From the NCBI GenBank assembly GCA_903936645.1, contig CAIZWI010000306.1:1-63216 (forward strand): 63,216 nt of DNA, given 5' to 3'. Positions 1 to 63,216 of the stretch are shown in pieces. The stretch is from an uncultured Verrucomicrobia subdivision 3 bacterium. Lineage in GTDB: Bacteria; Verrucomicrobiota; Verrucomicrobiia; Limisphaerales; UBA11358. The first letter of the stretch is position 1. Each line of letters begins with the position of its first letter. A model generated the notes under the pieces. That model was not told where the DNA came from. It saw only the letters and a list, made by a program, of their open reading frames with translations, and did no database searches. The translations under genes and the position numbers were made by a program.

Positions 1-103
1 CTTGAGCCAATTGCAGTTGCGTTTTTTGATGTTGACGATATTTCCATCTTTCCCTCGAATCGAGATCACTTTAATTCTAGGCTGTGCATTTGAGCAATAA
101 TAA

Positions 104-871
104 ATGAAGCTGTTTTTTAGACAATACGGTCAGGGCACCCCGCTGGTTATCCTGCATGGTCTATTCGGCGGCTCGGATAACTGGCACGGCATCGCCACGC
201 GGCTGGCGGACCAGTTTCATGTGGTCGTTCCGGATTTGCGCAATCACGGGCAGTCGCCGCATAGTGACGAGATAAATTATCCCGTCATGGCGGGCGATGT
301 GGCGGAATTGATGGCCGCCCAGGGTTGGTCCTCAGCGAACATCCTTGGGCACTCGATGGGCGGCAAGGTGGCCATGCAGTTGGCGGTGACCCGGCCGGAC
401 TTGGTGCAACAATTGATTGTGGCGGATATTTCGCCCCGCGGTTACACCCCGTTGCACAACGACATCATTGCCGCGCTGACCGCCCTGGATGTGGCCTCCT
501 TTACGTCCCGGATGGAAATTGAGGAGGTTCTGGCCGGTCCGATTCCCTCCCTGAACTTGCGGCGGTTTCTCCTGAAAAATTTGGGCCGGGCTGCCGATGG
601 CACGTTTGAATGGAAAATCAACCTGCCGGCCCTGGCCCGGCGCTATCCGCTGTTGCGGGCGGCGGTCACCGGAACGCACCGCTATGAAGGGCCGGTCATG
701 TTTATTCGGGGAGCCAAATCAGAATATATTCAGGCAGCCGGGGAGCCCGTGATCCAGGAATTATTTCCCCAGGCCAGGATCGTCACCATCGAGGGGGCCG
801 GGCACTGGGTGCAAGCGGAGGCCCCGGAGGAATTTACCCGGTTGGTCCGGGAATTTCTTGGGGGGCACTGA
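104..871 (+). CDS. alpha/beta-fold hydrolase (YbfF-like esterase)
   Basis: 255-aa ORF. It has the oxyanion region VILHGLFGG, the nucleophile elbow GHSMGG and the C-terminal catalytic His context GAGHWVQ. Confidence 0.85.
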   Translation: MKLFFRQYGQGTPLVILHGLFGGSDNWHGIATRLADQFHVVVPDLRNHGQSPHSDEINYPVMAGDVAELMAAQGWSSANILGHSMGGKVAMQLAVTRPDLVQQLIVADISPRGYTPLHNDIIAALTALDVASFTSRMEIEEVLAGPIPSLNLRRFLLKNLGRAADGTFEWKINLPALARRYPLLRAAVTGTHRYEGPVMFIRGAKSEYIQAAGEPVIQELFPQARIVTIEGAGHWVQAEAPEEFTRLVREFLGGH

Positions 872-886
872 ACGCGATTTTGGCGC

Positions 887-1417
887 TTAGTAGACTACAA
901 TCGAGCCCGTGGGCACGCCGGGAAATTTGGAGCGACCGTCCAAGAATTTTAATTCGATCAGGAAGCGGACTTCCAATATATGGGCGCCGAGCTGGTTCAT
1001 AAGCGCGATGGCGGCGGCGGCCGTTCCTCCGGTGGCCAGCAGATCGTCCACCAGGAGTACTCGCGCACCGGGTTTGATGGCGTCCACGTGCATGGCCACC
1101 GTGTTGGTGCCGTATTCGAGAGCGTAGCTCTGTTCGATGGTTTTAAATGGGAGTTTGCCCACCTTGCGCACGGGTACGAAGCCGGCCTTCAATTTGAGCG
1201 CGGCGGCGGCGGCGAAGATGAAGCCACGGGCATCAATGCCCACAATTGCATCCACCGACCCGGGGGCGTAATTCTCGGTTAAGAGGTCGATGGCCCCCGC
1301 GAACAGCCGCGCATCTGCCAGCACGGGGGTGATGTCCTTAAACTGAATGCCCGGCTTGGGAAAGTCGGGAACATTGCGAATGGCCTGTTCAATTTCCAAG
1401 GCGGTGACGATGGACAT
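887..1417 (-). CDS. apt: adenine phosphoribosyltransferase
   Basis: 176 aa. It has the PRPP-binding loop VLLVDDLLATGGTAAA and the GIDARGFIF motif, and the length is typical of Apt. Confidence 0.95.
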   Translation of the reverse strand: MSIVTALEIEQAIRNVPDFPKPGIQFKDITPVLADARLFAGAIDLLTENYAPGSVDAIVGIDARGFIFAAAAALKLKAGFVPVRKVGKLPFKTIEQSYALEYGTNTVAMHVDAIKPGARVLLVDDLLATGGTAAAAIALMNQLGAHILEVRFLIELKFLDGRSKFPGVPTGSIVVY

Positions 1418-1467
1418 AGGGTCTTTAAACGGGAAATAGTTGGATAGTTAATGGTTTAATAGGCAAC

Positions 1468-2535
1468 TCAATGCTCTTTTTTGTTGGCCTCGAGTTTCTC
1501 AATCATTTTGCGCAGCTTGCGCAGGGCGAGGTTTTGAATCTGGCGGACGCGTTCGCGGGTGACGCCAAATTTGGCGCCGACGTCCTCCAGGGTGCGTTCG
1601 GAGCCGCCGTCCAGGCCGAAGCGATAGCTTAGGATGGTGGCTTCGCGGGGGGCGAGATGCTTGACCATGTCCTGCAACATGTCGATGACGGTCTTGTCCT
1701 CCAAGTTGGTATAAGGCGAATGGGCGTTTTCGTCCTCGACCACGTCGGCAAAGAGATTGGAGTCGTCGTCGCCAATGGGAGCGTCCAGGGAGGTGGGGCG
1801 CTGGGAAGCCTGGCGCATCTGCGTGACCCGCGCCACGGTGATGCCCAGTTCGCCGGCGAGTTCTTCGTCGGTGGGTTCGCGGCCGAATTCCTCGGTGAGC
1901 TTCATGGAGAGCCGGCGCATCTTGGAAATTTTATCCACCAAGTGGACGGGCAGGCGAATGGTTTTGGATTGGTTCGCGAGGGCGCGTTTGATGGATTGCT
2001 TGATCCACCAGGAGCCGTAGGTGGACAGTTTTCCGCCCTTGGTGGGATCAAACCGTTCGACGGCTTTCATCAGGCCAATATTCCCTTCACTAATCAAATC
2101 GAGGAGCGGGAGGCCGATGCCTTCGTAATCGCGGGCGATTTTGACCACGAGGCGGAGATTGGCCTTGATCATGAGTTCGCGGGCCTTTTTATCGCCCTTC
2201 TTGATCCGGGCGGCGAGTTCGATTTCCTCCTCGGGGGTCAATAATTTAACCTGGCCGATTTCGCGCAGGTACAGCTTGATGGCGGTATCGCCATCATAGC
2301 GGCTGGATTCGCGGCGGATGAAGGTGGTGGTATCGCCTTCGACCGGCTTTTCGGGCAAGGGCGCTTCGGGGTCGGACGGAAAGCCGACAATGGGAACGGG
2401 CTTCGCAAAATCAGCTGGGGCAGAGGGAACAGCCGGCAGCGCGGGGGCAGCATCCGCTTCAAATTCCACGGTTGGGGAAAGTTTGACTGACCGCCGTTTG
2501 CTGATCTGGGTATCGCTTTGTTTTTTCGCCGCCAT
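1468..2535 (-). CDS. RNA polymerase sigma-70 factor, RpoD/SigA family
   Basis: Region 1.2 (AIKLYLREIGQVKLLTPEEE), region 2 (NLRLVVKIARDY, GNIGLMKAVERFD, STYGSWWIKQSI), region 3 and region 4.2 (TLEDVGAKFGVTRERVRQIQ) are present. The ATG at 2535 is preferred over the upstream TTG at 2547. Confidence 0.9.
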   Translation of the reverse strand: MAAKKQSDTQISKRRSVKLSPTVEFEADAAPALPAVPSAPADFAKPVPIVGFPSDPEAPLPEKPVEGDTTTFIRRESSRYDGDTAIKLYLREIGQVKLLTPEEEIELAARIKKGDKKARELMIKANLRLVVKIARDYEGIGLPLLDLISEGNIGLMKAVERFDPTKGGKLSTYGSWWIKQSIKRALANQSKTIRLPVHLVDKISKMRRLSMKLTEEFGREPTDEELAGELGITVARVTQMRQASQRPTSLDAPIGDDDSNLFADVVEDENAHSPYTNLEDKTVIDMLQDMVKHLAPREATILSYRFGLDGGSERTLEDVGAKFGVTRERVRQIQNLALRKLRKMIEKLEANKKEH

Positions 2536-2943
2536 AGCTGGGAACAAGCATTAAGGCAGCGGCTCGTCGCGGCAAGCAAATTTGTACAATTCCAGGTAAA
2601 TTGGCAGCCGAAAATTTAGAGAAAATTATTCGATTTTGGAGAGAAATGTTAGTTCGGCGGCAGGGCAGAGAGTGGTCGCCCGGATGTTTAGCGCTGAATC
2701 GTGAAACAAAATGGGCAGGTGACAACCCCGCGCCGGATCGCTGAAACTGAAGTGTTGATCGCAAACAAAGGGCGGGGCGATGAAAGAGTCATCGGCACGG
2801 CCGGGCCGTGGATAATGTAGGTGGGTGGGCTAGTTGAGGAGGAGCACGGCGCACTTATTCACTGGGGTGGAAAGCATCTGTTCTATCACGCTCAGTTTTC
2901 ATGCAATCACCGATAAGAGTGGGAACGGGAAATACCGGTTTAA

Positions 2944-4266
2944 TCAGACAGGCACCTCATATTGTTGGGCGGCGGGGGGGCCGGCGCTGACGTCGCCAGG
3001 CAGGGCCAGCCGGTTCATTTTGAGGCCCACAAAGCAAACGTCATCGGCAAACTGGTGGTTCTCGGCAAAGGCCAGCGCGCAGGAGCAAATCTCATCCATC
3101 ATTTGAGGCAGTGGATTTCCCTGGCGTTGGAGGAGTTCCCGGAGCAGATGGGTTTCGCCGAATTCCTCGCCCTGTTCGTTGAATAATTCGACCAGTCCAT
3201 CGGTGAAAAAGAACAGTGAATCTTGCGCGGCCAGCCGGCCTTCGGCGGTGCCATAACGCGAGCCCTCAAACAAACCCAGGGCAGGCCCACGCACCCCGGA
3301 GGGGCAGACCAGAGACTGGGCGATGCCCTCGGCGGAGCGGATCCAAATGGGTTCGGGATGGCCCGCTTTGGCGTAGCGAATTTGGCCGGTTTGGATGTCC
3401 AAGATCAGGAAAAAGCCCGTGGCATAGATAAGCTCGCCGGTCTGCTTGAGAATGGCCTTGAGTTCGGTGTTTACCCGGGTGAGCAGTTCCCCGGGATTAT
3501 CTCCCCAGTGGCCGAGTTCCTGCACCAGGGTGCGCAACATGGCGGTGACAAAGGCGGACCGCATGCCGTGCCCCATGACATCGCAAATAAATATTCCCAC
3601 GCGATGGGGGGCCAGGGGAAACACATGGAAAAAATCCCCGCTGACGGTGCCGGAGGCTTGGTAGCGATGGTAAAATTGCAAGCAGCCAGCTTCGGGGGTG
3701 GCGTCAGGCGGGAATTGGGGATATTGCTGGGGCAGCAGCGCCTGTTGAATTTCACTGGCAAGGCGCAGGTCATTTTCCATTTCCTGGTTTTTGTGATTAA
3801 TCTCGGCCTGCTTGACCTCCAGTTCCTGAATATTTTGTTTTAAGAGGGCATGCTGCAAGCGCATCAGAGTACGCGCAAAAATGAGGCCCAGGAAACCACC
3901 GGCCGTATCCAACAGGATGACGTCATCAAAAAAGAAGTTATCCGAGCGGGTGAAAACCTTGCCCAGCACCTCGGCGAGCGGATCGTCCACTTGGATTTGG
4001 GTGGCGGCGGGCAGCATCATCTCGCGGACAGGCCGGCGGGAATACATGGCAAACCCAAAACGCGCGCCCAGAGTCATGCCGATTTGACGGCGGGCGCAGA
4101 GGCCAACGAGCCGGGGGCCGTCCAGCACCGCCATGTATTCCTGCTGATGCTGGGCGAAACGCCGGTGAACATCCTCCAGGGCATCGCCCGCTTGAACACA
4201 TTCGCGGTGCCCAATCATCGCTCGAAAATCGGTCACCCTCCCGGCATTGCCATCCGCTGGATTCAC
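2944..4266 (-). CDS. SpoIIE/PP2C-family serine phosphatase with N-terminal CBS-pair-like sensor and coiled coil
   Basis: 440 aa. The C-terminal half has PP2C/SpoIIE motifs (GTVSGDFFHVF, ICDVMGHGMRSAFVTAML, FFTDGLVE). The N-terminus resembles a CBS pair, followed by a heptad-like linker (QNIQELEVKQAEINHKNQEMEN). Confidence 0.8.
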   Translation of the reverse strand: MNPADGNAGRVTDFRAMIGHRECVQAGDALEDVHRRFAQHQQEYMAVLDGPRLVGLCARRQIGMTLGARFGFAMYSRRPVREMMLPAATQIQVDDPLAEVLGKVFTRSDNFFFDDVILLDTAGGFLGLIFARTLMRLQHALLKQNIQELEVKQAEINHKNQEMENDLRLASEIQQALLPQQYPQFPPDATPEAGCLQFYHRYQASGTVSGDFFHVFPLAPHRVGIFICDVMGHGMRSAFVTAMLRTLVQELGHWGDNPGELLTRVNTELKAILKQTGELIYATGFFLILDIQTGQIRYAKAGHPEPIWIRSAEGIAQSLVCPSGVRGPALGLFEGSRYGTAEGRLAAQDSLFFFTDGLVELFNEQGEEFGETHLLRELLQRQGNPLPQMMDEICSCALAFAENHQFADDVCFVGLKMNRLALPGDVSAGPPAAQQYEVPV

Positions 4267-4429
4267 CCTTTCACTTTATACAATTGGGAATGAAAATTCA
4301 AATGTGCGCGGGGTTGTCACGGAATTGTAACGCGACCTGGGGCAAGGCCGGAAAAAGCCTCAGTGGGCGGCGGGGATGGGACGGCCAAAAAAGGCGCGGG
4401 CTTTGACAATCCGGGCCCGGAATTCTTCG

Positions 4430-4457
4430 TTGACGCACCCTGATTCCTGAGTACTAT
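4430..4457 (+). promoter_or_regulatory. candidate sigma-70 promoter for gap (TTGACG-N16-TACTAT)
   Basis: TTGACG at 4430-4435 and TACTAT at 4452-4457, about 50 nt upstream of the gap ATG in a divergent intergenic region. Confidence 0.4.
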
Positions 4458-4473
4458 AAGCGCATTGACTTAA

Positions 4474-5571
<1,098 letters not shown>

Positions 5572-5589
5572 TCCCAGGCAGTTTTTGCG

Positions 5590-5620
5590 AAGGCGATCCG
5601 GCAACGGATCGCCTTTTTTG
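5590..5620 (+). terminator. rho-independent terminator after gap
   Basis: Perfect 11-bp stem AAGGCGATCCG / CGGATCGCCTT with loop GCAA, followed by TTTTTG. Confidence 0.8.
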
Positions 5621-6175
5621 TTATTCCCGGGTCTGCGGGGCCGGGGAAATCAGGTGCTGTTTCTCCAGCTTGCGCAGTTTGGGCGTGATCATTACCTGGC
5701 AATAGGGGGCATGGGCATTGGCCTCGTAATATTCCTGGTGGTATTCCTCCGCCGGGTAAAAGGTCGTTGCCGGGATGATCTCGGTGACGATGGGTTGGGG
5801 GAAACTGGCGGCGGCCCTGGCTTTGGATTGTTCGGCCAGTAATTGTTGCTCCGGGGTATGAACCAGAATGATGGAGCGATACTGCGTGCCGGCGTCCGCT
5901 CCCTGGCGGTTCAGGGTGGTCGGGTCATGGGCCTGCCAGAAGACTTCCAGCAATTGGGCATAGGATACTTGGGACGGATCAAAGGTCACCCGGGCGACCT
6001 CGGCGTGGCCAGTGGTGCCCGAGCAAATCTCGTGGTAAGTGGGATTTTGCGTATGCCCGGCCGTGTAACCGCTGACCACCGAGCGCACTCCGGGCAGCCG
6101 CCGAAAGACGGCCTCAATGCACCAAAAACAGCCGCCGCCAAAATCAGCGGTTTCGATGGATAGAGGAGTATTCAT
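5621..6175 (-). CDS. msrA: peptide-methionine (S)-S-oxide reductase
   Basis: 184 aa. It has the catalytic motif GGGCFWCIEAVF and typical MsrA downstream blocks (GHAEVARVTFDP, YHQEYY). Confidence 0.95.
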   Translation of the reverse strand: MNTPLSIETADFGGGCFWCIEAVFRRLPGVRSVVSGYTAGHTQNPTYHEICSGTTGHAEVARVTFDPSQVSYAQLLEVFWQAHDPTTLNRQGADAGTQYRSIILVHTPEQQLLAEQSKARAAASFPQPIVTEIIPATTFYPAEEYHQEYYEANAHAPYCQVMITPKLRKLEKQHLISPAPQTRE

Positions 6176-6187
6176 GGGGTGTAATAT

Positions 6188-6439
6188 TTAATCGGTCTCC
6201 GGCACATCCAGTTGCTGGCCCGGGGGCAAGCCGGCATATTTTTCCAAGTGCTCGGGCCGCAGCGGTTCGGAAATTTTTTGTTCTTCGTTAAACCATTTGC
6301 CGAGGTCGATGAACCGGCAGCGCCGGGAGCAAAAAGGACCATAATCACCGGCGAACCAGTCACCGGTGGTTTTGCACACGGGGCACTTGATCGCCGTGGG
6401 GACTTTATTTGGTTTCGCGGGCAAATTGTTTGAGGTCAT
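6188..6439 (-). CDS. yacG: YacG-like zinc-finger protein (DNA gyrase inhibitor family)
   Basis: It has CPVCK...FCSRRCRFIDLGKWFNEE, the YacG zinc ribbon plus its conserved tail. The ATG at 6439 is chosen. The track ORF extends to 6475 and overlaps the upstream gene. Confidence 0.75.
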   Translation of the reverse strand: MTSNNLPAKPNKVPTAIKCPVCKTTGDWFAGDYGPFCSRRCRFIDLGKWFNEEQKISEPLRPEHLEKYAGLPPGQQLDVPETD

Positions 6440-6971
6440 CGAGCACGGCTTGCGAATCGGCAAAAGGCACGCCATTGTTGGCCAGGATTTGTTCGAGGCT
6501 GTCGGAGATCATGGCGAATTGAGCCGGGGTGAGGTGCGACCCGTTGGCGGCAGCGTGCAGGTATTGGGCGAATTTTTGAAAATGGCTCTTTAAGGCGGGC
6601 TTGCCATGGACCGCAGTGGCGAGATCCCCGATGAGCTTGGCCACGGTTTCGGTGGAGGCCTTGGTGCCACCCGCGGCGGCTACGAGGTCATTGGTCAGGG
6701 CCGCCGGAGGGGTGGAGTTGGTGCTCAGATAATTTAAATCCGCGCGCAGACTGGCAATGTTTTGCAAGGTGGCGGCCAGGGCAGGGTCCATGGGTTGCGC
6801 GGGCTGGGGGCGGGCCATGCCCCCCGGGGACGGGGCGTCCGGGTCCGCGTTGGCGGCGGCTTCGGTTTTGTTTACGGCCTTATGGGCCAGATTAATTGCC
6901 GCATTGTAATTTTGCGCCGACGCGGCCAAGGCCAGGCTCAACACCCCGCTCAAAACAACCCAGGTTTTCAT
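6405..6971 (-). CDS. secreted hypothetical protein (Ala/helix-rich)
   Basis: 188 aa with a clear signal peptide, MKTWVVLSGVLSLALAASAQ. I recognise no family. Confidence 0.6.
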   Translation of the reverse strand: MKTWVVLSGVLSLALAASAQNYNAAINLAHKAVNKTEAAANADPDAPSPGGMARPQPAQPMDPALAATLQNIASLRADLNYLSTNSTPPAALTNDLVAAAGGTKASTETVAKLIGDLATAVHGKPALKSHFQKFAQYLHAAANGSHLTPAQFAMISDSLEQILANNGVPFADSQAVLDDLKQFARETK

Positions 6972-6979
6972 AACGCCAA

Positions 6980-9433
6980 TTAATTTTTACTCACGGAGGT
7001 TCCTTGGGACAGCAGGGAAATGTAATCCTGCAAAATCTTGCCGGTTTCCAACAACAGCGGATCCAAATCGGGCAGGTTTTTGACTTTGATGGTCTGGGTG
7101 GTCAGGCTGCCGTGGTTGGTGCTGTCCGGGGGAATCGCATTGGTAATCAAGGCGGAGTAAAAGGTGTTGGTCGGATTGATCTTGACCAAATTGTTGGTGC
7201 CAAAGAAGGCCAGGAAAGATGGCGCGAAGTCATAGCGAACAATCGCCTGCCGGGAGTTGTTGGTGGTGCTGACTTCATTGGTTTCGGTTATGCCAGGGAA
7301 ATAAACCGGGGCGGGCAGGCCGGGTTTATCGGCATCCGCCAGACTGATGGCGTAAACTTGCATCGCGGCAGGGGGGCGGTGGTTGCGCTCGTCATCGCGT
7401 ACTTTTTGCCGGGCTTCGTTGGTCTGGCGTTCCTTGATGGCCTCGTGCTCATTCAACGTGATGCTTTTATCCGCCTGCATTTTTTTGAACTGGTCAATGT
7501 CCTGCTGGAGGTAGATGAAATCCTGGTTGGTGGCAATGCGGGCGGCGGAGAGTCTGCCCAATTCAGGGACGTAGGCCTGGACCATGTTGAACTTGGTATA
7601 ATTGGCGCTGGCGATGGTGTCCCAAGGCAGCGGATGTTCCAGGGTGGCTTCACTTTCGATGTCAGTCCGGTGATCAAGGGGGTCGGGCAAAATGATGTCG
7701 GACATCACGCCTTTGAACTGGGTGGAGGCGCCGTTCACCCGGTAGAATTTGCGGATGGTGACTTTGACTTCGCCGGGGTCATTGGTGGCGGTCGGGGTGG
7801 CGGGCCAGACAAACGGACGCAGTTGGTTCAGGCTCTGCACGGTGCCCTTGCCAAAGCTGGAGGAGTCGCCGACAATCAGCGCCCGGTCATAGTCTTGCAG
7901 GGCGGCGGCGGCAATTTCCGAGGCCGAGGCGCTGTAACGATTGATCATGACCACGAGCGGGCCACTGTAGAGAATATTGGTGTCGGTGTCGGAATCCACG
8001 TTGATGGGGCCTTCCGGGGCACGGGCCTGAACCACGGGTCCGTCCTTGATGAACAGGCCGGTCAATTTCACGGCTTCCTCCAGCGAACCGCCGGGGTTGT
8101 TGCGCAAATCCAGGATAATGCCATCGACTTTTTCCGCTTTGAGCTTGTTGACTAATTTGGCCACATCCACGGAGGTGTACTTGGGCAGGGAGCGGCCGTA
8201 ACTGTCCCCAACCGGTGCATAGAATGACGGCAAATCGATCACGCCGAGGCGGTTGGTGCCGCCTTTGCCATCGGGAGTGATCAGGAGTTTGGCCTTGGCG
8301 GCCTGGTCCTCCAGCTTGATCTCATCCCGCACGAGGGAGACGATGCGCCGCGCTGCCCGGTCTTCAAACGGGCTGATGGTCAGGCGGACCTCGGTGGCTT
8401 TGGGGCCACGGATTAGCTGGACCACCTTGCCAAGCTCCATGTCCACCACATTCACCGGTGGGCCGTCGGCCTGGGCCACGGCCAAAATCCGGTCTTTTTC
8501 CTTAATTTTTTTGCTTTTATCGGCCGGGCCGCCCACCACCAGCTTGCTGATGGAGCAATAGCCATCGTCCTCCATGAGCTGTGCGCCAATCCCGAAGAGC
8601 GACAGGTTCATGGTGATGGAAAACTCCTGGGCGTGCTCCGGGTTGAAATAATCGGAGTGGGGATCATAGGCATGGGTGAGGCCATTCAAATAGGCCTGCA
8701 AAATATCCGTGCTGTCCCAGTTCGTGAAAATGTGCAGGTTCGCCTGGTAGTGCTTGATCATGTTGGTCGAAATTTCCAAGTAATCCTTCTTGGTCAGTTC
8801 GGTGATGACGGCACTGTTGGTCGGCGAAATTTCCCGGCTTAATTTGTCCTGCAAGTACTCGAATTTGAGGCGTTGATCCCACAATTGCTCGGCCTCGGCA
8901 AGGTCTTTGGGATAGGGCGCATGGCGGCGGTCGATGGCAATGCGGTCGTGGGTGTTAAATTTGAAGTGGCCGGCCTGCACTTTGTCGAGGACGTAGGCAT
9001 CATGTTCCTGGAGGCGTTCGAGAAAGCGCTTGTAGATGACAAAAGCGGGGGTCAAATCCGCCGCGCCCTGGCCGCCCGTCGTAAATTTGTCCAAGTTGGT
9101 GCGGTACACGGACAGTTCAGCGAGATCGGATTGCAGGAAATCCTCGTGGCGGGGATCCAGGGAATCCAGGTAGCCGTCAAAAAACTTCTGGGAGATGTCG
9201 GCGTCGAGGGGGCGCTGGGTGTAGTGGAATTGTTCCAGCAAACGGGCGGTTACGTAGGCGATGCGCGGGTCATTGGGGCCCGGGGAGAGGTTGCGGGTGG
9301 ACGTGCCCACCGGTACCGTAATGCTGACGGGCGGGCCGGCTTTTTGGCCGGTGGCACAGCTCACGATGACGAAAAAGCCCAGCAACACCACCGGGGTGGC
9401 CAGAAAAAAGGTCTTGGTTTTCAGGTAACGCAT
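6980..9433 (-). CDS. prc: carboxy-terminal processing (tail-specific) protease, S41 family
   Basis: About 817 aa. It has a PDZ region, S41 catalytic blocks (LRNNPGGSLEEAV, NRYSASASEIAAAALQDY, FGKGTVQ) and the long N- and C-terminal Prc extensions. The ATG at 9433 is preferred, with an alternative GTG at 9445. Confidence 0.9.
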   Translation of the reverse strand: MRYLKTKTFFLATPVVLLGFFVIVSCATGQKAGPPVSITVPVGTSTRNLSPGPNDPRIAYVTARLLEQFHYTQRPLDADISQKFFDGYLDSLDPRHEDFLQSDLAELSVYRTNLDKFTTGGQGAADLTPAFVIYKRFLERLQEHDAYVLDKVQAGHFKFNTHDRIAIDRRHAPYPKDLAEAEQLWDQRLKFEYLQDKLSREISPTNSAVITELTKKDYLEISTNMIKHYQANLHIFTNWDSTDILQAYLNGLTHAYDPHSDYFNPEHAQEFSITMNLSLFGIGAQLMEDDGYCSISKLVVGGPADKSKKIKEKDRILAVAQADGPPVNVVDMELGKVVQLIRGPKATEVRLTISPFEDRAARRIVSLVRDEIKLEDQAAKAKLLITPDGKGGTNRLGVIDLPSFYAPVGDSYGRSLPKYTSVDVAKLVNKLKAEKVDGIILDLRNNPGGSLEEAVKLTGLFIKDGPVVQARAPEGPINVDSDTDTNILYSGPLVVMINRYSASASEIAAAALQDYDRALIVGDSSSFGKGTVQSLNQLRPFVWPATPTATNDPGEVKVTIRKFYRVNGASTQFKGVMSDIILPDPLDHRTDIESEATLEHPLPWDTIASANYTKFNMVQAYVPELGRLSAARIATNQDFIYLQQDIDQFKKMQADKSITLNEHEAIKERQTNEARQKVRDDERNHRPPAAMQVYAISLADADKPGLPAPVYFPGITETNEVSTTNNSRQAIVRYDFAPSFLAFFGTNNLVKINPTNTFYSALITNAIPPDSTNHGSLTTQTIKVKNLPDLDPLLLETGKILQDYISLLSQGTSVSKN

Positions 9434-9806
9434 GATAATTGGCACAACTTCGACCCAATATAGACCGATTTGTTCAGTAATGGAAACAATTTACGGTTTT
9501 CGGACAGAAAAGCGGTGGCAATTAGCCAGCAAAGGCACGATGAGGTGCGATTGGCCTGGATTTACCGGGGAATCAACCCCTCCGACAGGCCGGACGGAAC
9601 CGGACGTGCGGTGGGGCAGGTCCAGCCGGGCGGGGACCGGCACGAGGGGTAGGCATGCCCGGGGGGCCACCCGACACGTCAGGCGAATTTTTATACTTTG
9701 ACTTGCTTTGATTCGCTTTGATTCTGGGGAGTATCCCACGGTTAACGCCGGCTGCTGGACAGTGGGCTGGCACTTTGGCGGTTTAGCGGGAGGCCTTCAA
9801 AGGCAC

Positions 9807-9835
9807 GATTGGGTGCGATTGGGTGCGATTGGGTC
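9807..9835. repeat. tandem 10-mer GATTGGGTGC x2.9 inside a 750-bp non-coding gap
   Basis: Read directly: gattgggtgc gattgggtgc gattgggtc. The flanking 25-mer CAAAGGCACGATTGGGTGCGATTGG (9798-9822) recurs with two mismatches at 9530-9554. Confidence 0.7.
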
Positions 9836-10192
9836 GGATGTTCGTGCGGTGTGGGCGCTCCGTCATCCGTTGCGCGGGGCAGAAGGGCTTGGATACCATC
9901 GCTTTTAGGGGGAATGTCAAAGAGCGAGCCTGCGGAGGTGAAAGAGCAACCCAAGCGGTTGGCGAATCCACGCTCAGATATCTGCGGTGGCGCTGCGCCG
10001 TAATAACAACCACACGCACACTACTCAGATGATGTTAATTGGGTTGGGGCAGGATGTCAAGAGGGCGGTTGCGATGCGGGAGCAAGAGCGTAAGGCGGGC
10101 CGGATGGTTTGGAGATATTAACGGGCGGGGCCAGCAACGGGTTAACATGCGGTTCCGGTGGTTTCAAGCCCGTGGGGATTTGGGGGACGGGG

Positions 10193-10909
10193 TTATGGGG
10201 GTAATAAATCCCGATGGGGTTGATGGTCGCGGTTCCAGCGCACCAAGGCGGGGTCAGTGGTATCGACAAACAAAAACTGGAGGGAGGGTGATTCGGCATG
10301 GCCGTCACAAAAGACGACATTGGAACGGCCTTGGTGGCGCTGGTAGACGGCCAATATTTGGGGGAAGCTGGGTTCGCGGACAAGCCCAAGCCGCTGCGTG
10401 AAAATATCCCCGAGGGCGATCATGTCGGCGGGAAAGGTCACGGCGGAATCGCGGAGGGGAGTGCGGGTGCTTGGCCGACCGCCGAGACCGAAATTTTGGT
10501 CGGAAGACTCATCGGAAACCAATCCGCCAAAATTGTAACCGTAACAAATCGGCAACGAATTCGTATTGGGTTTAATCCACCCGGCGGAGGGGCAATGCCA
10601 CACTCCCGCGCGGATATAATCGGTCATGGGCTGGGTAATGCCCAGCCCTTCCATGGCCAGTTGGCCGATCCAGGTGCCGTCGCCATTGGTGCCGCCGATT
10701 TCCAAAGGGTAGCTATGGTCACTGGCGAGAATTACCTGCAAGCCGGTGCCCAGTTGCCGTAAATTCCCCAGACACTGGAGGCGCTGGGCCCGCCGTTTTG
10801 CATGAGCCAGTGCGGGCAACAAAAGGGCGGCGAGCAGGCCGATGATGGTAATCACGACCAGCAACTCAAGCAGGGTTAAACCGGCTTGGGAGGATGGCTG
10901 GCGGGCCAT
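10193..10909 (-). CDS. prepilin-type N-terminal cleavage/methylation protein, DUF1559 (H-X9-DG) family
   Basis: It has the leader [10 protein letters not shown] followed by [24 protein letters not shown], then [12 protein letters not shown] and the C-terminal H-X9-DG motif ([13 protein letters not shown]). The internal ATG at 10909 is used rather than the 11056 extension. Confidence 0.85.
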
Positions 10910-11052
10910 GGTTGGCTTGGGGGCAGAAGTGGCCGGGCGTAACATTGGGCGACGGTGGGAGGGTGACCGCGCGGGCGGGGAGGCGTGAACGAGGCAAGAC
11001 CGCCAGGTGGTGCTGATGACTGGCTGCCCCAAGGATGATTTCAAGTCCGGGC

Positions 11053-11400
11053 TCATCGGGTGGCATTAAAATCGATAATATGCGACGCGAAAATATGCAA
11101 TAAGCCATTTACTGCCTGAAACGCCAGGATAACCACGGCCAAAACGCCCAGCCAAAAGGTGAGAAATTTTATGAGGTCAGAAACGGTGTCCTGACGCTGC
11201 AAATACAGGGCGCATACCACCCAAATCAGCGGCAGGGCAAAGGCGAACCCGCCATGCTCGTACCACCAGACTTGGGAAGGGGGGGCAGGCTGTTGGGAAA
11301 GGGGACTCCATTTATGGTAAATACCGCCCACCAGAATGCTGGCGATTACCACGCCAACTTGCATGAGGGCGACCCGGACGATGTTTTGAATGGTCCACAT
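11053..11400 (-). CDS. hypothetical integral membrane protein
   Basis: 115 aa with 3-4 hydrophobic helices. No family recognised. Confidence 0.5.
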
Positions 11401-11510
11401 GTTTATGAACCCCGCCTAATCTCGAAGGTTGCGACGCGCGGTGTGAACAGCGCCAGAGAAACTGAACGGGCCAAAGGCGATTTTTCCGTCAACTTGTTTA
11501 AATGACTGGT

Positions 11511-11828
11511 TCATCTCCAAGAGTCTGGTCTCTGGTGTCCGCACTCCAATTCAACACCAGCCATGCGGACAGAAATTGAACTCATATTTCGTGACGGAAA
11601 TAAAGTAAAACCCTCGTCAGTAATACAAAACTCAAAATTTGCATCAAAAGTGACAACATCGGCTCGCAACTCGAGCGAATCTCCGGGCTGTAACCAATAA
11701 TCCATCCCCTCTGGTTCTATGAAAACCAATTGTTTCTTTTGAGTACGATTCTCGATGGTTGTGCTTCGTGTCATAAATGTGTGAAGTCGCCCTAGGGGAT
11801 AACAAGTCACGGATGGGTGGTTTATCAC
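11511..11828 (-). CDS. hypothetical small protein in the AT-richer islet
   Basis: 105-aa ORF with an alternative ATG at 11774 that gives 87 aa. The region is visibly AT-richer than its surroundings. No recognisable motifs. Confidence 0.35.
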   Translation of the reverse strand: MINHPSVTCYPLGRLHTFMTRSTTIENRTQKKQLVFIEPEGMDYWLQPGDSLELRADVVTFDANFEFCITDEGFTLFPSRNMSSISVRMAGVELECGHQRPDSWR

Positions 11829-12030
11829 GTTTCATGAAAGCTGGTATATTCGTTTATATCCGGCCGGTCCAGCGTAATTTGGCTAAAACGGCACCTGGAT
11901 TATGGCGTGATCGCGGCAATCACCTTAGATTTAATAGGGCGAGAGTTCCCCTTTGATTGCCTCCGGTCCGCTACTCCGGGCTGGTTTCGAATCACCTTTC
12001 AAAAGTGTGTATTTTGTGTAGTTTAACGTT

Positions 12031-12228
12031 ATGATGGCAACCTTGACTGAACTGCGCCGGGACACGTCCAATGTGATTCGTCCCGCCATTCACGCTGGTC
12101 AGACGGTGGTGTTAACCGAACACGGCGAACCGTGCGCCGAGATTGTTCCCATTCGAAAAATTGACCGCAAACAAGCCTTGCAAGACTTGATGGCCATTGG
12201 CCCCGTCAAATTCCTGCCCCGTAAATGA
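12031..12228 (+). CDS. type II antitoxin, Phd/YefM-like
   Basis: 65 aa. The sequence TLTELRRDTSNVIRPAIHAGQTVVLTEHGEPCAEIVP matches the Phd/YefM N-terminal fold pattern. It overlaps the downstream PIN ORF by 4 nt (ATGA). Confidence 0.75.
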   Translation: MMATLTELRRDTSNVIRPAIHAGQTVVLTEHGEPCAEIVPIRKIDRKQALQDLMAIGPVKFLPRK

Positions 12229-12467
12229 CGTATTTGCTGGACAACAATGTCCTTTCCGAGATTTGGAAGCCGAAGCCAGAGGCGGCGGTGTTGGCGTTTT
12301 TAAACGCGGCCGAATGGTTTGTGCCGGTCCCCGTCATTGCGGAAATTCAGGAGGGCGCGGAAGCCTCGCCCAGTGCCGCTCGCCGGGTCGAATTGGTGGC
12401 AGTTTCCCGGGGGGCTTCACGCTTGGCGAAACCTGATTTTCCGTCTCGAAAAAACGGGCTGCACTGA
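12225..12467 (+). pseudogene. 3'-truncated VapC/FitB-like PIN toxin remnant
   Basis: The N-terminal roughly 60 aa (MTYLLDNNVLSEIWKPKPEAAVLAFL...VPVIAEIQEG) match PIN toxins. The ORF then diverges and stops at 80 aa, against about 130-140 aa for intact VapC. The distal acidic PIN residues are absent, and the AraC gene starts 14 nt later. Confidence 0.6.
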
Positions 12468-12481
12468 CTAATTTAGGCCGC

Positions 12482-13366
12482 ATGGCTGGCACGCTGAATC
12501 ATGAGTTGCTGAATTCCCTGGATTTGCAGGTGCTCTCGGTGCAGCGCACGGAGGCGGGGCGGTGGTGGAATTACCGACATGTGATCAGTCCATTTTCCCG
12601 GTTGTGGCTGATTCTGGAGGGCGAGGCGGTGGTGCGGCATCATGGGCGGGAATTTTCCTTGCAGCCGGGGCAGTTGCACCTGGTGCCGGCATTTGCGGTG
12701 CATGATTGCGCCTGCGCGCAGGGTTTTAACCATTATCATCTGCATTTTGCCGCGCGGCTGCCCACGGGGATTGACTTGTTCTCCTTGCTGGACTGTGAAT
12801 ATCAGGTGCCGGCGCCGGCCGAGGGGCTGAATTTGTTCCAGCGGTTGGAGGCGATTTATCCGGAGCGCAAGCTGCCGTGCTTTGATCCGGGCCGGGCGGA
12901 ATACAAGCGGTTCCCGGTGTTGCCTGCGCCGGAAGAACCCACGGCGGGGGTGCTGGCGGGTTTTGAGGCGCGGGGGGTGCTGACCTTGCTGGTGGCGGAA
13001 TTTTTGAAATCGGCCCGGCACCATGAGGGGCTGCACGCGCGGGTGACCCGCCAGTTTTTGGCGGTGCAGGAGTACATTCAGGTGCATATGCGCCAAGCCA
13101 TCCGGCTGGCGGATCTGGCCCGGGTGGTCAAGTTGCATCCGACCTATTTTTCGGATCAATTCCAGCGGGTGGTGGGGGTGCGGCCACTGGATTATTTGGT
13201 GCGGCGGCGCATTGAACGAGCGCAGTACCTCCTGCTGACAACCCAGGATTCGGTAAAGGCCATTGCGGATGCGGTGGGGATTGCGGATCCGGCGTATTTC
13301 AGCCGGGTGTTTACGCGGTTGTGCGGAGCGAGCCCCACGGCCTACCGGGCGGCGCATTCAGCCTAG
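12482..13366 (+). CDS. AraC-family transcriptional regulator (cupin sensor + HTH)
   Basis: 294 aa. It has a C-terminal dual HTH (LARVVKLHPTYFSDQFQRVVG, IADAVGIADPAYFSRVFTRLCGASPTAYR) and lies upstream of fucI. Confidence 0.9.
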   Translation: MAGTLNHELLNSLDLQVLSVQRTEAGRWWNYRHVISPFSRLWLILEGEAVVRHHGREFSLQPGQLHLVPAFAVHDCACAQGFNHYHLHFAARLPTGIDLFSLLDCEYQVPAPAEGLNLFQRLEAIYPERKLPCFDPGRAEYKRFPVLPAPEEPTAGVLAGFEARGVLTLLVAEFLKSARHHEGLHARVTRQFLAVQEYIQVHMRQAIRLADLARVVKLHPTYFSDQFQRVVGVRPLDYLVRRRIERAQYLLLTTQDSVKAIADAVGIADPAYFSRVFTRLCGASPTAYRAAHSA

Positions 13367-13505
13367 CGGCGACGCGAGGAGGAGGCTTGCTGGCGGTGGG
13401 AACCTGTGATAAGTCCAAGCTTTTCCCGTTCGTGTCCATGCGAATTGGCTTACGGTTTGCGGTGTCTTTGTCATTATGGGGCCACAACAACCAATTATTT
13501 AATTC

Positions 13506-15293
13506 ATGCAAACCTTATCGCTCTTTAACGGCAAACTGCCGAAAGTTGGCATTCGTCCCACGATCGATGGCCGGCTCGGCGGCGTGCGCGAATCGCTGGA
13601 AACCCAAACCATGGATCTGGCCAAGTCGGCGGCGGCGTTCATTTCGGCGTCGTTGCGGTATCCGAACGGCCAGCCGGTGGAGTGTGTGATTGCCGACACG
13701 TGCATTGGCGGGGTGGCGGAGGCAGCGGCGTGTGCGGAGAAGTTTGCGCGCGAAGGCGTAGGGGTATCGCTGACGGTGACGCCGTGCTGGTGCTATGGGT
13801 CCGAGACCATGGATATGAATCCGGCGGTGCCGAAGGCCGTGTGGGGTTTCAACGGGACGGAACGGCCCGGGGCAGTTTACTTGGCGGCGGTTTTGGCGGG
13901 GCACACCCAGAAGGGGCTGCCGGCGTTTAGCATTTATGGGCGCGAGGTACAGGATGGGGGCGACAAGAGCATTCCGGCGGATGTGCAGGGCAAGGTGTTG
14001 CAATTTGTCCGGGCGGGTCTGGCCACGGCGCTGATGCGGGGCAAATCGTATTTGGGCATGGGCGGCGTTTCGATGGGCATTGCCGGGTCGATTGTGGACC
14101 AGCCGTTCTTTGAGGATTATCTGGGCATGCGGGTGGAAACCATTGACATGACGGAGTTTCTGCGGCGCATGGACAAGGGGATTTTCGATCCGGAGGAATA
14201 TGCCAAGGCCCTGGCCTGGGTGAAAAAGAACTGTCCCGAGGGCAAGGATTACAATTCGCCCACGACCAAACGGGCGCGGACCCAATTGGACAGCGAATGG
14301 GAAAAATCGGTGAAGATGGCGCTGATCGCCCGCGATTTGATGGTGGGCAATCCCCGGCTGGCGGAACTGGGTTTTGGCGAGGAGGCTCAAGGGCACAATG
14401 CCATTGTTTCCGGATTCCAGGGGCAGCGGCAATGGACGGATTACCAGCCCAACGGGGATTTTCTGGAAGCGATCCTCAATACCTCGTTCGACTGGAACGG
14501 CCTCCGGGCCCCGTATATCGTGGCCACGGAAAATGATTGTTTAAACGGGGCTTCGATGTTGCTGGGCTATTTGCTCACGAACACGGCGCAGATTTTTGCC
14601 GATGTGCGGACTTACTGGAGTCCCGAAGCGGTCAAGCGGGTGGCGAAGCACAAGCTGACCGGGGTGGCGGCGAATGGCCTGCTGCATTTGATCAATTCTG
14701 GTCCGGCGACCCTGGATGGCACGGGCCAGCAATCCCACAAGGGCAAACCCGTGATGAAACCCTTCTGGGAAATCAGCGAGGCGGAGGTCAAGAAATGCCT
14801 CGGGGCGACCACCTGGCATCCGTCCATCACCGAATATTTTCCGGGCGGCGGCTGGTCCACGCGGTTCCTGACCAAGGGCGGCATGCCGGTGACCATGTGC
14901 CGGCTCAATTTGGTCAAAGGCTTGGGACCGGCGCTGCAAATTGCCGAGGGCTACACGGTGGATTTGCCGGCCAAGGTGCATGATGCGCTGGATCAACGGA
15001 CCAATCCCACCTGGCCGACCACATGGTTTGCGCCCATCCTGACGGGTGCCGGGGCGTTCCGGGACGTTTACAGCGTGATGAACAACTGGGGCGCCAATCA
15101 CGGATCCATCAGCCACGGTCACATTGGGGCGGACTTGATCACCCTGGCGGCCATGCTGCGGATTCCGGTGTACATGCACAACGTGGAAGCGGAACGGGTA
15201 TTCCGGCCCAGTGCGTGGGCGGCCTTTGGCACGGCGGATTTGGAAGGGGCGGATTATCGCGCCTGTGCGAATTTTGGGCCGCTGTACGCCTGA
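13506..15293 (+). CDS. fucI: L-fucose isomerase
   Basis: 595 aa, the typical FucI length. The N-terminus [22 protein letters not shown] and conserved blocks throughout (e.g. NWGANHG) match FucI. Confidence 0.9.
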
Positions 15294-15302
15294 TGCAATA
15301 GC

Positions 15303-15334
15303 AAGGCCCGGTCAGTTGACCGGGCCTTTTTCTT
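15303..15334 (+). terminator. rho-independent terminator after fucI
   Basis: GGCCCGGTCA / TGACCGGGCC stem followed by TTTTTCTT. Confidence 0.75.
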
Positions 15335-15401
15335 GCCGCCAGGGATGCGGCCGGCCGGAGGATCGGGCCAGGCGCGCGATTTTCCGGCCGGTCGTTCGGC
15401 T

Positions 15402-16532
15402 TTATAAACTGGGGGGCGGGATTGCGGCTCCGGCGATGCGCACCCCGACGCGATAGGCCGGGGAGTTCAGGGCGTGGGCAAAGGCGGCGTTTACTGAAGC
15501 CAAATCAAATTCGTCGTGCACCAGGGTCGCGAAGGGAAAGCGGGTATAATTCTGTTCCATGAATTCGACGGCGGCCACGAAGTCGGATTCATTGTAATTA
15601 TGCAGTCCTTTGAGGGTATGGACTTTGCGGATGAGTGATTCCGCGTTGATTTGCAGGGCCCGCTGGGGGAAGGTTGCACCGATGAAGACGGCGGTGCCAC
15701 CAATGCCGAGCACGCCGAGCAAAGCCTCCATGGTTTCAGGCACACCACTGTAATCGAGCGCCACGGCCACGGGTTCGCCGGGACACTGGCTGGCCAGTTG
15801 TTCCGGTAACGTGGCCAGGCCGGAGCTGGGATGCAACGCGTGGTCCGCCCCAAACTGGATGGCGGTGGCAAGGCGGTCCGCGGCAATGTCCAGGGCAATG
15901 ATGGTTTTTGCCCCGGCGCAGCGGCACATGGCGCAGGCGACCACGCCGAGCATGCCGGCACCGGCGATGATGACGGTGCGTCCAGCCACGGGGCCGGCCA
16001 GCCGCAGGGAGCCGGCCACGGTGGCCACGGAACAGTTGATCAAGGCGAGGAGGGGCAGGGGAACGGGGACGTCGATGCGAATGACCGGGGTGTGGCGGCG
16101 GAGGATGCAATATTCGGCCAGGCCCCCGTGGAGGGTGCTGCCGGGCCGGATGGTCTCATGGCCATATTTGAAGAGGCCGGGGGCTTTTTGCGGCAGCCCG
16201 AGGCGGGCCAGGGGCGAGGCGGGATCGGCCGCATAAATCGCCCAGGTCACGCGGTCACCCACCCGCAGGGCCGACCCGCGGCAGTCCAAGGCGGGCGCCC
16301 CGGGGGCCAGGCTGGCAATCCGGCCGACCATTTCATGGCCCAAGATGGTGGGGACGGGTTCGGTTCGCTTGCCGGAAAACGTGTTTAAATCACTGCGGCA
16401 GAGGGTTGTATATTCCGTCTGCACCAAGATTTCGCCGGTTTGCAACGGCGGCACGGGGGCGGACTCGAGGGTCAAGGGCCGGCCGGCGGCGTGGAAGACG
16501 GCCAGTTTGCTGGTGATCATGGGTTCAGGCAA
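15402..16532 (-). CDS. zinc-type alcohol dehydrogenase, phosphonate-catabolism-associated clade
   Basis: 376 aa. It is MDR-family (CRSDL, GHEMVGRI, Rossmann IIAGAGMLGV). Its start overlaps the stop of the phosphonatase-like HAD gene by 8 nt. From memory, this pairing is the TIGR03366/TIGR03351 context. Confidence 0.75.
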   Translation of the reverse strand: MPEPMITSKLAVFHAAGRPLTLESAPVPPLQTGEILVQTEYTTLCRSDLNTFSGKRTEPVPTILGHEMVGRIASLAPGAPALDCRGSALRVGDRVTWAIYAADPASPLARLGLPQKAPGLFKYGHETIRPGSTLHGGLAEYCILRRHTPVIRIDVPVPLPLLALINCSVATVAGSLRLAGPVAGRTVIIAGAGMLGVVACAMCRCAGAKTIIALDIAADRLATAIQFGADHALHPSSGLATLPEQLASQCPGEPVAVALDYSGVPETMEALLGVLGIGGTAVFIGATFPQRALQINAESLIRKVHTLKGLHNYNESDFVAAVEFMEQNYTRFPFATLVHDEFDLASVNAAFAHALNSPAYRVGVRIAGAAIPPPSL

Positions 16533-17253
16533 ATTCCGTTTCCAAGAGGGCGGGCAACTCGCGCACGCTGGGAATGACGTGGGTGTGCCGGTGGTGCCCC
16601 CAGGCGGTCACGGGCAGCACGCCGGTGAGGACGCCCACCACGCCCCGGCAGCCGGCGTTGGTGCCCTCGAGCATGTCGGCCGGGGTGTCCCCGATTTTGA
16701 CCACCTCCGACACGCTTTGAATTTCGAGGTGGCTCATGGCGTGGAAGATCATATAAGGGGCGGGACGTCCGCGCTGATTGGGAATATGCTCCACATCCAC
16801 GGCCAGATCCACGAGGCCATCGCGCAGCCAGCCCAGGCCCTCCATGATGGCCTGGGTGATTTCCCGGTGAAAGCCGGTGTTGGTGGCCACTTTGATGCCC
16901 TGGGCGTGGCACCAGCGAAACGTGTCGGCCGCGCCCGGGATTTCCCGGACTTCGGTGCGGTAATAATTGATCATCATCGCTTCATAGCGGTGAAACACTT
17001 GCAGGGCGAGTTCGAGGGTGGCCGGGTCCTGCTGTTTTTCGAAATCCTTGAAGGCGATGGGGCGGCCCTGGCGCCGGGCGATGATATACTGATAGAGATG
17101 GATTTTATTCGTCCCCATGTGCAGCTGCACTTCTTCGGGCGTGGTGGGCAGGTTGAATTCCAGGGCGGCGGTGTAGAGGCAGTCCCGGACGGCGTGGTTG
17201 TCCTCAACGGTGGTGCCGGCCAGGTCGAATACGACCAGTTTGATTTTGCTCAT
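16525..17253 (-). CDS. phosphonatase-like HAD hydrolase (PhnX paralogue family)
   Basis: 242 aa. It has the PhnX-style motif I VFDLAGTT (D-x-A-G-T), a conserved MGxxK lysine (HMGTNK) and the distal GDTPADMLEG motif. Confidence 0.8.
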   Translation of the reverse strand: MSKIKLVVFDLAGTTVEDNHAVRDCLYTAALEFNLPTTPEEVQLHMGTNKIHLYQYIIARRQGRPIAFKDFEKQQDPATLELALQVFHRYEAMMINYYRTEVREIPGAADTFRWCHAQGIKVATNTGFHREITQAIMEGLGWLRDGLVDLAVDVEHIPNQRGRPAPYMIFHAMSHLEIQSVSEVVKIGDTPADMLEGTNAGCRGVVGVLTGVLPVTAWGHHRHTHVIPSVRELPALLETEFA

Positions 17254-17458
17254 AAAGTTTGGCGGTTACAGGGGTGATTGCCCAGGCCAGTCCGGCTGGC
17301 CCAGGCGATGGTGCACTCAACGTACCTGTCCGGCCGGACCCCCGCAAGCGGACGGGATATTCCGTTTCCGCCTTGAGGCCAGTGCAACGGCGCATTTTTG
17401 ACCATGCTTTAAGGTTGGGGCGGGGTGGACCGTGGCTTATGCTGCCAGCACAAAATAT

Positions 17459-18277
17459 ATGCAGTTAAAGGGAATCATTTTTGACTGGGCCGGCACGGTG
17501 GTGGACTATGGCTGCCTCTGCCCGATCGCGGCTTTTCAATCGGCCTTTCGCGAAAAAGGGGTGGCGTTGTCGCTCGAGCATATTCAGCAATTCATGGGCA
17601 TTCACAAGCGCGACCACATTCTGGCCCTGCTGGCGCTGCCGGAAGTGCAGGCGGTCTGGCACCAGTTGCATGGGGGCCCGCCGAACGTGCATGACGTGGA
17701 TGATTTGTATCGCACTGACGAACGACGCATGCTGGAAACCGTGGCGGCCTCGGCCCAACTGATTCCGGGCCTGGAGGGAGCGCTGACCTTTGCGCGCGAG
17801 CAGGGCTTGCGGATCGGCTCCACGACGGGCTACACCTCGCCCCTGATGGAAATTCTGGCCCCGGCCGCCGCCCGCCAGGGTTACATGCCGGAATTTTGGA
17901 TTGCCGCCGATCAGGTTACCCAGGGCCGTCCCTGGCCCTGGATGATCTTTAAGAATCTGGAGTTTTTGAAAATTTGCCCGCCCGCCGCCGTGGTGAAAGT
18001 GGGTGACACCGTCGCGGATGTGGCCGAGGCCAGCAACGCGGGGGTTTGGTCCGTGGCGGTGGTGGAAAGCAGCAGCCTGATCAGTCTGGGCGAGAGCGAG
18101 CTGGCCGCGCTGCCGGAAAAAGAACGGCACCGCATCCTCCAGCGGGCGACGCGGAAACTGGCCGAGGCGGGGGCGCATTTCGTGATCAACAACCTGGCCG
18201 AGCTGCCCTCGGCTTTGGAAGTGATCGAGCACCGGCTCAACAATGGCCAGCTGCCGCCGCGGTTGGTGCCGCATTGA
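17459..18277 (+). CDS. phnX: phosphonoacetaldehyde hydrolase (phosphonatase)
   Basis: MQLKGIIFDWAGTVVDYG, the Schiff-base Lys context FMGIHKRDHI and VKVGDTVADVAEASNAG are present. The ATG at 17459 matches canonical PhnX N-termini. The track ORF starts at an upstream GTG, 17432. Confidence 0.92.
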   Translation: MQLKGIIFDWAGTVVDYGCLCPIAAFQSAFREKGVALSLEHIQQFMGIHKRDHILALLALPEVQAVWHQLHGGPPNVHDVDDLYRTDERRMLETVAASAQLIPGLEGALTFAREQGLRIGSTTGYTSPLMEILAPAAARQGYMPEFWIAADQVTQGRPWPWMIFKNLEFLKICPPAAVVKVGDTVADVAEASNAGVWSVAVVESSSLISLGESELAALPEKERHRILQRATRKLAEAGAHFVINNLAELPSALEVIEHRLNNGQLPPRLVPH

Positions 18278-18318
18278 ACCGTCCGCCGGCCGTCCGCCGG
18301 CCAGCGCAATGCCGGGCC

Positions 18319-19044
18319 TTATTTTGCCGGCCGGGGGACAAACTGGGCGATTAACTCCGTGGCCTGGCGCAGTTCTTCGGCGGACATTTGGGCTTTCACG
18401 GAGGGCAGTAATTTGGTGGCATCGGGCTGGCCATGAGCAGCGGCCAGGCTGAGCCATTTAAAAGCGTCGACGTGGCTGGCTGCCACCCCCACGCCCAGTT
18501 GATAACGCTGGCCAAGGTCGTACTGGGCGGTTTGGTCCCCCCCCTCGGCAGCCAACTGGTACCAATGGGCGGCCGCTTGTTCATCCTGCTTCACGCCGGT
18601 GCCCTGTTCGTAGAGGTAAGCCAGGTCGTATTGGGCGGTCACGCTGCCGCCCGCCGCCGCCAATTGGTAGAGCCGGACCGCCTCGGGGAGATTCACTGGC
18701 ATGCCCTGGCCAGCCTGGGCCAGTTCGCCGAGCGTGGCGTAGGCCTCGGCATAATTTTGATTGGTGGCCTGGGTCAACCATTTGAGCGCGGCTTTGACGT
18801 CCATTTTAACCCCGCCACCGGTCAAATAGGCCCGGGCCAACGTCGTTTGCGCGGCGGGGTCGCCCGCCGTCGCTTGCGTTTGCAAGGCCGCCAGATCCAC
18901 CACCGGTGCCGCCACCGGTGCTTGGGTGGACGCGCCGGCCGGGGGGGGGCTCCCGGTTCCTGGCGGGGACTGGAACAAATAAAGGCCCACGGCGGCCGCC
19001 GCGCCGGCAACCACGATCAGCGGCAAAAACAATTTTGATTTCAT
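18319..19044 (-). CDS. Sel1-repeat (TPR-like) exported protein
   Basis: 241 aa. It has an N-terminal signal/anchor (MKSKLFLPLIVVAGAAAAVGLYLF) followed by four or more Sel1 repeats (AQYDLAYLYEQGTGVKQDEQAAAHWYQLAAEGG...). Confidence 0.85.
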   Translation of the reverse strand: MKSKLFLPLIVVAGAAAAVGLYLFQSPPGTGSPPPAGASTQAPVAAPVVDLAALQTQATAGDPAAQTTLARAYLTGGGVKMDVKAALKWLTQATNQNYAEAYATLGELAQAGQGMPVNLPEAVRLYQLAAAGGSVTAQYDLAYLYEQGTGVKQDEQAAAHWYQLAAEGGDQTAQYDLGQRYQLGVGVAASHVDAFKWLSLAAAHGQPDATKLLPSVKAQMSAEELRQATELIAQFVPRPAK

Positions 19045-19074
19045 AAGTTATCAGTCAGCCACCGTGCCCGAGGA

Positions 19075-21762
19075 TTAATGATCATCCGGGTCGGTGGTTT
19101 CGGAGATGGCCCAGCGCGGGTAGGGCTCGGTAAAGCCGCGTTGCGCATGCCAGAGGATTTGATTCAGGACATCTTCGGGGCATTGGTCTGGTTTGTCGAG
19201 CGGCAGCCGGGCGGAAAGCTTGGCATCGCGCAATTCCCGCGGATCCGTGATGGAATAAAAGCCCGGGTTCAAATGGTCCAGGGGAATGTTGTTCGTGACG
19301 CAGGCGAAGGGGCGGAAGTCCGGCTGGTTGGTGAAGCAGGCGGTCATGGGGGTGGCGGTGGCATCCAACTGGCTCATGGGCGGCAGGCCCAGCATGAGCT
19401 CGATGGTGCGCACGATGCTGGTCTGGTTGTAATTAACGCTCACGACGGTGTGCCGTTTGGTATACGCGCTCGCGACATAGGCGGTGGTGCGATAACCGCT
19501 GACATGGTCCCAGCCGGCCTGGGGATCATCCTCGCAGGCAAACACGCAGGTGTCCCGCCACAACGGGGTGCGGCTGAGCGCCTCCAGGACCTGGCCAAAG
19601 GCCAGGTCATTGTCGGCCACCTGGGCGGCCGGAATGGGGAGGCCGGGATCGGTGCCAGAAGTATGGTCGTTGGGGAGGTCAATGAGGATCAGGTTGGGCA
19701 GGGTGCCGCGGGCGGCATAATCCTGGAGTTCCCCGATGATTTTCTCGGCGCGGAACACGTCCGGCACGTCCATTTTCCAGCCCACGAAATTGGTCATCAT
19801 GAAGGGTTGCAGGGCGGCCACACCAGCGTAGTTGCTGTAATTAATTAAATGCGAGTGGTTGAGGAAATCGTGATAATAATCGAGGAAGTGCAGGGGTTTT
19901 TTGTTCTTGGGGTCCTGCCAGGCGGTCACGGCCACGGTGCCTTCGCCATACGTGCGGATGGTTTTGCCATGGGCGAGGGCGTTGTCCCAAATAAAGCCGC
20001 CGGGCGAATAGGCCATCGCATCAAAGTCGCCATGGTCCTGCAAGTCCGGATAGCTGCGGGGAAAATCGGCAAAGGATTTTTCCATGTAATCGGTGGCCAG
20101 GGCGGAATCGGCCCACTCATGGCCGTCGGCGCTCAAAATGCCGCAACAATAAAAATTATCCAGCAACACGAAATCATTCACTATTTTATGCTGGTTGGGG
20201 GTCACTTGTTTCCCAAAGATGCACAAGCGGTTGTCCCCGTTGCCCGCCCGGACATCGCCCAGCACCTGGTCGTAAGTGCGGTTTTCCTTGATGATATAGA
20301 TCACATGTTTGAAAACCGAGGGTTCCCCGATGCGTTCCGGCACGGGACTGGGCGCGATGCCGTCGCGGGCGGGGGCGAAGACGTTTTCGGCCACGGCCCG
20401 CCGGTAGTTGTGCAGCACCACGGCGGTATCCCGCCGCAAACTGTTTTTGTCGGGGAGGGGGATGAGGGACAGGGTGCCGAGATGTTGATGGGTATTATAA
20501 CCATGCTTGAACAAGTTGTAATTCGCGTCGGGCAAGGTGCCTTTGATGTTCGCGACCGCCAGTTGCCGGCGGGACTGGTCATACACGATGGCCCCGGGGT
20601 ACCAGCCTGTGGGAATGAGCCCCTGCATTTTGGATTTGCCGGGCTTGAAGGCCAGGACGGCAACGGCGTTCTGGGTGCCATTGCACACGTAGAGGGTTTT
20701 GCCCGCGTCATCCATGGCCAGGGCGTTGGGCGAGGCGCCAAACAGGTCCTGGGCCTGCCAGCGGACGGGGATGGTTTCCACGACTTGGTCGGTGGCGGTG
20801 GCGAGCACGCTGACGGTGTCGCTATTGGCGTTGGCCACGCAGAGATAACGGCCGTTGGGGGTCAACTGCAAGGCGCAGGCGTGCAGGCCCGTGAGGACCT
20901 CGGCGGTGACCACACCTTGGGCCAGATCAATCACGGATACCGAGCCTTCATTGGCAATAAAACGCACTGGATCCACCCGCACCAGAGTGCCCTTGCCGCC
21001 GGGCCCGGTGACACTGTTGGGATCGGGCCGGCGGCCGCCCCAGTTGCTGACATAGGCCTTGTGGCCCGCGAGCACGACGGCATAAGGCAGCATGCCCGTG
21101 TCAAAACTGCGCACGAAGCGGCCTTCCGGCAGGGCAAATTCAAGCAGACGATTGGATAGATTTCCGGCGACATAAAGGTGCTGGCCATCTTTGGAAATGG
21201 CGAGTCCGGCGGGGATTTCCTCCTGGCGCTCCGGGGCATTGGCGTCGGGCAGCGCGAGGGATCCCAGGCCTTTGAGCAAGTGATCCGCCCCCACGGCAAA
21301 CACCTTGATGCTGCCTTTGACATTGGACATATACAGCCGGGTGCCATCCGGTGAAAATACCAGTCCGGTAAAGCTGGCCTGCTCGTCGCGATCTGGTTTT
21401 AAGATATGCGGCGAAACGCCGGCCACCTTGGTGATGACCCGGTCATCGGGCAAGGACACGGTTTGGACGATGGTCTGCCGGTCAGGGTCCACCACGAGCA
21501 AATCATGGGTCTTGCCCGAGGTGACCAACATTTTACCATCCGGGCTCAGGGCGAGCACTTGGGGGCGCAAGCCATGCAATTCAATTTGCGTGCCGGCGGG
21601 GGTGATGACCTGGTTTACCGGGAGCACCACCCGGTCCGCGCCGGCGCGGCCCACGGGTTCCGACCAGTCCAACTCGTCCAGATTGGTTTGGGCCCGCAGA
21701 GCGGGCGTGAGCAGGCTGAGACCAGCTAGCAAGGCCAGTGTGCGATTTAATTTTATTTTCAT
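19075..21762 (-). CDS. secreted bifunctional YncE-like beta-propeller / phosphoesterase (PLC-AcpA family) protein
   Basis: It has the signal peptide MKIKLNRTLALLAGLSLLTPALRAQ. The N-terminal half has YVTN-type propeller repeats. The C-terminal half has the phosphoesterase hallmark VIYIIKENRTYDQVLGD plus NDHTSG. The ATG at 21762 is preferred over 21819. Confidence 0.8.
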   Translation of the reverse strand: MKIKLNRTLALLAGLSLLTPALRAQTNLDELDWSEPVGRAGADRVVLPVNQVITPAGTQIELHGLRPQVLALSPDGKMLVTSGKTHDLLVVDPDRQTIVQTVSLPDDRVITKVAGVSPHILKPDRDEQASFTGLVFSPDGTRLYMSNVKGSIKVFAVGADHLLKGLGSLALPDANAPERQEEIPAGLAISKDGQHLYVAGNLSNRLLEFALPEGRFVRSFDTGMLPYAVVLAGHKAYVSNWGGRRPDPNSVTGPGGKGTLVRVDPVRFIANEGSVSVIDLAQGVVTAEVLTGLHACALQLTPNGRYLCVANANSDTVSVLATATDQVVETIPVRWQAQDLFGASPNALAMDDAGKTLYVCNGTQNAVAVLAFKPGKSKMQGLIPTGWYPGAIVYDQSRRQLAVANIKGTLPDANYNLFKHGYNTHQHLGTLSLIPLPDKNSLRRDTAVVLHNYRRAVAENVFAPARDGIAPSPVPERIGEPSVFKHVIYIIKENRTYDQVLGDVRAGNGDNRLCIFGKQVTPNQHKIVNDFVLLDNFYCCGILSADGHEWADSALATDYMEKSFADFPRSYPDLQDHGDFDAMAYSPGGFIWDNALAHGKTIRTYGEGTVAVTAWQDPKNKKPLHFLDYYHDFLNHSHLINYSNYAGVAALQPFMMTNFVGWKMDVPDVFRAEKIIGELQDYAARGTLPNLILIDLPNDHTSGTDPGLPIPAAQVADNDLAFGQVLEALSRTPLWRDTCVFACEDDPQAGWDHVSGYRTTAYVASAYTKRHTVVSVNYNQTSIVRTIELMLGLPPMSQLDATATPMTACFTNQPDFRPFACVTNNIPLDHLNPGFYSITDPRELRDAKLSARLPLDKPDQCPEDVLNQILWHAQRGFTEPYPRWAISETTDPDDH

Positions 21763-21778
21763 CAGCGGGGCAGGGGGT

Positions 21779-23176
21779 TCAAATTGGGGTTGGGGTGCCG
21801 GCCAAACGCAGGGATTCATCCAGGATGGCCAGGGCCTGGTCCATTTCTTCGCGGGTAATCACTAATGCCGGGGTGAGGGTCAGCACATTGCCCATGGTGA
21901 CTTTGAAATTCAAGCCGCGCTTGAGCGCCTCATACATGACTTTTTCGGCCTGGGCAATCGCGGGCTGGCGCTGGCCATCCGGCGCCGTGACCGCCAGTTC
22001 AATGCCCAACAGCAAACCCAGCCCGCGGACATCGGCGATCAGGGGATGGCGGGTGGCCATTTCGCGCATTTTTTCGAGGGCATAGGCCCCCATTTCGCGG
22101 GCCCGTTCCACGAGGTTTTCCTCGGCGATGACTTGCAGGGTCGCCAGGGCGGCGGCGCAGGCCACGGGATTTTTTTCGTGTGTATAGTGGCCGAGGGACA
22201 TTTGCCCGGCGACATCCAAAGCCTCGTTGGTGAGGAGGGCGGCCAGGGGAAAGATGCCGCCGCCGAGGCCCTTGCCGAGCACAACCATGTCGGGCACAAC
22301 GCCATAATGCTCAAACGCAAACAGTTTGCCACTGCGCCCCAGGCCAATGGGGATTTCATCCAGAATCAACAGGGTGCCATGTTTGTCGCAGGCGGCCCGG
22401 ATGCGCTGCCAATATTCCGGGGGCGGAATGAACGGGGTGTTGCGCACGGTTTCGGCGACCACGGCCGCGACGTCGCCTTCCTTTTCCAGGACATAGGCGA
22501 GGTAATCCGCACAGGTCAGATTGCAAACCTTGCCACAACGAAAGGGGCAGCGCATGGGTTCCGCCGGCGGCACGTGTTCGCAGCCGGGCAGCAACGGACC
22601 CACCCCCTGCCGAAACGCCGCCTCGCCGCCAATGGAGACCGCGTCCAGCGAGGCTCCGTGGAAGGAATCCCATAGGGAAACAAACTTGAAGCGACCCGTG
22701 GCCACGCGGGCCAGTTTCAAGGCCATGCCAATGGCCGTGGTGCCGCCCGGGGAGAGCAGCACGCGATTCAAGTTCCCCGGGGCGAGGGAGGTGAGTTTGG
22801 CGCCCAATTCAATGGCTGGTTCGCAGGTATAACGCCGGGGGCAAAAGCACAATTCGTCCAACTGGCGTTTGACGGCCGCGACCACTTTGGGATGGGCAAA
22901 GCCCACTTGATGCACGCAATTGCCGTGAAAATCCAGATAACGCCGGCCATCGATGTCCTCGATCCAAGCGCCCTCGGCGCGGCGCAGGACGTTGAGGCAG
23001 GGGGTGGAAAGGGATTGATGGAGGAAATGTCCGGCATCTTGATCCAGCAACGCCTGCGTGGCGGGTCCGATGTGTTCCGCCGCCCACACGCGGCGCTGGG
23101 GGGACAAATTTAAATCACCTTCGGCGCGAAACGCATCGAGGGCATCGGGAGCTGGGGATGGGAGGGTGGTTTTCAT
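21779..23176 (-). CDS. class-III (aspartate aminotransferase family) PLP enzyme, PbfA-like candidate
   Basis: 465 aa from the ATG at 23176. It has class-III blocks (LDFHGNCVHQVGFAHP, LILDEIPIGLGRSGKLFAFEHYGVVPDMVVLGKGLGGG with the PLP lysine). The 158-aa upstream extension of the track ORF overlaps phnW and is rejected. Confidence 0.85.
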   Translation of the reverse strand: MKTTLPSPAPDALDAFRAEGDLNLSPQRRVWAAEHIGPATQALLDQDAGHFLHQSLSTPCLNVLRRAEGAWIEDIDGRRYLDFHGNCVHQVGFAHPKVVAAVKRQLDELCFCPRRYTCEPAIELGAKLTSLAPGNLNRVLLSPGGTTAIGMALKLARVATGRFKFVSLWDSFHGASLDAVSIGGEAAFRQGVGPLLPGCEHVPPAEPMRCPFRCGKVCNLTCADYLAYVLEKEGDVAAVVAETVRNTPFIPPPEYWQRIRAACDKHGTLLILDEIPIGLGRSGKLFAFEHYGVVPDMVVLGKGLGGGIFPLAALLTNEALDVAGQMSLGHYTHEKNPVACAAALATLQVIAEENLVERAREMGAYALEKMREMATRHPLIADVRGLGLLLGIELAVTAPDGQRQPAIAQAEKVMYEALKRGLNFKVTMGNVLTLTPALVITREEMDQALAILDESLRLAGTPTPI

Positions 23177-23213
23177 TAAATGGATTGGAGAGTTGGAGCC
23201 TGGACCGGCGGGA

Positions 23214-24365
23214 TTACCGCGCCAGGGCGGCGGCAGGTTTGGGGTTGAAGCCCAGGGTGACTGTGACCTCGCTGATGGCGGCGAGCAAGGCGTGAATATC
23301 CGCTTCAAAGAGCTGTCCGATGTTGGCAATGCGGAAGGTGTCAGCCTGGCTGATTTTGCCGGGATAAATGATAAAGCCGCGCCCGGCCAGCGCTTGGTAA
23401 AATTCCGCGAAGGTAAACCGGGGATCGGCCGGGCAATGAAATGCCGTGATGATAAAGCTTTGCACTGCGGGGGGAAGATATGGCTGAAACCCCAGTCCGC
23501 GCATGCCCGCCACCAATACTTCGTGATTCCGTTGATACCGGGCCCCCCGGGCCGCCACGCCACCCTCCGCTGCGTGTTCCTGGAGGGCCTGCTCGAACGC
23601 CAGCAGCACATGAGTGGGCGGGGTATAGCGAAACTGGCCATTCCGGTCAAAGCACCGCAATTGGTCGGCCAGATTCAGGCTGAGGGACCGGGCATGGGCT
23701 TCATTTGCCAGCAACCCTGCGCGGCGGGCAATGACAAAGCAAAAACCGGGCACACCCTCCAGGCATTTATTGGCTGAACTGATCAGGAAATCGATGCCGG
23801 TGCTTTCGATCTCCAGTGGGATCGCCCCAAAACTGCTCATGGCATCCACGATGAACAGGCAGCAATGACGTTTTACGATCCGGCCAATTTCGGGGATGGG
23901 ATTGAGGATGCCGGTGGTGGTTTCACAATGGACCGCCGCCACGTGGGTGATGGTGGGATCGGCCGCCAGCGTGGCGGCCAGCAGGGACAAATCCGGCCAT
24001 TCTGATTCCGGGCTCCGGAGCACGGTATGGTCGATGTGCAGATGCTCCAGCATGCGCACCATTCGCTCTCCATACGCACCATTGGCCAGCACACAGACCC
24101 GGCAACCGGGCGGGACGCAGGTGGCAAAGACCGCTTCCACGCCGTAGGTGCCGCTGCCCTGCAACAATACCGCTTCCCAGCCGTCCACCGGGGATAATTC
24201 TGCCATGGCCAGCAACCGCTCCCGGATCCAGCGGATGCGGCCATTGAAATCAGTGTGCCAGGAGCCGGCATCATGCCGCATGGCCTGCTTGACCCCCGGA
24301 CTGGTGGTCAAAGGGCCGGGGGTGAACAAAAGGGCGTCGCGATCGGTGGTGGTGGGGAGGCTCAT
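23214..24365 (-). CDS. phnW: 2-aminoethylphosphonate--pyruvate transaminase
   Basis: 383 aa from the ATG at 24365. The N-terminus LLFTPGPLTTSPGVKQAM and SANKCLEGVPG (PLP Lys) are class-V aminotransferase features typical of PhnW. Its start overlaps the MFS stop by 4 nt (ATGA). Confidence 0.9.
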   Translation of the reverse strand: MSLPTTTDRDALLFTPGPLTTSPGVKQAMRHDAGSWHTDFNGRIRWIRERLLAMAELSPVDGWEAVLLQGSGTYGVEAVFATCVPPGCRVCVLANGAYGERMVRMLEHLHIDHTVLRSPESEWPDLSLLAATLAADPTITHVAAVHCETTTGILNPIPEIGRIVKRHCCLFIVDAMSSFGAIPLEIESTGIDFLISSANKCLEGVPGFCFVIARRAGLLANEAHARSLSLNLADQLRCFDRNGQFRYTPPTHVLLAFEQALQEHAAEGGVAARGARYQRNHEVLVAGMRGLGFQPYLPPAVQSFIITAFHCPADPRFTFAEFYQALAGRGFIIYPGKISQADTFRIANIGQLFEADIHALLAAISEVTVTLGFNPKPAAALAR

Positions 24366-25696
24366 GGTTGGGAGAATTGGGGGGTGGGGGGCTGGCCCGG
24401 CCGGTTGAGGCCCAGACATAACAGGGCTCCGGCCACCGTGGTGAACGCCAGGCAATGGAATCCCAGATGATAACCGCCCAAGTCCAGAATGTGACCAAAG
24501 AGGTAGCCGGAAAGGATGCCGGCGAGGTAACCAGAGGCGTCGACGAGACCGGCCACCGTGGCCACACTGTCGGCGCCACCGACTTCCAGGGACAGCACGC
24601 CGGCGAGCAGGCTATAAGGTCCATAGGAAAAAAGTCCGATCAGGCCAATCGCCGAAATAACCATCCACAGGGGCTGGTGGATCAAGGCGGGGAGTTCATA
24701 GGTCAGGGCGGCCACGGTGAGCAGGATGGAAAAGAGCAGCCACTTGCGTTGCGTGCCCGTGATCCGGTCCATCAACCAGCCCAGGGCCAGGATGCCGACC
24801 GCCCCCATGGCGTCAAAGGGCGTGGACAGCAAGGCCGCCATCTGGGTGGTCATCTGGCTGCCGCCGTCGGTTTTGAGAAAATCCACGGTCCACACGTTAA
24901 ACGTCTCCCGGGTAATCGTCAGGGTAAAAGAAAGAATGCACAACATCCAGAATTGGGGGATTTTCACCAGGGCCCAAAGCCGCCGGTAAGTCCAGGGTTC
25001 GGCCGGCTTGTTCCCCGTGGCCGCCCGGCGGCGGTCGCGCGCCAGGGTGAGCCAGCAAATACCGGCAATCAGGAGCAAGACCAGGGAGGGCAGCCCCATC
25101 ACCGCGCGCCAGTTGTTGCCAGAAAATGCGGCAATCTGCCCGGCCAGCAGCAGGGAGCAAACGCCGCCAAATACAAAGCTTAAAGAGAGAAAAGCCATCG
25201 CCAGCGCCATATGGCGGCGGGCAAACCAATCCGGCACCTGCTTCACCATGGAGGCCCAGCCTCCCGCGCCAAAAAAGCGGTTGGCCATATAACAGGCGCC
25301 CAGCATGGGCAGGCTGAGGGCAAAGGCCGAAAGGCCGCCAAACAGCGCGACGCCAAGTAACACCACAAAAAAGCAAATGCGGCCACCGAAACGATCCACT
25401 ACATTGGGTCCCCAGAACAGCTTGCCAGCCATGTAAGCCATCGTGGCATAGCTGTCGATCGCGCCAATATGCGCCTTGTCGGTGCCAAAGGCGGGTTGCA
25501 GGAGGGGGACCGCGACCGCGAAATTTTTGCGACACAAATAAACCCCGATGTAACCCAGAATGATGCAGCCCAGTTGCAGGGCGGCGCGGGAGGGGGGGAT
25601 GCCCACGGGGGATTCCGCATGGGCCGGTCCGAGTGGCAGCCGGGTCGCACCGGCGGCCGCAGGAGCCGGGTTGGTTGGGCGCTCAGAGTTTTGCAT
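24362..25696 (-). CDS. MFS transporter (organophosphate/phosphonate importer candidate)
   Basis: 444 aa with about 12 TM helices. It is the first gene of the phnW operon, and the N-terminal LCRKNFAVAVPLL block is reminiscent of the GlpT/UhpC family. Confidence 0.8.
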   Translation of the reverse strand: MQNSERPTNPAPAAAGATRLPLGPAHAESPVGIPPSRAALQLGCIILGYIGVYLCRKNFAVAVPLLQPAFGTDKAHIGAIDSYATMAYMAGKLFWGPNVVDRFGGRICFFVVLLGVALFGGLSAFALSLPMLGACYMANRFFGAGGWASMVKQVPDWFARRHMALAMAFLSLSFVFGGVCSLLLAGQIAAFSGNNWRAVMGLPSLVLLLIAGICWLTLARDRRRAATGNKPAEPWTYRRLWALVKIPQFWMLCILSFTLTITRETFNVWTVDFLKTDGGSQMTTQMAALLSTPFDAMGAVGILALGWLMDRITGTQRKWLLFSILLTVAALTYELPALIHQPLWMVISAIGLIGLFSYGPYSLLAGVLSLEVGGADSVATVAGLVDASGYLAGILSGYLFGHILDLGGYHLGFHCLAFTTVAGALLCLGLNRPGQPPTPQFSQP

Positions 25697-25711
25697 TAAA
25701 TCAGTTGGGCG

Positions 25712-25760
25712 AAAAAAGGGACCGGGTTCGGATGTCCGTGGACGGCCATCCGAACCCGGT
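25712..25760 (-). terminator. rho-independent terminator after the LamG/Ig gene
   Basis: Perfect 14-bp stem ACCGGGTTCGGATG / CATCCGAACCCGGT with a 12-nt loop. On the minus strand it is followed by CCCTTTTTTC. Confidence 0.85.
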
Positions 25761-25774
25761 TTGATTTCAATTAC

Positions 25775-28700
25775 TTATTGGGACAGGCGGAAGAACGTGC
25801 TGCTGCCGGTCACCGGAACCACGGCCGAGCTGGCACCCAGGGTGGCCGGGACATCGGTCCAGTTGGCCGGGTTGAGGCTGGTGGATTGCTGCAGTTTCAA
25901 GGAGCTGCTGCCGATCCAGAACAGGTTGGCGTTGCCATTGGCCAGCGTGATGATCAGCTTGAACGGCGTCATGACTTGGGACAGGTCTTTGCCGGCCACA
26001 CCCGCATTGTAAATGGCGCTGGCTTCATTGGAGGTCAAGGCCCGGCGCCAGATGCCCACGTCATCAATCTTGGCGTCAATATCATGGGCGCCCGTGCCGT
26101 CGGTATAGATGCCCGTGCCGTCCTGGCCGATGTTCACAGCCCATTCGCTTTGGGCCAGCGAGACCTGCTGGTGATCCGTGATGGGCGTGCCAAAGGTGTC
26201 CACCGTGCCGGCCACGCTCAGGGGGTGTTTGGAAACCAGAGCGCCGTCGAGGTAGGCATAAACATAAGCCGACTGGCCGAAGGGAGCGTGCTGCACACTC
26301 ACCAGCACATGGTGCCAATTGCCGTCCTTCAAGGTATGCGGCGTGTCGGTGTAGCTGAACTTGTCCGCCCCGCCATTCGGGCCGGTGATGTTGACGCGGT
26401 AATTACCACCGGATTGGGTAAAGATACCCCAGCCCAGGTTGCTGCTGCTATCCCAATCCTTGTTGGAAATGAACGGCAGGTCATCACCCTGGTTGGTGTA
26501 GTTACACCAGAGGGAAACCGTCCAGTCATTGGTCGCGCCAAATTGCAGGTCGGCCGGATAGCCGAGGGTGGCGTATTCAATGTCGGAGTAATCATTGGTG
26601 GTGGTGTATTCAAACGCCTGGCCAAACAAGCCCGGGACGAACCGGGGAGCCGGGCTGGCATTGGCACCATAGGTCATGTAGGCGGCATGGTTGCCCCGAC
26701 CTGAGGTGTCGTTCAAGTCACCATCAAATGGCAGGTGGACGACCAGGTTGCTGTTGATGGAACCGGCAAACACCCGCAGGGTCGCGATGGACCCGGCCGC
26801 CGTGCCGTAGCTGTTCACGGCGAGCAGTTGATAATTCCCGGCATTGGCCGCCTGGACATTGTTCAGGATGAAGGAGCCGCTGGTGGAGCTGGAGACCAGG
26901 CTGCCATTCAAGTACAACTGGTAGGTGAGGGGCTGGCCGCCGGTGGCATACCCCGTGAAGGTCACGGTGGCACCCGGGTCCACGATTTCCCCGCTCAGGT
27001 CGGCCGTGAGCACCGGCGTGGTGTTCACCGTCAGGACGGCAGGCGCGCTGCGGGTCACCCCGCCCACGATGACTTGATAAGTCCCGGCATTGGTCGGGTT
27101 CACACTGGCGATGGTGTAGGTGCGATTGGTGGCGCCGAGGATGGCCACACCATTGAAACGCCATTGATACGTGAGCGGGGAACCGGAGGCCGTCACGGCG
27201 AAGGTGTAAGGCGTGTTGGCGTTCACCGTCGCATTGCCGGGCTGGCTGCTGATCACCGGCGTGGTGATGCTGTACAGACCGAAGTTATCAATGCCAAAGT
27301 ACCAGCTGGAGGTGCCGGCCTGACCGAAACGGAAGCGCACGTGGGATTGCTTGTCCGCCAGCGGCAGGCGGATGACTTCAATGCGTTTGCTGGAAATCGG
27401 ATCGTCATTGCGGCGGGGGGAGATGTAGGGAATCAGGTTGGTGGAGACCACCGCACCGATGAAGTTGCTGTAAGCGAGTCCGTAGGCCTGATCCGAACGG
27501 GGGGTGCCAAAGGTGGCCCACACGTCAATTTGGCCGGTGGCGGCATTGGTCACCACATCGGAACCATCACCATCCGTGGTGCCGTCATCCAACATGTACA
27601 GGGCCGGCAGCCAGGTGGCGCCTTGGTCGATGGAATATTCCACGGAGCCAATGTTGTCCTGGTTTTGTTCATACAAGCTGTTGAAAGCCAGATAGACGTT
27701 GGTTTGGGCGCTCAGATCGTAATCTTTGCTGAACATGACGTTGACCTGGCCACCGGTATTTTGGCGCTGGTCGGAATCGGCGTAGGCCAGATTGCCGTGG
27801 GCGAGGCTGTCCAGAATGCTGCCATTCAAAACGATCGGGGGAACCACGAGGCGGCGATTGCCGGTGGCTGTGCCGAGATTCGGGCTGGAATAGGTGCCAT
27901 GGCTGGAGAACACCGTGGACAGGCGATTGCTGCTGATCACCACAAAGTCTTTGTAAGTATCCGACTTGGGTTTGTTCAGGTCATAACCGGAGGTTTGCGG
28001 CACCGTGTTGTTGGTCACCGACCAACCGTCCGGCATCGAACCTTCGGCCACGGCGTCAAAGTTCTCGGAATAGATCGGCGTGGGGAGGGTGATGTTTTGA
28101 TAATTGGCCACCGTGAAGGACCAGCTCTTGGTGTGCAGACCGAGCAGGCTGTCCGAGTAGGTGAGGGACAGGGTGTGCATGGATTGCGGATCCAGGATCG
28201 TGGTCACCTGGGCATTGACATCGAACTCGCTGGCATTGTTGGCGTCAGCCGTCACCGAGGTCGGCAGCACCGAACCATCCAAGGCGAGGCTGATACTGCC
28301 CGCATTAATGGTGGTGGAACCGGGATCGACGACCACACTCACGGCCGGCACCGGATTAATGCCGGTGTCGCCCACATTCGGGGTGCGGGAAACAATATAG
28401 GAATGGGCCGGCGGCAGCACGAGCGGAATGCCGGCGGCGGAAGGTCCGCCAAGGGCTTCCATCTCACCGGGGCTCAGGACCTGGTCGCTGACCTGGACAC
28501 TGTTGACATAACCCGGCGCATTGGTGAAGGTGCTGCTGAAGATGGGGAGCATATCCCCGGGAAACAAGGCGAACGGGGAGTCGACGTTGCCCGCACCGAA
28601 GTTCAAAATGCCGACGGTGGTGCCGTTGGTGTACACCGTGGCGGTTCCGGCAGTGGTATCCAGCACCAGGGCGAGCCGGTACCAGGTGTTGGTGGTCAGC

Positions 28701-29206
28701 GTGCCAAAGACGCCGGAGGCGAGAGTGGAGCCACCCAACGTGTTGGTTACTTCGATCCCATCCGTGCGGCCGATATCCCACAAGGCGCGGATGTTGTCCA
28801 AAGTCCCGTCATCCATCTGAATCAACGGACGCAGAATGCCGCCCTGCGGATAAAGCACGTCCATGATCACGGTGTATTGATTGACCAGGGTGCCGCCACC
28901 GTTGGCGGGCGGGGTGGGCATCAAAAATCCTTCCGGCAAACGGCCGCCGGGAAATTTCATAACAAAGGCGTTGGTGCCGTTGATGCTCGGAATGCCCAGA
29001 TTGGTGGTGCTGCCGAACAGGGTTTCAGTGGAGGTCGGTCCGGCCGGACCGTCGTAATAGGCCAGATCGCCCAAAGTGGCGCCCGTCGTTTGGGTCAGAT
29101 CGCCATTATCAAAATCCCATTGTCCGACATTTTGTGCCAGCAGGGAGCCGGCACAGGTCAACGCCCCGAGGAGGGCGCCGGCCAGTTTGATGGTGCTGCG
29201 TTTCAT
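25775..29206 (-). CDS. giant secreted LamG / Ig-like multidomain protein
   Basis: 1143 aa with the signal peptide MKRSTIKLAGALLGALTCAGSLLAQ. It has an N-terminal LamG-like jelly roll, a central MAM-like domain, I-set Ig repeats (YQWRFNGVAILGATNRTYTI...AGTYQVIV), a second LamG (IDDVGIWRRAL) and a C-terminal beta-sandwich ending FFRLSQ. Confidence 0.85.
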   Translation of the reverse strand: MKRSTIKLAGALLGALTCAGSLLAQNVGQWDFDNGDLTQTTGATLGDLAYYDGPAGPTSTETLFGSTTNLGIPSINGTNAFVMKFPGGRLPEGFLMPTPPANGGGTLVNQYTVIMDVLYPQGGILRPLIQMDDGTLDNIRALWDIGRTDGIEVTNTLGGSTLASGVFGTLTTNTWYRLALVLDTTAGTATVYTNGTTVGILNFGAGNVDSPFALFPGDMLPIFSSTFTNAPGYVNSVQVSDQVLSPGEMEALGGPSAAGIPLVLPPAHSYIVSRTPNVGDTGINPVPAVSVVVDPGSTTINAGSISLALDGSVLPTSVTADANNASEFDVNAQVTTILDPQSMHTLSLTYSDSLLGLHTKSWSFTVANYQNITLPTPIYSENFDAVAEGSMPDGWSVTNNTVPQTSGYDLNKPKSDTYKDFVVISSNRLSTVFSSHGTYSSPNLGTATGNRRLVVPPIVLNGSILDSLAHGNLAYADSDQRQNTGGQVNVMFSKDYDLSAQTNVYLAFNSLYEQNQDNIGSVEYSIDQGATWLPALYMLDDGTTDGDGSDVVTNAATGQIDVWATFGTPRSDQAYGLAYSNFIGAVVSTNLIPYISPRRNDDPISSKRIEVIRLPLADKQSHVRFRFGQAGTSSWYFGIDNFGLYSITTPVISSQPGNATVNANTPYTFAVTASGSPLTYQWRFNGVAILGATNRTYTIASVNPTNAGTYQVIVGGVTRSAPAVLTVNTTPVLTADLSGEIVDPGATVTFTGYATGGQPLTYQLYLNGSLVSSSTSGSFILNNVQAANAGNYQLLAVNSYGTAAGSIATLRVFAGSINSNLVVHLPFDGDLNDTSGRGNHAAYMTYGANASPAPRFVPGLFGQAFEYTTTNDYSDIEYATLGYPADLQFGATNDWTVSLWCNYTNQGDDLPFISNKDWDSSSNLGWGIFTQSGGNYRVNITGPNGGADKFSYTDTPHTLKDGNWHHVLVSVQHAPFGQSAYVYAYLDGALVSKHPLSVAGTVDTFGTPITDHQQVSLAQSEWAVNIGQDGTGIYTDGTGAHDIDAKIDDVGIWRRALTSNEASAIYNAGVAGKDLSQVMTPFKLIITLANGNANLFWIGSSSLKLQQSTSLNPANWTDVPATLGASSAVVPVTGSSTFFRLSQ

Positions 29207-29259
29207 TAGTGTTTGGTTTTTAGGTTGTGATGGTATGGTTGAGTTGGTGCGACTAAAAT

Positions 29260-29634
29260 TTAGCGGGTGGACAAATAACGATGGAGCACAGCCTGGGCGG
29301 TGGGGTTGCCCTTTTGGGCCGCCGTTTGCAATTGTGGCATGGTGGCGGCCATGGCCCGGGCGGCAATGGCTCTTTGTTCCGGGGTTAAATCTTTCTGCTG
29401 TTCCAACTTTTGCAAACTATTGAAGGCCGTGGCCGGGTCCTGGCTTTGAACCGCCGACACGACTTCCCCGGCCAGTGCCTTCGTATCCCCGGAGGCTTGT
29501 TGAAAGGCCTGGTTGACGGCCACCGGGATTTGGTCCGGCGCGAGGGCGGTGGCACTGTTTTTCGAACATCCGGCCACAGCGGCGACAAGGAGCAGGGACG
29601 GCCATAGGGTCCGCCCAAGGGGGAGGGGTTTCAT
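29260..29634 (-). CDS. small lipoprotein, hypothetical
   Basis: 124 aa with the lipobox LLLVAAVAGC|S. It is helical and Ala/Gln-rich. Confidence 0.6.
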   Translation of the reverse strand: MKPLPLGRTLWPSLLLVAAVAGCSKNSATALAPDQIPVAVNQAFQQASGDTKALAGEVVSAVQSQDPATAFNSLQKLEQQKDLTPEQRAIAARAMAATMPQLQTAAQKGNPTAQAVLHRYLSTR

Positions 29635-29638
29635 AAGT

Positions 29639-30508
29639 TTAAAAGTTCGGCATGACCAAGGGCACTTCCCCGGTATAGTACCGGTAATCTATGCCCTGGG
29701 TGCGGGGCACCCAGCGGATTCGGCTGACATTGCCCGGAACCCATAGCGTCTGGCATCCCTTGCTGTGCCGCCACCAACCCGCCAGCAAATCCTTGCCGGG
29801 ATACAGCGATTGCAAATTACCCTCAGGCCCCCATTGGTTAAGAATGGTGGTGTTGCCAGGGAATAAACCGAGGGTGTCATCCGGGCCTTCATTTTTCTGT
29901 TCGGTGGAGTCCTGGCAAAAAATCGTGCTGACCGGGCTCTTGTACGAGGAGCGCTTTAAATTCTGGTCGTGCACCCCATAGCTGGTATCGATATCCCCCG
30001 GGGTATGAATGAGGAAATCGCACATGCCATAGGAGGAATTGGCCCAATAATCATCGGGATAATTCAACCCGCTGTCATGCCATTCATCCGTTACCTGGCC
30101 ATCCGGGCACGCAAAAACGGTGTTAACATTTTTTTGTCCCAAATAGGGCTTGTAACCCACCCCCCAATACGCCAGATCGTTGTTTGGCGGCAGCGTTAGG
30201 CTGGAGCGGGGATTGAGCGTCCACGCCCCCCCGTTGGGCAGCCAGTTAGGATCTCCCGGATTGCAAAAAAAGGTGTTATTGTAATCGTCCGCATAGAGGT
30301 TGCCCGCAATGCCAATCTGGCGGAGATTGTTCAGGCATTGAGCGGCTTTGGCTTTCTCCTTGGCCTTGCCCAGCGCGGGGAGCAGCAAGGCCGACAAGAT
30401 GGCGATGATGGCAATGACCACCAAGAGTTCAATCAAGGTGAATGCCCGGGACTGCGGGCAAGACAGGCCGGAGCCGGCTTTTGACTTAAGTTGGTTATTT
30501 AAACTCAC
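29639..30508 (-). CDS. prepilin-type N-terminal methylation protein, DUF1559 family (variant H-X9-PG)
   Basis: It has [44 protein letters not shown] and a GTG start. The C-terminal motif [12 protein letters not shown] replaces the usual DG. Confidence 0.85.
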
Positions 30509-30643
30509 TAACCTTACTTTATCAAGCCGCTCACTTGGCGCTCAAGGCACCGGGGCATTCCCTTTCCGCATAAGTTCAATGTTCGCTTGAATTTCCGACA
30601 ACTGATTTGACCAAAATGTAACAATTTATTTTACGCGAACGGT

Positions 30644-31495
30644 TCACCGCAACTCAGTGGTGCGTGCCTGGAGCCAGTTTAAATCAGAGGATTCGGGGCT
30701 TTTACTAAAAAAGTTTCCGCGATCGTGGAGCAGGCCGGAATCCCTCCATTGGCGAGCCTCCACATGGCCGTCGGCAAAAGAAATGCTGCCACTGTTATTA
30801 TGGTAGTGGGCCGGGGAATCAATCCACTCGGTGCCCACGGGCCATACCTCCAGGGCCCCGTCATTGATGGAGGCGGGATCTTCGTCCATCGCCAGCCACG
30901 TGCTGGCTGGATGGCGGAGGTCGCTTTGCCGGTGAAAAATCTGAAACCCACTGGCGGTCATGCTGGCACTGGCGCCGGTGGGGTCATTTTCGCCGTTGGG
31001 GTCCAGGGTGCCCAGCCACAGGTTCATGGAATAACTGCGGACGGTGGGGCGGCTGCCCGGGCCGGTTTTTTGATCGCCCGGGCATTTGTATACAGCGACA
31101 GCCTTCAGGTAGGGGTAGAGCAACCCGTTTTGCAAACACAGGAGGTTCGTGGAACACGCCGCATCCGCTGGGGAACTCTGTTCCACCGTTCCGAGCACCC
31201 AGGCGGCCAAGGCGCCGCCGGGTTGGGCGGCGGCCGCCTCGGGATTCAACTGCAACACACTGACGCCGCCCACGCTCACAATTTTATCCGCCGCGTCACT
31301 GGAATACAGCACCCAGCCCAGGGCCTGCTGGCGGACATTATTAAGACAATAAATTCCTTGGGATTTCGCTTTGGCCTTGCTCAACGCGGGCAGCAACATG
31401 GCCGCCAGGATGGCGATGATGGCGATGACCACCAAGAGCTCGATCAGGGTAAATCCGTGGTGGCGGCCGGCGGCGGGGCGGGATGGATGGTGCAT
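30644..31495 (-). CDS. prepilin-type N-terminal methylation protein, DUF1559 (H-X9-DG) family
   Basis: It starts at ATG 31495 ([14 protein letters not shown]|[24 protein letters not shown]). It has IYCLNNVRQ and the C-terminal [13 protein letters not shown] motif. Confidence 0.88.
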
Positions 31496-31569
31496 TTTTG
31501 GGTGGCCTCCGTTCCGGCCGGTGGGGCTCCCCACCGGCTGCGAGCAAAGGCCAGCCGTGACACTAAACC

Positions 31570-32592
31570 CTAACCGGTGGCGGTCGCAAATTGATAGGGT
31601 GTTCTGTTTCCGCCAGTTTGCCTGGGCAGGCGGGAGTTTTCGGTTGTGAGGCTGGTGGGGAGGGAACCAGCGCACGCGAGGGCGGGCCGCTGGCGGTACT
31701 CCTGGGGCGAGGTGGCAAACTCCCGGCGAAAGGCGGCGATAAAATGGCTGCTGGTTTTAAACCCCAGTTCAAAGCCAATTTCCTTGATGGAAAGGCCGTC
31801 ATTGAGCAATAAATCCCGGGCGCGCGCCAGCAGCATGCGGTTGTAAAAACTTGCCGGCGTGTGCCGGGTGGAAGCCAAAAACAAACGCGTGAAGCGTTCC
31901 TGGCTGCTCCCCAGAAACTGGCACAGTTGTTGCAACCGAAAATTCTCTTTCCGGCACCACCGCATGAATTCATAGGCCCGCACAAAATCCCGGCGGGGCA
32001 GGCGGGGCAGCCGGTCGGTGGGAATGGTGGTGACATTGGCCCGGGGCCAGGAGCGCAGAGTTTCCACCAGGAGCCGGGTGGCCAGGGTTTCGATGACAAT
32101 TTGGTGGCCGGGTTGCGCCGTCCGCAATTCATCGGCAATGCTCTGGGCACATTCGTGAACAATGCGATTTTGCACTTTTCCGAGGAAGGCAGCGCAATTA
32201 ATTTCATTCACCAGGGGCAGCTTGAACTCCTCCGTGAGCGAGGCCACCAAGCGGGGCTCCAGCGTGAGACAAATCGTTTCACAAGGCTTGCCATCCCGTG
32301 CCAGGTAACCGCTGGAATGTTCCACGCCGGGATTGCCAAACATCGTTTCGCCCCGGCCAATGTAGGAAGTGGCACCGGGTTGGGCTTTGAACATTTCCCC
32401 TTCCAGGCACACGACGATGGTGTATTCCGAATAGGTGTGCGGGGCGTAGTAAACATTTTCCCCCGGGCGAAAATTTTGGACGCACATTTGCCCGGTGGGA
32501 TTGGTCCAGAAAACGCAACTCGGTTTGAGTTCCCGCGCCGGACCAGTGGCCACCTTGGGCAACTGACTGGTTTCCATCAAGCTTTGCACCAT
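31570..32592 (-). CDS. AraC-family transcriptional regulator
   Basis: 340 aa with a cupin-like N-terminus and the HTH pair ([54 protein letters not shown]). Confidence 0.88.
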
Positions 32593-32857
32593 GGGATTAA
32601 GTAAAAATAGCTGGGTCTATTCTACTGTAATTAAATGCTGGCGGGGTTACCTTTTTGTAACGATTGGATGGCAACTTGGTGTGACTGGTTCCGGCCGACT
32701 TGCCTTGGTGGGGGATGGCAGACGACGAATGACTGGTTTTGATGTTAAGCGCCGGATTTTGAAATAACCCGGCGGGCATTTGGCTTCGCGCAACCAACGC
32801 CGGTCGGGAGAAGCCGCCGGGAGGCCGGTGAATTTTACCAGGGCTCGGGTGCGGAGC

Positions 32858-33505
32858 TTATTTATTGGCTGACAGCCAGGCCGTCAACAACTGAACCAAT
32901 TCGGTCTTATTCCCACATTCCTGCCGGGGCAAATGGGGCCGGCAAAAGGCAAAGCCGGGGCCGTAGGCCTGGCCATTCAAGACGCACGCATTGGTTTGGC
33001 ATTCCCGCATTTGGCGTTCGGCTTTGGCCAAGGCCTCCGCTGGAGTGCCCGCCAGTTCATATTTCCAACCAACGATTCGGCTGTGGGGGAACAGGCTCCG
33101 CATTTTCGTGATCACCTTGGTGGCGGGTTCAAGGTTGATGGTCAGCGCCCCGGAGCGACTGGCAATTTTGGGCGAGTCGCAGGCGCGACCTTGCTCATCG
33201 GTCACCTGGCGCACTTTATAATCACAAAGCGCGGCGACGTGAAAGACAGCGGCGATATCCTCAGAAGCACTGGCTTGTTCCAGCAAATGCAGCAAGTCGT
33301 CATTGGTGTCGAACCAGTGCACCCGGCATGGGGCCCCCGGTCCGGGATGGGTGGCTCCGCTGCCTTTCAGGCAAAGCACCTCAAAACCAGCGTGGGCCAG
33401 TTGATTGCTTAAAGCGACGCCCAGTTCGCCGGTGGAGAAATTGGTCAGGCGCCGCACTTGATCGATCGGTTCAAAACTGGGTCCGCAGGTGACAATGACT
33501 TTCAT
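32858..33505 (-). CDS. coaB: stand-alone phosphopantothenate--cysteine ligase-like protein (CoaB domain)
   Basis: 215 aa. MKVIVTCGPSFEPIDQVRRLTNFSTGELG is the CoaB (DFP C-terminal domain) signature. No CoaC domain is attached. Confidence 0.75.
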   Translation of the reverse strand: MKVIVTCGPSFEPIDQVRRLTNFSTGELGVALSNQLAHAGFEVLCLKGSGATHPGPGAPCRVHWFDTNDDLLHLLEQASASEDIAAVFHVAALCDYKVRQVTDEQGRACDSPKIASRSGALTINLEPATKVITKMRSLFPHSRIVGWKYELAGTPAEALAKAERQMRECQTNACVLNGQAYGPGFAFCRPHLPRQECGNKTELVQLLTAWLSANK

Positions 33506-33589
33506 AAATTTAATCGCCCCACCACGAGTTTAATCCGGCGAACATCCGCGTGACTGGCAGGGATGACTGGGAATGGGTAAGACAGCGTT

Positions 33590-34351
33590 TCATTCACCCA
33601 AAAATTTCTGCCGCGCCGCCGCGGTCAAGGCCTGCAAATCGAGGAGGGTCAGAAAATCGATGGTCTTAAACGCTTGGTCCAGCGCCGGGGGACCGCAGAT
33701 GGTCGCGCCCAGGGAGAGATAGGCCCGGAGCAGTTTGGGGATTTTAACGGGTTCGGTGGCGAGTTCGTGCAGGGGACAGGCACAGGATGGCAAAGGGTTG
33801 ACACGCCAGGGGAGGGGAGCCAGATGCTGGCGGCATAAATCGGCATAGGCGGATGCCCCCACCGCGGGAGTTTGTGAGGTGAGCGAACTGCAACCAAACA
33901 GGTAGCGGGCACCGTGCTGCCGGGCATATTCCGCAATGCCTTTCCAGAGCAGACCGAGCACCACCAGGTTGCGGTGTTGGGGATGCACACAGGCCCGGCC
34001 CAATTCGACCAATTCGGCCCGCAAGGGTTCGAACACGGCCAAGGCGAATTCTTGGGCACAGTAATAGCCCAGGTGCGCGGCGGCATTTGGCCCGGTTTGC
34101 AGGCGGTAGGTGCCCACGATGCTGGCCGAAGGCAGATGTTCAACAACCAGGTGCTGGCAAACGGCGTCAAAGGGATCTTCATCACGGCCAGTTGCGTAGG
34201 ATTGGGCCAGCCCTTCATGGAGTTCCAGATTAAAGACCTGAAACCGCAATATTTGGGCGGCCCCTATGTCCCGGGCATTTTGGGCCAGCCGGATGGCATA
34301 CAGGGCAGGGGAACTGCCCCCGGCGCGAAGCATGGCCCGATCGGTTTTCAT
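33590..34351 (-). CDS. GNAT-family N-acyltransferase (OlsB / N-acyl amino acid synthase-like, Acetyltransf_5)
   Basis: LRFQVFNLELHEGL..., GYYCAQEF and LVELGRACVHPQHRN blocks are typical of the OlsB/hemolysin-like GNAT family. The ATG at 34351 is chosen, and the track ORF extends to 34531. Confidence 0.7.
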   Translation of the reverse strand: MKTDRAMLRAGGSSPALYAIRLAQNARDIGAAQILRFQVFNLELHEGLAQSYATGRDEDPFDAVCQHLVVEHLPSASIVGTYRLQTGPNAAAHLGYYCAQEFALAVFEPLRAELVELGRACVHPQHRNLVVLGLLWKGIAEYARQHGARYLFGCSSLTSQTPAVGASAYADLCRQHLAPLPWRVNPLPSCACPLHELATEPVKIPKLLRAYLSLGATICGPPALDQAFKTIDFLTLLDLQALTAAARQKFLGE

Positions 34352-34449
34352 GATGGTCAAATTATTATCCTCGTAAGGGGATTTAGCGATGGCAAAATCA
34401 TGCTTGAGGTCAGCTTGGTGCGCCTGGCCAGGCAACTCTGGCCCCGGTA

Positions 34450-34755
34450 TCATTCTTGGTTGGAGCGAAGCTTTGCCTGGATTCGCTGGCGGGCCGCCGG
34501 AGAAAGCTGTTGCGGCACGGTTTTCACCCATTTATCCGGATGGGTCTGGGCGGTGTGGCGAATTAATCTGATTTGCTGCCCATAACGACGGCACCATTTG
34601 CAAAGGAGCACATGCAAGCGCAGCCCCAACCACCGACGGAACGGTAATTTGCGCTCAAGCGCAGCGGATTGCAAGCGGACGGCCGTTTTGCAATTCGGCG
34701 ACAAGTCGAGCAGCCCTTGCAGGAGGGTTTTGGCGATTTGCGTTAACCAATTCAT
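34450..34755 (-). CDS. zinc-binding anti-sigma factor (zf-HC2), paralogue 2
   Basis: 101 aa from the ATG at 34755. It has the ZAS motif HVLLCKWC (H-x3-C-x2-C) plus an upstream Cys (PNCK) and no TM helix. It aligns along its length with the adjacent paralogue. Confidence 0.7.
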   Translation of the reverse strand: MNWLTQIAKTLLQGLLDLSPNCKTAVRLQSAALERKLPFRRWLGLRLHVLLCKWCRRYGQQIRLIRHTAQTHPDKWVKTVPQQLSPAARQRIQAKLRSNQE

Positions 34756-34834
34756 GGTTTGGATCAACCGAGCAACTCCCACAGTGGCGGCAAATGTCCG
34801 GCCTTGCCAGCCACCGCGAGTTGTCCGCGTCAAG

Positions 34835-34864
34835 GTTGGTCGGGGGAGGGAAGGAATCCTTACA
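34835..34864 (-). promoter_or_regulatory. ECF-type promoter candidate P4 (TGTAAGGA-N14-CGACCAAC)
   Basis: The minus strand reads TTGTAAGGATTCCTTCCCTCCCCCGACCAACC and starts 1 nt after the anti-sigma-1 stop codon. It has the same bipartite element and spacing as P1-P3. Confidence 0.55.
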
Positions 34865-34865
34865 A

Positions 34866-35168
34866 TTAATTACCTTTCACACGCTGCAGGTTTTGGAGGA
34901 TGCGCTTGCGGGCTTCGATGGAAAGGCGGGGGAGCGTTTTGATCTGCTCGTCGGCGTGGCTGGCGGTTTGATGGAGGAAGGTTAATTGCCGTGCATAGCG
35001 GTGGCACCAGGTGCAGATGAGAAAATGCAGGCGCATCCGCAGGCGCGTGGACCAGGGCAAAGGCTGATCCAGCGACCGGGAACTCAGGCGCGACATTTCC
35101 GCACAATTCGGTGTGTGCTGCCAAATCCACACAACGACCTTCATTTTCAATTTGGCCAACGGATTCAT
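34866..35168 (-). CDS. zinc-binding anti-sigma factor (zf-HC2), paralogue 1
   Basis: 100 aa from the ATG at 35168. It has the ZAS motif HFLICTWC plus PNCAE and no TM helix. Its start overlaps the ECF sigma stop by 4 nt (ATGA), the classic sigma/anti-sigma coupling. Confidence 0.75.
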   Translation of the reverse strand: MNPLAKLKMKVVVWIWQHTPNCAEMSRLSSRSLDQPLPWSTRLRMRLHFLICTWCHRYARQLTFLHQTASHADEQIKTLPRLSIEARKRILQNLQRVKGN

Positions 35169-35842
35169 TCGGCGACTCCCGGTTTGCCAAACCAGTTGGT
35201 TTCCAGGCAGCGACGCAGGGCCATGCGCGCCCGGTGAAGCATGACCCAAAGATTGCTTTCGGAGATGTTCAGCAACGCACAAATCTCCTGGCTTGCCACG
35301 CCGTCCACCTCGCGCAGGTTGAAAACGGCGGCCACATTTTTGGGCAGATTATCGGAGCAATCCCGGAAGGTTTGCCAAAAGAGGGCACTATCCAGACTCG
35401 CGCCGGGACTGCCCCAATCCAGCGGGCCAAGCTCGTGTATCCAACCATCCTTGAAAAGGCCGTCGGGCACAAACCGGTCTGCCTCTTCATCGGCATAGAA
35501 TTCCAGGTCGGTAAACGATGTTTCCCGGCTGGACTGGCGGTAATGGTCGTAAATCTTGTTTTTTAAAATCCCCACCAACCAGCTTTTCTCGGCCGCCCGG
35601 CCGGCAAAACTCTTGCCGCCCTTGAGCGCCGCCAGGAAGGTTTCCTGCACGGCGTCCTCCGCCCGGGCCTGGTCGCGCAGGCGCAACATGGCATATTTGA
35701 ATAGGTAATCCCCGTGCAAGTCCACCCACTGCTCCGGATCGGAGAGCTGACCGGTGGCTGGCGGAGCTTCCCCCGGGCGGGCTGCGGGCAGTTGATTGGG
35801 ACGTTCAGTCGGCACCGGGTGATTATCCCAAGCCGGCCCCAA
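35165..35842 (-). CDS. ECF (group IV) RNA polymerase sigma factor with extended region2-region4 linker
   Basis: 225 aa with a TTG start. It has region 2 (DAVQETFLAALKG, SWLVGILKNKIYDHYR) and region 4 (AVFNLREVDGVASQEICALLNISESNLWVMLHRARMALR), separated by a roughly 50-aa insert. Confidence 0.88.
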   Translation of the reverse strand: MGPAWDNHPVPTERPNQLPAARPGEAPPATGQLSDPEQWVDLHGDYLFKYAMLRLRDQARAEDAVQETFLAALKGGKSFAGRAAEKSWLVGILKNKIYDHYRQSSRETSFTDLEFYADEEADRFVPDGLFKDGWIHELGPLDWGSPGASLDSALFWQTFRDCSDNLPKNVAAVFNLREVDGVASQEICALLNISESNLWVMLHRARMALRRCLETNWFGKPGVAE

Positions 35843-35902
35843 AATGCAATTCCCGACGTGCCCCCCCCGTTTGCGCTTGGCTCAAAAGAAAGCGGGAAAG
35901 CT

Positions 35903-35932
35903 TGTAAGGATTTTATTTTATCCCCGACCCAA
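35903..35932 (+). promoter_or_regulatory. ECF-type promoter candidate P1 (TGTAAGGA-N14-CGACCCAA)
   Basis: It reads CTTGTAAGGATTTTATTTTATCCCCGACCCAAAC in the divergent region between the ECF sigma and the FMN-reductase genes, pointing rightwards. Confidence 0.5.
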
Positions 35933-35936
35933 ACTC

Positions 35937-36128
35937 ATGCAAGCAAAGCGCCAAAAGCCGTTTCGCCGGAGCGATCAGGTGGCTGATCATGCAGGTTCGG
36001 GCTGGAAAATGCCCGTGCCTCTGGGCTACTTTATGCCGCCCAGCCAGCGAATTTGCCCCTCATTTGGTAGCTTGGGCATAGTTTTTGACGGCCTGTCGGG
36101 CCGGCCATTTTTCCGCCTCACCCATTAA
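35937..36128 (+). CDS. possible leaderless small ORF (63 aa) downstream of P1
   Basis: The ATG lies 12 nt after the CGACC box, the same geometry as at P2 and P3. The sequence MQAKRQKPFRRSDQ... has no recognisable family, so coding status is uncertain. Confidence 0.25.
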   Translation: MQAKRQKPFRRSDQVADHAGSGWKMPVPLGYFMPPSQRICPSFGSLGIVFDGLSGRPFFRLTH

Positions 36129-36160
36129 CCCAGCCTAGAAAATTATTTAATATAAACATT

Positions 36161-36751
36161 ATGATTGTTATTATTAGTGGAACCAATCGGACCGGTAGCA
36201 ACACCCGCAAAGTGGCCACGCATGTGGAAAAACCTTACGCCACCCTGGGCGTGCCGGCGCAAATACTCGATCTCGCCCAGTTGCCGCCGGAAATCTATTT
36301 GCCGGCCGCCTATGATAAAACGCCGGCCTCCTTCCAGCCTTTCATCGACCTGCTTCTCTCGGCCGATGGCTTGGTGGTGGTCACGCCCGAATATAATGGG
36401 GGCATTCCCGGGGCGCTGAAGTATTTTATCGACATGTTGCCGTTTCCGGAAAGTTTTGACCAGCGGCCGGTTTGTTTTGTGGGGCTGGCGGCGGGTCTTT
36501 GGGGGGCCATGCGGCCGACGGAACAGTTACAACAGATTTTTGCCTACCGTCACGGGCTGGTTTTTCCTGAACGCGTGTTTCTGCCCGGGGTGAACAACCT
36601 GCTGGACGCCACGGGCCGTTTGCAACCGGTCATGGAACGCAATCTCCTGCAGCAGGCCACGAAGTTCGCGCGGTTTGTGGAAAAGCTCCGGGAGAAACGG
36701 TTCGACCGGGCGACCGCAGCGGCCGAAAGCCAGACTTTGCCCACGACCTGA
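36161..36751 (+). CDS. NAD(P)H-dependent FMN reductase family oxidoreductase (copy 1)
   Basis: 196 aa. MIVIISGTNRTGSNTRKV and VVVTPEYNGGIPGALKYFID are flavodoxin-like FMN_red signatures. Confidence 0.85.
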   Translation: MIVIISGTNRTGSNTRKVATHVEKPYATLGVPAQILDLAQLPPEIYLPAAYDKTPASFQPFIDLLLSADGLVVVTPEYNGGIPGALKYFIDMLPFPESFDQRPVCFVGLAAGLWGAMRPTEQLQQIFAYRHGLVFPERVFLPGVNNLLDATGRLQPVMERNLLQQATKFARFVEKLREKRFDRATAAAESQTLPTT

Positions 36752-36763
36752 AGCCTTCGCCCT

Positions 36764-37306
36764 ATGATTGCTATTATTAGCGGCACCAACCGGCCTGGCA
36801 GCAATACCCGCAAGGTGGTAACCCGGTTGGAGGCCATTTATTCCGCCCTGAGTGTGCCGGTCCAGGTGCTGGATCTGGCACACTTGCCGCCGTCGATTAT
36901 TTTGCCTTCCGTTTATGCGCACAAGCCCGCTGAATTTCAACTGTTCAGCGACACGGTGCGCGCGGCAGAGGGGGTGGTGGTGGTGACACCGGAGTACAAC
37001 GGCAGTTTTCCCGGCATTCTCAAATACTTTATTGACCTGCTGCCGTTCCCGGAAAGTTTTGAGCACCGCCCGGTGTGTCTGGTGGGGCTGGCCGCTGGCA
37101 TGTGGGGCGCCCTGCGCTCGGTGGAGCAATTACAGGCCATCTTTGGCTATCGCAATGCCCATATCTTTCCGGAGCGGGTGTTTATTCCGGGCGTTGCGAA
37201 AATGGTGGATACGGCAGGGCAATTCGCGAATACTGACATGGAACAGCGCTTGGAAAAACAGGCGGCTGGGTTTGTGGATTTTGTAAAAAGACTCAAGGCA
37301 AAATAA
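36764..37306 (+). CDS. NAD(P)H-dependent FMN reductase family oxidoreductase (copy 2, tandem paralogue)
   Basis: 180 aa. It is collinear with copy 1 (MIAIISGTNRPGSNTRKV, VVVTPEYNGSFPGILKYFID) and, by eye, more than half the positions are identical. Confidence 0.85.
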   Translation: MIAIISGTNRPGSNTRKVVTRLEAIYSALSVPVQVLDLAHLPPSIILPSVYAHKPAEFQLFSDTVRAAEGVVVVTPEYNGSFPGILKYFIDLLPFPESFEHRPVCLVGLAAGMWGALRSVEQLQAIFGYRNAHIFPERVFIPGVAKMVDTAGQFANTDMEQRLEKQAAGFVDFVKRLKAK

Positions 37307-37308
37307 AC

Positions 37309-37338
37309 TGTAAGGAACCATGCTCCAGCTCGACCAAC
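37309..37338 (+). promoter_or_regulatory. ECF-type promoter candidate P2 (TGTAAGGA-N14-CGACCAAC)
   Basis: It reads CTGTAAGGAACCATGCTCCAGCTCGACCAACGC. The CGAC box lies 15 nt before the peroxiredoxin ATG. Confidence 0.6.
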
Positions 37339-37345
37339 GCTTGAA

Positions 37346-37915
37346 ATGAAAATGAACTTAACCACCCGCTTCCGCTCCCAAGTCGCGTTATTTTTGGCGA
37401 TTGTCACCCTCAGCGTTAGTTTGCCTGCCGCCGAACCTCCAAAGGTGGGGGCCGCCCTACCGGACTTCACTCTTTACACCATGGATGCGAAGTCTGTGAC
37501 GTTGAGTGCGGAGTACGCCAAACTGCCCGTCGTATTGATCGTGTTACGCGGGTGGCCGGGGTACCAGTGTCCATTTTGCACCAGGCAAGTCCACGCGTTT
37601 GTCGAGCGGGCCAGGGATTTTGCGGGCAAAGCGCGCATTATAATGGTATATCCCGGTCCATCAGCAAATCTGCAAGCGCACGCCGGGGAATTCCTAAAGG
37701 GTAAAGGGTGGTCGGAAGATTTCACGTTCGTCACGGACCCCGATTTTACTTTCACCAAAAGCTACGGTTTGCGGTGGCAGGCACCCGGCGAGACGGCCTA
37801 TCCGTCAACGTTTGTGATTGATACCAAGGGAATCGTGCAGTTCGAAAAAATCACCAAAGGCCACGGTGGCCGCACAACCCCGGAAGAAATCCTGGCCACT
37901 CTGGCCAAGCTCTAA
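37346..37915 (+). CDS. exported peroxiredoxin/redoxin (AhpC-TSA family)
   Basis: 189 aa with a signal peptide (VALFLAIVTLSVSLPAAEP). It has a thioredoxin-fold with the CxxC-type motif GWPGYQCPFCTRQV. Confidence 0.8.
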   Translation: MKMNLTTRFRSQVALFLAIVTLSVSLPAAEPPKVGAALPDFTLYTMDAKSVTLSAEYAKLPVVLIVLRGWPGYQCPFCTRQVHAFVERARDFAGKARIIMVYPGPSANLQAHAGEFLKGKGWSEDFTFVTDPDFTFTKSYGLRWQAPGETAYPSTFVIDTKGIVQFEKITKGHGGRTTPEEILATLAKL

Positions 37916-38166
37916 TGGCCACGGCATTGCTATTGCTCGGCGGTTATGGCCTCTTGGGGCTTTTATTTGCCGTTGCCTTTGCCTTCGTGGGGGTGCAACG
38001 AATCGATCCGCACGCGGTGGGGGCTGGCTGGGGATTTCGCCTGCTCGTCCTTCCCGGCGCGGTCGCGTTTTGGCCCTGGCTGTTGTATCGCTGGCTAAAG
38101 GGGGCGCACACTCCTCCCGTTGAGCGCACGGCTCATCGTGAGGCCGCTCGGAAAGGTTTGCCATGA
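37915..38166 (+). CDS. small two-TM membrane protein, hypothetical
   Basis: 83 aa with two hydrophobic helices. The start shares 1 nt with the upstream stop (TAATG) and the end overlaps the next start (ATGA). Confidence 0.55.
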   Translation: MATALLLLGGYGLLGLLFAVAFAFVGVQRIDPHAVGAGWGFRLLVLPGAVAFWPWLLYRWLKGAHTPPVERTAHREAARKGLP

Positions 38167-38660
38167 TCCTGCCACTGCGCCAGCTCCATCGTCGCGCCAT
38201 CCTGGCCATGGGAATTTTTTTGCCGGTGGCCTTGGCCACCGGCCTCTGGTTGCGTGTGCCAGTGCCCACCATGTCCGGGTTGCCGCCGGGTCTGGGTCAG
38301 GGGCTGGCTCGGCAAGCCACCAACCAGACTGATTGGTGCTGCACGAATCTGTTTCAGAAATTTTCAATAACCGTCCGGCTGTTCCTGGAGCGGACGCCGG
38401 TTCCACGGGCGCTCCTGTCTTTTTCGGCAGACCGTGATTTTCTGCAACCCGATTTGTTGGTTTATTGGCTGCCGGGAAGCCCGGTCGTGATGGATGCATT
38501 GCCGGACAACGCGACCTTATTAGGCGAGTTTCACTCACCAACCTTGCTCCTGCCGACCGAAGCTGCCAGCCGCCCGGGGGTGTTTGTCCTGTACAGTCTG
38601 GCCGATAATAAAATAGTGGATGCCTCCCGCCCGGCCATGGTTGGGGAGCTCAACCCATGA
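38163..38660 (+). CDS. membrane-anchored hypothetical protein
   Basis: 165 aa with one N-terminal TM (AILAMGIFLPVALATGLWL) and a predicted periplasmic domain. It is translationally coupled to its neighbours. Confidence 0.5.
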   Translation: MILPLRQLHRRAILAMGIFLPVALATGLWLRVPVPTMSGLPPGLGQGLARQATNQTDWCCTNLFQKFSITVRLFLERTPVPRALLSFSADRDFLQPDLLVYWLPGSPVVMDALPDNATLLGEFHSPTLLLPTEAASRPGVFVLYSLADNKIVDASRPAMVGELNP

Positions 38661-38674
38661 TCCTTATATAATCC

Positions 38675-39712
38675 ATGTCTCTGCAATACCAGGCGGTCCA
38701 ATGGAACCGGCAAAAACGACTGTATGATGCGGTGCTGATTGGCGGGGTGGCGCTGTACCTTTTGGGCTTTGGCGTGGTGACGGAAAGCCTCTTTCCGAAT
38801 ATTACCGAGGAAATTTTGCTCATGCGGGCGTTTGGCACGGCCGCATTTATTTTGCTGCACATGATTCTGTGCATCGGTCCGCTTTGTCGCCTCAACGCGG
38901 GCTTTCTGCCCATGCTTTATAATCGCCGTCACGCCGGGGTCACGCTGTTTCTACTGGCATTGATTCATGCGGTGATGGTGGTCACCACGTACCACGCGGG
39001 CGGGGATGTGAATCCCCTCGCCAGCATCTGGGCATCCAGTCCGCTCACCCACTCCGTGGCGGGCGTGCCGTTCCAGGTATTCGGCTTTTTGGCGCTGGTG
39101 ATTTTGTTTCTGATGGCGGCGACCAGCCATGATTTTTGGCTGGCCAACTTGAGCGCGCCGGTTTGGAAAGCCCTGCACATGCTGGTGTATGCCGCCTATG
39201 CGCTGCTGGTCTTGCATGTTACCTTTGGTGTGCTGCAAGCGGAAACCAGCCTGGTTTATCCGCTGGCGCTGGCGGCTGGCCTGGTCACGGTGCTGGGGTT
39301 GCACTTTATGGCGGCGCTCAAGGAGGTGCGGGCGGACCGGAACATAAACGCCTGGGATACTGACGGTTGGGTGGAGGCCGGCGCGGTGGCGGATATTCCC
39401 GATAACCGGGCACGGATCGTGTGTGTTTCCGGCGAACGGGTGGCCATTTTTAAATACGCCGGAAAAATCTCGGCTGTCTCCAATGTGTGCCAGCACCAAA
39501 ATGGTCCGCTAGGGGAGGGTAAAATTGTGGCCGGCTGTATTACCTGTCCCTGGCATGGTTATCAGTATTTGCCAGAGACGGGGGCCTCGCCGCCGCCGTT
39601 TGTGGAGCGCGTTCCCACGTTCAATGTCCGGGTGAACAGCGGCCGGGTGTGGGTACACCCCCAACCGAACCCCGCCGGCACCCGGGCGGAACCGGCGGTG
39701 ATTGAACTATGA
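38675..39712 (+). CDS. ferric-reductase-like six-TM (di-heme b) domain fused to a C-terminal Rieske [2Fe-2S] domain
   Basis: 345 aa with six TM helices carrying conserved His (LLHMIL, LIHAVM, ALHMLVYAAYALLVLH). The C-terminal Rieske motifs are CQHQNGPL ... CPWHGYQY. A positive N-terminus and six TMs predict that the Rieske domain is cytoplasmic. Confidence 0.75.
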   Translation: MSLQYQAVQWNRQKRLYDAVLIGGVALYLLGFGVVTESLFPNITEEILLMRAFGTAAFILLHMILCIGPLCRLNAGFLPMLYNRRHAGVTLFLLALIHAVMVVTTYHAGGDVNPLASIWASSPLTHSVAGVPFQVFGFLALVILFLMAATSHDFWLANLSAPVWKALHMLVYAAYALLVLHVTFGVLQAETSLVYPLALAAGLVTVLGLHFMAALKEVRADRNINAWDTDGWVEAGAVADIPDNRARIVCVSGERVAIFKYAGKISAVSNVCQHQNGPLGEGKIVAGCITCPWHGYQYLPETGASPPPFVERVPTFNVRVNSGRVWVHPQPNPAGTRAEPAVIEL

Positions 39713-40476
39713 GTGAGGATTTTTATATTGGGTGGGAAGCCCGGGCGGGAACGGGACCGGCCCGGCGGATGCGCGGGGTGGTGGCGTTGCTGCTGCTGGC
39801 GGGGCTTGGGCTGGCAGTGGCGCTGGCGGCCCAACAACACACCATTGGGACCAGCATTTTTGAGTGGGGCACGCTGAAGCCATTTAGCGGGCGCTTGGAA
39901 CTCGAGCCTTATCCGCATCTGTTAGTGCCGCGACCGGGTGCCACGAACACCCAGCCGGGGTTTTCCACTTATTATCTCGTCGCCCCCTTCAAGCATGGTC
40001 TTGACCGGGAGAAGTTTGCCGCCTTGGCGGGGCAGATGGTGACTTTGCAAGGCACCTTGATTTATCGTGGTGAGCAAACCATGGTTGAAGCCGTGCCAGA
40101 ATCCATCCACACGGTGGTGAGTCCGGCTTCGCTGCCGACCGGCGCGGCGACGGTGAGTCTGGGCCGGCAAACCCTCGTGGGTGAGATTGTGGACAGCAAA
40201 TGTTATTTTGGGGTGATGAATCCCGGTCAACTCCTCCCGCACCGGGCGTGCGCGATCAATTGCATCAGCGGAGGCATTCCGCCTGTCTTGCTAGTGCGCC
40301 AGAAAGATGGCCCGGCCATTTATTTATTGCTGGTTTCCGCCACGGGCAAGCCCGTGAACCAGCAGGTGCTGGACTTGGTGGCGGAACCGGTGGAAATCAC
40401 CGGCGAGGTCGAATGTCAGGACGGACTGCTGATTTTGCGGGCTGATCCGCAGAGCTACCAGCGGGTGGGCCGATGA
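39709..40476 (+). CDS. membrane-anchored hypothetical protein with Cys-containing C-terminal domain
   Basis: 255 aa with one TM (VVALLLLAGLGLAVALAA). It has the Cys cluster SKCYFGVMNPGQLLPHRACAINCISGG. Its start overlaps the Rieske-fusion stop (ATGA). Confidence 0.5.
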   Translation: MSEDFYIGWEARAGTGPARRMRGVVALLLLAGLGLAVALAAQQHTIGTSIFEWGTLKPFSGRLELEPYPHLLVPRPGATNTQPGFSTYYLVAPFKHGLDREKFAALAGQMVTLQGTLIYRGEQTMVEAVPESIHTVVSPASLPTGAATVSLGRQTLVGEIVDSKCYFGVMNPGQLLPHRACAINCISGGIPPVLLVRQKDGPAIYLLLVSATGKPVNQQVLDLVAEPVEITGEVECQDGLLILRADPQSYQRVGR

Positions 40477-40500
40477 GGAAATTTTTCCGGGAGCAACACT

Positions 40501-41433
40501 TTGATTAACCAACCTTTGCACCAAAAACCGCCTGGCCGTTTGCGCCGCCTCCGGTTCCCCCCCTATGCTGGCTGGCTTGTGGGCGTGGTCCTTTTAGGTG
40601 CCCTCATCGCGCTGCCTGCGTTTGCCGGCATGTTTGCGTCATTTGACAATCCAGCCCGGCTCGGGGCCGAGATCCACGTCACCGCCACCAATGGCTTTAC
40701 CCTCCGTTGGGCAGAAAAATCCGCCGCCACGAACGGCCGGCTGAACCTGGTCTTTATCCACGGATCCCCGGGGGGTGCCGGTGCTTGGGCATCTCAATTT
40801 AAGGCCCCCTTTCCGGAGGCCAATCTCTATGCTTACGACCGCCCGGGCTTTGGCCTTTCGAAACCCGTGGGGGACCAGCCGCATTTGCAAGGGCAGGTGG
40901 ACGCTTTGATGGCACTGTTGGCCCGCGCCACCACCAACCGGGTTTTACTGGTGGGGCATAGTTATGGTTCGCCCATTGCCCTGCTGGCCGCCTTGGAGCA
41001 TCCGGACCAAATCGGCGGGGTATTGCTGATCGGGGGGGATGTGGATCCGGCGCAGGAAAAACCGTGGTTTGTTCAGTATGTTTTCGGCTGGCGCGCCACC
41101 TCCTGGCTGCTGCCACGCGCTTTGCGCCAGTGTAACCGGGAGATGCTTTCCGCGCGGGCGGACCTCCGCCAAATGCAAACGCTGTTCGTCCGGCTGGCAG
41201 TCCCGGTGGTGATGTTGCATGGTGACCGCGACCCGCTGGTGCCCGTGGAAAATGTGGCCTGGATGGAGCAACAACTCCGGGCTTTGGGCAAGGCTCATCA
41301 GTTTGCCAAAATCATTCTGCCCGGGGTGAATCATTTCATCCCCTGGGAACACCCCGACCAAGTGGAGCGGGGTATCCGCCTGCTCGTCAATATGAGCGGA
41401 CTGCCCAACCGGCCCTCCGGCACGCTTCCTTAA
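40501..41433 (+). CDS. membrane-anchored alpha/beta hydrolase
   Basis: 310 aa with a TTG start and an N-terminal TM. It has FIHGSPGG, the nucleophile elbow GHSYGS, and distal HGDRDPLVP and NHFIPWEHP. Confidence 0.8.
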   Translation: MINQPLHQKPPGRLRRLRFPPYAGWLVGVVLLGALIALPAFAGMFASFDNPARLGAEIHVTATNGFTLRWAEKSAATNGRLNLVFIHGSPGGAGAWASQFKAPFPEANLYAYDRPGFGLSKPVGDQPHLQGQVDALMALLARATTNRVLLVGHSYGSPIALLAALEHPDQIGGVLLIGGDVDPAQEKPWFVQYVFGWRATSWLLPRALRQCNREMLSARADLRQMQTLFVRLAVPVVMLHGDRDPLVPVENVAWMEQQLRALGKAHQFAKIILPGVNHFIPWEHPDQVERGIRLLVNMSGLPNRPSGTLP

Positions 41434-41459
41434 GCACGCCGAAAGAATTCTAATAAAAG

Positions 41460-41489
41460 TGTAAGGAACCGCCGCTTTCGGCGACCAAC
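41460..41489 (+). promoter_or_regulatory. ECF-type promoter candidate P3 (TGTAAGGA-N14-CGACCAAC)
   Basis: It reads GTGTAAGGAACCGCCGCTTTCGGCGACCAACCA. The CGAC box lies 14 nt before the YHS-protein ATG. Confidence 0.6.
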
Positions 41490-41495
41490 CATTGT

Positions 41496-41948
41496 ATGAA
41501 AAAACTATCATTCATTCTCCTGCTATTAGGCCTGGCACTGCCAGTTTTCGCCCAAACCAAAACCCTCCTCAATCTGGACCGTGACGGTCTGGCCATTCAA
41601 GGCTATGACCCCGTGGCGTTTTTTACGGACCAAAAGCCAGTCAAAGGCGACGCCAAGTTTGTGTTCAAGCACGACGGCGCCCTCTACTTTTTTGCGTCCA
41701 AAGAGCACCGGGACTTGTTCAAGGCGAATCCGGCCAAGTATGAACCCGTGTTTGGCGGTTATTGCGCTTATGGCGTCTCCCGCAACAAACTGGTGGAAAT
41801 TGATGTGGATGCCTTTCAAATTGTGGATGGCAAATTATTGCTGCAATACAGCAAATCCATTCGCGAGGATTTTAACAAAGATGCGAAGGCCAATCTGGCC
41901 AAAGCGGATGCCAACTGGCCGGCGCTGGTTGCCAAGAAAGGGAAATAA
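41496..41948 (+). CDS. periplasmic YHS-domain protein (YHS domain-containing (seleno)protein family, Cys form)
   Basis: 150 aa with a signal peptide. It has GYDPVAFFTDQKPVKGD, FASKEHRDLFKANPAKYEPVFGGYCAYGV and ADANWPAL. Confidence 0.8.
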   Translation: MKKLSFILLLLGLALPVFAQTKTLLNLDRDGLAIQGYDPVAFFTDQKPVKGDAKFVFKHDGALYFFASKEHRDLFKANPAKYEPVFGGYCAYGVSRNKLVEIDVDAFQIVDGKLLLQYSKSIREDFNKDAKANLAKADANWPALVAKKGK

Positions 41949-41987
41949 TCGGCGGTCAACGCAAACCTGGTCCAACCCAATTTTATT

Positions 41988-42395
41988 ATGGAACACTTCT
42001 CCAAAACCCAAACGATGGTGAGCTGGATATGCCGGCTGACGGCCGCCGTAATTTTATTGCAAACCCTGTTTTTTAAATTTACCGGGGCGCCGGAATCGGT
42101 GTACATTTTTACCAAGGTGGGCATGGAGCCTTGGGGGCGTTACGGTTCAGGGGTGGTGGAGTTGGTGGCGGCCATGCTGCTGCTCGTCCGCTGCAAAGCC
42201 TGGCTGGGGGCCTTGCTCGCGCTCGGCACGATGTGCGGCGCCATTGCATGTCACCTGACAGTTCTCGGTATTAATGTGCAGAATGATGGCGGGTTGCTGT
42301 TTGCCCTGGCTTTGGTGACTTCGGCATGCTGTGTCATCACGCTCTATCTGCATCGGCGGCAGATTCCGTACCTTTCACGTTTAATCAACTCATAA
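41988..42395 (+). CDS. DoxX-family membrane protein
   Basis: 135 aa with four TM helices. It has the typical DoxX N-terminal block (RLTAAVILLQTLFFKFTG...FTKVGMEPWGRYGSGVVELVAAMLLL). Confidence 0.75.
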   Translation: MEHFSKTQTMVSWICRLTAAVILLQTLFFKFTGAPESVYIFTKVGMEPWGRYGSGVVELVAAMLLLVRCKAWLGALLALGTMCGAIACHLTVLGINVQNDGGLLFALALVTSACCVITLYLHRRQIPYLSRLINS

Positions 42396-42399
42396 AGCA

Positions 42400-42948
42400 A
42401 TGAATCCAAACGACGCTGGCACCAACCGGGAATTAATCAATGCGGTCATGGAAACCTTGCGACAGGGCGAATGCCTGCTGGAGGCCATGGATAATGATGC
42501 TTACACCCGCAAGTTGGCCGCCGCCTTTGATGCCTCCATCGGCGGGCATGTGCGCCATTGCCTGGATCATTTTCACACGCTCCTGCAGGCGGTCCCGGCC
42601 GGGGACTTAAATTATGATTATCGCCAGCGAGGGACCGCGGTGGAAACGGATCGCCTGGCCGCGCTGAATGTGACCCGGGATTTAATGGACAGTTATGCGC
42701 AGCTCGATCCGCTGTGCGTTACCCGTTCATTGATGGTGACCTGTAAAACCAGCTATTCCGCCAATGGTTCACAAGCCTCACCCTCCACTGTGGGCCGCGA
42801 GATCATGTATGCGGTGGCCCATGCCGTTCACCATTACGCTTTGATTGGGATCATGGGGGGCATCATGGGCCTGCGCCTGCCGGCCGGATTTGGCATCGCG
42901 CCGTCGACCCTCAAGCACCAGGCCGAAGCGGCGCGAATCGCCGCCTGA
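42400..42948 (+). CDS. DinB-like (four-helix-bundle, His-triad) protein
   Basis: 182 aa. It has His-rich motifs GGHVRHCLDHFHTL and AVAHAVHHYALIG at DinB_2-like spacing. Confidence 0.55.
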   Translation: MNPNDAGTNRELINAVMETLRQGECLLEAMDNDAYTRKLAAAFDASIGGHVRHCLDHFHTLLQAVPAGDLNYDYRQRGTAVETDRLAALNVTRDLMDSYAQLDPLCVTRSLMVTCKTSYSANGSQASPSTVGREIMYAVAHAVHHYALIGIMGGIMGLRLPAGFGIAPSTLKHQAEAARIAA

Positions 42949-42953
42949 GGATC

Positions 42954-44606
42954 ATGACCGAAGCCCTGCCATTGACGACCGAAACGCTGGCCGGATGGCT
43001 GCCGTTCTGGCAGGCCGCCGGATTTTTTTGCGCGACCTTTGTCCTGGAGGATGCGGCGGCGGTGGGAGCTGGTTTGCTGCTGGCCAATGGTTCCATTACC
43101 TGGACCGCTGCTTTCACGGCGTGCTTTTTGGGCATTTGGCTGGGCGATGTCGGCCTCTACGCACTGGCGCGCTTTGCCGGGCGAACGTGGTTTGAAAAGT
43201 CGCGTTTGAAACAGCATGCCGCCAAAGTTGTCCGCAGTGAGGAATGGTTTCGGAAGCGCGGGGCCTGGATCTTAATTTTTAGCCGGGTTTTGCCCGGCGC
43301 ACGGCTGCCCACTTATCTGGCCGCAGGCTTCTTGCGCGTGCCCGCCGCCCCGTTTTTACTCATCACCGCGGCGGCTGCGCTGGTCTGGACGCTGGCCGTT
43401 TTATTTCTGACGCAGATTTTCGGCACGCGGATATTGCATGGGTTCAGCCACTACAAAACGGCCAGCTTTTGGCTGCTGGGCAGCGCGATGGGACTGCTGG
43501 TTGGTTTGCAAATACTGCGCCGGGCGCTGGCTGAATTTGACCGCCGCAAATTCAGCACGCAGGTCGCCCGCTGGACGCGCTGGGAATTTTGGCCCATGTG
43601 GTTGTTCTATCCCCCCGTGGCTTTATATTATCTCTGGCTGGCCCTCAAATATCGCGGGGCCATGCTGCCGACGGCCGCCAATCCCGGAATTTTCTCGGGC
43701 GGCATCGTGGGCGAATCCAAAATGAAGACCTTGCAGGATCTGATGCGCTCAAGCGGCGAGTTCACGGCGGAGGCCGAGTTGCTTGACGGTGATTCTCCGG
43801 AAGCCCGGCTCATTTCATTGCACGAAATTTGTGCGCGGCGAAAGATTTCCTTTCCTTTCATTTTAAAACCGGACCTGGGACAACGCGGCGCGGGGATCAA
43901 ATTAATTCGGAATGAAGCCCAGGCCGCGGCCTATTTGCAGGCAACCCAAGCGCAATTACTGGTGCAGCGGTTTGCCGCTGGTCCGCACGAAGTGGGGATT
44001 TTCTATTATCGTTTTCCCGGGGAAACCCACGGCCGTATTTTTGCCATCACGGAAAAGGTTTTTCCGGTGGTCACCGGCGATGGGAAGGCAACTTTGGCTG
44101 AACTGATCTGGCGGGATGACCGGGCCCGCTTCATGGCGGAAACCTATTTGCAACGTGCGGCTTCACGGCAATACCACGTGCTGGCGGAGGGGGAAACGCA
44201 ACCGCTCGTGCTGGCAGGCAACCACGCCCAAGGCTGTATCTTTCGTGACGGCATGAGACTGAACACACCTGCACTGGAACAGCGCATTGATGAAATCTCC
44301 CAAAAGGTGAGCGGCTTCTACATTGGTCGTTATGACATCCGGTTTGGGAGTGAAGAGGACTTGCGCACGGGCACGCATTTCCAAATTATCGAATTAAATG
44401 GTGCGGCGGCCGAAGCCACCAGCATTTACGATGCGCGCAACACGTTGTGGTCCGCGTATCGCACCTTGTTTCGGCAGTGGGAATTGGTGTTTGCCATCGG
44501 GGCGGCCAACCGGCGGCGCGGCTGTGCGCCCATGACGTTGCGGGCTGGCTGGCGTGCCTGGCGCCATTATGCCGCGCTTGCCGCCACGTATCCGACCGCC
44601 GACTAA
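42954..44606 (+). CDS. DedA/VTT-domain membrane protein fused to a C-terminal ATP-grasp ligase domain
   Basis: 550 aa. Residues 1 to about 170 are DedA/SNARE-associated (LEDAAAVGAGLL...GIWLGDVGLYALARFAG...FSRVLPGARLPTYLAAG), followed by extra TMs. The C-terminal 300 aa are ATP-grasp-like (FPFILKPDLGQRGAGIKLI, LLVQRF, IIELNGAAAE). Confidence 0.7.
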   Translation: MTEALPLTTETLAGWLPFWQAAGFFCATFVLEDAAAVGAGLLLANGSITWTAAFTACFLGIWLGDVGLYALARFAGRTWFEKSRLKQHAAKVVRSEEWFRKRGAWILIFSRVLPGARLPTYLAAGFLRVPAAPFLLITAAAALVWTLAVLFLTQIFGTRILHGFSHYKTASFWLLGSAMGLLVGLQILRRALAEFDRRKFSTQVARWTRWEFWPMWLFYPPVALYYLWLALKYRGAMLPTAANPGIFSGGIVGESKMKTLQDLMRSSGEFTAEAELLDGDSPEARLISLHEICARRKISFPFILKPDLGQRGAGIKLIRNEAQAAAYLQATQAQLLVQRFAAGPHEVGIFYYRFPGETHGRIFAITEKVFPVVTGDGKATLAELIWRDDRARFMAETYLQRAASRQYHVLAEGETQPLVLAGNHAQGCIFRDGMRLNTPALEQRIDEISQKVSGFYIGRYDIRFGSEEDLRTGTHFQIIELNGAAAEATSIYDARNTLWSAYRTLFRQWELVFAIGAANRRRGCAPMTLRAGWRAWRHYAALAATYPTAD

Positions 44607-44620
44607 CCCCCCACCACAGC

Positions 44621-45352
44621 ATGTGCACCGTTACTTTTTCCCCGCGGCGGCGTGGCTATGCACTGGCCATGAATCGTGATGAAAAGCTTTCCCGGGCAAC
44701 CGGTTTGCCACCTATTCGGCATTTAATTCAAGGGCGAAATGTTCTCGCGCCCTGCGAGCCGGGCGGCGGGACCTGGATCTCGGTTAACGACTCGGGAGCC
44801 GCCTTTGCCTTGATTAATTGGTACGCCATCGCCGCCCAGGTGGAAATTAACCCAGTCAGCCGGGGGAAGGTTGTGTTTGCGGTTAGTGCAGTGGCTACCG
44901 GCGAAGGGGCGGCCAACGTTTTGGCCCAAATGCCGCTCCGCTCGGTGAATCCTTTTCGCCTCATCGGTGCTTTTCCGGCGGCCCAGGAAATCCGGGAGTG
45001 GCGTTGGGATTTAAAAAAGTTGGTGCAGGTGGCGCATCCGTGGCGCTTGCAGCAATGGATTTCATCCGGCTTTGACGAAGCCAAGGCCCAACAAATCCGA
45101 GGCGGGTTTTTTGAATCGGCAACGGGGCAAAAAAGCGTTGGCTCACTGGCATGGCTGCGCCGCCTGCACCGTTCCCACGCGCCGGCCGCCGGCCCATTTT
45201 CGACCTGTATGCACCGGGCGGATGCCGCCACGGTAAGCTATTCCGAAGTGCGCGTAACCAGCGATGGTGCAAAGATGAATTATTTAGCCGGTGCGCCCTG
45301 TCAATGCACGAGTGGTGTGATTAACCACGGCGCGTTGATGCGGGCAAGCTGA
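44621..45352 (+). CDS. NRDE-family (TANGO2-like) protein
   Basis: 243 aa from the ATG at 44621. It has the N-terminal nucleophile context MCTVTF and the eponymous AMNRDE motif. It lies 14 nt after the ATP-grasp fusion. Confidence 0.8.
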   Translation: MCTVTFSPRRRGYALAMNRDEKLSRATGLPPIRHLIQGRNVLAPCEPGGGTWISVNDSGAAFALINWYAIAAQVEINPVSRGKVVFAVSAVATGEGAANVLAQMPLRSVNPFRLIGAFPAAQEIREWRWDLKKLVQVAHPWRLQQWISSGFDEAKAQQIRGGFFESATGQKSVGSLAWLRRLHRSHAPAAGPFSTCMHRADAATVSYSEVRVTSDGAKMNYLAGAPCQCTSGVINHGALMRAS

Positions 45353-45729
45353 GTTTCGTCATTATCGGCCTGCGTTTAAATATCCTTACCAGCAGGCGAT
45401 GGGGGAACCGGGCAGGCCATGATGGGCAGTTATCAGTCTAATTTCATGCGGTGCCGGGTAATCAGGGCTTTAAAATGCCTCAAAGTAATGTTCGGGCAGA
45501 GTTGGGCCAGCCATGGGTGAGGCATTTCATCCGGCGGTGAAGGGCAGGTGACAAAGCCGTTTTAGGAGTGGGTCGGGGCCCGCGAATGTTGCCCCCATCT
45601 CCCGCAATAATATCCAATCCCTGGATTTGTGTTTGAGGCTTTTTATATGCTTTGCTGATTGAATTCTATGGCGGATCAGTTTTCAGTGGACATCTGTGCT
45701 GACTCTGGCGATGGTTTCCAATCAATATT

Positions 45730-46965
45730 ATGGCAACCGAAAGTTTAAACCGCCCATTGGCTGCCTGCGAGGCCGGTTCAATTGTTAAACCTGCTCTATG
45801 CCATTGTTTAACCAGCGCCCGGCAAGGCATCCATGAAACAGCTTGGGCAGTGACCAACCAGGAATTGCCGGTGACCAAGGACTTCGCCTGGTCGGTCAAA
45901 AAGTACACGCTTAGCGGTGGCCGGCAGGCGGGCGTGGAGGTTATTGAAGTAGATAATGGGTGCCTGCGAATGTTGGTGGTGCCCACGCGGGGCATGAGTA
46001 TTTTGCGGGTGGAGTCGGGGGATGTCCGGCTGGGCTGGGATTCGCCGGTCAAGGAAGTGGTGCACCCGCAGTTCATTCATTTGGACAGTCGGGGTGGGTT
46101 GGGGTGGCTGGAGGGATTTAATGAATGGCTGGTGCGCTGCGGTCTGGAATGGGCCGGGCATCCGGGTAAGGACCAGTTTCGCAACAATGTGGGGGATGAG
46201 GTGGAGATGGATCTGACCTTGCATGGCAAAATTGGCAATATTCCGGCTTCGGAAGTGGAGGTCGTCATTGAGGCCGGCCCGCCGCCGCGCATTATTATTC
46301 GCGGTTTGGTGGAGGAACGCATGTTTTATGGTCCCCAATTGTCATTGTGGACGAGCATTTCAACGGAAATTGGCTCCAACACCTTTCGAGTGGAGGATGC
46401 GGTCACCAATCTCGGCGCGCATGACCAGGAATTTCAAATCATCTATCATGCTAATTTTGGTCCGCCACTGTTGGGTGCTGGCGCCCATTTTTTGGGTGCC
46501 GTGGAGCGGGTGACGCCGTTTAATGCGCGGGCGGCGGAAACGCTGGCCGACTTTGCCGCCTACACTGGTCCGCAGCCGGGATTTATCGAGCAGGTGTATT
46601 GCTTGCGGCCCCTTGCCGACGCGGCGGGCCAGGGCTTGATCCTGTTGCAAAATGCCGCCGGTAACCGGGCGGTTTCCCTGGCTTTTCCGGTGGAACAATT
46701 GCCGTATGTGACCCTCTGGAAAAATTTGGCGGCTGCGGCGGAGGGATATGTCACAGGGTTGGAGCCGGGAACCGGATTTCCGGCCACGCGCCGGCGCGAA
46801 CGGGCCGCAAACCGGGTGCCGAAGTTGAAGGCGGGGGAAACCCGGCATTTTTCCCTGTCGGTGGCCATTCACGTTGATAGCGCGGCGGTGGTCGCTGTCA
46901 CCGAACGGGTGCGTTCCATCCAAGGAGATCGACCGCTACTCCTCGATGCTGCCCCGCTGCCATAA
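45730..46965 (+). CDS. DUF4432 / aldose-1-epimerase-like protein
   Basis: 411 aa. Blocks [20 protein letters not shown] and [12 protein letters not shown] are typical of the DUF4432 mutarotase-like family. The start codon is uncertain. Confidence 0.55.
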
Positions 46966-46981
46966 GCCGACCACCCCGCTT

Positions 46982-48103
46982 TTATAGTTTGGGGCGAGGC
47001 AGATAGGCACCGCAGGATTCACGCACCACGAGCCGGGGGGTGAGGGTAATGCTTTGAACGGGAAGCAACGGTTCCGCCAGCCGTTTCATCATGGTTTGAA
47101 AAGCGATGATGGCGATGTCCCGACAGGGCTGGTGAATGGTGGTCAGGGGCACGGAAACGAGCGTGGCATATTTCACATCGTCAAAGCCCACCACGCGCAC
47201 ATCCTTGGGCACATGCAGGCCTTGCGATTCCAAGGCGCGCAGCAACACCGCGGCGGTATCATCGTTGGCACAAATGAAGGCGTCTGACTGGCGACCGGCC
47301 ACGAGGGAACGGATGAATTTGAGATCGGCGGGATCGCCGTTGCGCACCCAGCCGGGATCGGGTTCAAGCCGATGGCGAACAAACGCTTCGCGCACGCCGG
47401 CGATGCGGGCGTTAACGGTGGCCGCCGAAAGGGGGCGGGCCACGAAAGAGATGCGGCGACAGCCGAGTTTGATCAGGTGCTGGGCCACCAGGTAGCCGCC
47501 GGCCATATTGTCAATGCCCACCAGATCGAAATCACTGCGCTCGGGAAAATTTAGCAAATCGCGATCCAGCAGCACGGCCGGGATGCCCGCTTCCCGCAGG
47601 GATTCGGCGAGCCGGGTGTTGGCCTCCTCCTGCCCCGGTTGCAACTCGGCCGGGGCAAAGAACACGCCGCTGACCTTGCGTTCAATGAATTGTTTGCAAA
47701 TTTCCTCCGCATGTTTGAGGCTGGCGTCAGTGTCCACCCGGGGATTGGTGGAACCGCCCCAGAGCAGGCCATAATCATTGACCCGGGCAAGGCTGGCAAT
47801 TTCACCGCAAATGATTTGGAAAATTTCGGTCGTGGCCAGCCCCGGCACCAGCAAGCCCAAGATGCGGGTGGCGGCGGTGCGCTGTTGATTGGAACTCACA
47901 TAAGTGCCGGATCCAGCCCGGCGGTCAATCAGGCCTTTGGCTTCCAAGTCGCGCAGGGCGCGGGCCACGGTTGGCCGGGAAACCCCAAACTTTTGCACCA
48001 GTTGCACCTCGCTGGGCAGGCGGTCGCCAGCCTTATAGCGGCCGGCGGCGATTTCGGTTTCCAGGTGGCCGCTGATTTCATGGTGTTTGGGCTTGGCTTT
48101 CAT
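46982..48103 (-). CDS. GntR-HTH / LacI-type sugar-binding (PBP1) transcriptional regulator
   Basis: 373 aa. It has an N-terminal GntR winged helix (LPSEVQLVQKFGVSRPTVARALRDLEAKGLIDRRAGSGTYV) and a periplasmic-binding-fold effector domain (VVGFDDVKYA). It is divergent from the fructan-type operon. Confidence 0.88.
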   Translation of the reverse strand: MKAKPKHHEISGHLETEIAAGRYKAGDRLPSEVQLVQKFGVSRPTVARALRDLEAKGLIDRRAGSGTYVSSNQQRTAATRILGLLVPGLATTEIFQIICGEIASLARVNDYGLLWGGSTNPRVDTDASLKHAEEICKQFIERKVSGVFFAPAELQPGQEEANTRLAESLREAGIPAVLLDRDLLNFPERSDFDLVGIDNMAGGYLVAQHLIKLGCRRISFVARPLSAATVNARIAGVREAFVRHRLEPDPGWVRNGDPADLKFIRSLVAGRQSDAFICANDDTAAVLLRALESQGLHVPKDVRVVGFDDVKYATLVSVPLTTIHQPCRDIAIIAFQTMMKRLAEPLLPVQSITLTPRLVVRESCGAYLPRPKL

Positions 48104-48137
48104 GTTTTGGGTAAATTGGTAATGACTGCTTGTGAAG

Positions 48138-48159
48138 TTGTAATATCACCTATTTACAA
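48138..48159. promoter_or_regulatory. candidate operator palindrome TTGTAA-N10-TTACAA
   Basis: Inverted repeat in the regulator/LamG divergent region. A second repeat, TTGCC-N6-GGCAA, lies at 48177-48192. Confidence 0.3.
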
Positions 48160-48376
48160 TCCAGTCTAGTCAGTGTTTGCCGATTTTGGCAATTACAAGT
48201 TTAATCAGGATGTACCCAGCGACTGCACCAACCGGTTTTCATCGCGACACATTTTGTCCGATGGCAATTTTGCGGGCGCGAGCTTGAACGAGGGTTTGAG
48301 CTCCACCGTCTGCCGTTGAGGGCCGGACAGTTGCGCGGGCGTTGACCGCAACACAACCAAACAGCAAACCAAAAAC

Positions 48377-50647
48377 ATGAAAGCAAACGTCAGAATCAAG
48401 CAGACGGCGGCCCTGGCCGCCGCGCTCTGCGCTGGAGCCGCCGGGGTGGCCTGCGCGCAGGAAGCAGATACCAACGCAACCACTGTGGCCTATTGGCAGC
48501 TCGGCGCAGCGGCCACGGTGCCACTGAGCCCGAGCGGCAGCGGCATTTTGGATTTGGCCACGAATGTGGGACAGGGCACGATTCCGGGCACCGTCAGCGG
48601 TGTGCCGGTGTCAGTGCAGGATCTTTGGTTTCAAGGCCCGGTGGGCGGCGCGCAGACCTATGTCACCGACGTACCGCCGGCGAGCATGTTCAATGGCAAC
48701 AACTATTTCAAATCCGGGACGGGCTCCTGGGATTGCGGTGCCGACTTGTATGCCGGCCCGGGCGGCAGCCTGACTTGCGACAATCTGACGTATGGCAATA
48801 ACTTCAATGGTCCCGATTTCACCTGGGAAATTTATTTCAAATCCGACACGGCGAATGATGCGACCACCGGCACGCAGACGCAGTTCCTGATTTTTGATCA
48901 TCACCAATCGGCGTATGCCTTTTTGTCTTTGAACGACAATACCGGCGACCCCAACAATATTGGCAGCATTCGCTTCTGGAGCTGGAACGTGGCGGTTTTT
49001 GGCATTGACTGCCGCATCACGGCGGCACAAAACCACGGCCACCGGCTGGATGACGGTCAGTGGCATTATGCCGCGGCGCGCTTTCAAACCTCGACGGAAA
49101 CCATGGATTTGCTGGTCGTAAACCAGGATGGCACCAGCACCGAGACCTCCACTTACATCACGGTGCCCTTGAATCCGGGCGGTTCCGGCAGCCAGGGCCC
49201 GGTGTTCCTGGGTACTGATGAAGGCCAAAACGAACAGTTCGACGGAGAGATCAACCAGTTGCGCTATTCGAATGTCTCCCTCCCGAACAGCAAATTGCTG
49301 GCGAATGCCGCGGCCTGCAATGCCCCGGTGTTTCATAACACGGCGTCCACCACCGCCGTGGCGGTGGGGTCGGTGTTGAATCTCTCGCCAGCCAGCTGGC
49401 CGGTGCAGGTGGCGGGCGGTCCGCTGCAATATCAATGGCAGTTGAACGGAGTTAATCTCCCGGGTGCCACCAATCTGGCGCTGAATCTGTACCCGGCCAA
49501 CCTGGCCGAAGCGGGCACCTACCAAGTGGTGGCGACCACCCCCTGCGGTGGCGCTACTGCGACTAGTGCGCCGATGACGGTTTCCGTGGTGCCAGCCATT
49601 CCGCTGACCCGCTGGGCGTTTAACTTCACCGAGGCGGTCACGTTCCCGCAAGCCACGGTGGATGACGTCCTGCCCGGTGGCATCTATGATTTGATCACCT
49701 TCAACGACGCGCCCAACCCCAGCGGCATCGGCAGCAATGGCGGCATCGGGCTGACCAATGATGTGCCGCCGACGGCGATGTTTATCAATGGCAACAATGG
49801 GGGCACGAATTCCTTTGATCCGTCCTTCATCCAAAACGTGAATGGCGTGGTATTTTACCCGCTCGGACCGGATGTGTTCGACTTCCAAACCGATTTCACC
49901 TTGGAATTGTTCTTCCGCAGCTATGGCGACCAGAGCGCCAATGGGCCGATGGAATTGCTCTGCCAGGGCTCGGACGGTGGCAACACCTTCCGCTATGGGG
50001 TTAATTTGAACCAGGCGGGTCCGGGGGCGATCAGCTTCAAAGTCAACAACCTGCGCACGGCGCCGACCGGCCCCTCCTGGGAAGACACCAACCCCGGCAT
50101 CCAATCCGTGGTCTTGAACAATGCCAACTATGCGGATGGCAACTGGCATTATTTGCAGGCCAAATATGATTCCGTGGCGAATGCCATCAGCCTGGCGGTG
50201 GCGAATGCCGATGGCACTGGTACCAATGTGACGGCCGCTTTGCCGGCTGGCTACAGCCCGCTGGCGAATCAAGTCACGGGCAACTTGTTTGTGGGCCGTT
50301 ACCGTTATCCACTGGTGGATGGCAGCAACACGGATCCGCGGACGTTCATCGGGGCGATTGACGAAGTGCAGGTCTCTGCCGGCCTGATCACCCCGGCGAC
50401 CGGCCAGTTGGGATATCTCCCGACCCCGCCGACCATCACCGGGATCAGCCTGAGCGGTGGCACGGTGACGATTCACTTCACTGGCAACGCGGCGGCCTCG
50501 GCCGGGAGTTATACCCTGGTCGGTTCGTCCACGGTGAATGGGACTTATGCCCCGCTGAGCGCGACGGTGACGGCCTTGGGCGGCGGTGCCTTTCAGGCAA
50601 CCGTGGCCAAGAGCGGCGCGGCGGAGTTCTATAAGATCAAACATTAA
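48377..50647 (+). CDS. secreted LamG / Ig-like multidomain protein
   Basis: 756 aa with the signal peptide ([19 protein letters not shown]). It has two LamG_3-type jelly rolls ([18 protein letters not shown]), an I-set Ig repeat ([20 protein letters not shown]...AGTYQVVA) and a C-terminal beta-sandwich ending FYKIKH. Confidence 0.85.
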
Positions 50648-50723
50648 TCGGCAGCGAAACACTTGGGCCGGCCCGGGGCGGGTGCCGCGGGCCGGCCTTT
50701 ACCAGCATTTGCAATCGTTTAAC

Positions 50724-51587
50724 ATGACCCCCGGCACAAACATCAAATCCAACCATCTCATGAAAATCCACAACTCACATCCCCGGTCCACTCTTCAGCG
50801 TGCGTTTACTCTGATTGAGTTGCTGGTAGTCATCGCGATCATTGCCATTCTGGCGGCGATGCTCCTGCCGGCCCTGGCGGCGGCCAAGCAAAAGGCCGTC
50901 CGGATCGCCTGTCTTAACAATCTCAAGCAAATTGTGCTTTTCACCCAGATGTACACCGATGAGAACGGGGACAAATTCCCCACCTGCCTTGCCACCGCCA
51001 ATGGGATGTGGGATGCTTCCGATGAAGCCACCAACTGGTGGGGCACGGCGATTTGTGGTGGGACGACGAACAACTATAATTCCTTTCATGATCCGGCAGC
51101 CAGCGGCCCGGTAATTTTAAAGACCGGGGCGACCTGGAATTGGGCTTTTAATTTTAATCTGGTGGGATACGGTTTAAATTCCTTTTTCCTGAGTTGCACT
51201 CCCAATGCGCCGGGAAACACGGCGGTGGCCGGGTACAAATTTACCAGTTCGGCAAATTTTCGCCGCACGGGCATCAAGCGCCCGACGGATTGCATGGTCT
51301 TTGGCGACAAGCAGCCCAAGCCCGATTTGTCGGCAAGTGCGAGTTTGTGGTGGCCCAATGCCAGCATGCACCAGCCCAGCAGTTCCGGGGCTTATGAGGG
51401 TGTGGACACCACGCGCCATAATGGCGGGAAATTTCCGGGGGTGGGTAATGTGGGGTTTGCGGACGGACATGCCGAAGCCAAAAAGGAATCCGATATTAAT
51501 CCACCCGTGGATCCCTCCAGCGGAGCGGTATCGGGCCTGATCAATTCTAAATTTTGGGATCCTCTGCAAACGGCGGGCGACCAATAA
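50724..51587 (+). CDS. prepilin-type N-terminal methylation protein, DUF1559 family
   Basis: It has [46 protein letters not shown] and the C-terminal [10 protein letters not shown]. The start is at 50724 or 50760. The track ORF start at 50586 overlaps the upstream gene. Confidence 0.85.
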
Positions 51588-51745
51588 TCGGCAACCGAGA
51601 AGTAATCCAGGGGCGTTCCGCTGGCTGGTCCATCCTGACGAACCGTCCCGGGCCATTTCTTCAAACCAAGCAAAAATATATCGCCAAGTTTCCGGGGCTG
51701 GTTAATCGTAATGGGAATTACTTAAACCACTCCTAATAAACAACT

Positions 51746-53071
51746 ATGAACAGTCGTATCTTCTTTTGGTCCGTCACCTCTGCCCTGGCGGGTTTTCTCT
51801 TTGGGTTTGACACGGTGGTCATCTCCGGAGCCGAGCAAAAAATTCAAACCTTGTGGGGTTTAAGCGCCGGCTGGCATGGCATCGCCATGGCCTCCGCCCT
51901 GTACGGCACGGTGATTGGCTCCCTCTGTGGCGGGTGGCCCACGGACCGCTTTGGGCGCAGGGCCACGTTGCTGTGCATAGGCATGCTCTACCTGGTGGGA
52001 GCGCTGTGGTCGGCCCTGGCCAACGATGTGTATTCGTTCATCGTGGCGCGGGCCCTGGGTGGCCTGGGAATTGGGATTTCAACCGTAGTTGCCCCGTTGT
52101 ATATATCGGAAATCGCCCCGCCGGCCCATCGCGGCCGCCTCGCGGGGATGTTTCAGTTCAATATTGTATTTGGCATTCTGGTGGCCTTTTTATCGAATGC
52201 CCTGCTGGCAGGCATTGGTGAAAATGCCTGGCGCTGGATGTTGGGAGTGGCGGCCGTCCCTTCGTTGATTTATGCGGTATGTTGCCTGGCGCTGCCCGAA
52301 AGTCCGCGCTGGCTGCTGGGGCGGAAGAATGACCGGGCGGCCGGACTGGCGGTGTTGCGCCTGATCGAACCAGCGGCCACACCCGCCGAACTGGAGGCGG
52401 AGGCGGACCGGATTGCCGCGGCGTCCAATGAAGGCCATGCCACCGACCGTTTTTGGACCTGGCGTCTGCGCATGCCGATCATGCTGGCGTTCCTGATTGC
52501 ATTCTTCAACCAGCTTTCGGGCATCAACGCGATTCTGTATTTTGCCCCGCGCATTTTTGAGATGACCGGTCTGGGCGCGAAGGCGGCGCTGCTGCAATCC
52601 GTGGGGATTGGGGTAACCAATCTGATTTTCACATTTGTGGGCCTGTGGCTGATTGACCGGCTCGGCCGGCGCACACTTTTGTATATTGGTTCCTTTGGTT
52701 ACATTCTCTCCCTGGGACTGGTATCGTGGGCATTTTTTTACGCCCATTACGCGATTGTGCCCGTGTGCATTTTCGCCTTCATCGCGGCGCATGCGATCGG
52801 CCAGGGCGCCGTGATCTGGGTGTTTATCTCGGAAATATTTCCGAACCGCCACCGGGCCGAAGGGCAATCACTGGGGAGTTTCACCCACTGGATTTTTGCG
52901 GCGTTGCTGACGACCTTTTTCCCTAAAATGGTCACCGCCTTCCCGCCGGGAGCGGTGTTTGCCTTTTTCGCGTTCATGATGGTGCTGCAACTCCTTTGGG
53001 TAAAAACCCTGGTGCCGGAAACGAAGGGGGTGCCTTTGGAGCAAATGCAGAAAAAGCTGGGAATTGTCTGA
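51746..53071 (+). CDS. MFS sugar porter (sugar:H+ symporter family)
   Basis: 441 aa. It has sugar-porter signatures GRRATLL, PESPRWLL and PETKGVPLEQM. Confidence 0.9.
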   Translation: MNSRIFFWSVTSALAGFLFGFDTVVISGAEQKIQTLWGLSAGWHGIAMASALYGTVIGSLCGGWPTDRFGRRATLLCIGMLYLVGALWSALANDVYSFIVARALGGLGIGISTVVAPLYISEIAPPAHRGRLAGMFQFNIVFGILVAFLSNALLAGIGENAWRWMLGVAAVPSLIYAVCCLALPESPRWLLGRKNDRAAGLAVLRLIEPAATPAELEAEADRIAAASNEGHATDRFWTWRLRMPIMLAFLIAFFNQLSGINAILYFAPRIFEMTGLGAKAALLQSVGIGVTNLIFTFVGLWLIDRLGRRTLLYIGSFGYILSLGLVSWAFFYAHYAIVPVCIFAFIAAHAIGQGAVIWVFISEIFPNRHRAEGQSLGSFTHWIFAALLTTFFPKMVTAFPPGAVFAFFAFMMVLQLLWVKTLVPETKGVPLEQMQKKLGIV

Positions 53072-53079
53072 GTTCACGC

Positions 53080-54027
53080 ATGAAATTTAATATTGTCGGG
53101 ATTGGGGAGGTGCTGTGGGATTTGCTGCCTTCAGGCATGAAACTGGGTGGGGCTCCGGCTAATTTTGCCGGGCATGCTCACGCCCTGGGGGCGGAAGCTC
53201 GCGTGGTCACGCGCGTGGGCCAGGACGGGCTGGGCACGGACATTTTTAAACATTTGGAGGGCCATGGAATCGTCTGCAACACCGTTCAAATCGACCCCCT
53301 GGCGGCCACTGGCATGGTGACGGTCACGCTTTCAGAGCAAGGCATACCGCAATATATTATTCACGAAAATGCCGCCTGGGACCGGCTGGCCGTCACGCCA
53401 GCGGCCGAGGCGGCCATCGCGGCCGCCGACGCCATTTGTTTTGGGAGTCTGGCCCAGCGCAGTGAGGTGGCGCGGCAGACGATTCAACAGTTGGTGGCCA
53501 CCGCCCCTTTGGGCACGCTGCGGGTCTTCGATATTAATTTACGCCAAAAATACTATACGCGCGCGATCATTGAACAATCCCTGCGGCTGGCCAACGTTTT
53601 AAAATTGAATGATGGCGAGCTGCCGGTCCTCGCGGAAGAATTTGGGCTCGTGGGAACGCCACGGGACATGATGCAGAATCTGGCGGCGACTTTTGAGCTG
53701 GACGTGGTCGCGCTGACACGGGGACCGGCGGGGAGTCTGCTGTTGCAGAACGGCCAGTGGTCGGACTGTCCTTCGGTGCCCACCAAGGTGGTGGACACCG
53801 TGGGCGCAGGGGATGCCTTTACCGCGGCGCTGATCATGGGATTACTCCGCAAGATGCCTTTGGAAGAGATTAATTATTTTGCCGACGAGGTGGCTCGTTT
53901 TGTGTGTGGGTTTGCTGGGGCAACGCCGCCGTTGCCGGATCGCTTTGCCCAACGGCTGGTGCGGCCGGCTGAACCGCACCCAAAGGGTGCCACCCCCACT
54001 TTGCCATTCACTGCCCTCAAATTTTAA
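53080..54027 (+). CDS. PfkB-family carbohydrate kinase (fructokinase)
   Basis: 315 aa from the ATG at 53080. It has IGEVLWDL, GGAPANFA and the ATP site DTVGAGDAFTAAL. Its context lies between a sugar porter and GH32. Confidence 0.85.
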   Translation: MKFNIVGIGEVLWDLLPSGMKLGGAPANFAGHAHALGAEARVVTRVGQDGLGTDIFKHLEGHGIVCNTVQIDPLAATGMVTVTLSEQGIPQYIIHENAAWDRLAVTPAAEAAIAAADAICFGSLAQRSEVARQTIQQLVATAPLGTLRVFDINLRQKYYTRAIIEQSLRLANVLKLNDGELPVLAEEFGLVGTPRDMMQNLAATFELDVVALTRGPAGSLLLQNGQWSDCPSVPTKVVDTVGAGDAFTAALIMGLLRKMPLEEINYFADEVARFVCGFAGATPPLPDRFAQRLVRPAEPHPKGATPTLPFTALKF

Positions 54028-54028
54028 A

Positions 54029-56119
54029 ATGACGAAATTGATTCTTGCCGGCCAGCGTTCCCGGCGCCAATGGGAAAAACGCTGTTTGCCAATGATCCTG
54101 CTGGGGCTGGCGCTGCCGTGGAGCGGCTTCAACCCGACCCCAGCCCGGGCAGAAGCCCCCGCCCGGCCGGCCGATTATTACCACGAGCCCTTCCGGCCCC
54201 AGTTTCATTTCACGCCAGAAAAAAACTGGATGAATGATCCAAACGGGCTGGTGTATTATGCCGGTGAGTATCATCTTTTTTATCAATACAACCCCTTTGG
54301 CAACACTTGGGGACACATGAGCTGGGCCCATGCGGTCAGCCCGGACATGGTCCATTGGCAGCACTTGCCGCTGGCCTTGCCGGAGGCGGATGGGGTGATG
54401 ATTTTTTCCGGCAGTGCGGTGGTGGACTGGAACAACACCAGCGGTTTCGGCATTAATGGCCAGCCGCCGATGATCGCCATCTACGCGGGCTATCGCGCGG
54501 CGGACAATCTGCAATTCCAGAACATTGCCTATAGCAATGACAAAGGACGGACCTGGACCAAATACGCGGGTAACCCGGTGATCAACCTGAACGCGCGTGA
54601 TTTTCGCGATCCCAAAGTACAATGGCATGAGGGGACCAAACGCTGGATCATGACGGTGTCGCTTTCCGCCGATCACAAGGTGCAGTTTTATGGTTCACCC
54701 AACCTCAAAGAATGGACGTTGTTGAGCGAGTTTGGCCCGGCGGGCGCGACGGGGGGCGTTTGGGAATGCCCGGATTTATTTGAATTGCCAGTGCAGGGCA
54801 CCCACGAAAAACGCTGGGTGCTGGCGGTGAACATGAATCCGGGGAGTGTGGCGGGCGGCTCCGGCGGGCAATACTTTATCGGCCAATTTGACGGCACCCG
54901 CTTCACGCCGGAGGCGGCGGCCTTGCCCAAGCCAACGCCGGCAGTGGTGCCGGAGGGCAAAGTAATTGCTGATTTTGAAGGCCCGGATTACGGGGATTGG
55001 AAAGCCACCGGCGAGGCGTTCGGCCCCGGCCCGGCGCAGGGCGTGCTGGGGGATCAAAACCCGGTGGATGGGTACCTAGGCCACGGTCTGGTCAACAGCT
55101 TTTATCATGGTGATGCCAGCCAGGGAACGCTGACCTCACCAGCGATTGTCTTGACCCATCCTTACGTGAATTTCCTTATCGGAGGCGGCTCGCAAAAAGA
55201 GACGTGCATGAATCTGCGGGTGGACGGAAAGATCGTGCGGACCGCTTCGGGCCAGGATGCCGAACGGCTGACCTGGCGGTCCTGGGACGTGCGTGAATTT
55301 GCCGGTCAAAACGCCGTGCTGGAAATTGTGGACCATGCCACGGGCGGCTGGGGGCATGTCAATGTGGATCAAATTATCCAGGCCGATGCCCCGGCGCATT
55401 CCGCTTCGGAGGCGGCGCTCTGGTTCGACTACGGCAAAGATTACTACGCGGCAGTCTCCTGGAGCGACGTGCCAAAATCTGACGGTCGACGCTTGTGGCT
55501 CGGCTGGATGAGTAACTGGCAATACGGCGGCCTGGTGCCCACCAGTCCCTGGCGCAGTGCGATGTCCATTCCCCGGGAGGTGGGGTTGCGCCGGACCAGC
55601 GAGGGCATTCGGCTGGTGCAGCAACCGGCGCGCGAAATGGAATCTTTGCGCGACCGGCATTTTACCTTCAACGGGGGCAACCTGGCGCAGGCCAATGCCT
55701 GGCTGGCGGACCAGCACATTCAAGGGCAGCAACTGGAAATTAGGGTGGAACTGGCACCGCAAGTGGCGGGAGTGGCGGGCTTAAACGTTTTAAAAGGTGA
55801 CCGGGAAGCCACCGTCATTGGGGTGGATCGTACACAAGGCCGGGTCTTTGTGGATCGTTCCCAGTCGGGCAACGTCAATTTCGACCCGCAATTCACGGGC
55901 GTGCATGACGCGCCCCTGGCAAATATTTCCGGACGGATCCAATTGCAGGTGTTTGTGGATTCGTGCTCGGTGGAGGTGTTCGTAAATAATGGTCAACGCG
56001 TGTTCACGGATCTGGTTTACCCTTCGGCCGACAGCAAGGGCGTGGAATTTTTTGGTCCGGCCAACAGTACAAAAATCCGGTCAGCGGAAGTATGGACATT
56101 AAAGTCGGCCTGGCGGTAA
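54029..56119 (+). CDS. exported GH32 beta-fructofuranosidase/levanase with an inserted jelly-roll module
   Basis: 696 aa from the ATG at 54029. The GH32 catalytic motifs WMNDPNG, FRDPKV and WECPDLF are present. A roughly 150-aa module (VIADFEGPDYGDWKATGEAFGPGP...GWGHVNVDQI) sits between QFDGTRF and WFDYGKDYYA, followed by the C-terminal GH32 beta-sandwich. Confidence 0.9.
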   Translation: MTKLILAGQRSRRQWEKRCLPMILLGLALPWSGFNPTPARAEAPARPADYYHEPFRPQFHFTPEKNWMNDPNGLVYYAGEYHLFYQYNPFGNTWGHMSWAHAVSPDMVHWQHLPLALPEADGVMIFSGSAVVDWNNTSGFGINGQPPMIAIYAGYRAADNLQFQNIAYSNDKGRTWTKYAGNPVINLNARDFRDPKVQWHEGTKRWIMTVSLSADHKVQFYGSPNLKEWTLLSEFGPAGATGGVWECPDLFELPVQGTHEKRWVLAVNMNPGSVAGGSGGQYFIGQFDGTRFTPEAAALPKPTPAVVPEGKVIADFEGPDYGDWKATGEAFGPGPAQGVLGDQNPVDGYLGHGLVNSFYHGDASQGTLTSPAIVLTHPYVNFLIGGGSQKETCMNLRVDGKIVRTASGQDAERLTWRSWDVREFAGQNAVLEIVDHATGGWGHVNVDQIIQADAPAHSASEAALWFDYGKDYYAAVSWSDVPKSDGRRLWLGWMSNWQYGGLVPTSPWRSAMSIPREVGLRRTSEGIRLVQQPAREMESLRDRHFTFNGGNLAQANAWLADQHIQGQQLEIRVELAPQVAGVAGLNVLKGDREATVIGVDRTQGRVFVDRSQSGNVNFDPQFTGVHDAPLANISGRIQLQVFVDSCSVEVFVNNGQRVFTDLVYPSADSKGVEFFGPANSTKIRSAEVWTLKSAWR

Positions 56120-56128
56120 CTTATCCGG

Positions 56129-59100
56129 ATGATTGCCAACCCAACCCGGCGGACGAGGGCGACTTTAATCGGTCTCCTCGTTTGGCTGGGGCTGCTGGGG
56201 CTGGCTGGTGCGGTGCCGGGGCAGGACATTTTGTTAGCGGATTTTGAGGCGACAAATTACACGTGGGTGCCGGGCGGAAGCTGGATCGTCACCGGCGCAG
56301 CGATGGGCCCCGGCCCGGCCAAGGGCACTCTGGCGGGGCAACAGGCCGTAAACGGCTATCTGGGCAAAGGGTTGGTAAATTCCTTCTATAACGGAGACGC
56401 CACCACCGGGACCCTGACCTCGCCGCCTTTCACCATCAGCCGAACTTACATAAGGTTTCTGATCGGCGCGGGGAACCATCGGGGCCAGACTTGCCTGAAT
56501 TTGCTGGTGGGCGGGAAAGTGGTGCTGTCCGCCGTGGGCATGGGTGACCGCGAGGCGCTGGACTGGTTGCAGTGGAATGTGAGCGGTTATTTCAACCAGA
56601 GCGCGCAGTTGCAAATTGTCGACACTTACACGAATGGCTGGGGGCACATTAATGTGGACCAGATTACAGAGACTTCCACGTCCCTGACGAATTTGCTCAT
56701 CGCCACCAATCATTATTTGAACCTGCCGGTCAGTTACACCGGCCCGAGTCACTTGGTGGAACTGGTGCAGAACGGGTTGGTGGTGCATGAATTCAATATC
56801 GCCCTGGTGACCAATGGCGCACCAGATTATTATGCCTTTCTGGATTTAACTGCTTTTCCCGGTGAACTGCTTGTGCGGGTGGATTCAGCGGCGGCCAGCG
56901 CCCCCCAACTGGCCGCACTAGTGCAGGCCACCAACATTTTGACCACGACGCCGATTTACCAGGAGGCAACCCGGCCGGTCTATCATTACACCGCGCGCCG
57001 GGGCTGGTTGAATGATCCCAATGGGATGGTTTATTACCAAGGCCAGTATCATATGTACTACCAGCATAATCCTTATGGCACGGCGTGGGACAACATGCAC
57101 TGGGGCAGCGCGGTGAGCACCAACCTGGTGCAGTGGCAGGAATTAACGGAGGCTTTGTATCCGGACTGGCTGGGAGGAATGTGGTCGGGCTCGGCAGTGG
57201 TGGATGCGAACAACAGCGCGGGTTTCGGCACCAACGCCTTGGTGGCGCTGTACACGGCGGCTGGGGGTCACGGCAATAATCCCCGCATGTCAGCCGGCCA
57301 GCTCTTCACCCAATGCCTGGCCTACAGTCTGGACCAGGGCGTGACCTGGAACAAATATACGAACAATCCGGTTATTCCGAACTTGCTGGGTGGTGACAAC
57401 CGGGATCCCAAGGTCCTGTGGTATGCGCCAGGAAACAAATGGGTGCTCGTGCTCTGGTTGAATAATAACAACTTCGGCTTCTTTGCTTCGACCGACCTCA
57501 AGCATTGGACTCAAACCTCCCGGTTCACCTTCCCCAACGTGATTGAGGTGCCCGAGCTATTTCAACTGCCTTTGAACGGCAATACCAATAACCTAGAGTG
57601 GGTGTTCTGGGCGGGCGCGGGCAATTATTATACCGGCCAGTTCGATGGCAATACCTTTACCGCGCTAAACGGCCCGAATGTGATCCGGCAGGGCAACAGC
57701 ATGGCGGCGGCCCAGACGTTTAATAACATCCCCGCGGCCGATGGCCGCCGGATTCTCATTTCGCAGGGGACGGTTGCCTTCGCGGGGGTGCCGTTCAACT
57801 CCATCATGAATTTTCCGGTGGCGCTGACTTTGCAGACCGCACCGGCAGGTCCGTGGTTGTATGCGAACCCGGTGGCGGAAATCACGCAACTCCGGCTCAC
57901 CACCAACACCTGGCCAGCCCAATTACTCACCAATGGATGCAATCTGCTGGCGGGAATCACCGGGGAGGCGTTTGAATTGGACACCCAGTTCCAGCCGGGG
58001 GCGACGAACCAGGTGGTCTTTAATCTGGCGGGCACGGCCGCAGTTTATGATGCCGCGCGGCAGACGGTGGCTTGCGGAGGACTTACCAACACACTAAGTC
58101 CCAGCAACGGCATCGTGCATTTGCGCTTCTTGGTGGATCGGGGTTCCGTGGAGATTTTTGGCAACGGTGGATTCCTTTACATGCCCATGAGCGTGACACC
58201 CGTGGCCGGTCCGCAACCACTGGGCATGACCGCCACCGGCAGCGGTGGGCGGCTGCTCGCCCTCAGTATTTACAACCTGGGCACGACCTGGGCGAGTGCC
58301 GCCAATGTGCCTGCACCCACGATCTCCACACCACCGGTGCCGGTGACCACCGACTTGGGCGGCCCGGCGATATTCAAGGTTACTGCCGCGGGGTTGGGGG
58401 CGCTCACTTATCAGTGGCTCAGCAATGGGGTGCCGCTGGCTGGGGCGACCCTGCCCACTTTAAACTTGTTTCCCGTAACCGGTGCCAGCGCGAACTATTC
58501 GGTGGTGGTGGCCAATACCGGGGGTGCGGTAACCAGTTCCGTGGCCCCACTGACGGTCCGACCACCCTACAACGTTGCCTACTGGCGCATGGAAGCGCAG
58601 ATTACCGCGCTCAATAGCGCCGGTGCCGCAACCTTAACTGGCGTGGCGGACAATGACACAGCCTTGGGGCAGGGAGTTTTCACGACCGGCTTGCTGCCGG
58701 CGGCGGAGGATGATCTCATTACTTTTAATGGCCTGACCGGCAGCACGGTGCCCCTGGCGACCAACCATGCTGCATCCTTGATGTTCGTGAACGGGCATGA
58801 CGCGGGAAGTTGTTCGTATAATGCGGAGGCGCTCACCAATGTGGATGGCGCGCTGTTCTTCCCGCAGGACCAGTATGGGGATGAAATGGATTTTACCGGA
58901 CCATTTACCATCGAGGCATTTTTTGCAACGGATGGAAACCAGAGCAGCGCGGGAACTATGGCCCTGGTTTCGCAGGGCACGGACAGTGGTCAGACCTTTC
59001 GCTATGGCATTGAGGTGAACGAGGCCGCCGCCGGGGGCATCCGGTTCAAAGTCGCCAATGCCAGCCTGGGCATTACGAACTCGGTGGATTTGACGGGTAT

Positions 59101-62100
59101 GAATTACGCCGACGGCCAATGGCATTATCTCCTCGCCGTGTGCGACACGCTGGCCGGGATCAACGGGCAATTGCGGGTCACGATCGCCAATGCCGACGGT
59201 TCCCTGGCCACGGCCACCAACAATCTGCCGGCAGGTTTCCTGCCACTGCCCGCCACGGACAATGGGAATTTGTTCCTCGGGCGCAATACTTATGCCGTCG
59301 CGATGAATCCGCAGACCTTCCGGGGCTTTATTGACGAGGTGCAAATAACCGCTGGCGTGGTGCCAGATGCGTGGCGCCTGGGCAACACGGTGCTGGTGGC
59401 CAACCTGCCCGTCGCCGCGCCCGCCAATCCGGTCTATGCTGGCACCACCGTGACCTTGAGTGAATCGCCGACCGGCCGCGCGCCTTTTTTTTTCCAATGG
59501 CAGGTGAACGGTTTCAACCTGCCCGGAGCCACCAATAGCTCGCTGGTCCTGCCGAATGTCGTCGCGTATTCTACCAATAGTTATGCGGTGCTCGTTGGTA
59601 ATGGAAGCAGCTCGACCCTGAGTCCGGCCCTCAATCTGGTGGTTAATGCCGCTTCTGGCCCGCGGTTTGACCTGCAACCGGGTCCGTCGGCGGCGAGCAA
59701 CTATGTCAATGGGCTCGCAACCTTTACGGTAAGGGTCACGGGTTCGCAACCGATCACCCTGCAATGGCAGCATGACGGCACTAATCTGCCCGGCCAGACG
59801 GCGCCGACGCTGACGCTGCCAAATCTGCGCAGTGGGGACACGGGTGATTACCAAGTCATCGCCGTCAATGCCATGGGTACCAATGCCAGTCAGCCAGCCA
59901 GCCTGACGGTCCTGCCGCTGCCCAATTCGGCGCTGCCGAACGTGACCACCTTTCACAACGATAACAGCCGATGCGGCGCGAATACCAACGAATTCCTCCT
60001 CAGCCCGGCGAATGTGAATGTCACTACGTTCGGACGCCTGTTTGGTTATCCGCTTGATGGTTATGTGTATGCGCAACCACTTTATGTGGCGAATCTCACC
60101 ATCCCCGGCCAGGGGGTGCATAATGTCGTCTTTGTGGCCACGGAGCATGACAGCATTTATGCGCTGGACGCGGACAGCAATGCCGGCACGAATGGCGGGG
60201 TGCTGTGGCACGTCACGCCGGGCACCGCCCCACTCAGCAGCAATCATGAGTTTGGCCAGCGTTATGGCAATGGCAATTACCTGGATATTGTTCCCGAGGT
60301 GGGCATCACGGGGACGCCGGTCATCGATCCGGTGGCGGGCGTGCTCTATGTAAATATTCTAAGCCGGGAAGTGGGCGCAACCACCAACTATTATCATCGC
60401 CTCCATGCCCTGTGCCTGACGAACGGTCAGGAACTGGCGAACAGTCCGGTTGTGGTTACCGCGGCGGTGCCGGGTGTGGGGGTGGACGGCACCAACGGCT
60501 GGGTGCGTTTCACGGCGCGGCAGGAGAATGCGCGGCCAGGTCTGACGCTGGCCGGCGGCCTGGTATATCTCGCGTACGGGAGTTTTGCCGATACGGATCC
60601 CTACCATGGTTGGGTGATTGGTTTCAATGCCACCACGCTGCAACCCGTGACCAATTTTGTATTCAACACCACCCCGAACGCAACCGTCACTGCTTTTGGG
60701 GGCAACGCCGCGGAGGGGGCGCTCTGGATGGCCGGGGACGGCTTGTGCGTGGATGCCGCGACGAACCTTTATTTCGCGACGGGCAACGGCAGTTTCAGTG
60801 CCAGCACCAATGGTGGCGATTATGCCGACAGTTTTGTGAAACTGGCCACCACCAATGGTCTGCGGGTGGCGGATTACTTCACCCCCTTCAACCAGGCCAG
60901 CCTGGCGGCCGCCGATGAGGATCTCGGCTCGGGCGGGCCCTTGCTACTGCCGGATGCGGTGGGCAGCGCCGCCCATCCGCACCTCCTGGTGGGGTGCGGC
61001 AAGGAAGGCAAAATTTATCTGCTGGACCGTGACAATCTGGGCAAATACAACGCGGCTGCCGACAGCCAGATCGTGCAGGAAATTCCCAATGCGGTGGGCG
61101 GCACGTGGAGCTGTCCGGCTTATTTCAATGGCTTGATTTATTATCAGGGTCTGGGGGATGTGCTGAAGGCCTTTGCGATTGGCCATGGCGTGATCAACCC
61201 CACGCCCGTCTCGGCCGCCACCACCAGTTACGGCGCGGCAGGCGGGACACCGTGCATCACGGCCAGCGGCACGGCTAATGCCATCGCCTGGTCGCTGCAG
61301 CCGGATGCCTTTGCCAGCGGCGGACCGGCGGTGTTGCATGCGTACAATGCCACCAATCTGGCACAGGAACTTTATAACAGCAGCCTCAATCTGGCCCGGG
61401 ACAATCCGGGCGGAGCGGTAAAAATGACGACTCCCACGGTGGCGAATGGCAAGGTATATGTGGGCGGACAGTATGTACTTTCGGTTTATGGTTGTGGTAT
61501 GTTTCTGCCGCCACCCATGATTGTTCCAACCGGGGGAGTTTTCACCAACGCGGTGACCGTGACGCTCACCGATCCTGCGCCGGGCGTTGGACTGTATTAT
61601 ACTCTGGACGGCACCCAACCCACGACGAATTCCCCCTTGTACACGGGGGCTTTGTTGCTTACCAATAGCGGGTCGTTACAAGTGATGGCCAGTCTCCCCG
61701 GCACCGTGGCCAGCGCGGTGGTCTCCGCAAGTTTTATCAACCATGCTGCGACCGGCTCGGGCACGGGGTTGCTTGGTCAATACTGGGCCAGCACCACCGG
61801 CCCGGCCTTCACGAATCTGGCCTTTAATGCCTTGCCCACCCTCACGCGCACCGACGCCGTGGTGAATTTTAACTGGAACACCACCGGGCCAGACCCACGC
61901 ATCGGCCAGACGAGCTATACCACCCGCTGGCTCGGCACCGTGCAACCGCAGTATAACGAAACCTACACATTCTCCGTGACCGCCGATGACGGCGTGCGCT
62001 TGTGGGTAAACGGGCAGTTGCTGGTGGATGCCTGGCAGGACCAGACCCCGACGACCTACCAGGGTTCCATCACCTTGCAGGCGCAGCAATTTTACAATAT

Positions 62101-63216
62101 TCGCCTGGATTATTACCAGAATGCCGGCGGTGCGGAGGCCGTCCTGGCCTGGAGCAGTCCTTCCACACCGCTGGCCGTCATTCCGCAGACCCAATTGTAT
62201 CCGTTCACCAACCCGCCCCCCACAGTCGTCTGGCTCAGCCCCACGAATCATGCCGCTTACACTGCCAGCGCCAGTGTCACCCTCAGTGCCGATGCAGACG
62301 CACCCTTGAATTCCATCAGCCAGGTGGACTTTTATGCGAATGGCACCTTGCTTGGCCGTGCTTTCAGCCCGCCGTACACCCGCACCGCCACCGGTTTGGC
62401 GGCCGGCAACTATGCGCTCACGGCCGTGGCGTTCGACGGCAGTGGTCTCAGCACCACCTCCGCTCCCGTGAGCCTCCCCGTGCTGCCTGCTACCGGGCAG
62501 CCCTATGGCTTGCTTGCCAATGCCTTCCTGCCGGCCTTTTTAAACATGCCGGCCACTTACCAGGGCGCGCTGCCGCGCTTGCTCTCGCAGACCGGTGTGT
62601 TCAGCAACACCCCTGCCATGGTCCCTACTAATGGCTTGATTCCCTATGCCCCCAATACGCCGCTCTGGTCGGATGGCGCGCTGAAGACGCGCTATTTCAC
62701 GGTGCCCGGTTCCAGCGGACCACCCGCACCAGACCGGCAAATCGCCTTTGCCCCCACCGGTTCGTGGAACTTTCCGGCCGGTTCGGTATTTGTGAAAACC
62801 TTTTCACTCCATACGGACACCGCCCACCCGGAGGTCGTTCAACGGTTGGAAACCCGGCTGTTGGTGCGTGACAGTAATGGCGCGGTTTACGGGGTTACCT
62901 ACAAATGGCGGGCGGACAACAGCGACGCGGACCTTTTGAGCAACAGTCTGACCGAGACCATCACCATCACTAACGCCACTGGCCTGACCACTCAAACCTG
63001 GTATTACCCCAGCCCGGCGGACTGTCTCACCTGCCATACGCCAGTGGCCAATTATGTGCTGGGGCTCAACACCCGTCAGTTGAATGGCAACCTCATATAT
63101 CCCGGGACCGGGATAACTGACAATCAATTGCGTACTTTGAACCGGCTGGGTCTCCTCAACCCGGCCGTTGATGAAGCCAGTATCACCAACTTTGAGCGAA
63201 TGTCCGCGCTGACCAA
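56129..63216 (+). CDS. giant (>2362 aa, 3'-partial) secreted multidomain protein: jelly-roll module + GH32 + Ig + LamG + Ig x2 + PQQ-like beta-propeller + chitobiase-C-like + PA14 + Ig-like + CXXCH module
   Basis: It is absent from the ORF track. I translated the frame (position mod 3 = 2) codon by codon from the ATG at 56129 to 63216 and met no stop. The signal peptide is RATLIGLLVWLGLLGLAGAVPGQ. GH32 motifs are GWLNDPNG (about 57002), NRDPKV and IEVPELF. LamG is shown by FIDEVQITAG. The propeller block starts at FHNDNSRCGANTNE. PA14 is shown by GLLGQYW...DDGVRLWVNGQLLVDAW. CLTCH lies at 63023-63037. Confidence 0.9.
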   Translation, partial: MIANPTRRTRATLIGLLVWLGLLGLAGAVPGQDILLADFEATNYTWVPGGSWIVTGAAMGPGPAKGTLAGQQAVNGYLGKGLVNSFYNGDATTGTLTSPPFTISRTYIRFLIGAGNHRGQTCLNLLVGGKVVLSAVGMGDREALDWLQWNVSGYFNQSAQLQIVDTYTNGWGHINVDQITETSTSLTNLLIATNHYLNLPVSYTGPSHLVELVQNGLVVHEFNIALVTNGAPDYYAFLDLTAFPGELLVRVDSAAASAPQLAALVQATNILTTTPIYQEATRPVYHYTARRGWLNDPNGMVYYQGQYHMYYQHNPYGTAWDNMHWGSAVSTNLVQWQELTEALYPDWLGGMWSGSAVVDANNSAGFGTNALVALYTAAGGHGNNPRMSAGQLFTQCLAYSLDQGVTWNKYTNNPVIPNLLGGDNRDPKVLWYAPGNKWVLVLWLNNNNFGFFASTDLKHWTQTSRFTFPNVIEVPELFQLPLNGNTNNLEWVFWAGAGNYYTGQFDGNTFTALNGPNVIRQGNSMAAAQTFNNIPAADGRRILISQGTVAFAGVPFNSIMNFPVALTLQTAPAGPWLYANPVAEITQLRLTTNTWPAQLLTNGCNLLAGITGEAFELDTQFQPGATNQVVFNLAGTAAVYDAARQTVACGGLTNTLSPSNGIVHLRFLVDRGSVEIFGNGGFLYMPMSVTPVAGPQPLGMTATGSGGRLLALSIYNLGTTWASAANVPAPTISTPPVPVTTDLGGPAIFKVTAAGLGALTYQWLSNGVPLAGATLPTLNLFPVTGASANYSVVVANTGGAVTSSVAPLTVRPPYNVAYWRMEAQITALNSAGAATLTGVADNDTALGQGVFTTGLLPAAEDDLITFNGLTGSTVPLATNHAASLMFVNGHDAGSCSYNAEALTNVDGALFFPQDQYGDEMDFTGPFTIEAFFATDGNQSSAGTMALVSQGTDSGQTFRYGIEVNEAAAGGIRFKVANASLGITNSVDLTGMNYADGQWHYLLAVCDTLAGINGQLRVTIANADGSLATATNNLPAGFLPLPATDNGNLFLGRNTYAVAMNPQTFRGFIDEVQITAGVVPDAWRLGNTVLVANLPVAAPANPVYAGTTVTLSESPTGRAPFFFQWQVNGFNLPGATNSSLVLPNVVAYSTNSYAVLVGNGSSSTLSPALNLVVNAASGPRFDLQPGPSAASNYVNGLATFTVRVTGSQPITLQWQHDGTNLPGQTAPTLTLPNLRSGDTGDYQVIAVNAMGTNASQPASLTVLPLPNSALPNVTTFHNDNSRCGANTNEFLLSPANVNVTTFGRLFGYPLDGYVYAQPLYVANLTIPGQGVHNVVFVATEHDSIYALDADSNAGTNGGVLWHVTPGTAPLSSNHEFGQRYGNGNYLDIVPEVGITGTPVIDPVAGVLYVNILSREVGATTNYYHRLHALCLTNGQELANSPVVVTAAVPGVGVDGTNGWVRFTARQENARPGLTLAGGLVYLAYGSFADTDPYHGWVIGFNATTLQPVTNFVFNTTPNATVTAFGGNAAEGALWMAGDGLCVDAATNLYFATGNGSFSASTNGGDYADSFVKLATTNGLRVADYFTPFNQASLAAADEDLGSGGPLLLPDAVGSAAHPHLLVGCGKEGKIYLLDRDNLGKYNAAADSQIVQEIPNAVGGTWSCPAYFNGLIYYQGLGDVLKAFAIGHGVINPTPVSAATTSYGAAGGTPCITASGTANAIAWSLQPDAFASGGPAVLHAYNATNLAQELYNSSLNLARDNPGGAVKMTTPTVANGKVYVGGQYVLSVYGCGMFLPPPMIVPTGGVFTNAVTVTLTDPAPGVGLYYTLDGTQPTTNSPLYTGALLLTNSGSLQVMASLPGTVASAVVSASFINHAATGSGTGLLGQYWASTTGPAFTNLAFNALPTLTRTDAVVNFNWNTTGPDPRIGQTSYTTRWLGTVQPQYNETYTFSVTADDGVRLWVNGQLLVDAWQDQTPTTYQGSITLQAQQFYNIRLDYYQNAGGAEAVLAWSSPSTPLAVIPQTQLYPFTNPPPTVVWLSPTNHAAYTASASVTLSADADAPLNSISQVDFYANGTLLGRAFSPPYTRTATGLAAGNYALTAVAFDGSGLSTTSAPVSLPVLPATGQPYGLLANAFLPAFLNMPATYQGALPRLLSQTGVFSNTPAMVPTNGLIPYAPNTPLWSDGALKTRYFTVPGSSGPPAPDRQIAFAPTGSWNFPAGSVFVKTFSLHTDTAHPEVVQRLETRLLVRDSNGAVYGVTYKWRADNSDADLLSNSLTETITITNATGLTTQTWYYPSPADCLTCHTPVANYVLGLNTRQLNGNLIYPGTGITDNQLRTLNRLGLLNPAVDEASITNFERMSALT

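Follow-up and report, generated by a model that had tools for sequence, protein, structure and literature searches.

Four intergenic copies of a bipartite motif as predicted promoters of an ECF13-type sigma factor in a subdivision 3 verrucomicrobium

A gene for an ECF sigma factor lies among four short intergenic elements with the same two boxes in a 63-kb stretch of DNA from an uncultured subdivision 3 verrucomicrobium (the window). The question raised by this locus is what reads these elements and to what end. A previous description, made without database searches (the sequence-only reading), had proposed four copies of TGTAAGGA-N14-CGACC as promoters of an ECF regulon. Our search on both strands found exactly four matches in the window (Table 1) and none in 100 dinucleotide-preserving shuffles. 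The 8-mer TGTAAGGA/TCCTTACA, said to be absent elsewhere, occurs at four places only, all of them copies of the motif (0.57 expected). No copies with one mismatch were found in the window, those with two or three are at background level (11 besides the four, against 10.4 expected), and trying spacers of 13 to 19 between TGTAAG and CGAC gained no extra sites. All four copies are intergenic and oriented toward the downstream genes, and the second box is CGACC(A/C)A in each, just as described. Only the two boxes are conserved between the four sites, spacers and flanks being entirely different. In a weight-matrix scan of the window the four sites scored 25.7-32.8 bits; the sole other match above 12 bits (14241, 18 bits) falls within the reading frame for L-fucose isomerase and probably arose by chance.

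Table 1. Positions of the motif copies, predicted promoters and genes in the window
Feature	Position	Strand	Basis or remarks
Exact matches of TGTAAGGA-N14-CGACC	34864-34838; 35903-35929; 37309-37335; 41460-41486	-; +; +; +	
DFP/CoaB-like protein, last gene of P4 unit	32858..33505	-	domain search and relative's gene
GNAT N-acyltransferase (Acetyltransf_5, OlsB-like), P4 unit	33590..34531	-	domain search
Anti-sigma 2, 101 aa, ZAS paralogue, behind P4	34450..34755	-	38% identical to anti-sigma 1
P4, predicted promoter, TGTAAGGATT-N12-CGACCAA	34836..34864	-	exact match; 32.8 bits, top matrix score in window
Anti-sigma 1, 100 aa, soluble	34866..35168	-	ZAS motif C22-x25-H-x3-C-x2-C; NF052368, AS13_1025 and AS13_1146 matches
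ECF sigma factor, TIGR02943/ECF13 (ECF293) type	35165..35842	-	Pfam, TIGR02943, ECF13 references
Candidate sigma-70-type promoter, sigma/anti-sigma 1 operon	35822..35849	-	TTGCAT (35849-35844), 16 nt, GATAAT (35827-35822)
P1, predicted promoter, TGTAAGGATT-N12-CGACCCA	35903..35931	+	exact match; 26.9 bits; divergent from sigma gene
Leader after P1	35937..36160	+	63-codon ORF 35937-36128; terminator-like hairpin 36089-36103, then T run
Two NADPH-dependent FMN reductases, P1 unit	36161..37306 (36161-36751, 36764-37306)	+	domain search
P2, predicted promoter, TGTAAGGAAC-N12-CGACCAA	37309..37337	+	exact match; 25.7 bits
P2 unit as a whole	37346..41433	+	domain search
Secreted Redoxin/AhpC-TSA, P2 unit	37346-37915	+	
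83-aa membrane protein, P2 unit	37915-38166	+	
165-aa protein, P2 unit	38163-38660	+	
Ferric_reduct membrane domain fused to Rieske domain, P2 unit	38675-39712	+	
255-aa protein, P2 unit	39709-40476	+	
Alpha/beta hydrolase, P2 unit	40501-41433	+	
P3, predicted promoter, TGTAAGGAAC-N12-CGACCAA	41460..41488	+	exact match; 27.1 bits
P3 unit as a whole	41496..45352	+	profile searches incl. NF041384
YHS-domain (seleno)protein family, P3 unit	41496-41948	+	
DoxX, P3 unit	41988-42395	+	
DinB-like protein, P3 unit	42400-42948	+	
DedA/VTT domain fused to ATP-grasp domain, P3 unit	42954-44606	+	
TANGO2/NRDE, P3 unit	about 44621-45352	+	

Further information about the motif was obtained from verrucomicrobial loci picked solely for carrying a homologue of the sigma gene (80 for string counts, 84 for the matrix). 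The string TGTAAGG-N15-CGAC occurs 184 times, in 72 of the 80 loci, against 0-2 times in shuffles; a spacer of 16 is found at 14 sites, and every other length at 0-2. With the refined motif, TGTAAGGWTT-N12-CGACnAA, the matrix scan detected 286-297 sites in 82 of the 84 loci and 2 in shuffles. The fifth base of 'CGACC' in the previous description is not conserved, and the elements kept across relatives are TGTAAGG(W)TT and CGACnAA. An A at +28 (6 nt past the C of CGAC), a position not fixed by the search, is present in 96-98% of sites. Among other positions left free, A at +27 reaches 76%, +8 and +9 prefer T and +34 prefers a purine; the sequences on either side of the motif are uninformative.

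The relatives also place the motif with respect to genes. At 24 sites an ATG lies exactly 12 nt past the C of CGAC, with a GTG at 2 more, and 53 sites have a start codon 12-17 nt past this C, before real conserved genes. As the ATG is often exactly at the predicted transcription start, leaderless mRNAs are implied. The sequence-only reading had suggested comparing coding with non-coding sequence in related genomes; in the related loci, sites spanned by one conserved reading frame amount to 7.6%, against 35% of random positions. All sites in three loci with called genes lie outside or at the edge of these genes, except one inside an apparently over-extended sigma start. The most conserved position is before the anti-sigma gene (61 of 81 loci), and a divergent site stands beside the sigma gene in 48 of 79. 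When metagenomes were scanned with the motif alone, blind to the sigma gene, 37 of the 120 stretches carried an ECF13-like sigma gene (35-82% identical to the window sigma, at a G+C content of 0.37-0.65). At 64 of 115 sites, the ORF that comes first downstream encodes an anti-sigma factor, a sigma factor, MsrA/B, redoxin/YHS/DUF1223, GMC oxidoreductase or MsrP. The blind scan brought back the same downstream families, namely anti-sigma, MsrA/B (behind the motif at 9 sites), redoxin/YHS, DoxX and MsrP.

The sigma gene is, as had been noted, the only ECF sigma gene of the window; its translation probably begins at the GTG at 35815. The protein contains the Pfam domains Sigma70_r2 (aa 40-106) and Sigma70_r4_2 (aa 159-209) and nothing else, as a group IV factor with regions 2 and 4 only. 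It scores 186.4 bits against the TIGR02943 model (cut-off 162.2). Aligned almost end to end, it shows 41% identity with ECF13_1025 and 38% with ECF13_1146; matches to ECF12 and ECF18 references are partial (23-29% identity). By its sequence, the factor belongs to TIGR02943/ECF13, now merged into ECF293. The promoter reading is strongly backed on comparative grounds, by motif conservation, geometry, avoidance of coding sequence, the blind scan and this family assignment. We think that the four boxes are almost certainly promoters for the stress sigma factor encoded beside them, a verrucomicrobial factor related to Neisseria σE/MseR and Haemophilus RpoE2/HrsE.

The start of the anti-sigma 1 gene overlaps the sigma stop codon (ATGA), from which we infer that both genes are co-transcribed. 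Soluble ZAS anti-sigma factors had been proposed for this locus, and both paralogues indeed show C22-x25-H48-x3-C52-x2-C55, ZAS being defined here by H-x3-C-x2-C with an upstream Cys/His ligand 23-26 residues before. Both match AS13 references in sequence searches. Among 95 anti-sigma homologues, 82 have C-x25-H-x3-C-x2-C, and transmembrane-like segments are absent from all 95. In 27 related loci there are two anti-sigma genes, of which the second follows a site.

Ahead of the sigma gene of the window, its own strand carries no motif, low matrix scores included. A conserved promoter of sigma-70-like type seems to serve this gene: L001, L002 and L003, the closest relatives, keep the TTGCAT/GATAAT block in front of their sigma genes, and a weaker block resembling it is present in L004, L006 and L011. 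The candidate -35, TTGCAT, agrees with TTGACA at 3 of 6 positions and is absent from the consensus-scan output. Since the sigma gene seems to have a sigma-70-like promoter and has no motif while anti-sigma 2 has the motif, the circuit of the window appears to work by negative feedback via anti-sigma 2 and not by classical positive autoregulation. The lack of the motif before the sigma gene takes away the usual autoregulation argument. Positive autoregulation, usual for ECF sigma factors, is not indicated by the sequence here, and of 79 related loci only 34 have the upstream site. It is not a strict criterion of the family either, as Haemophilus RpoE2 barely autoregulates.

The transcription units previously drawn from P1 to P4 are consistent with gene order and with the genes behind the motif in relatives. 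P4 begins 2 nt past the anti-sigma 1 stop codon. Its transcript is predicted to start at ~34830 and to cover anti-sigma 2, the GNAT gene, whose true start is probably further in, at ~34351 (the closest relative's protein has 253 aa), and the DFP/CoaB-like gene. A GNAT gene comes after the anti-sigma gene in 26 loci; a PlsC-type acyltransferase then follows in other loci. At P1, the ATG at 35937 lies exactly 12 nt past the C of CGAC. It opens the 63-codon ORF, the small ORF that the sequence-only reading had placed after P1, which is not conserved as a protein. In L004, L082 and L197, too, the motif is followed by FMN_red genes. P2 occupies the 39-nt gap that follows the second FMN reductase (stop codon at 37306) and precedes the redoxin ATG (37346), which is 15 nt past the C of CGAC; Redoxin/AhpC-TSA is the first gene behind the motif in many relatives, often leaderless. 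The gene order of the P2 unit is repeated in L081 and L083, and its families recur in 10-13 loci; the 83-, 165- and 255-aa proteins match no known family. P3 lies within the 62-nt gap between the hydrolase and YHS genes, with the YHS ATG (41496) 14 nt past the C of CGAC. The YHS gene of L083 has the same motif arrangement in front, and the order of the P3 unit is also repeated in L081 and L083. In 8 related loci the motif is immediately followed by MsrB-MsrA, and relatives additionally carry MsrP, DM13 and DsbD-type proteins; the window's only MsrA homologue (5690-6174) is without the motif. Together with the promoter reading, the oxidative or thiol-stress character suspected earlier is supported in every comparison made here. 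Two local peculiarities were observed in the window: the sigma gene lacks the motif but the second anti-sigma gene has it, and the target cluster is large and partly uncharacterised.

We consider it very probable that P1-P4 are read by the local ECF sigma factor, that this is controlled by ZAS anti-sigma factors, and that the whole constitutes an oxidative envelope-repair regulon with anti-sigma feedback. RNA polymerase with the ECF sigma factor (35842/35815-35165) would recognise P1-P4, as suggested by association and by homology with systems of Proteobacteria. Region 4 of sigma would read the -35 TGTAAGG(W)TT and region 2 the -10 CGACnAA, 12 nt on, and transcription would start ~12 nt past the C of CGAC. 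The redoxin (P2) and YHS (P3) messages would thus be essentially leaderless, and the P1 transcript would open at the ATG of the non-conserved 63-codon ORF only. Sigma and the first ZAS anti-sigma would be made together from the housekeeping-type promoter, sigma being kept inactive. If MseR, HrsE and RsrA are a guide, sigma would be freed once the Cys-x25-His-x3-Cys-x2-Cys zinc site is oxidised or modified. Free sigma would then turn on ~20 genes in four units, mostly for exported or membrane redox proteins, such as the redoxin, the YHS protein, DoxX, the ferric-reductase-type membrane domain::Rieske protein and the FMN reductases. The regulon is likely to serve in repair of oxidative envelope damage, e.g. 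from hypochlorite or peroxide. P4 would yield the second anti-sigma and, consequently, the response would shut itself off. Speaking against this reading are the sigma gene and the MsrA homologue of the window, both lacking the motif, the -10 box, which departs from the Neisseria consensus, and the failure of H2O2, diamide and singlet oxygen to induce the system of N. meningitidis, the inducing signal being taken here from relatives.

The sites could also be ECF-type promoters read by another sigma factor encoded outside the window, e.g. a same-group paralogue, in which case the local sigma would be one more gene of the target region or have another specificity. The local sigma gene indeed has no motif upstream, the window is 63 kb and only part of a genome, and one related assembly (MFD09286.bin.2.134) has sigma homologues on two contigs, L030 and L060. 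However, in 82 of 84 loci the motif accompanies this sigma family, the blind scan met the family on 37 of 120 stretches, the homologous sigma gene has the motif upstream in 34 of 79 loci, and nearly the same motif serves those members of the ECF group that have been characterised. We regard another sigma as very unlikely.

A conserved intergenic bipartite motif could in principle also serve a conventional transcription factor as operator or activator site and not be a -35/-10 pair, but the motif is asymmetric and always directed at the downstream gene. Moreover, its distance to the start codon is often exact to the nucleotide (ATG 12 nt past the C of CGAC), P2 fills its 39-nt gap and thus leaves no space for a separate promoter, and ECF promoters have the same spacer rule and box positions, the near-identical Neisseria motif having a mapped start. 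This reading seems to us hardly probable. An origin as a chance repeat, or as leftovers of a small mobile or repetitive element without regulatory function, has in its favour only that duplication can give rise to short repeats. Nevertheless, zero copies are expected by chance, the boxes alone are conserved while spacers and flanks differ, and the position relative to unrelated genes is kept in dozens of genomes as well as in distant lineages. Motif conservation in relatives, the nearly fixed spacer and recurrence in the blind scan practically refute such an origin, which we give next to no chance. Promoters read by the local sigma factor remain our preferred reading.

More tentatively, and with considerable doubt on our side, this could be a new envelope oxidative-repair system: a self-limiting ECF13 pulse circuit of subdivision 3 Verrucomicrobia, with effector modules absent from the studied members. 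In such a circuit, sigma and the first anti-sigma would be constitutive, from the housekeeping promoter; the sigma-dependent promoter that is strongest and best conserved would drive an anti-sigma gene, often the second paralogue; and many target messages would be leaderless. If true, the new modules would be an MsrQ-like ferric-reductase membrane domain::Rieske protein with 83-, 165- and 255-aa partners, an operon of YHS, DoxX, DinB-like, DedA::ATP-grasp and TANGO2 proteins, and GNAT together with a partner of the CoaB-like or PlsC type, a pair that might remodel lipids.

The sequence-only reading had compared the motif with B. subtilis SigW/SigX promoters. The general ECF geometry is alike, with an 'AAC/AAG'-type -35 and a 'CG'-containing -10 about 16 nt apart. 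SigW and SigX are rejected as the nearest system and are only distant kin: their models score far below cut-offs, their anti-sigma factors are membrane-bound and they are triggered by envelope stress or antibiotics. The nearest systems are Neisseria σE-MseR and Haemophilus RpoE2-HrsE. Streptomyces coelicolor σR-RsrA (ECF12) is the paradigm of the ZAS redox switch, with a thiol-oxidation trigger and a thiol-redox repair regulon (PMC2893595). RsrA is likewise a soluble ZAS anti-sigma with identical Cys/His spacing, but σR belongs to another ECF group, the window sigma being only 23% identical to an ECF12 reference. The σR promoter is GGAAT-N18-GTT, and its targets are mostly cytoplasmic.

The σE (RpoE, NMB2144; Ecf)/MseR (NMB2145) pair of Neisseria meningitidis and N. 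gonorrhoeae belongs to the same sigma family, ECF13/TIGR02943, now ECF293. Its promoter, GTMAGBWTT-N12-13-CGTCTAAH, has an experimentally mapped start 6 nt past the -10 box (PMC2893595). Our -35 (GTAAGGWTT) and the 12-nt gap fit it exactly, and the -10 shares the form CGnCnAA. The window differs in having CGAC where Neisseria has CGTC, at a strongly conserved third base, and its fifth base is not fixed. MseR is similarly a short soluble anti-sigma encoded directly downstream, with Cys-x25-His-x3-Cys-x2-Cys. The Neisseria sigma sits in an autoregulated six-gene operon and its regulon is tiny, the operon, which includes DoxX, plus msrAB; in N. meningitidis the system is not induced by H2O2, diamide or singlet oxygen (PMC2893595). 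DoxX (P3 unit of the window) and methionine sulfoxide reductase (related loci only) would be targets shared with our system. In contrast, the window has a sigma gene without motif and a second anti-sigma gene with it, ~20 genes in four units are predicted targets, several messages are predicted to be leaderless, and the host is a verrucomicrobium (subdivision 3/Limisphaerales-like).

Haemophilus influenzae RpoE2/HrsE (ECF group 13), for which the passages searched gave no promoter consensus, has a 67-aa ZAS anti-sigma, HrsE, co-transcribed with sigma, and RpoE2 exerts very little control over its own gene. It responds to HOCl, H2O2 and paraquat, and its targets are MsrAB and MtsZ, for periplasmic repair of oxidised methionine, and a DoxX cluster (PMC7907618). 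A second sigma-dependent anti-sigma paralogue, as predicted in the window, is not reported, and the target set is without the ferric-reductase/Rieske, YHS, DedA-ATP-grasp, TANGO2 and GNAT modules. By analogy, RpoE2/HrsE provides the best guide to function in the window, whose system is a well-supported but expected addition to a known regulatory family.

The window holds exactly four copies of TGTAAGGA-N14-CGACC in its 63,216 bases, as the sequence-only reading had proposed, and none of 100 dinucleotide-preserving shuffles contains a match. A whole-window search confines the 8-mer TGTAAGGA to these sites. No one-mismatch copy of the full motif occurs in the window, looser matches stand at background level, and relaxing the spacer length yielded no further sites there. 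The gene map drawn here agrees with the earlier one, places all four copies between genes (P2 occupies a 39-nt intergenic gap; P4 starts 2 nt past a stop codon) and contains a single ECF sigma gene. Crude longest-ORF gene calling was dropped, as it chose antisense ORFs over the FMN reductases. An Rfam scan of the whole window returned no RNA family, so the boxes do not belong to any known RNA element. A weaker match, GGCAAGGATT-N12-CGACCAA (18 bits; 14241-14269, plus strand), lies within the L-fucose isomerase frame (13506-15293); given that location and two mismatches in the -35 core, it was rejected as a fifth site and is probably due to chance. In the closest relative, a fucose isomerase gene is also found near the sigma cluster.

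Motif copies, regulatory genes and predicted target units in the window
Feature	Motif or composition	Position	Strand	Remark
P4	TGTAAGGA-N14-CGACC	34864-34838	-	exact match
P1	TGTAAGGA-N14-CGACC	35903-35929	+	exact match
P2	TGTAAGGA-N14-CGACC	37309-37335	+	exact match
P3	TGTAAGGA-N14-CGACC	41460-41486	+	exact match
ECF sigma gene		35165-35842	-
Anti-sigma 1	100-aa ORF	34866-35168	-	ATG overlaps sigma stop codon
P4 unit	anti-sigma 2 (101-aa paralogue), then GNAT gene, then DFP/CoaB-like gene	34450-34755 (anti-sigma 2)	-	after P4
P1 unit	leader, two FMN reductases			opposite strand to sigma gene
P2 unit	redoxin, 83-aa protein, 165-aa protein, Ferric_reduct-Rieske fusion, 255-aa protein, hydrolase
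P3 unit	YHS, DoxX, DinB-like protein, DedA/VTT-ATP-grasp fusion, TANGO2

Metagenome-assembled genomes, most of them with the label Verrucomicrobiota, subdivision 3 or Limisphaerales, contain abundant homologues of the sigma factor, the best matches reaching 67-87% identity. In 80 loci (1.16 Mb) chosen only for encoding such a homologue, TGTAAGG-N15-CGAC occurs at 184 sites in 72 loci, compared with 0-2 in shuffles. The spacer is almost invariant (15 nt at 184 sites, 16 nt at 14, other lengths at 0-2 each). Several positions that the search left unconstrained are conserved as well: A at +28 (98%) and +27 (76%), W at +7, T at +8 and +9, an A/T-rich patch from -8 to -4 and a purine at +34; neither the spacer nor the flanking sequence is informative. 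An iterated weight matrix recovered 286-297 sites in 82 of 84 loci against 2 in shuffles, giving the refined consensus TGTAAGGWTT-N12-CGACnAA. Thus, of the second box previously read as CGACC, the CGAC is conserved, but the fifth base is not across related loci.

Comparison of intergenic with intragenic positions, suggested by the sequence-only reading, indicates that sites avoid coding interiors in related loci: 7.6% fall within one conserved reading frame with 60-nt margins, versus 35% of random positions. This one-frame test replaced scoring by any conserved BLAST segment over the site, which marked as coding some sites that gene calls put between genes (related loci L082 and L083, and P3 in the window). 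The longest stop-to-stop ORF was likewise uninformative, because the motif lies just 5' of start codons and the reading frame of the next gene usually runs open through it; the same open frame confounded the BLAST criterion. Where genes had been called independently (three loci), all sites lie outside or at the edge of called genes, with one exception, which falls within an apparently over-extended sigma start. The genes behind these sites encode anti-sigma factors, MsrB-MsrA, YHS, redoxin or FMN-reductase proteins.

The distance to the next gene is also informative. A start codon stands exactly 12 nt past the C of CGAC at 26 sites (ATG at 24, GTG at 2) and 12-17 nt past it at 53 of 202 sites, nearly always as ATG. 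The genes opened in this way are real and conserved (redoxin, MsrB-MsrA, GMC oxidoreductase, FMN reductase, DoxX), and the ATGs in the window lie at +12 (P1), +15 (P2) and +14 (P3). Such a pile-up is the pattern expected of leaderless messages beginning at the +34 purine, with a predicted start about 12 nt past the C of CGAC; in the window the predicted starts fall at about 34830 (minus strand), 35937, 37343 and 41494 (plus strand). Many target genes show this 12-17-nt spacing in related loci (L003, L004, L006, L040, L059 and others) and in metagenome loci (L095, L100, L116, L121, L139, L197), so leaderless messages seem common in the regulon across lineages. Comparative geometry, conservation and coding avoidance bear out the proposal that the four boxes are promoters, which we regard as highly probable; the functions discussed below are those that we infer.

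The motif was also used blindly. When public metagenome contigs were scanned with the DNA pattern TGTAAGGWTT-N12-CGACNAA alone, at least 120 stretches were obtained. Among the matches listed, an ECF13-like sigma gene is present on 37 of 120 stretches (35-82% identity to that of the window; G+C 0.37-0.65), and 40 of 120 carry either a sigma or a ZAS anti-sigma gene. Again among the matches listed, the first ORF behind 64 of 115 sites belongs to a family already seen: anti-sigma factor (14), redoxin/YHS/DUF1223 (11), sigma factor (10), MsrA/MsrB (9), an unnamed 127-aa family (7), GMC oxidoreductase (3) and MsrP (2). DM13, DsbD-type, DoxX/DUF417 and NDH-2-like proteins are also encoded downstream of sites. 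These sigma genes and recurring families extend the link between motif, sigma factor and redox repair well beyond the clade of the window.

The window sigma gene has no upstream motif, even at low matrix scores. Instead, a TTGCAT-N16-GATAAT block (35822-35849, minus strand) precedes it, with a GTG at 35815, 6 nt beyond, that is probably the real start. TTGCAT-N16/17-GATAAT is common to the closest relatives (L001, L002, L003), just 5' of the GTG start, and a weaker, similar block occurs in L004, L006 and L011. We consider it a candidate housekeeping-type promoter, and the sigma message is possibly leaderless. A motif site precedes the sigma gene in 34 of 79 loci and an anti-sigma gene in 61 of 81; 35 loci have the latter without the former, and 27 share the arrangement of the window, in which the sigma gene is coupled to a first anti-sigma gene and the motif precedes another. 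As anti-sigma sites are the most widespread, the most conserved output would be negative feedback. In Haemophilus influenzae, RpoE2 hardly affects the expression of its own gene (PMC7907618).

About 20 genes are predicted targets in the window. The 83-, 165- and 255-aa proteins have no Pfam match, and PDB sequence searches with the 165- and 255-aa proteins returned none. Between P1 and the first FMN reductase lies a leader of about 225 nt (35937-36160, plus strand), in which a 63-codon ORF begins exactly at the predicted transcription start. We rejected this ORF as a genuine leaderless protein gene, its product not being conserved in comparison with L081 and L002. A terminator-like hairpin (36089-36103) followed by a T run is kept in both relatives, and the leader folds no better than shuffles (z = -0.32). 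The leader may act as an attenuator or represent a short sigma-dependent RNA; Neisseria has a σE-dependent small RNA. An MsrA homologue elsewhere in the window (5690-6174, minus strand) lacks a signal peptide and an upstream motif, and the small gene immediately before it has a CxxC...C...C pattern. This MsrA is apparently not a target of the regulon, which seems directed at exported Msr enzymes.

Redox proteins that are exported or sit in the membrane make up most of the predicted targets in the window: redoxin and AhpC-TSA proteins that are secreted, the YHS protein, DoxX, and an MsrQ-like ferric-reductase domain fused to a Rieske centre. Relatives add MsrB-MsrA whose N terminus has a hydrophobic, signal- or anchor-like segment, MsrP-like molybdoenzymes, DUF1223, DM13 and DsbD-type proteins. 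RpoE2/HrsE of H. influenzae (ECF group 13) controls msrAB, MtsZ and a DoxX cluster and is induced by HOCl, H2O2 and paraquat (PMC7907618). Taken with the ZAS sensors, these targets and the Haemophilus data make repair of oxidative envelope damage, of the hypochlorite or peroxide type, the most likely role, one that we favour with some reserve. A response to stress from copper or another metal is less likely.

Besides redox repair, several relatives (L083, 11240-12805; L010, ~7450-8900) carry an OlsB-like GNAT gene behind the anti-sigma gene, followed by a PlsC-type (OlsA-like) acyltransferase gene, whose place is taken in the window by the DFP/CoaB-like gene. The pair suggests stress-induced aminolipid synthesis. 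Three related loci, L031 (~2120-2380) among them, encode downstream of a motif site a small, Cys-rich secreted protein in which C-K-G-x-N-S-C-K-G-x-G-G-C-K units are repeated; an apparent likeness to bufferin-type precursors was dropped, as the protein has no Pfam match. In L082 (3242-4606), the sigma/anti-sigma pair is directly followed by a gene for a phage-type integrase and by several unrelated genes, and the target cluster is reduced to one FMN reductase. The cluster is thus variable and may be disrupted by mobile DNA.

To our knowledge, experiments have established almost nothing about how soil and freshwater Verrucomicrobia regulate their genes. The locus offers a ready-made testable regulon, with a sigma factor, two anti-sigma factors, a precisely defined predicted promoter and its targets, and it places several protein families of unknown function in a context of oxidative-stress repair. 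Neisseria, Haemophilus, Verrucomicrobia and further lineages share the motif and the sigma family, which allows the regulon of this ECF group to be predicted with the motif straight from metagenome sequence.

The sigma factor exceeds the TIGR02943 score cut-off. Against the supplementary ECF reference sequences of Rhodius et al. 2013 (PMC3817407), it is 41% and 38% identical to two ECF13 members over almost full length and matches ECF12 and ECF18 references only weakly and partially; an initial ECF18 (RpoT-like) assignment was therefore rejected. ECF13 was merged with ECF101 and ECF117 as ECF293 in the 2021 reclassification (PMC7826278), and a review names RpoE of Neisseria meningitidis, which has a soluble anti-sigma factor, as a model for ECF293 (PMC8999054). 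Both window anti-sigma factors, paralogues with 38% identity, match ECF13 anti-sigma factors of 64-66 aa, lack a membrane segment and contain C22-x25-H-x3-C-x2-C, the Cys/His spacing of MseR and RsrA; C-x25-H-x3-C-x2-C is present in 82 of 95 anti-sigma homologues. In the sigma factor (225-aa ORF), C162, C188 and C212, which lie within region 4 or shortly before it, show no variation among 15 verrucomicrobial homologues, and the Photorhabdus and Haemophilus ducreyi ECF13 references have cysteines at the same places. The sigma factor might itself be redox-sensitive, or have a metal site in common with its anti-sigma factor.

The promoters had been likened to those of B. subtilis SigX/SigW, a resemblance that holds at the generic ECF level but goes no closer, the sigma factor being of the TIGR02943/ECF13 type. 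The promoter set of Rhodius et al. contains no ECF13 promoter (PMC3817407). Hopman et al. gave the Neisseria σE promoter as GTMAGBWTT (-35) and CGTCTAAH (-10) with a 12-13 nt gap, and by experiment msrAB transcription begins 6 nt past the -10 box (PMC2893595). The motif of the Verrucomicrobia agrees with this in -35 box and gap, and its -10 differs mainly at one base (CGAC versus CGTC). The system is thus of a known class, an ECF13/ECF293 sigma factor with ZAS anti-sigma factors, and no new kind of regulatory mechanism. Its locally interesting features are the regulatory wiring and the target set: the Neisseria σE regulon comprises a DoxX-containing operon and msrAB (PMC2893595), whereas that of the window is much larger and includes modules without assigned function, such as the 83-, 165- and 255-aa proteins.

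Follow-up and report, generated by a model that had tools for sequence, protein, structure and literature searches.

A widespread four-gene bacterial module centred on a ferric-reductase–Rieske fusion protein: a probable route for electron export across the membrane

In the window (the whole 63,216-nucleotide stretch of DNA analysed here), a gene encoding a fusion of a ferric-reductase domain (FRD) to a Rieske domain, p4, stands in a cluster of adjoining genes (Table 1) whose conserved part, judged from gene neighbourhoods, is the four-gene module p2–p3–p4–p5 and not the five-gene unit p1–p5 described in an earlier sequence-only reading. We consider it probable that the p2–p5 proteins form one membrane redox complex of the FRD superfamily that exports electrons, analogous to MsrQ and NOX.

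Extent and conservation of the gene module

The five plus-strand reading frames p1–p5, with their coordinates and junctions, were all confirmed from the sequence. The p1/p2 junction is TAATG (37913–37917), p2/p3 and p4/p5 overlap at ATGA (38163–38166 and 39709–39712, respectively), and p3 and p4 are separated by a 14-nt gap (38661–38674). Relatives of p4 occur in at least 556 GTDB species genomes from at least nine phyla, with carriers among the Verrucomicrobiota, Planctomycetota, Acidobacteriota, Gemmatimonadota, and Bacteroidota as well as the Cyanobacteria, Nitrospirota, Alphaproteobacteria, and Gammaproteobacteria. Across 83 fetched p4 loci from many phyla, p4 homologues were flanked by homologues of p2 (directly upstream) in 79, of p3 (between p2 and p4, by iterative HMM) in 75, and of p5 in 80, and at least 62 of these loci kept the one-strand order p2–p3–p4–p5, with core-gene junctions that were mostly overlaps or gaps of 20 nt or less. 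Flanking at this frequency indicates that the arrangement is not due to chance, and the neighbourhood of the fusion gene, on whose conservation the earlier proposal depended, is retained in nearly all loci. The fifth gene does not share this distribution: p1 homologues were present in 3/83 loci, all from one near-identical lineage, and in the closest relative, whose p4 is 92% identical, and were absent from other Verrucomicrobia with 72–78% identical p4 proteins, including loci L085 and L086. On this evidence, p1 is accessory and lineage-specific.

Table 1. Coordinates of the cluster, its predicted functional sites, and flanking genes in the window.
Feature	Position	Strand	Basis
Two small paralogous ORFs, putative anti-sigma	34866–35282, 34450–34833	-	H-x3-C-x2-C in each
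ECF-type sigma factor, divergent from cluster	35165–35842	-	Sigma70_r2, Sigma70_r4_2
NAD(P)H-dependent FMN reductase 1	36161–36751	+	Pfam FMN_red, 112 bits
NAD(P)H-dependent FMN reductase 2	36764–37306	+	Pfam FMN_red, 105 bits
p1, exported peroxiredoxin-fold protein, 189 aa	37346–37915	+	Pfam Redoxin/AhpC-TSA
p1 CPFC motif, C75 and C78	37568–37570, 37577–37579	+	alignment
p2, two TM helices, 83 aa	37915–38166	+	hydropathy (hydrophobic hairpin)
p3, single TM, 165 aa	38163–38660	+	hydropathy (N-terminal anchor)
p4, six-TM FRD::Rieske, 345 aa	38675–39712	+	Pfam
p4 ferric-reductase domain (residues 53–179)	38831–39211	+	Pfam Ferric_reduct
p4 predicted heme ligands H86, H98, H168, H181 (first codon base)	38930, 38966, 39176, 39215
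p4 Rieske [2Fe-2S] domain (residues 232–304)	39368–39586	+	Pfam Rieske
p4 Rieske ligands C272, H274, C291, H294 (first codon base)	39488, 39494, 39545, 39554
p5, anchored tandem OB-like protein, 255 aa	39709–40476	+	hydropathy, AlphaFold
p5 motif D162-x-K164-C165-xx-G168-x-M170-x-P172...H178-xx-C181-A182-xx-C185	40192–40275	+	invariant columns
alpha/beta hydrolase	40501–41433	+	Pfam/NCBIfam
exported YHS (seleno)protein-family protein	41496–41948	+	Pfam/NCBIfam
DoxX	41988–42395	+	Pfam/NCBIfam
DinB-like protein	42400–42948	+	Pfam/NCBIfam
VTT/DedA–ATP-grasp fusion	42954–44606	+	Pfam/NCBIfam
TANGO2	about 44620–45352	+	Pfam/NCBIfam

The products of p2 and p3 had been described as membrane DUFs; both contain TM segments, but profile searches matched neither to a Pfam or NCBIfam family or to any DUF. 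G15 and W53 are invariant in p2. In p3, an N-terminal LRxxH is conserved and the periplasmic tail is variable, and conservation is limited to R6, H9, and the TM segment; the protein is ~50–70 residues long in Proteobacteria and Phycisphaerae and was called as 51 residues in locus L084. Together with p4 and p5, these small proteins are predicted core subunits.

Genes on either side also recur. The downstream genes from the alpha/beta hydrolase to TANGO2 lie on the same strand with short gaps; the same set accompanies the core in loci of the Verrucomicrobiota and Acidobacteriota, and individual members turn up sporadically in those of the Gemmatimonadota, Planctomycetota, and Bacteroidota; by this distribution it is a recurrent accessory set. 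The divergent ECF-type sigma-factor gene is arranged identically in all four close relatives, and in L084 p2 is immediately preceded on the same strand by the sigma and anti-sigma genes, making the sigma factor a candidate regulator of the cluster. Neither of the small paralogous ORFs near it had a Pfam match, and their L084 equivalent had a weak match to zf-HC2.

The p4 fusion protein and its electron input

The description of p4 as an FRD::Rieske fusion held up, with both domains well above their Pfam cut-offs (Ferric_reduct, PF01794, 48.2 bits against a cut-off of 28; Rieske, 56 bits against 20). The Ferric_reduct score, six TM segments, and histidine pairs on TM3 and TM5 place p4 in the FRD superfamily; six hydrophobic segments were found by hydropathy and six long helices in an AlphaFold model of low confidence (pLDDT 64). 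H86 and H98 are spaced by 12 residues and H168 and H181 by 13, within the 12–14 expected for the superfamily. These positions would allow H86 and H168, where TM3 and TM5 reach the cytoplasmic side, to bind an inner b heme and H98 and H181 to bind an outer one. The Rieske motif reads C272-Q-H274...C291-P-W-H294. All eight predicted heme and Rieske ligands were invariant in 24 aligned sequences sharing 35–77% identity, a point on which the earlier proposal had been open to refutation.

The closest solved structures to the Rieske domain by sequence were the CarAc, NDO, and BphA3 ferredoxins (best E value 1.8e-15), and dioxygenase Rieske ferredoxins were also nearest by fold, with target-normalised TM-scores of up to 0.82. 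This domain lacks the disulfide-forming cysteine pair that bc1-type Rieske proteins have, and C288 is variable in the 24-sequence alignment. These features suggest a low-potential cluster of the dioxygenase-ferredoxin type. A cytoplasmic location for the Rieske domain, as originally proposed, is supported by positive charges on the N-terminus and inside loops and by the lack of a twin-arginine signal; natural p4–p5 fusions, which run from the Rieske domain through a seventh TM helix into the p5 domain, likewise point to a cytoplasmic Rieske domain and a periplasmic p5.

In overall plan p4 resembles NOX and FRE enzymes, including bacterial NOX: each has six TM helices, of which TM3 and TM5 hold two bis-His hemes (predicted in p4), and a cytoplasmic input domain at the C-terminus. 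Their input domain binds FAD and NADPH, whereas that of p4 is a Rieske [2Fe-2S] domain, and neither FAD_binding_8 nor NAD_binding_6 was found in p4 by Pfam search; a separate reductase would therefore be required. The two FMN reductases upstream of the cluster, which the sequence-only reading had correctly identified, are candidate cytoplasmic donors of an accessory, lineage-specific kind. The pair also accompanies the 92%-identical p4, a single FMN_red gene in L085 overlaps the p2 start through a stop/start junction, another lies directly upstream in L058, and FMN reductases are thus neighbours of the cluster in a few relatives. We know of no precedent for reduction of a Rieske ferredoxin by an SsuE/ArsH-type FMN reductase. 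Candidate donors vary by lineage, and many loci have none nearby; genes directly upstream encode Rieske–Glu_synthase(FMN) proteins in ~15 loci and Rieske–TPP enzymes in ~14.

Such Rieske-fused enzymes could instead be recipients, fed in the cytoplasm by the p4 Rieske domain, and the hemes would then exchange electrons either with a periplasmic donor or with the quinone pool. MsrQ has been proposed to take electrons from the respiratory chain (PMC5449189). Rieske-fused cytoplasmic enzymes lie immediately upstream and on the same strand in ~15 loci, and the Rieske motif of the TPP enzyme closely resembles that of p4, but most loci, the window among them, lack these enzymes. Inward electron movement would also oppose the membrane potential, and quinol could reduce a low-potential Rieske cluster only in an uphill step. 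We regard this inward or quinone-linked flow as highly improbable compared to electron export.

p5 and the candidate periplasmic acceptors

The fifth protein had been called a Cys-rich anchored protein. Hydropathy supports one N-terminal TM anchor; the protein is not Cys-rich, having four cysteines in 255 residues, of which three are invariant. Its predicted structure consists of two OB-like barrels (AlphaFold, pLDDT 86.8), and the invariant residues D162, K164, C165, G168, M170, P172, H178, C181, A182, and C185 include a Cys3-His(-Met) site on a helix–loop–helix insert in the second barrel. This motif was found in 78/83 loci. No Pfam or NCBIfam family matched p5, and Foldseek searches with p5 returned OB folds only and no functional match.

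In many lineages p4 and p5 are one polypeptide, which links them functionally: a single p4–TM7–p5 chain of ~600 residues was present in 48 of the best 150 representatives of 50%-identity clusters, and p4 and p5 were fused in 5/78 genomic loci. FRD–TM7–p5 fusions without the Rieske domain also occur. The sequence-only reading had proposed a conduit ending at either the peroxiredoxin or the Cys-rich protein; gene fusion to p4 favours p5, and we propose p5 as the periplasmic electron acceptor. Its Cys3-His site could alternatively be a structural zinc site, as Zn-binding inserts in OB folds exist, for example in RPA70, or the cysteines could form a disulfide staple instead of a redox centre. The residues preceding the p5 anchor were RR in 19/44 sequences, KR or RK in 10, KK in 8, and none of these in 8; the tally was made by eye and its classes sum to 45, one more than the number of sequences, so one class is overcounted by one. 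Convincing Tat-like motifs, such as DRRFLL, were confined to Alphaproteobacteria and Cyanobacteria. With a twin-arginine in only 19/44, a p5 cofactor assembled in the cytoplasm is unlikely to be universal.

The character of p5 bears on two other possible fates for the exported electrons. One is oxygen: the outer heme would produce superoxide or H2O2 in the periplasm, with p2, p3, and p5 as structural or regulatory subunits, and bacteria would then have in this module a source of extracellular superoxide. As in NOX, an electron-input domain in the cytoplasm leads to two predicted hemes, the groups carrying p4 are presumably mostly aerobes, and genes for MIP (aquaporin-family) channels, potential passages for H2O2, recur in 13 loci. 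An invariant Cys3-His-Met set in an obligatory and often fused p5 nevertheless argues for a dedicated acceptor, and we think an oxygen reductase very unlikely. The other is metal: the outer heme would reduce Fe(III) or Cu(II), like the hemes of FRE and STEAP proteins, and p5 would act as a soft-metal-binding OB-fold protein with a CusF-like fold and Sco-like ligands, presenting or receiving the metal. Cys, His, and Met are typical ligands of Cu(I) and other soft metals, all three are invariant in p5, and an exported YHS-domain gene lies nearby in 13 loci; the FRD superfamily also supplies the name and precedent of ferric reduction (PMC3591440). The examined neighbourhoods contained no recurrent genes for iron or copper uptake or efflux, however, and p5 matched none of CusF, Sco, and PCuAC in sequence or in fold, leaving metal reduction a distinctly unlikely function.

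The exported redoxin p1 was the other endpoint originally proposed. Its peroxiredoxin fold (Redoxin, 71 bits; AhpC-TSA, 67 bits) and signal-peptide-like N-terminus stand, but its assignment as a thiol peroxidase is doubtful. The sequence P-G-Y-Q-C-P-F-C departs from the catalytic motif P-x3-T/S-x2-C, and alignment with a solved peroxiredoxin places C78 at the position of the peroxidatic cysteine and C75 at that of the catalytic threonine, a replacement that casts doubt on peroxidase activity. NCBIfam peroxiredoxin and thiol-peroxidase equivalogs scored 17–24 bits on p1, against cut-offs of 123–261. If its role were to power p1, the complex would detoxify peroxide by a route other than that of the periplasmic peroxidases fed by DsbD/CcdA. 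The TAATG junction couples translation of p1 to that of p2, the fold and signal peptide are appropriate, and close relatives carry nearby genes for exported thiol-redox proteins (a second redoxin, DUF1223, a YHS protein, and MsrAB). Against this role stand the restricted distribution of p1, the Cys in place of the Thr of PxxxTxxC together with equivalog scores far under their cut-offs, and the converter that disulfide reduction from one-electron hemes would need. Confined to the closest relatives, p1 cannot be a general acceptor, and we judge it unlikely that powering p1 as a peroxidase is the purpose of the complex.

Proposed electron path and relation to known systems

In the electron-export reading that we favour, a cytoplasmic flavoenzyme would reduce the p4 Rieske cluster. 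In the window this part would fall to the two NAD(P)H:FMN reductases; other lineages may use Rieske-fused enzymes of the FMN or TPP kind, an SDR, or a GMC oxidoreductase. Electrons would then cross the two p4 hemes one at a time and outward, the direction that the membrane potential favours and that they also take in NOX, FRE, and MsrQ. The metal or thiol centre of p5 would receive them and reduce a periplasmic substrate, for which the CPFC redoxin p1 is a likely client in this verrucomicrobial lineage and the YHS protein a possible one. The adjacent ECF sigma factor would probably activate the cluster under envelope or oxidative stress.

This path resembles that of MsrPQ (YedYZ), in which an FRD-superfamily membrane protein serves a dedicated periplasmic partner in envelope repair with electrons drawn from the cytoplasm or the membrane. 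A flavin reductase is a possible donor in both cases; Fre reportedly reduces E. coli MsrQ (Juillan-Binard et al., 2017). The best NCBIfam match of the p4 TM domain was to MsrQ (NF003831), at 34.6 bits against a cut-off of 130. The natural MsrQ–MsrP fusion Sco3746 (PMC5449189) parallels the p4–p5 fusions. Unlike MsrQ, p4 carries a fused Rieske domain; p5, with its tandem OB-like barrels and Cys3-His site, is not a molybdoenzyme like MsrP, no MsrP-type molybdopterin oxidoreductase domain was found by Pfam among the cluster genes, and the module has two further small membrane subunits, p2 and p3. NOX and FRE reduce O2 or free metal, whereas the acceptor here seems to be a subunit of the complex itself, a protein. 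DsbD/CcdA has the role proposed for the module, the supply of periplasmic thiol-redox proteins with reducing power from the cytoplasm, but DsbD uses a thioredoxin donor and two-electron relays of cysteine pairs, whereas the module would use one-electron Fe-S and heme centres; none of p1–p5 had a Pfam or NCBIfam match indicating DsbD/CcdA homology. Cytochromes bc1 and b6f also combine a Rieske cluster with two b hemes, predicted in p4, in one membrane complex. Their Rieske protein is high-potential, Tat-exported, and on the outer face, where it oxidises quinol, whereas that of p4 is predicted to be low-potential, fused, and cytoplasmic.

As the sequence-only reading had supposed, our literature search found no functional description of this module, only a 2013 catalogue entry for the FRD-plus-Rieske architecture. 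That entry, 'M4' among bacterial FRD architectures (Zhang et al., 2013; PMC3591440), is a domain combination that includes Rieske and may correspond to that of p4; it appears in a figure legend, which lists FMN as well as Rieske and gives no partners, operon, topology, or function. A more far-reaching form of our proposal, which we put forward tentatively, is that p2–p5 constitute an unrecognised four-subunit transmembrane reductase, spread over many phyla, in which the periplasmic p5 would be the catalytic subunit and represent a new family, a tandem OB fold with a Cys3-His-Met redox centre, and interchangeable cytoplasmic flavoenzymes would feed the Rieske port. If so, bacteria would have, in addition to DsbD/CcdA and MsrQ, a third general means of powering reductive chemistry in the periplasm.

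Gene arrangement and spread of the cassette

A sequence-only reading had proposed that five adjacent genes, p1 to p5, form one unit that might carry electrons across the membrane to a peroxiredoxin or to a Cys-rich protein. Inspection of the open reading frames confirmed all five on the forward strand, and direct reading of the sequence confirmed the junctions claimed for them, namely TAATG at 37913-37917, ATGA at 38163-38166, a 14-nt gap, and ATGA at 39709-39712. Pfam likewise bore out the two NAD(P)H-FMN reductases upstream and, together with hydropathy, the fusion in p4 of a six-transmembrane (TM) domain of the ferric-reductase superfamily (FRD; NOX, FRE, STEAP and MsrQ) to a Rieske domain; the six long helices also appear in the AlphaFold secondary structure. 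The description of p2 and p3 as membrane DUFs was upheld by hydropathy as to the membrane but not as to the DUF, as p2, p3 and p5 match no Pfam or NCBIfam family. A promoter and terminator scan gave scores no higher than shuffled background and no convincing terminator within p1-p5, a result that speaks neither strongly for the operon boundaries nor against them. Searches of the whole window for Rfam families and tRNAs gave no hits.

Coordinates and domain content of the five-gene row and the flavin reductase genes upstream
Gene	Position	Strand	Features (source)
FMN reductase	36161-36751	+	FMN_red (Pfam)
FMN reductase	36764-37306	+	FMN_red (Pfam)
p1	37346-37915	+	Redoxin/AhpC-TSA (Pfam); signal-peptide-like N-terminus (hydropathy)
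p2	37915-38166	+	two-helix hairpin (hydropathy)
p3	38163-38660	+	one anchor helix (hydropathy)
p4	38675-39712	+	Ferric_reduct, residues 53-179, and Rieske, residues 232-304 (Pfam); six TM segments (hydropathy)
p5	39709-40476	+	one anchor helix (hydropathy)

We compared 83 loci, comprising the best 80 from a scan in which each GTDB species was represented by a single genome and three fetched earlier, and detected neighbours by tblastn and iterative HMMs over six-frame ORFs and by ORF clustering with coverage limits. The neighbourhood of the FRD::Rieske fusion proved to be conserved: homologues of p2, p3 and p5 accompany p4 in 79, 75 and 80 of these loci, respectively, and the order p2-p3-p4-p5 is kept on one strand in at least 62, with junctions that mostly overlap or are very short. 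The redoxin p1 was found in only three of the 83, all of a single close lineage. Among the window and its close relatives, it is present in the window, in a relative whose p4 is 92% identical, and in locus L001 only. Thus, conservation across the 83 loci defines a cassette of four genes, with p1 and the FMN reductases as accessories; p2-p5 stand as parts of the proposed unit, but p1 does not. Chance adjacency of the five genes is ruled out by the same data.

Relatives of p4 occur in at least 556 genomes of the GTDB species scan, from nine or more phyla, with carriers in Verrucomicrobiota, Planctomycetota, Acidobacteriota, Gemmatimonadota, Bacteroidota, Cyanobacteria, Nitrospirota, and Alpha- and Gammaproteobacteria. 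These are soil, freshwater and marine bacteria, and Roseibium algae and Pseudotenacibaculum haliotis are among those in culture. Matches to the fusion protein fill more than 8000 clusters at 90% identity.

A Chitinophagales locus (L042:3906-5596) has p3-p4 with neither p2 nor p5 nearby and is the only complete locus lacking p5. Two MAGs with the cassette (L006 and L071) come from records titled uncultured Bifidobacterium or Bifidobacteriaceae, a bin taxonomy that looks doubtful; L006 also has MIP, GMC and glyoxalase neighbours as in Bacteroidota loci. At the locus of the 92% relative, the gene caller left a gap at the expected p2 position (5247-5495), and this small gene is sometimes missed by annotation pipelines.

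Properties of the encoded proteins

Invariant columns in an alignment of 24 homologues (35-77% identical to p4) include H86 and H98 in TM3, H168 and H181 in TM5, and C272, H274, C291 and H294, so that all eight predicted heme and Rieske ligands are conserved. The histidine pairs have spacings of 12 and 13, which fits the pair of bis-His b hemes in FRD superfamily proteins. Positive charges lie at the N-terminus (R12, K14, R15), in the TM2-3 loop (R72, R84, R85) and after TM6 (K216, R219, R222), and the remaining loops, read against the hydropathy segments, are acidic or neutral. This distribution places both termini of p4 in the cytoplasm, with H86/H168 as the inner and H98/H181 as the outer heme site.

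An independent fix of this topology comes from natural fusions. A search of 1.84 billion representative proteins returned 258 p4 relatives at E<1e-30, and many of the best are ~600 aa long, consisting of p4, a seventh TM helix (TM7) and a p5-homologous domain that includes its Cys motif; by BLAST tally, the p5 domain is present in 48 of the 150 best p4 representatives. Such an arrangement puts the p5 domain outside and the Rieske domain inside, and the cytoplasmic Rieske domain of the sequence-only reading is thus borne out by both charge pattern and fusions. As a Rosetta-stone link, the fusions show p5 as a predicted working partner of p4. Two database proteins (P0379 and P0380) are FRD-TM7-p5 fusions in which the Rieske domain is wholly absent; the heme-to-p5 pair may be the basic unit and the Rieske domain an optional entry module. 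The predicted cofactor sites and sidedness are demonstrated at the level of sequence and conservation.

In sequence and fold, the p4 Rieske domain is nearest to soluble Rieske ferredoxins from the carbazole, naphthalene and biphenyl dioxygenase systems, and the 24-homologue alignment contains no conserved second Cys pair, which assigns it to the low-potential type. The AlphaFold model of p4 (pLDDT 64, from a shallow alignment at ≥74% identity) gave meaningful Foldseek matches from the Rieske domain only; its TM part gave none and hence no structural placement among NOX, STEAP and MsrQ. The systems closest to the cassette are MsrPQ and the NOX/FRE flavocytochromes. However, p4 falls below the NCBIfam equivalog threshold for MsrQ and is accompanied by no MsrP, and, unlike NOX/FRE enzymes, it carries no FAD/NADPH domains. 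These assignments mark p4, by sequence, as an FRD superfamily member outside both families. Naturally occurring MsrQ-MsrP fusions use the Sec and the Tat pathway in combination for their insertion (PMC5449189). Zhang et al., 2013 (PMC3591440) list an FRD architecture that includes a Rieske domain as model M4, in the legend to a figure, and give no function, partners or operon for it; literature searches found no other mention of this architecture and no functional study, in agreement with the sequence-only reading, which recognised no described system in this combination.

p2 has ~70-90 aa and two TM helices; G15 and W53 are invariant, and the second helix is conserved as FRLLxLPGxxALWP; a Pfam scan of 38 homologues found nothing consistent. 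Conservation in p3 is confined to an N-terminal M-I-x-P-L-R-x-x-H (R6 and H9 invariant) and the TM helix. The periplasmic tail of p3 varies between homologues and, in Proteobacteria and Phycisphaerae, is absent, leaving a protein of ~50-70 aa; the p3 of locus L084 was called as 51 aa.

The AlphaFold model of p5 (pLDDT 86.8), based on an alignment of database proteins, places an anchor helix (residues 15-41) ahead of two beta-barrels. Foldseek against the PDB returned generic OB folds only, including two-OB SSBs and the LysRS anticodon domain (best E 1.5e-3), and a Pfam scan of 44 homologues gave nothing consistent, with DUF5818 weak in three. A relationship to superoxide reductase was rejected, as the sole PDB profile match was insignificant (E=1). 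The invariant residues (D162, K164, C165, G168, M170, P172, H178, C181, A182 and C185) fall on a helix-loop-helix (163-169 and 176-187) inserted in the second barrel of the model; C236 is not conserved. The motif K-C-xx-G-x-M-x-P-...-H-xx-C-A-xx-C is present in 78 of the 83 loci, and the exceptions are L042 and four contigs that end before or inside p5. A c-type heme site was rejected for want of a CxxCH motif. Of 44 sequences, only 19 have a twin-arginine motif before the anchor, and thus a cytoplasmically assembled cofactor is unlikely to be universal; the candidates for the p5 centre are a redox-active thiol/disulfide and a metal (Cu, Fe or Zn) taken up in the periplasm.

Aligned with a solved archaeal peroxiredoxin, p1 has C78 at the peroxidatic Cys and C75 at the catalytic Thr, and its motif is therefore P-x3-C-x2-C rather than P-x3-T-x2-C. 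Its best NCBIfam matches, a SelL-related redox protein and a deiodinase-related family, are far below their cut-offs, and the thiol-peroxidase and peroxiredoxin equivalogs score lower still. The earlier assignment of p1 as an exported thiol peroxidase keeps the export-signal-like N-terminus and redoxin fold but loses the peroxiredoxin motif; a more fitting description of p1 is that of an exported thiol-disulfide protein of CxxC type with a peroxiredoxin fold.

Accessory genes and lineage context

In the window and in each of four close Verrucomicrobial relatives, genes for a divergent ECF sigma factor and small H-x3-C-x2-C proteins lie upstream of the cassette, and YHS, DoxX, DinB-like and VTT/DedA-ATP-grasp genes lie downstream. 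TANGO2 was seen wherever the fetched stretch reaches far enough (window, 92% relative and L086). An FMN reductase is present in the window, the 92% relative, L085 and the more distant L058; in L085, a single FMN_red gene overlaps the p2 start with no redoxin between. In L084, sigma and zf-HC2 anti-sigma genes lie on the same strand directly upstream of p2-p3-p4-p5. Beside the ECF sigma factor of the window (34450-35282, reverse strand) are two tandem paralogous small ORFs with no Pfam match, each with an H-x3-C-x2-C that is a putative zinc-binding motif of anti-sigma type.

The window also encodes an exported protein (41496-41948) that contains GGYCAYG and scores 146 bits against the NCBIfam family 'YHS domain-containing (seleno)protein', for which the cut-off is 70; a YHS protein is near the cassette in 13 loci. 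Positions 42954-44606 encode a 550-aa fusion of a VTT/DedA membrane domain to a RimK-like ATP-grasp. In Verrucomicrobiota and Acidobacteriota, this gene stands beside DinB, TANGO2, DoxX, YHS and a GNAT (Acetyltransf_5)/acyltransferase pair, a neighbourhood that may serve to modify lipids or the envelope under regulation shared with the cassette. Recurrent genes in loci of these two phyla are GNAT/acyltransferase, DinB, TANGO2, VTT, YHS and DoxX; those in Bacteroidota loci are SDR, MIP, GMC oxidoreductase and glyoxalase.

In Proteobacteria, Flavobacteriia and Phycisphaerales, genes directly upstream encode a Rieske-Glu_synthase(FMN) protein in ~15 loci and a Rieske-TPP enzyme in ~14. Examples upstream of p2 are L072:5999-7627 and L079:5432-7417, with L030, L035, L052, L054, L078 and L083 among ~15 other loci. 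Both architectures, an N-terminal Rieske domain joined to a Glu_synthase-type FMN domain (~540 aa) or to a full TPP enzyme (~660 aa), are unusual and cytoplasmic. The Rieske motif of the TPP enzyme, a stretch of 23 letters, is much like that of p4, and some members of the TPP cluster are without the motif. The Winogradskyella version of the operon (L078:4492-5412) includes a Fer2 2Fe-2S domain fused to an adenylate/guanylate cyclase domain, which may be a redox-sensing cyclase, beside a Na+/H+ exchanger. Two related alphaproteobacterial loci (L052/L054:967-3432) have a ModABC-like transporter upstream (SBP_bac_11, permease and ABC ATPase with TOBE), which, in only two loci, may be chance.

Proposed electron path and its meaning

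The bacterial periplasm has no NAD(P)H and no ATP, and reductive repair and detoxification there run on few known conduits, chiefly DsbD/CcdA, MsrQ and branches of the respiratory chain. The predicted anatomy of the cassette is that of an outward electron conduit. A cytoplasmic flavoenzyme would donate electrons to the cytoplasmic Rieske [2Fe-2S] cluster of p4, from which they would cross the membrane via the inner and then the outer b heme to p5, whose periplasmic centre would hand them to a substrate. Which way electrons flow, what donates and accepts them, and what the p5 centre consists of are inferred. The membrane potential favours the outward direction, which NOX, FRE, STEAP and MsrQ follow as a rule; inward flow is a rival.

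The conduit architecture proposed earlier is retained, but the peroxiredoxin endpoint is not, as a protein found in three of 83 loci is too rare to represent a general function. Clients of periplasmic thiol-redox type are plausible in this lineage, given its coupled CPFC redoxin and the exported thiol proteins encoded nearby; because p1 is rare, such clients cannot be the general function, for which metal reduction and O2 reduction are rivals. The finding is best restated as a widespread four-gene FRD::Rieske/p5 module, probably for electron export, here with acquired flavin reductases as candidate donors and an exported CxxC redoxin.

Three of the four cassette proteins belong to no annotated family despite their wide spread, and natural p4-p5 fusions and cultured carriers make the cassette directly testable. 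If it is a true electron exporter, p5 would stand as a periplasmic redox enzyme of a new kind, many 'hypothetical' genes beside stress-response genes would be explained, and the cassette would be a candidate for activities without an assigned enzyme, such as periplasmic thiol/metal reduction or extracellular superoxide production.
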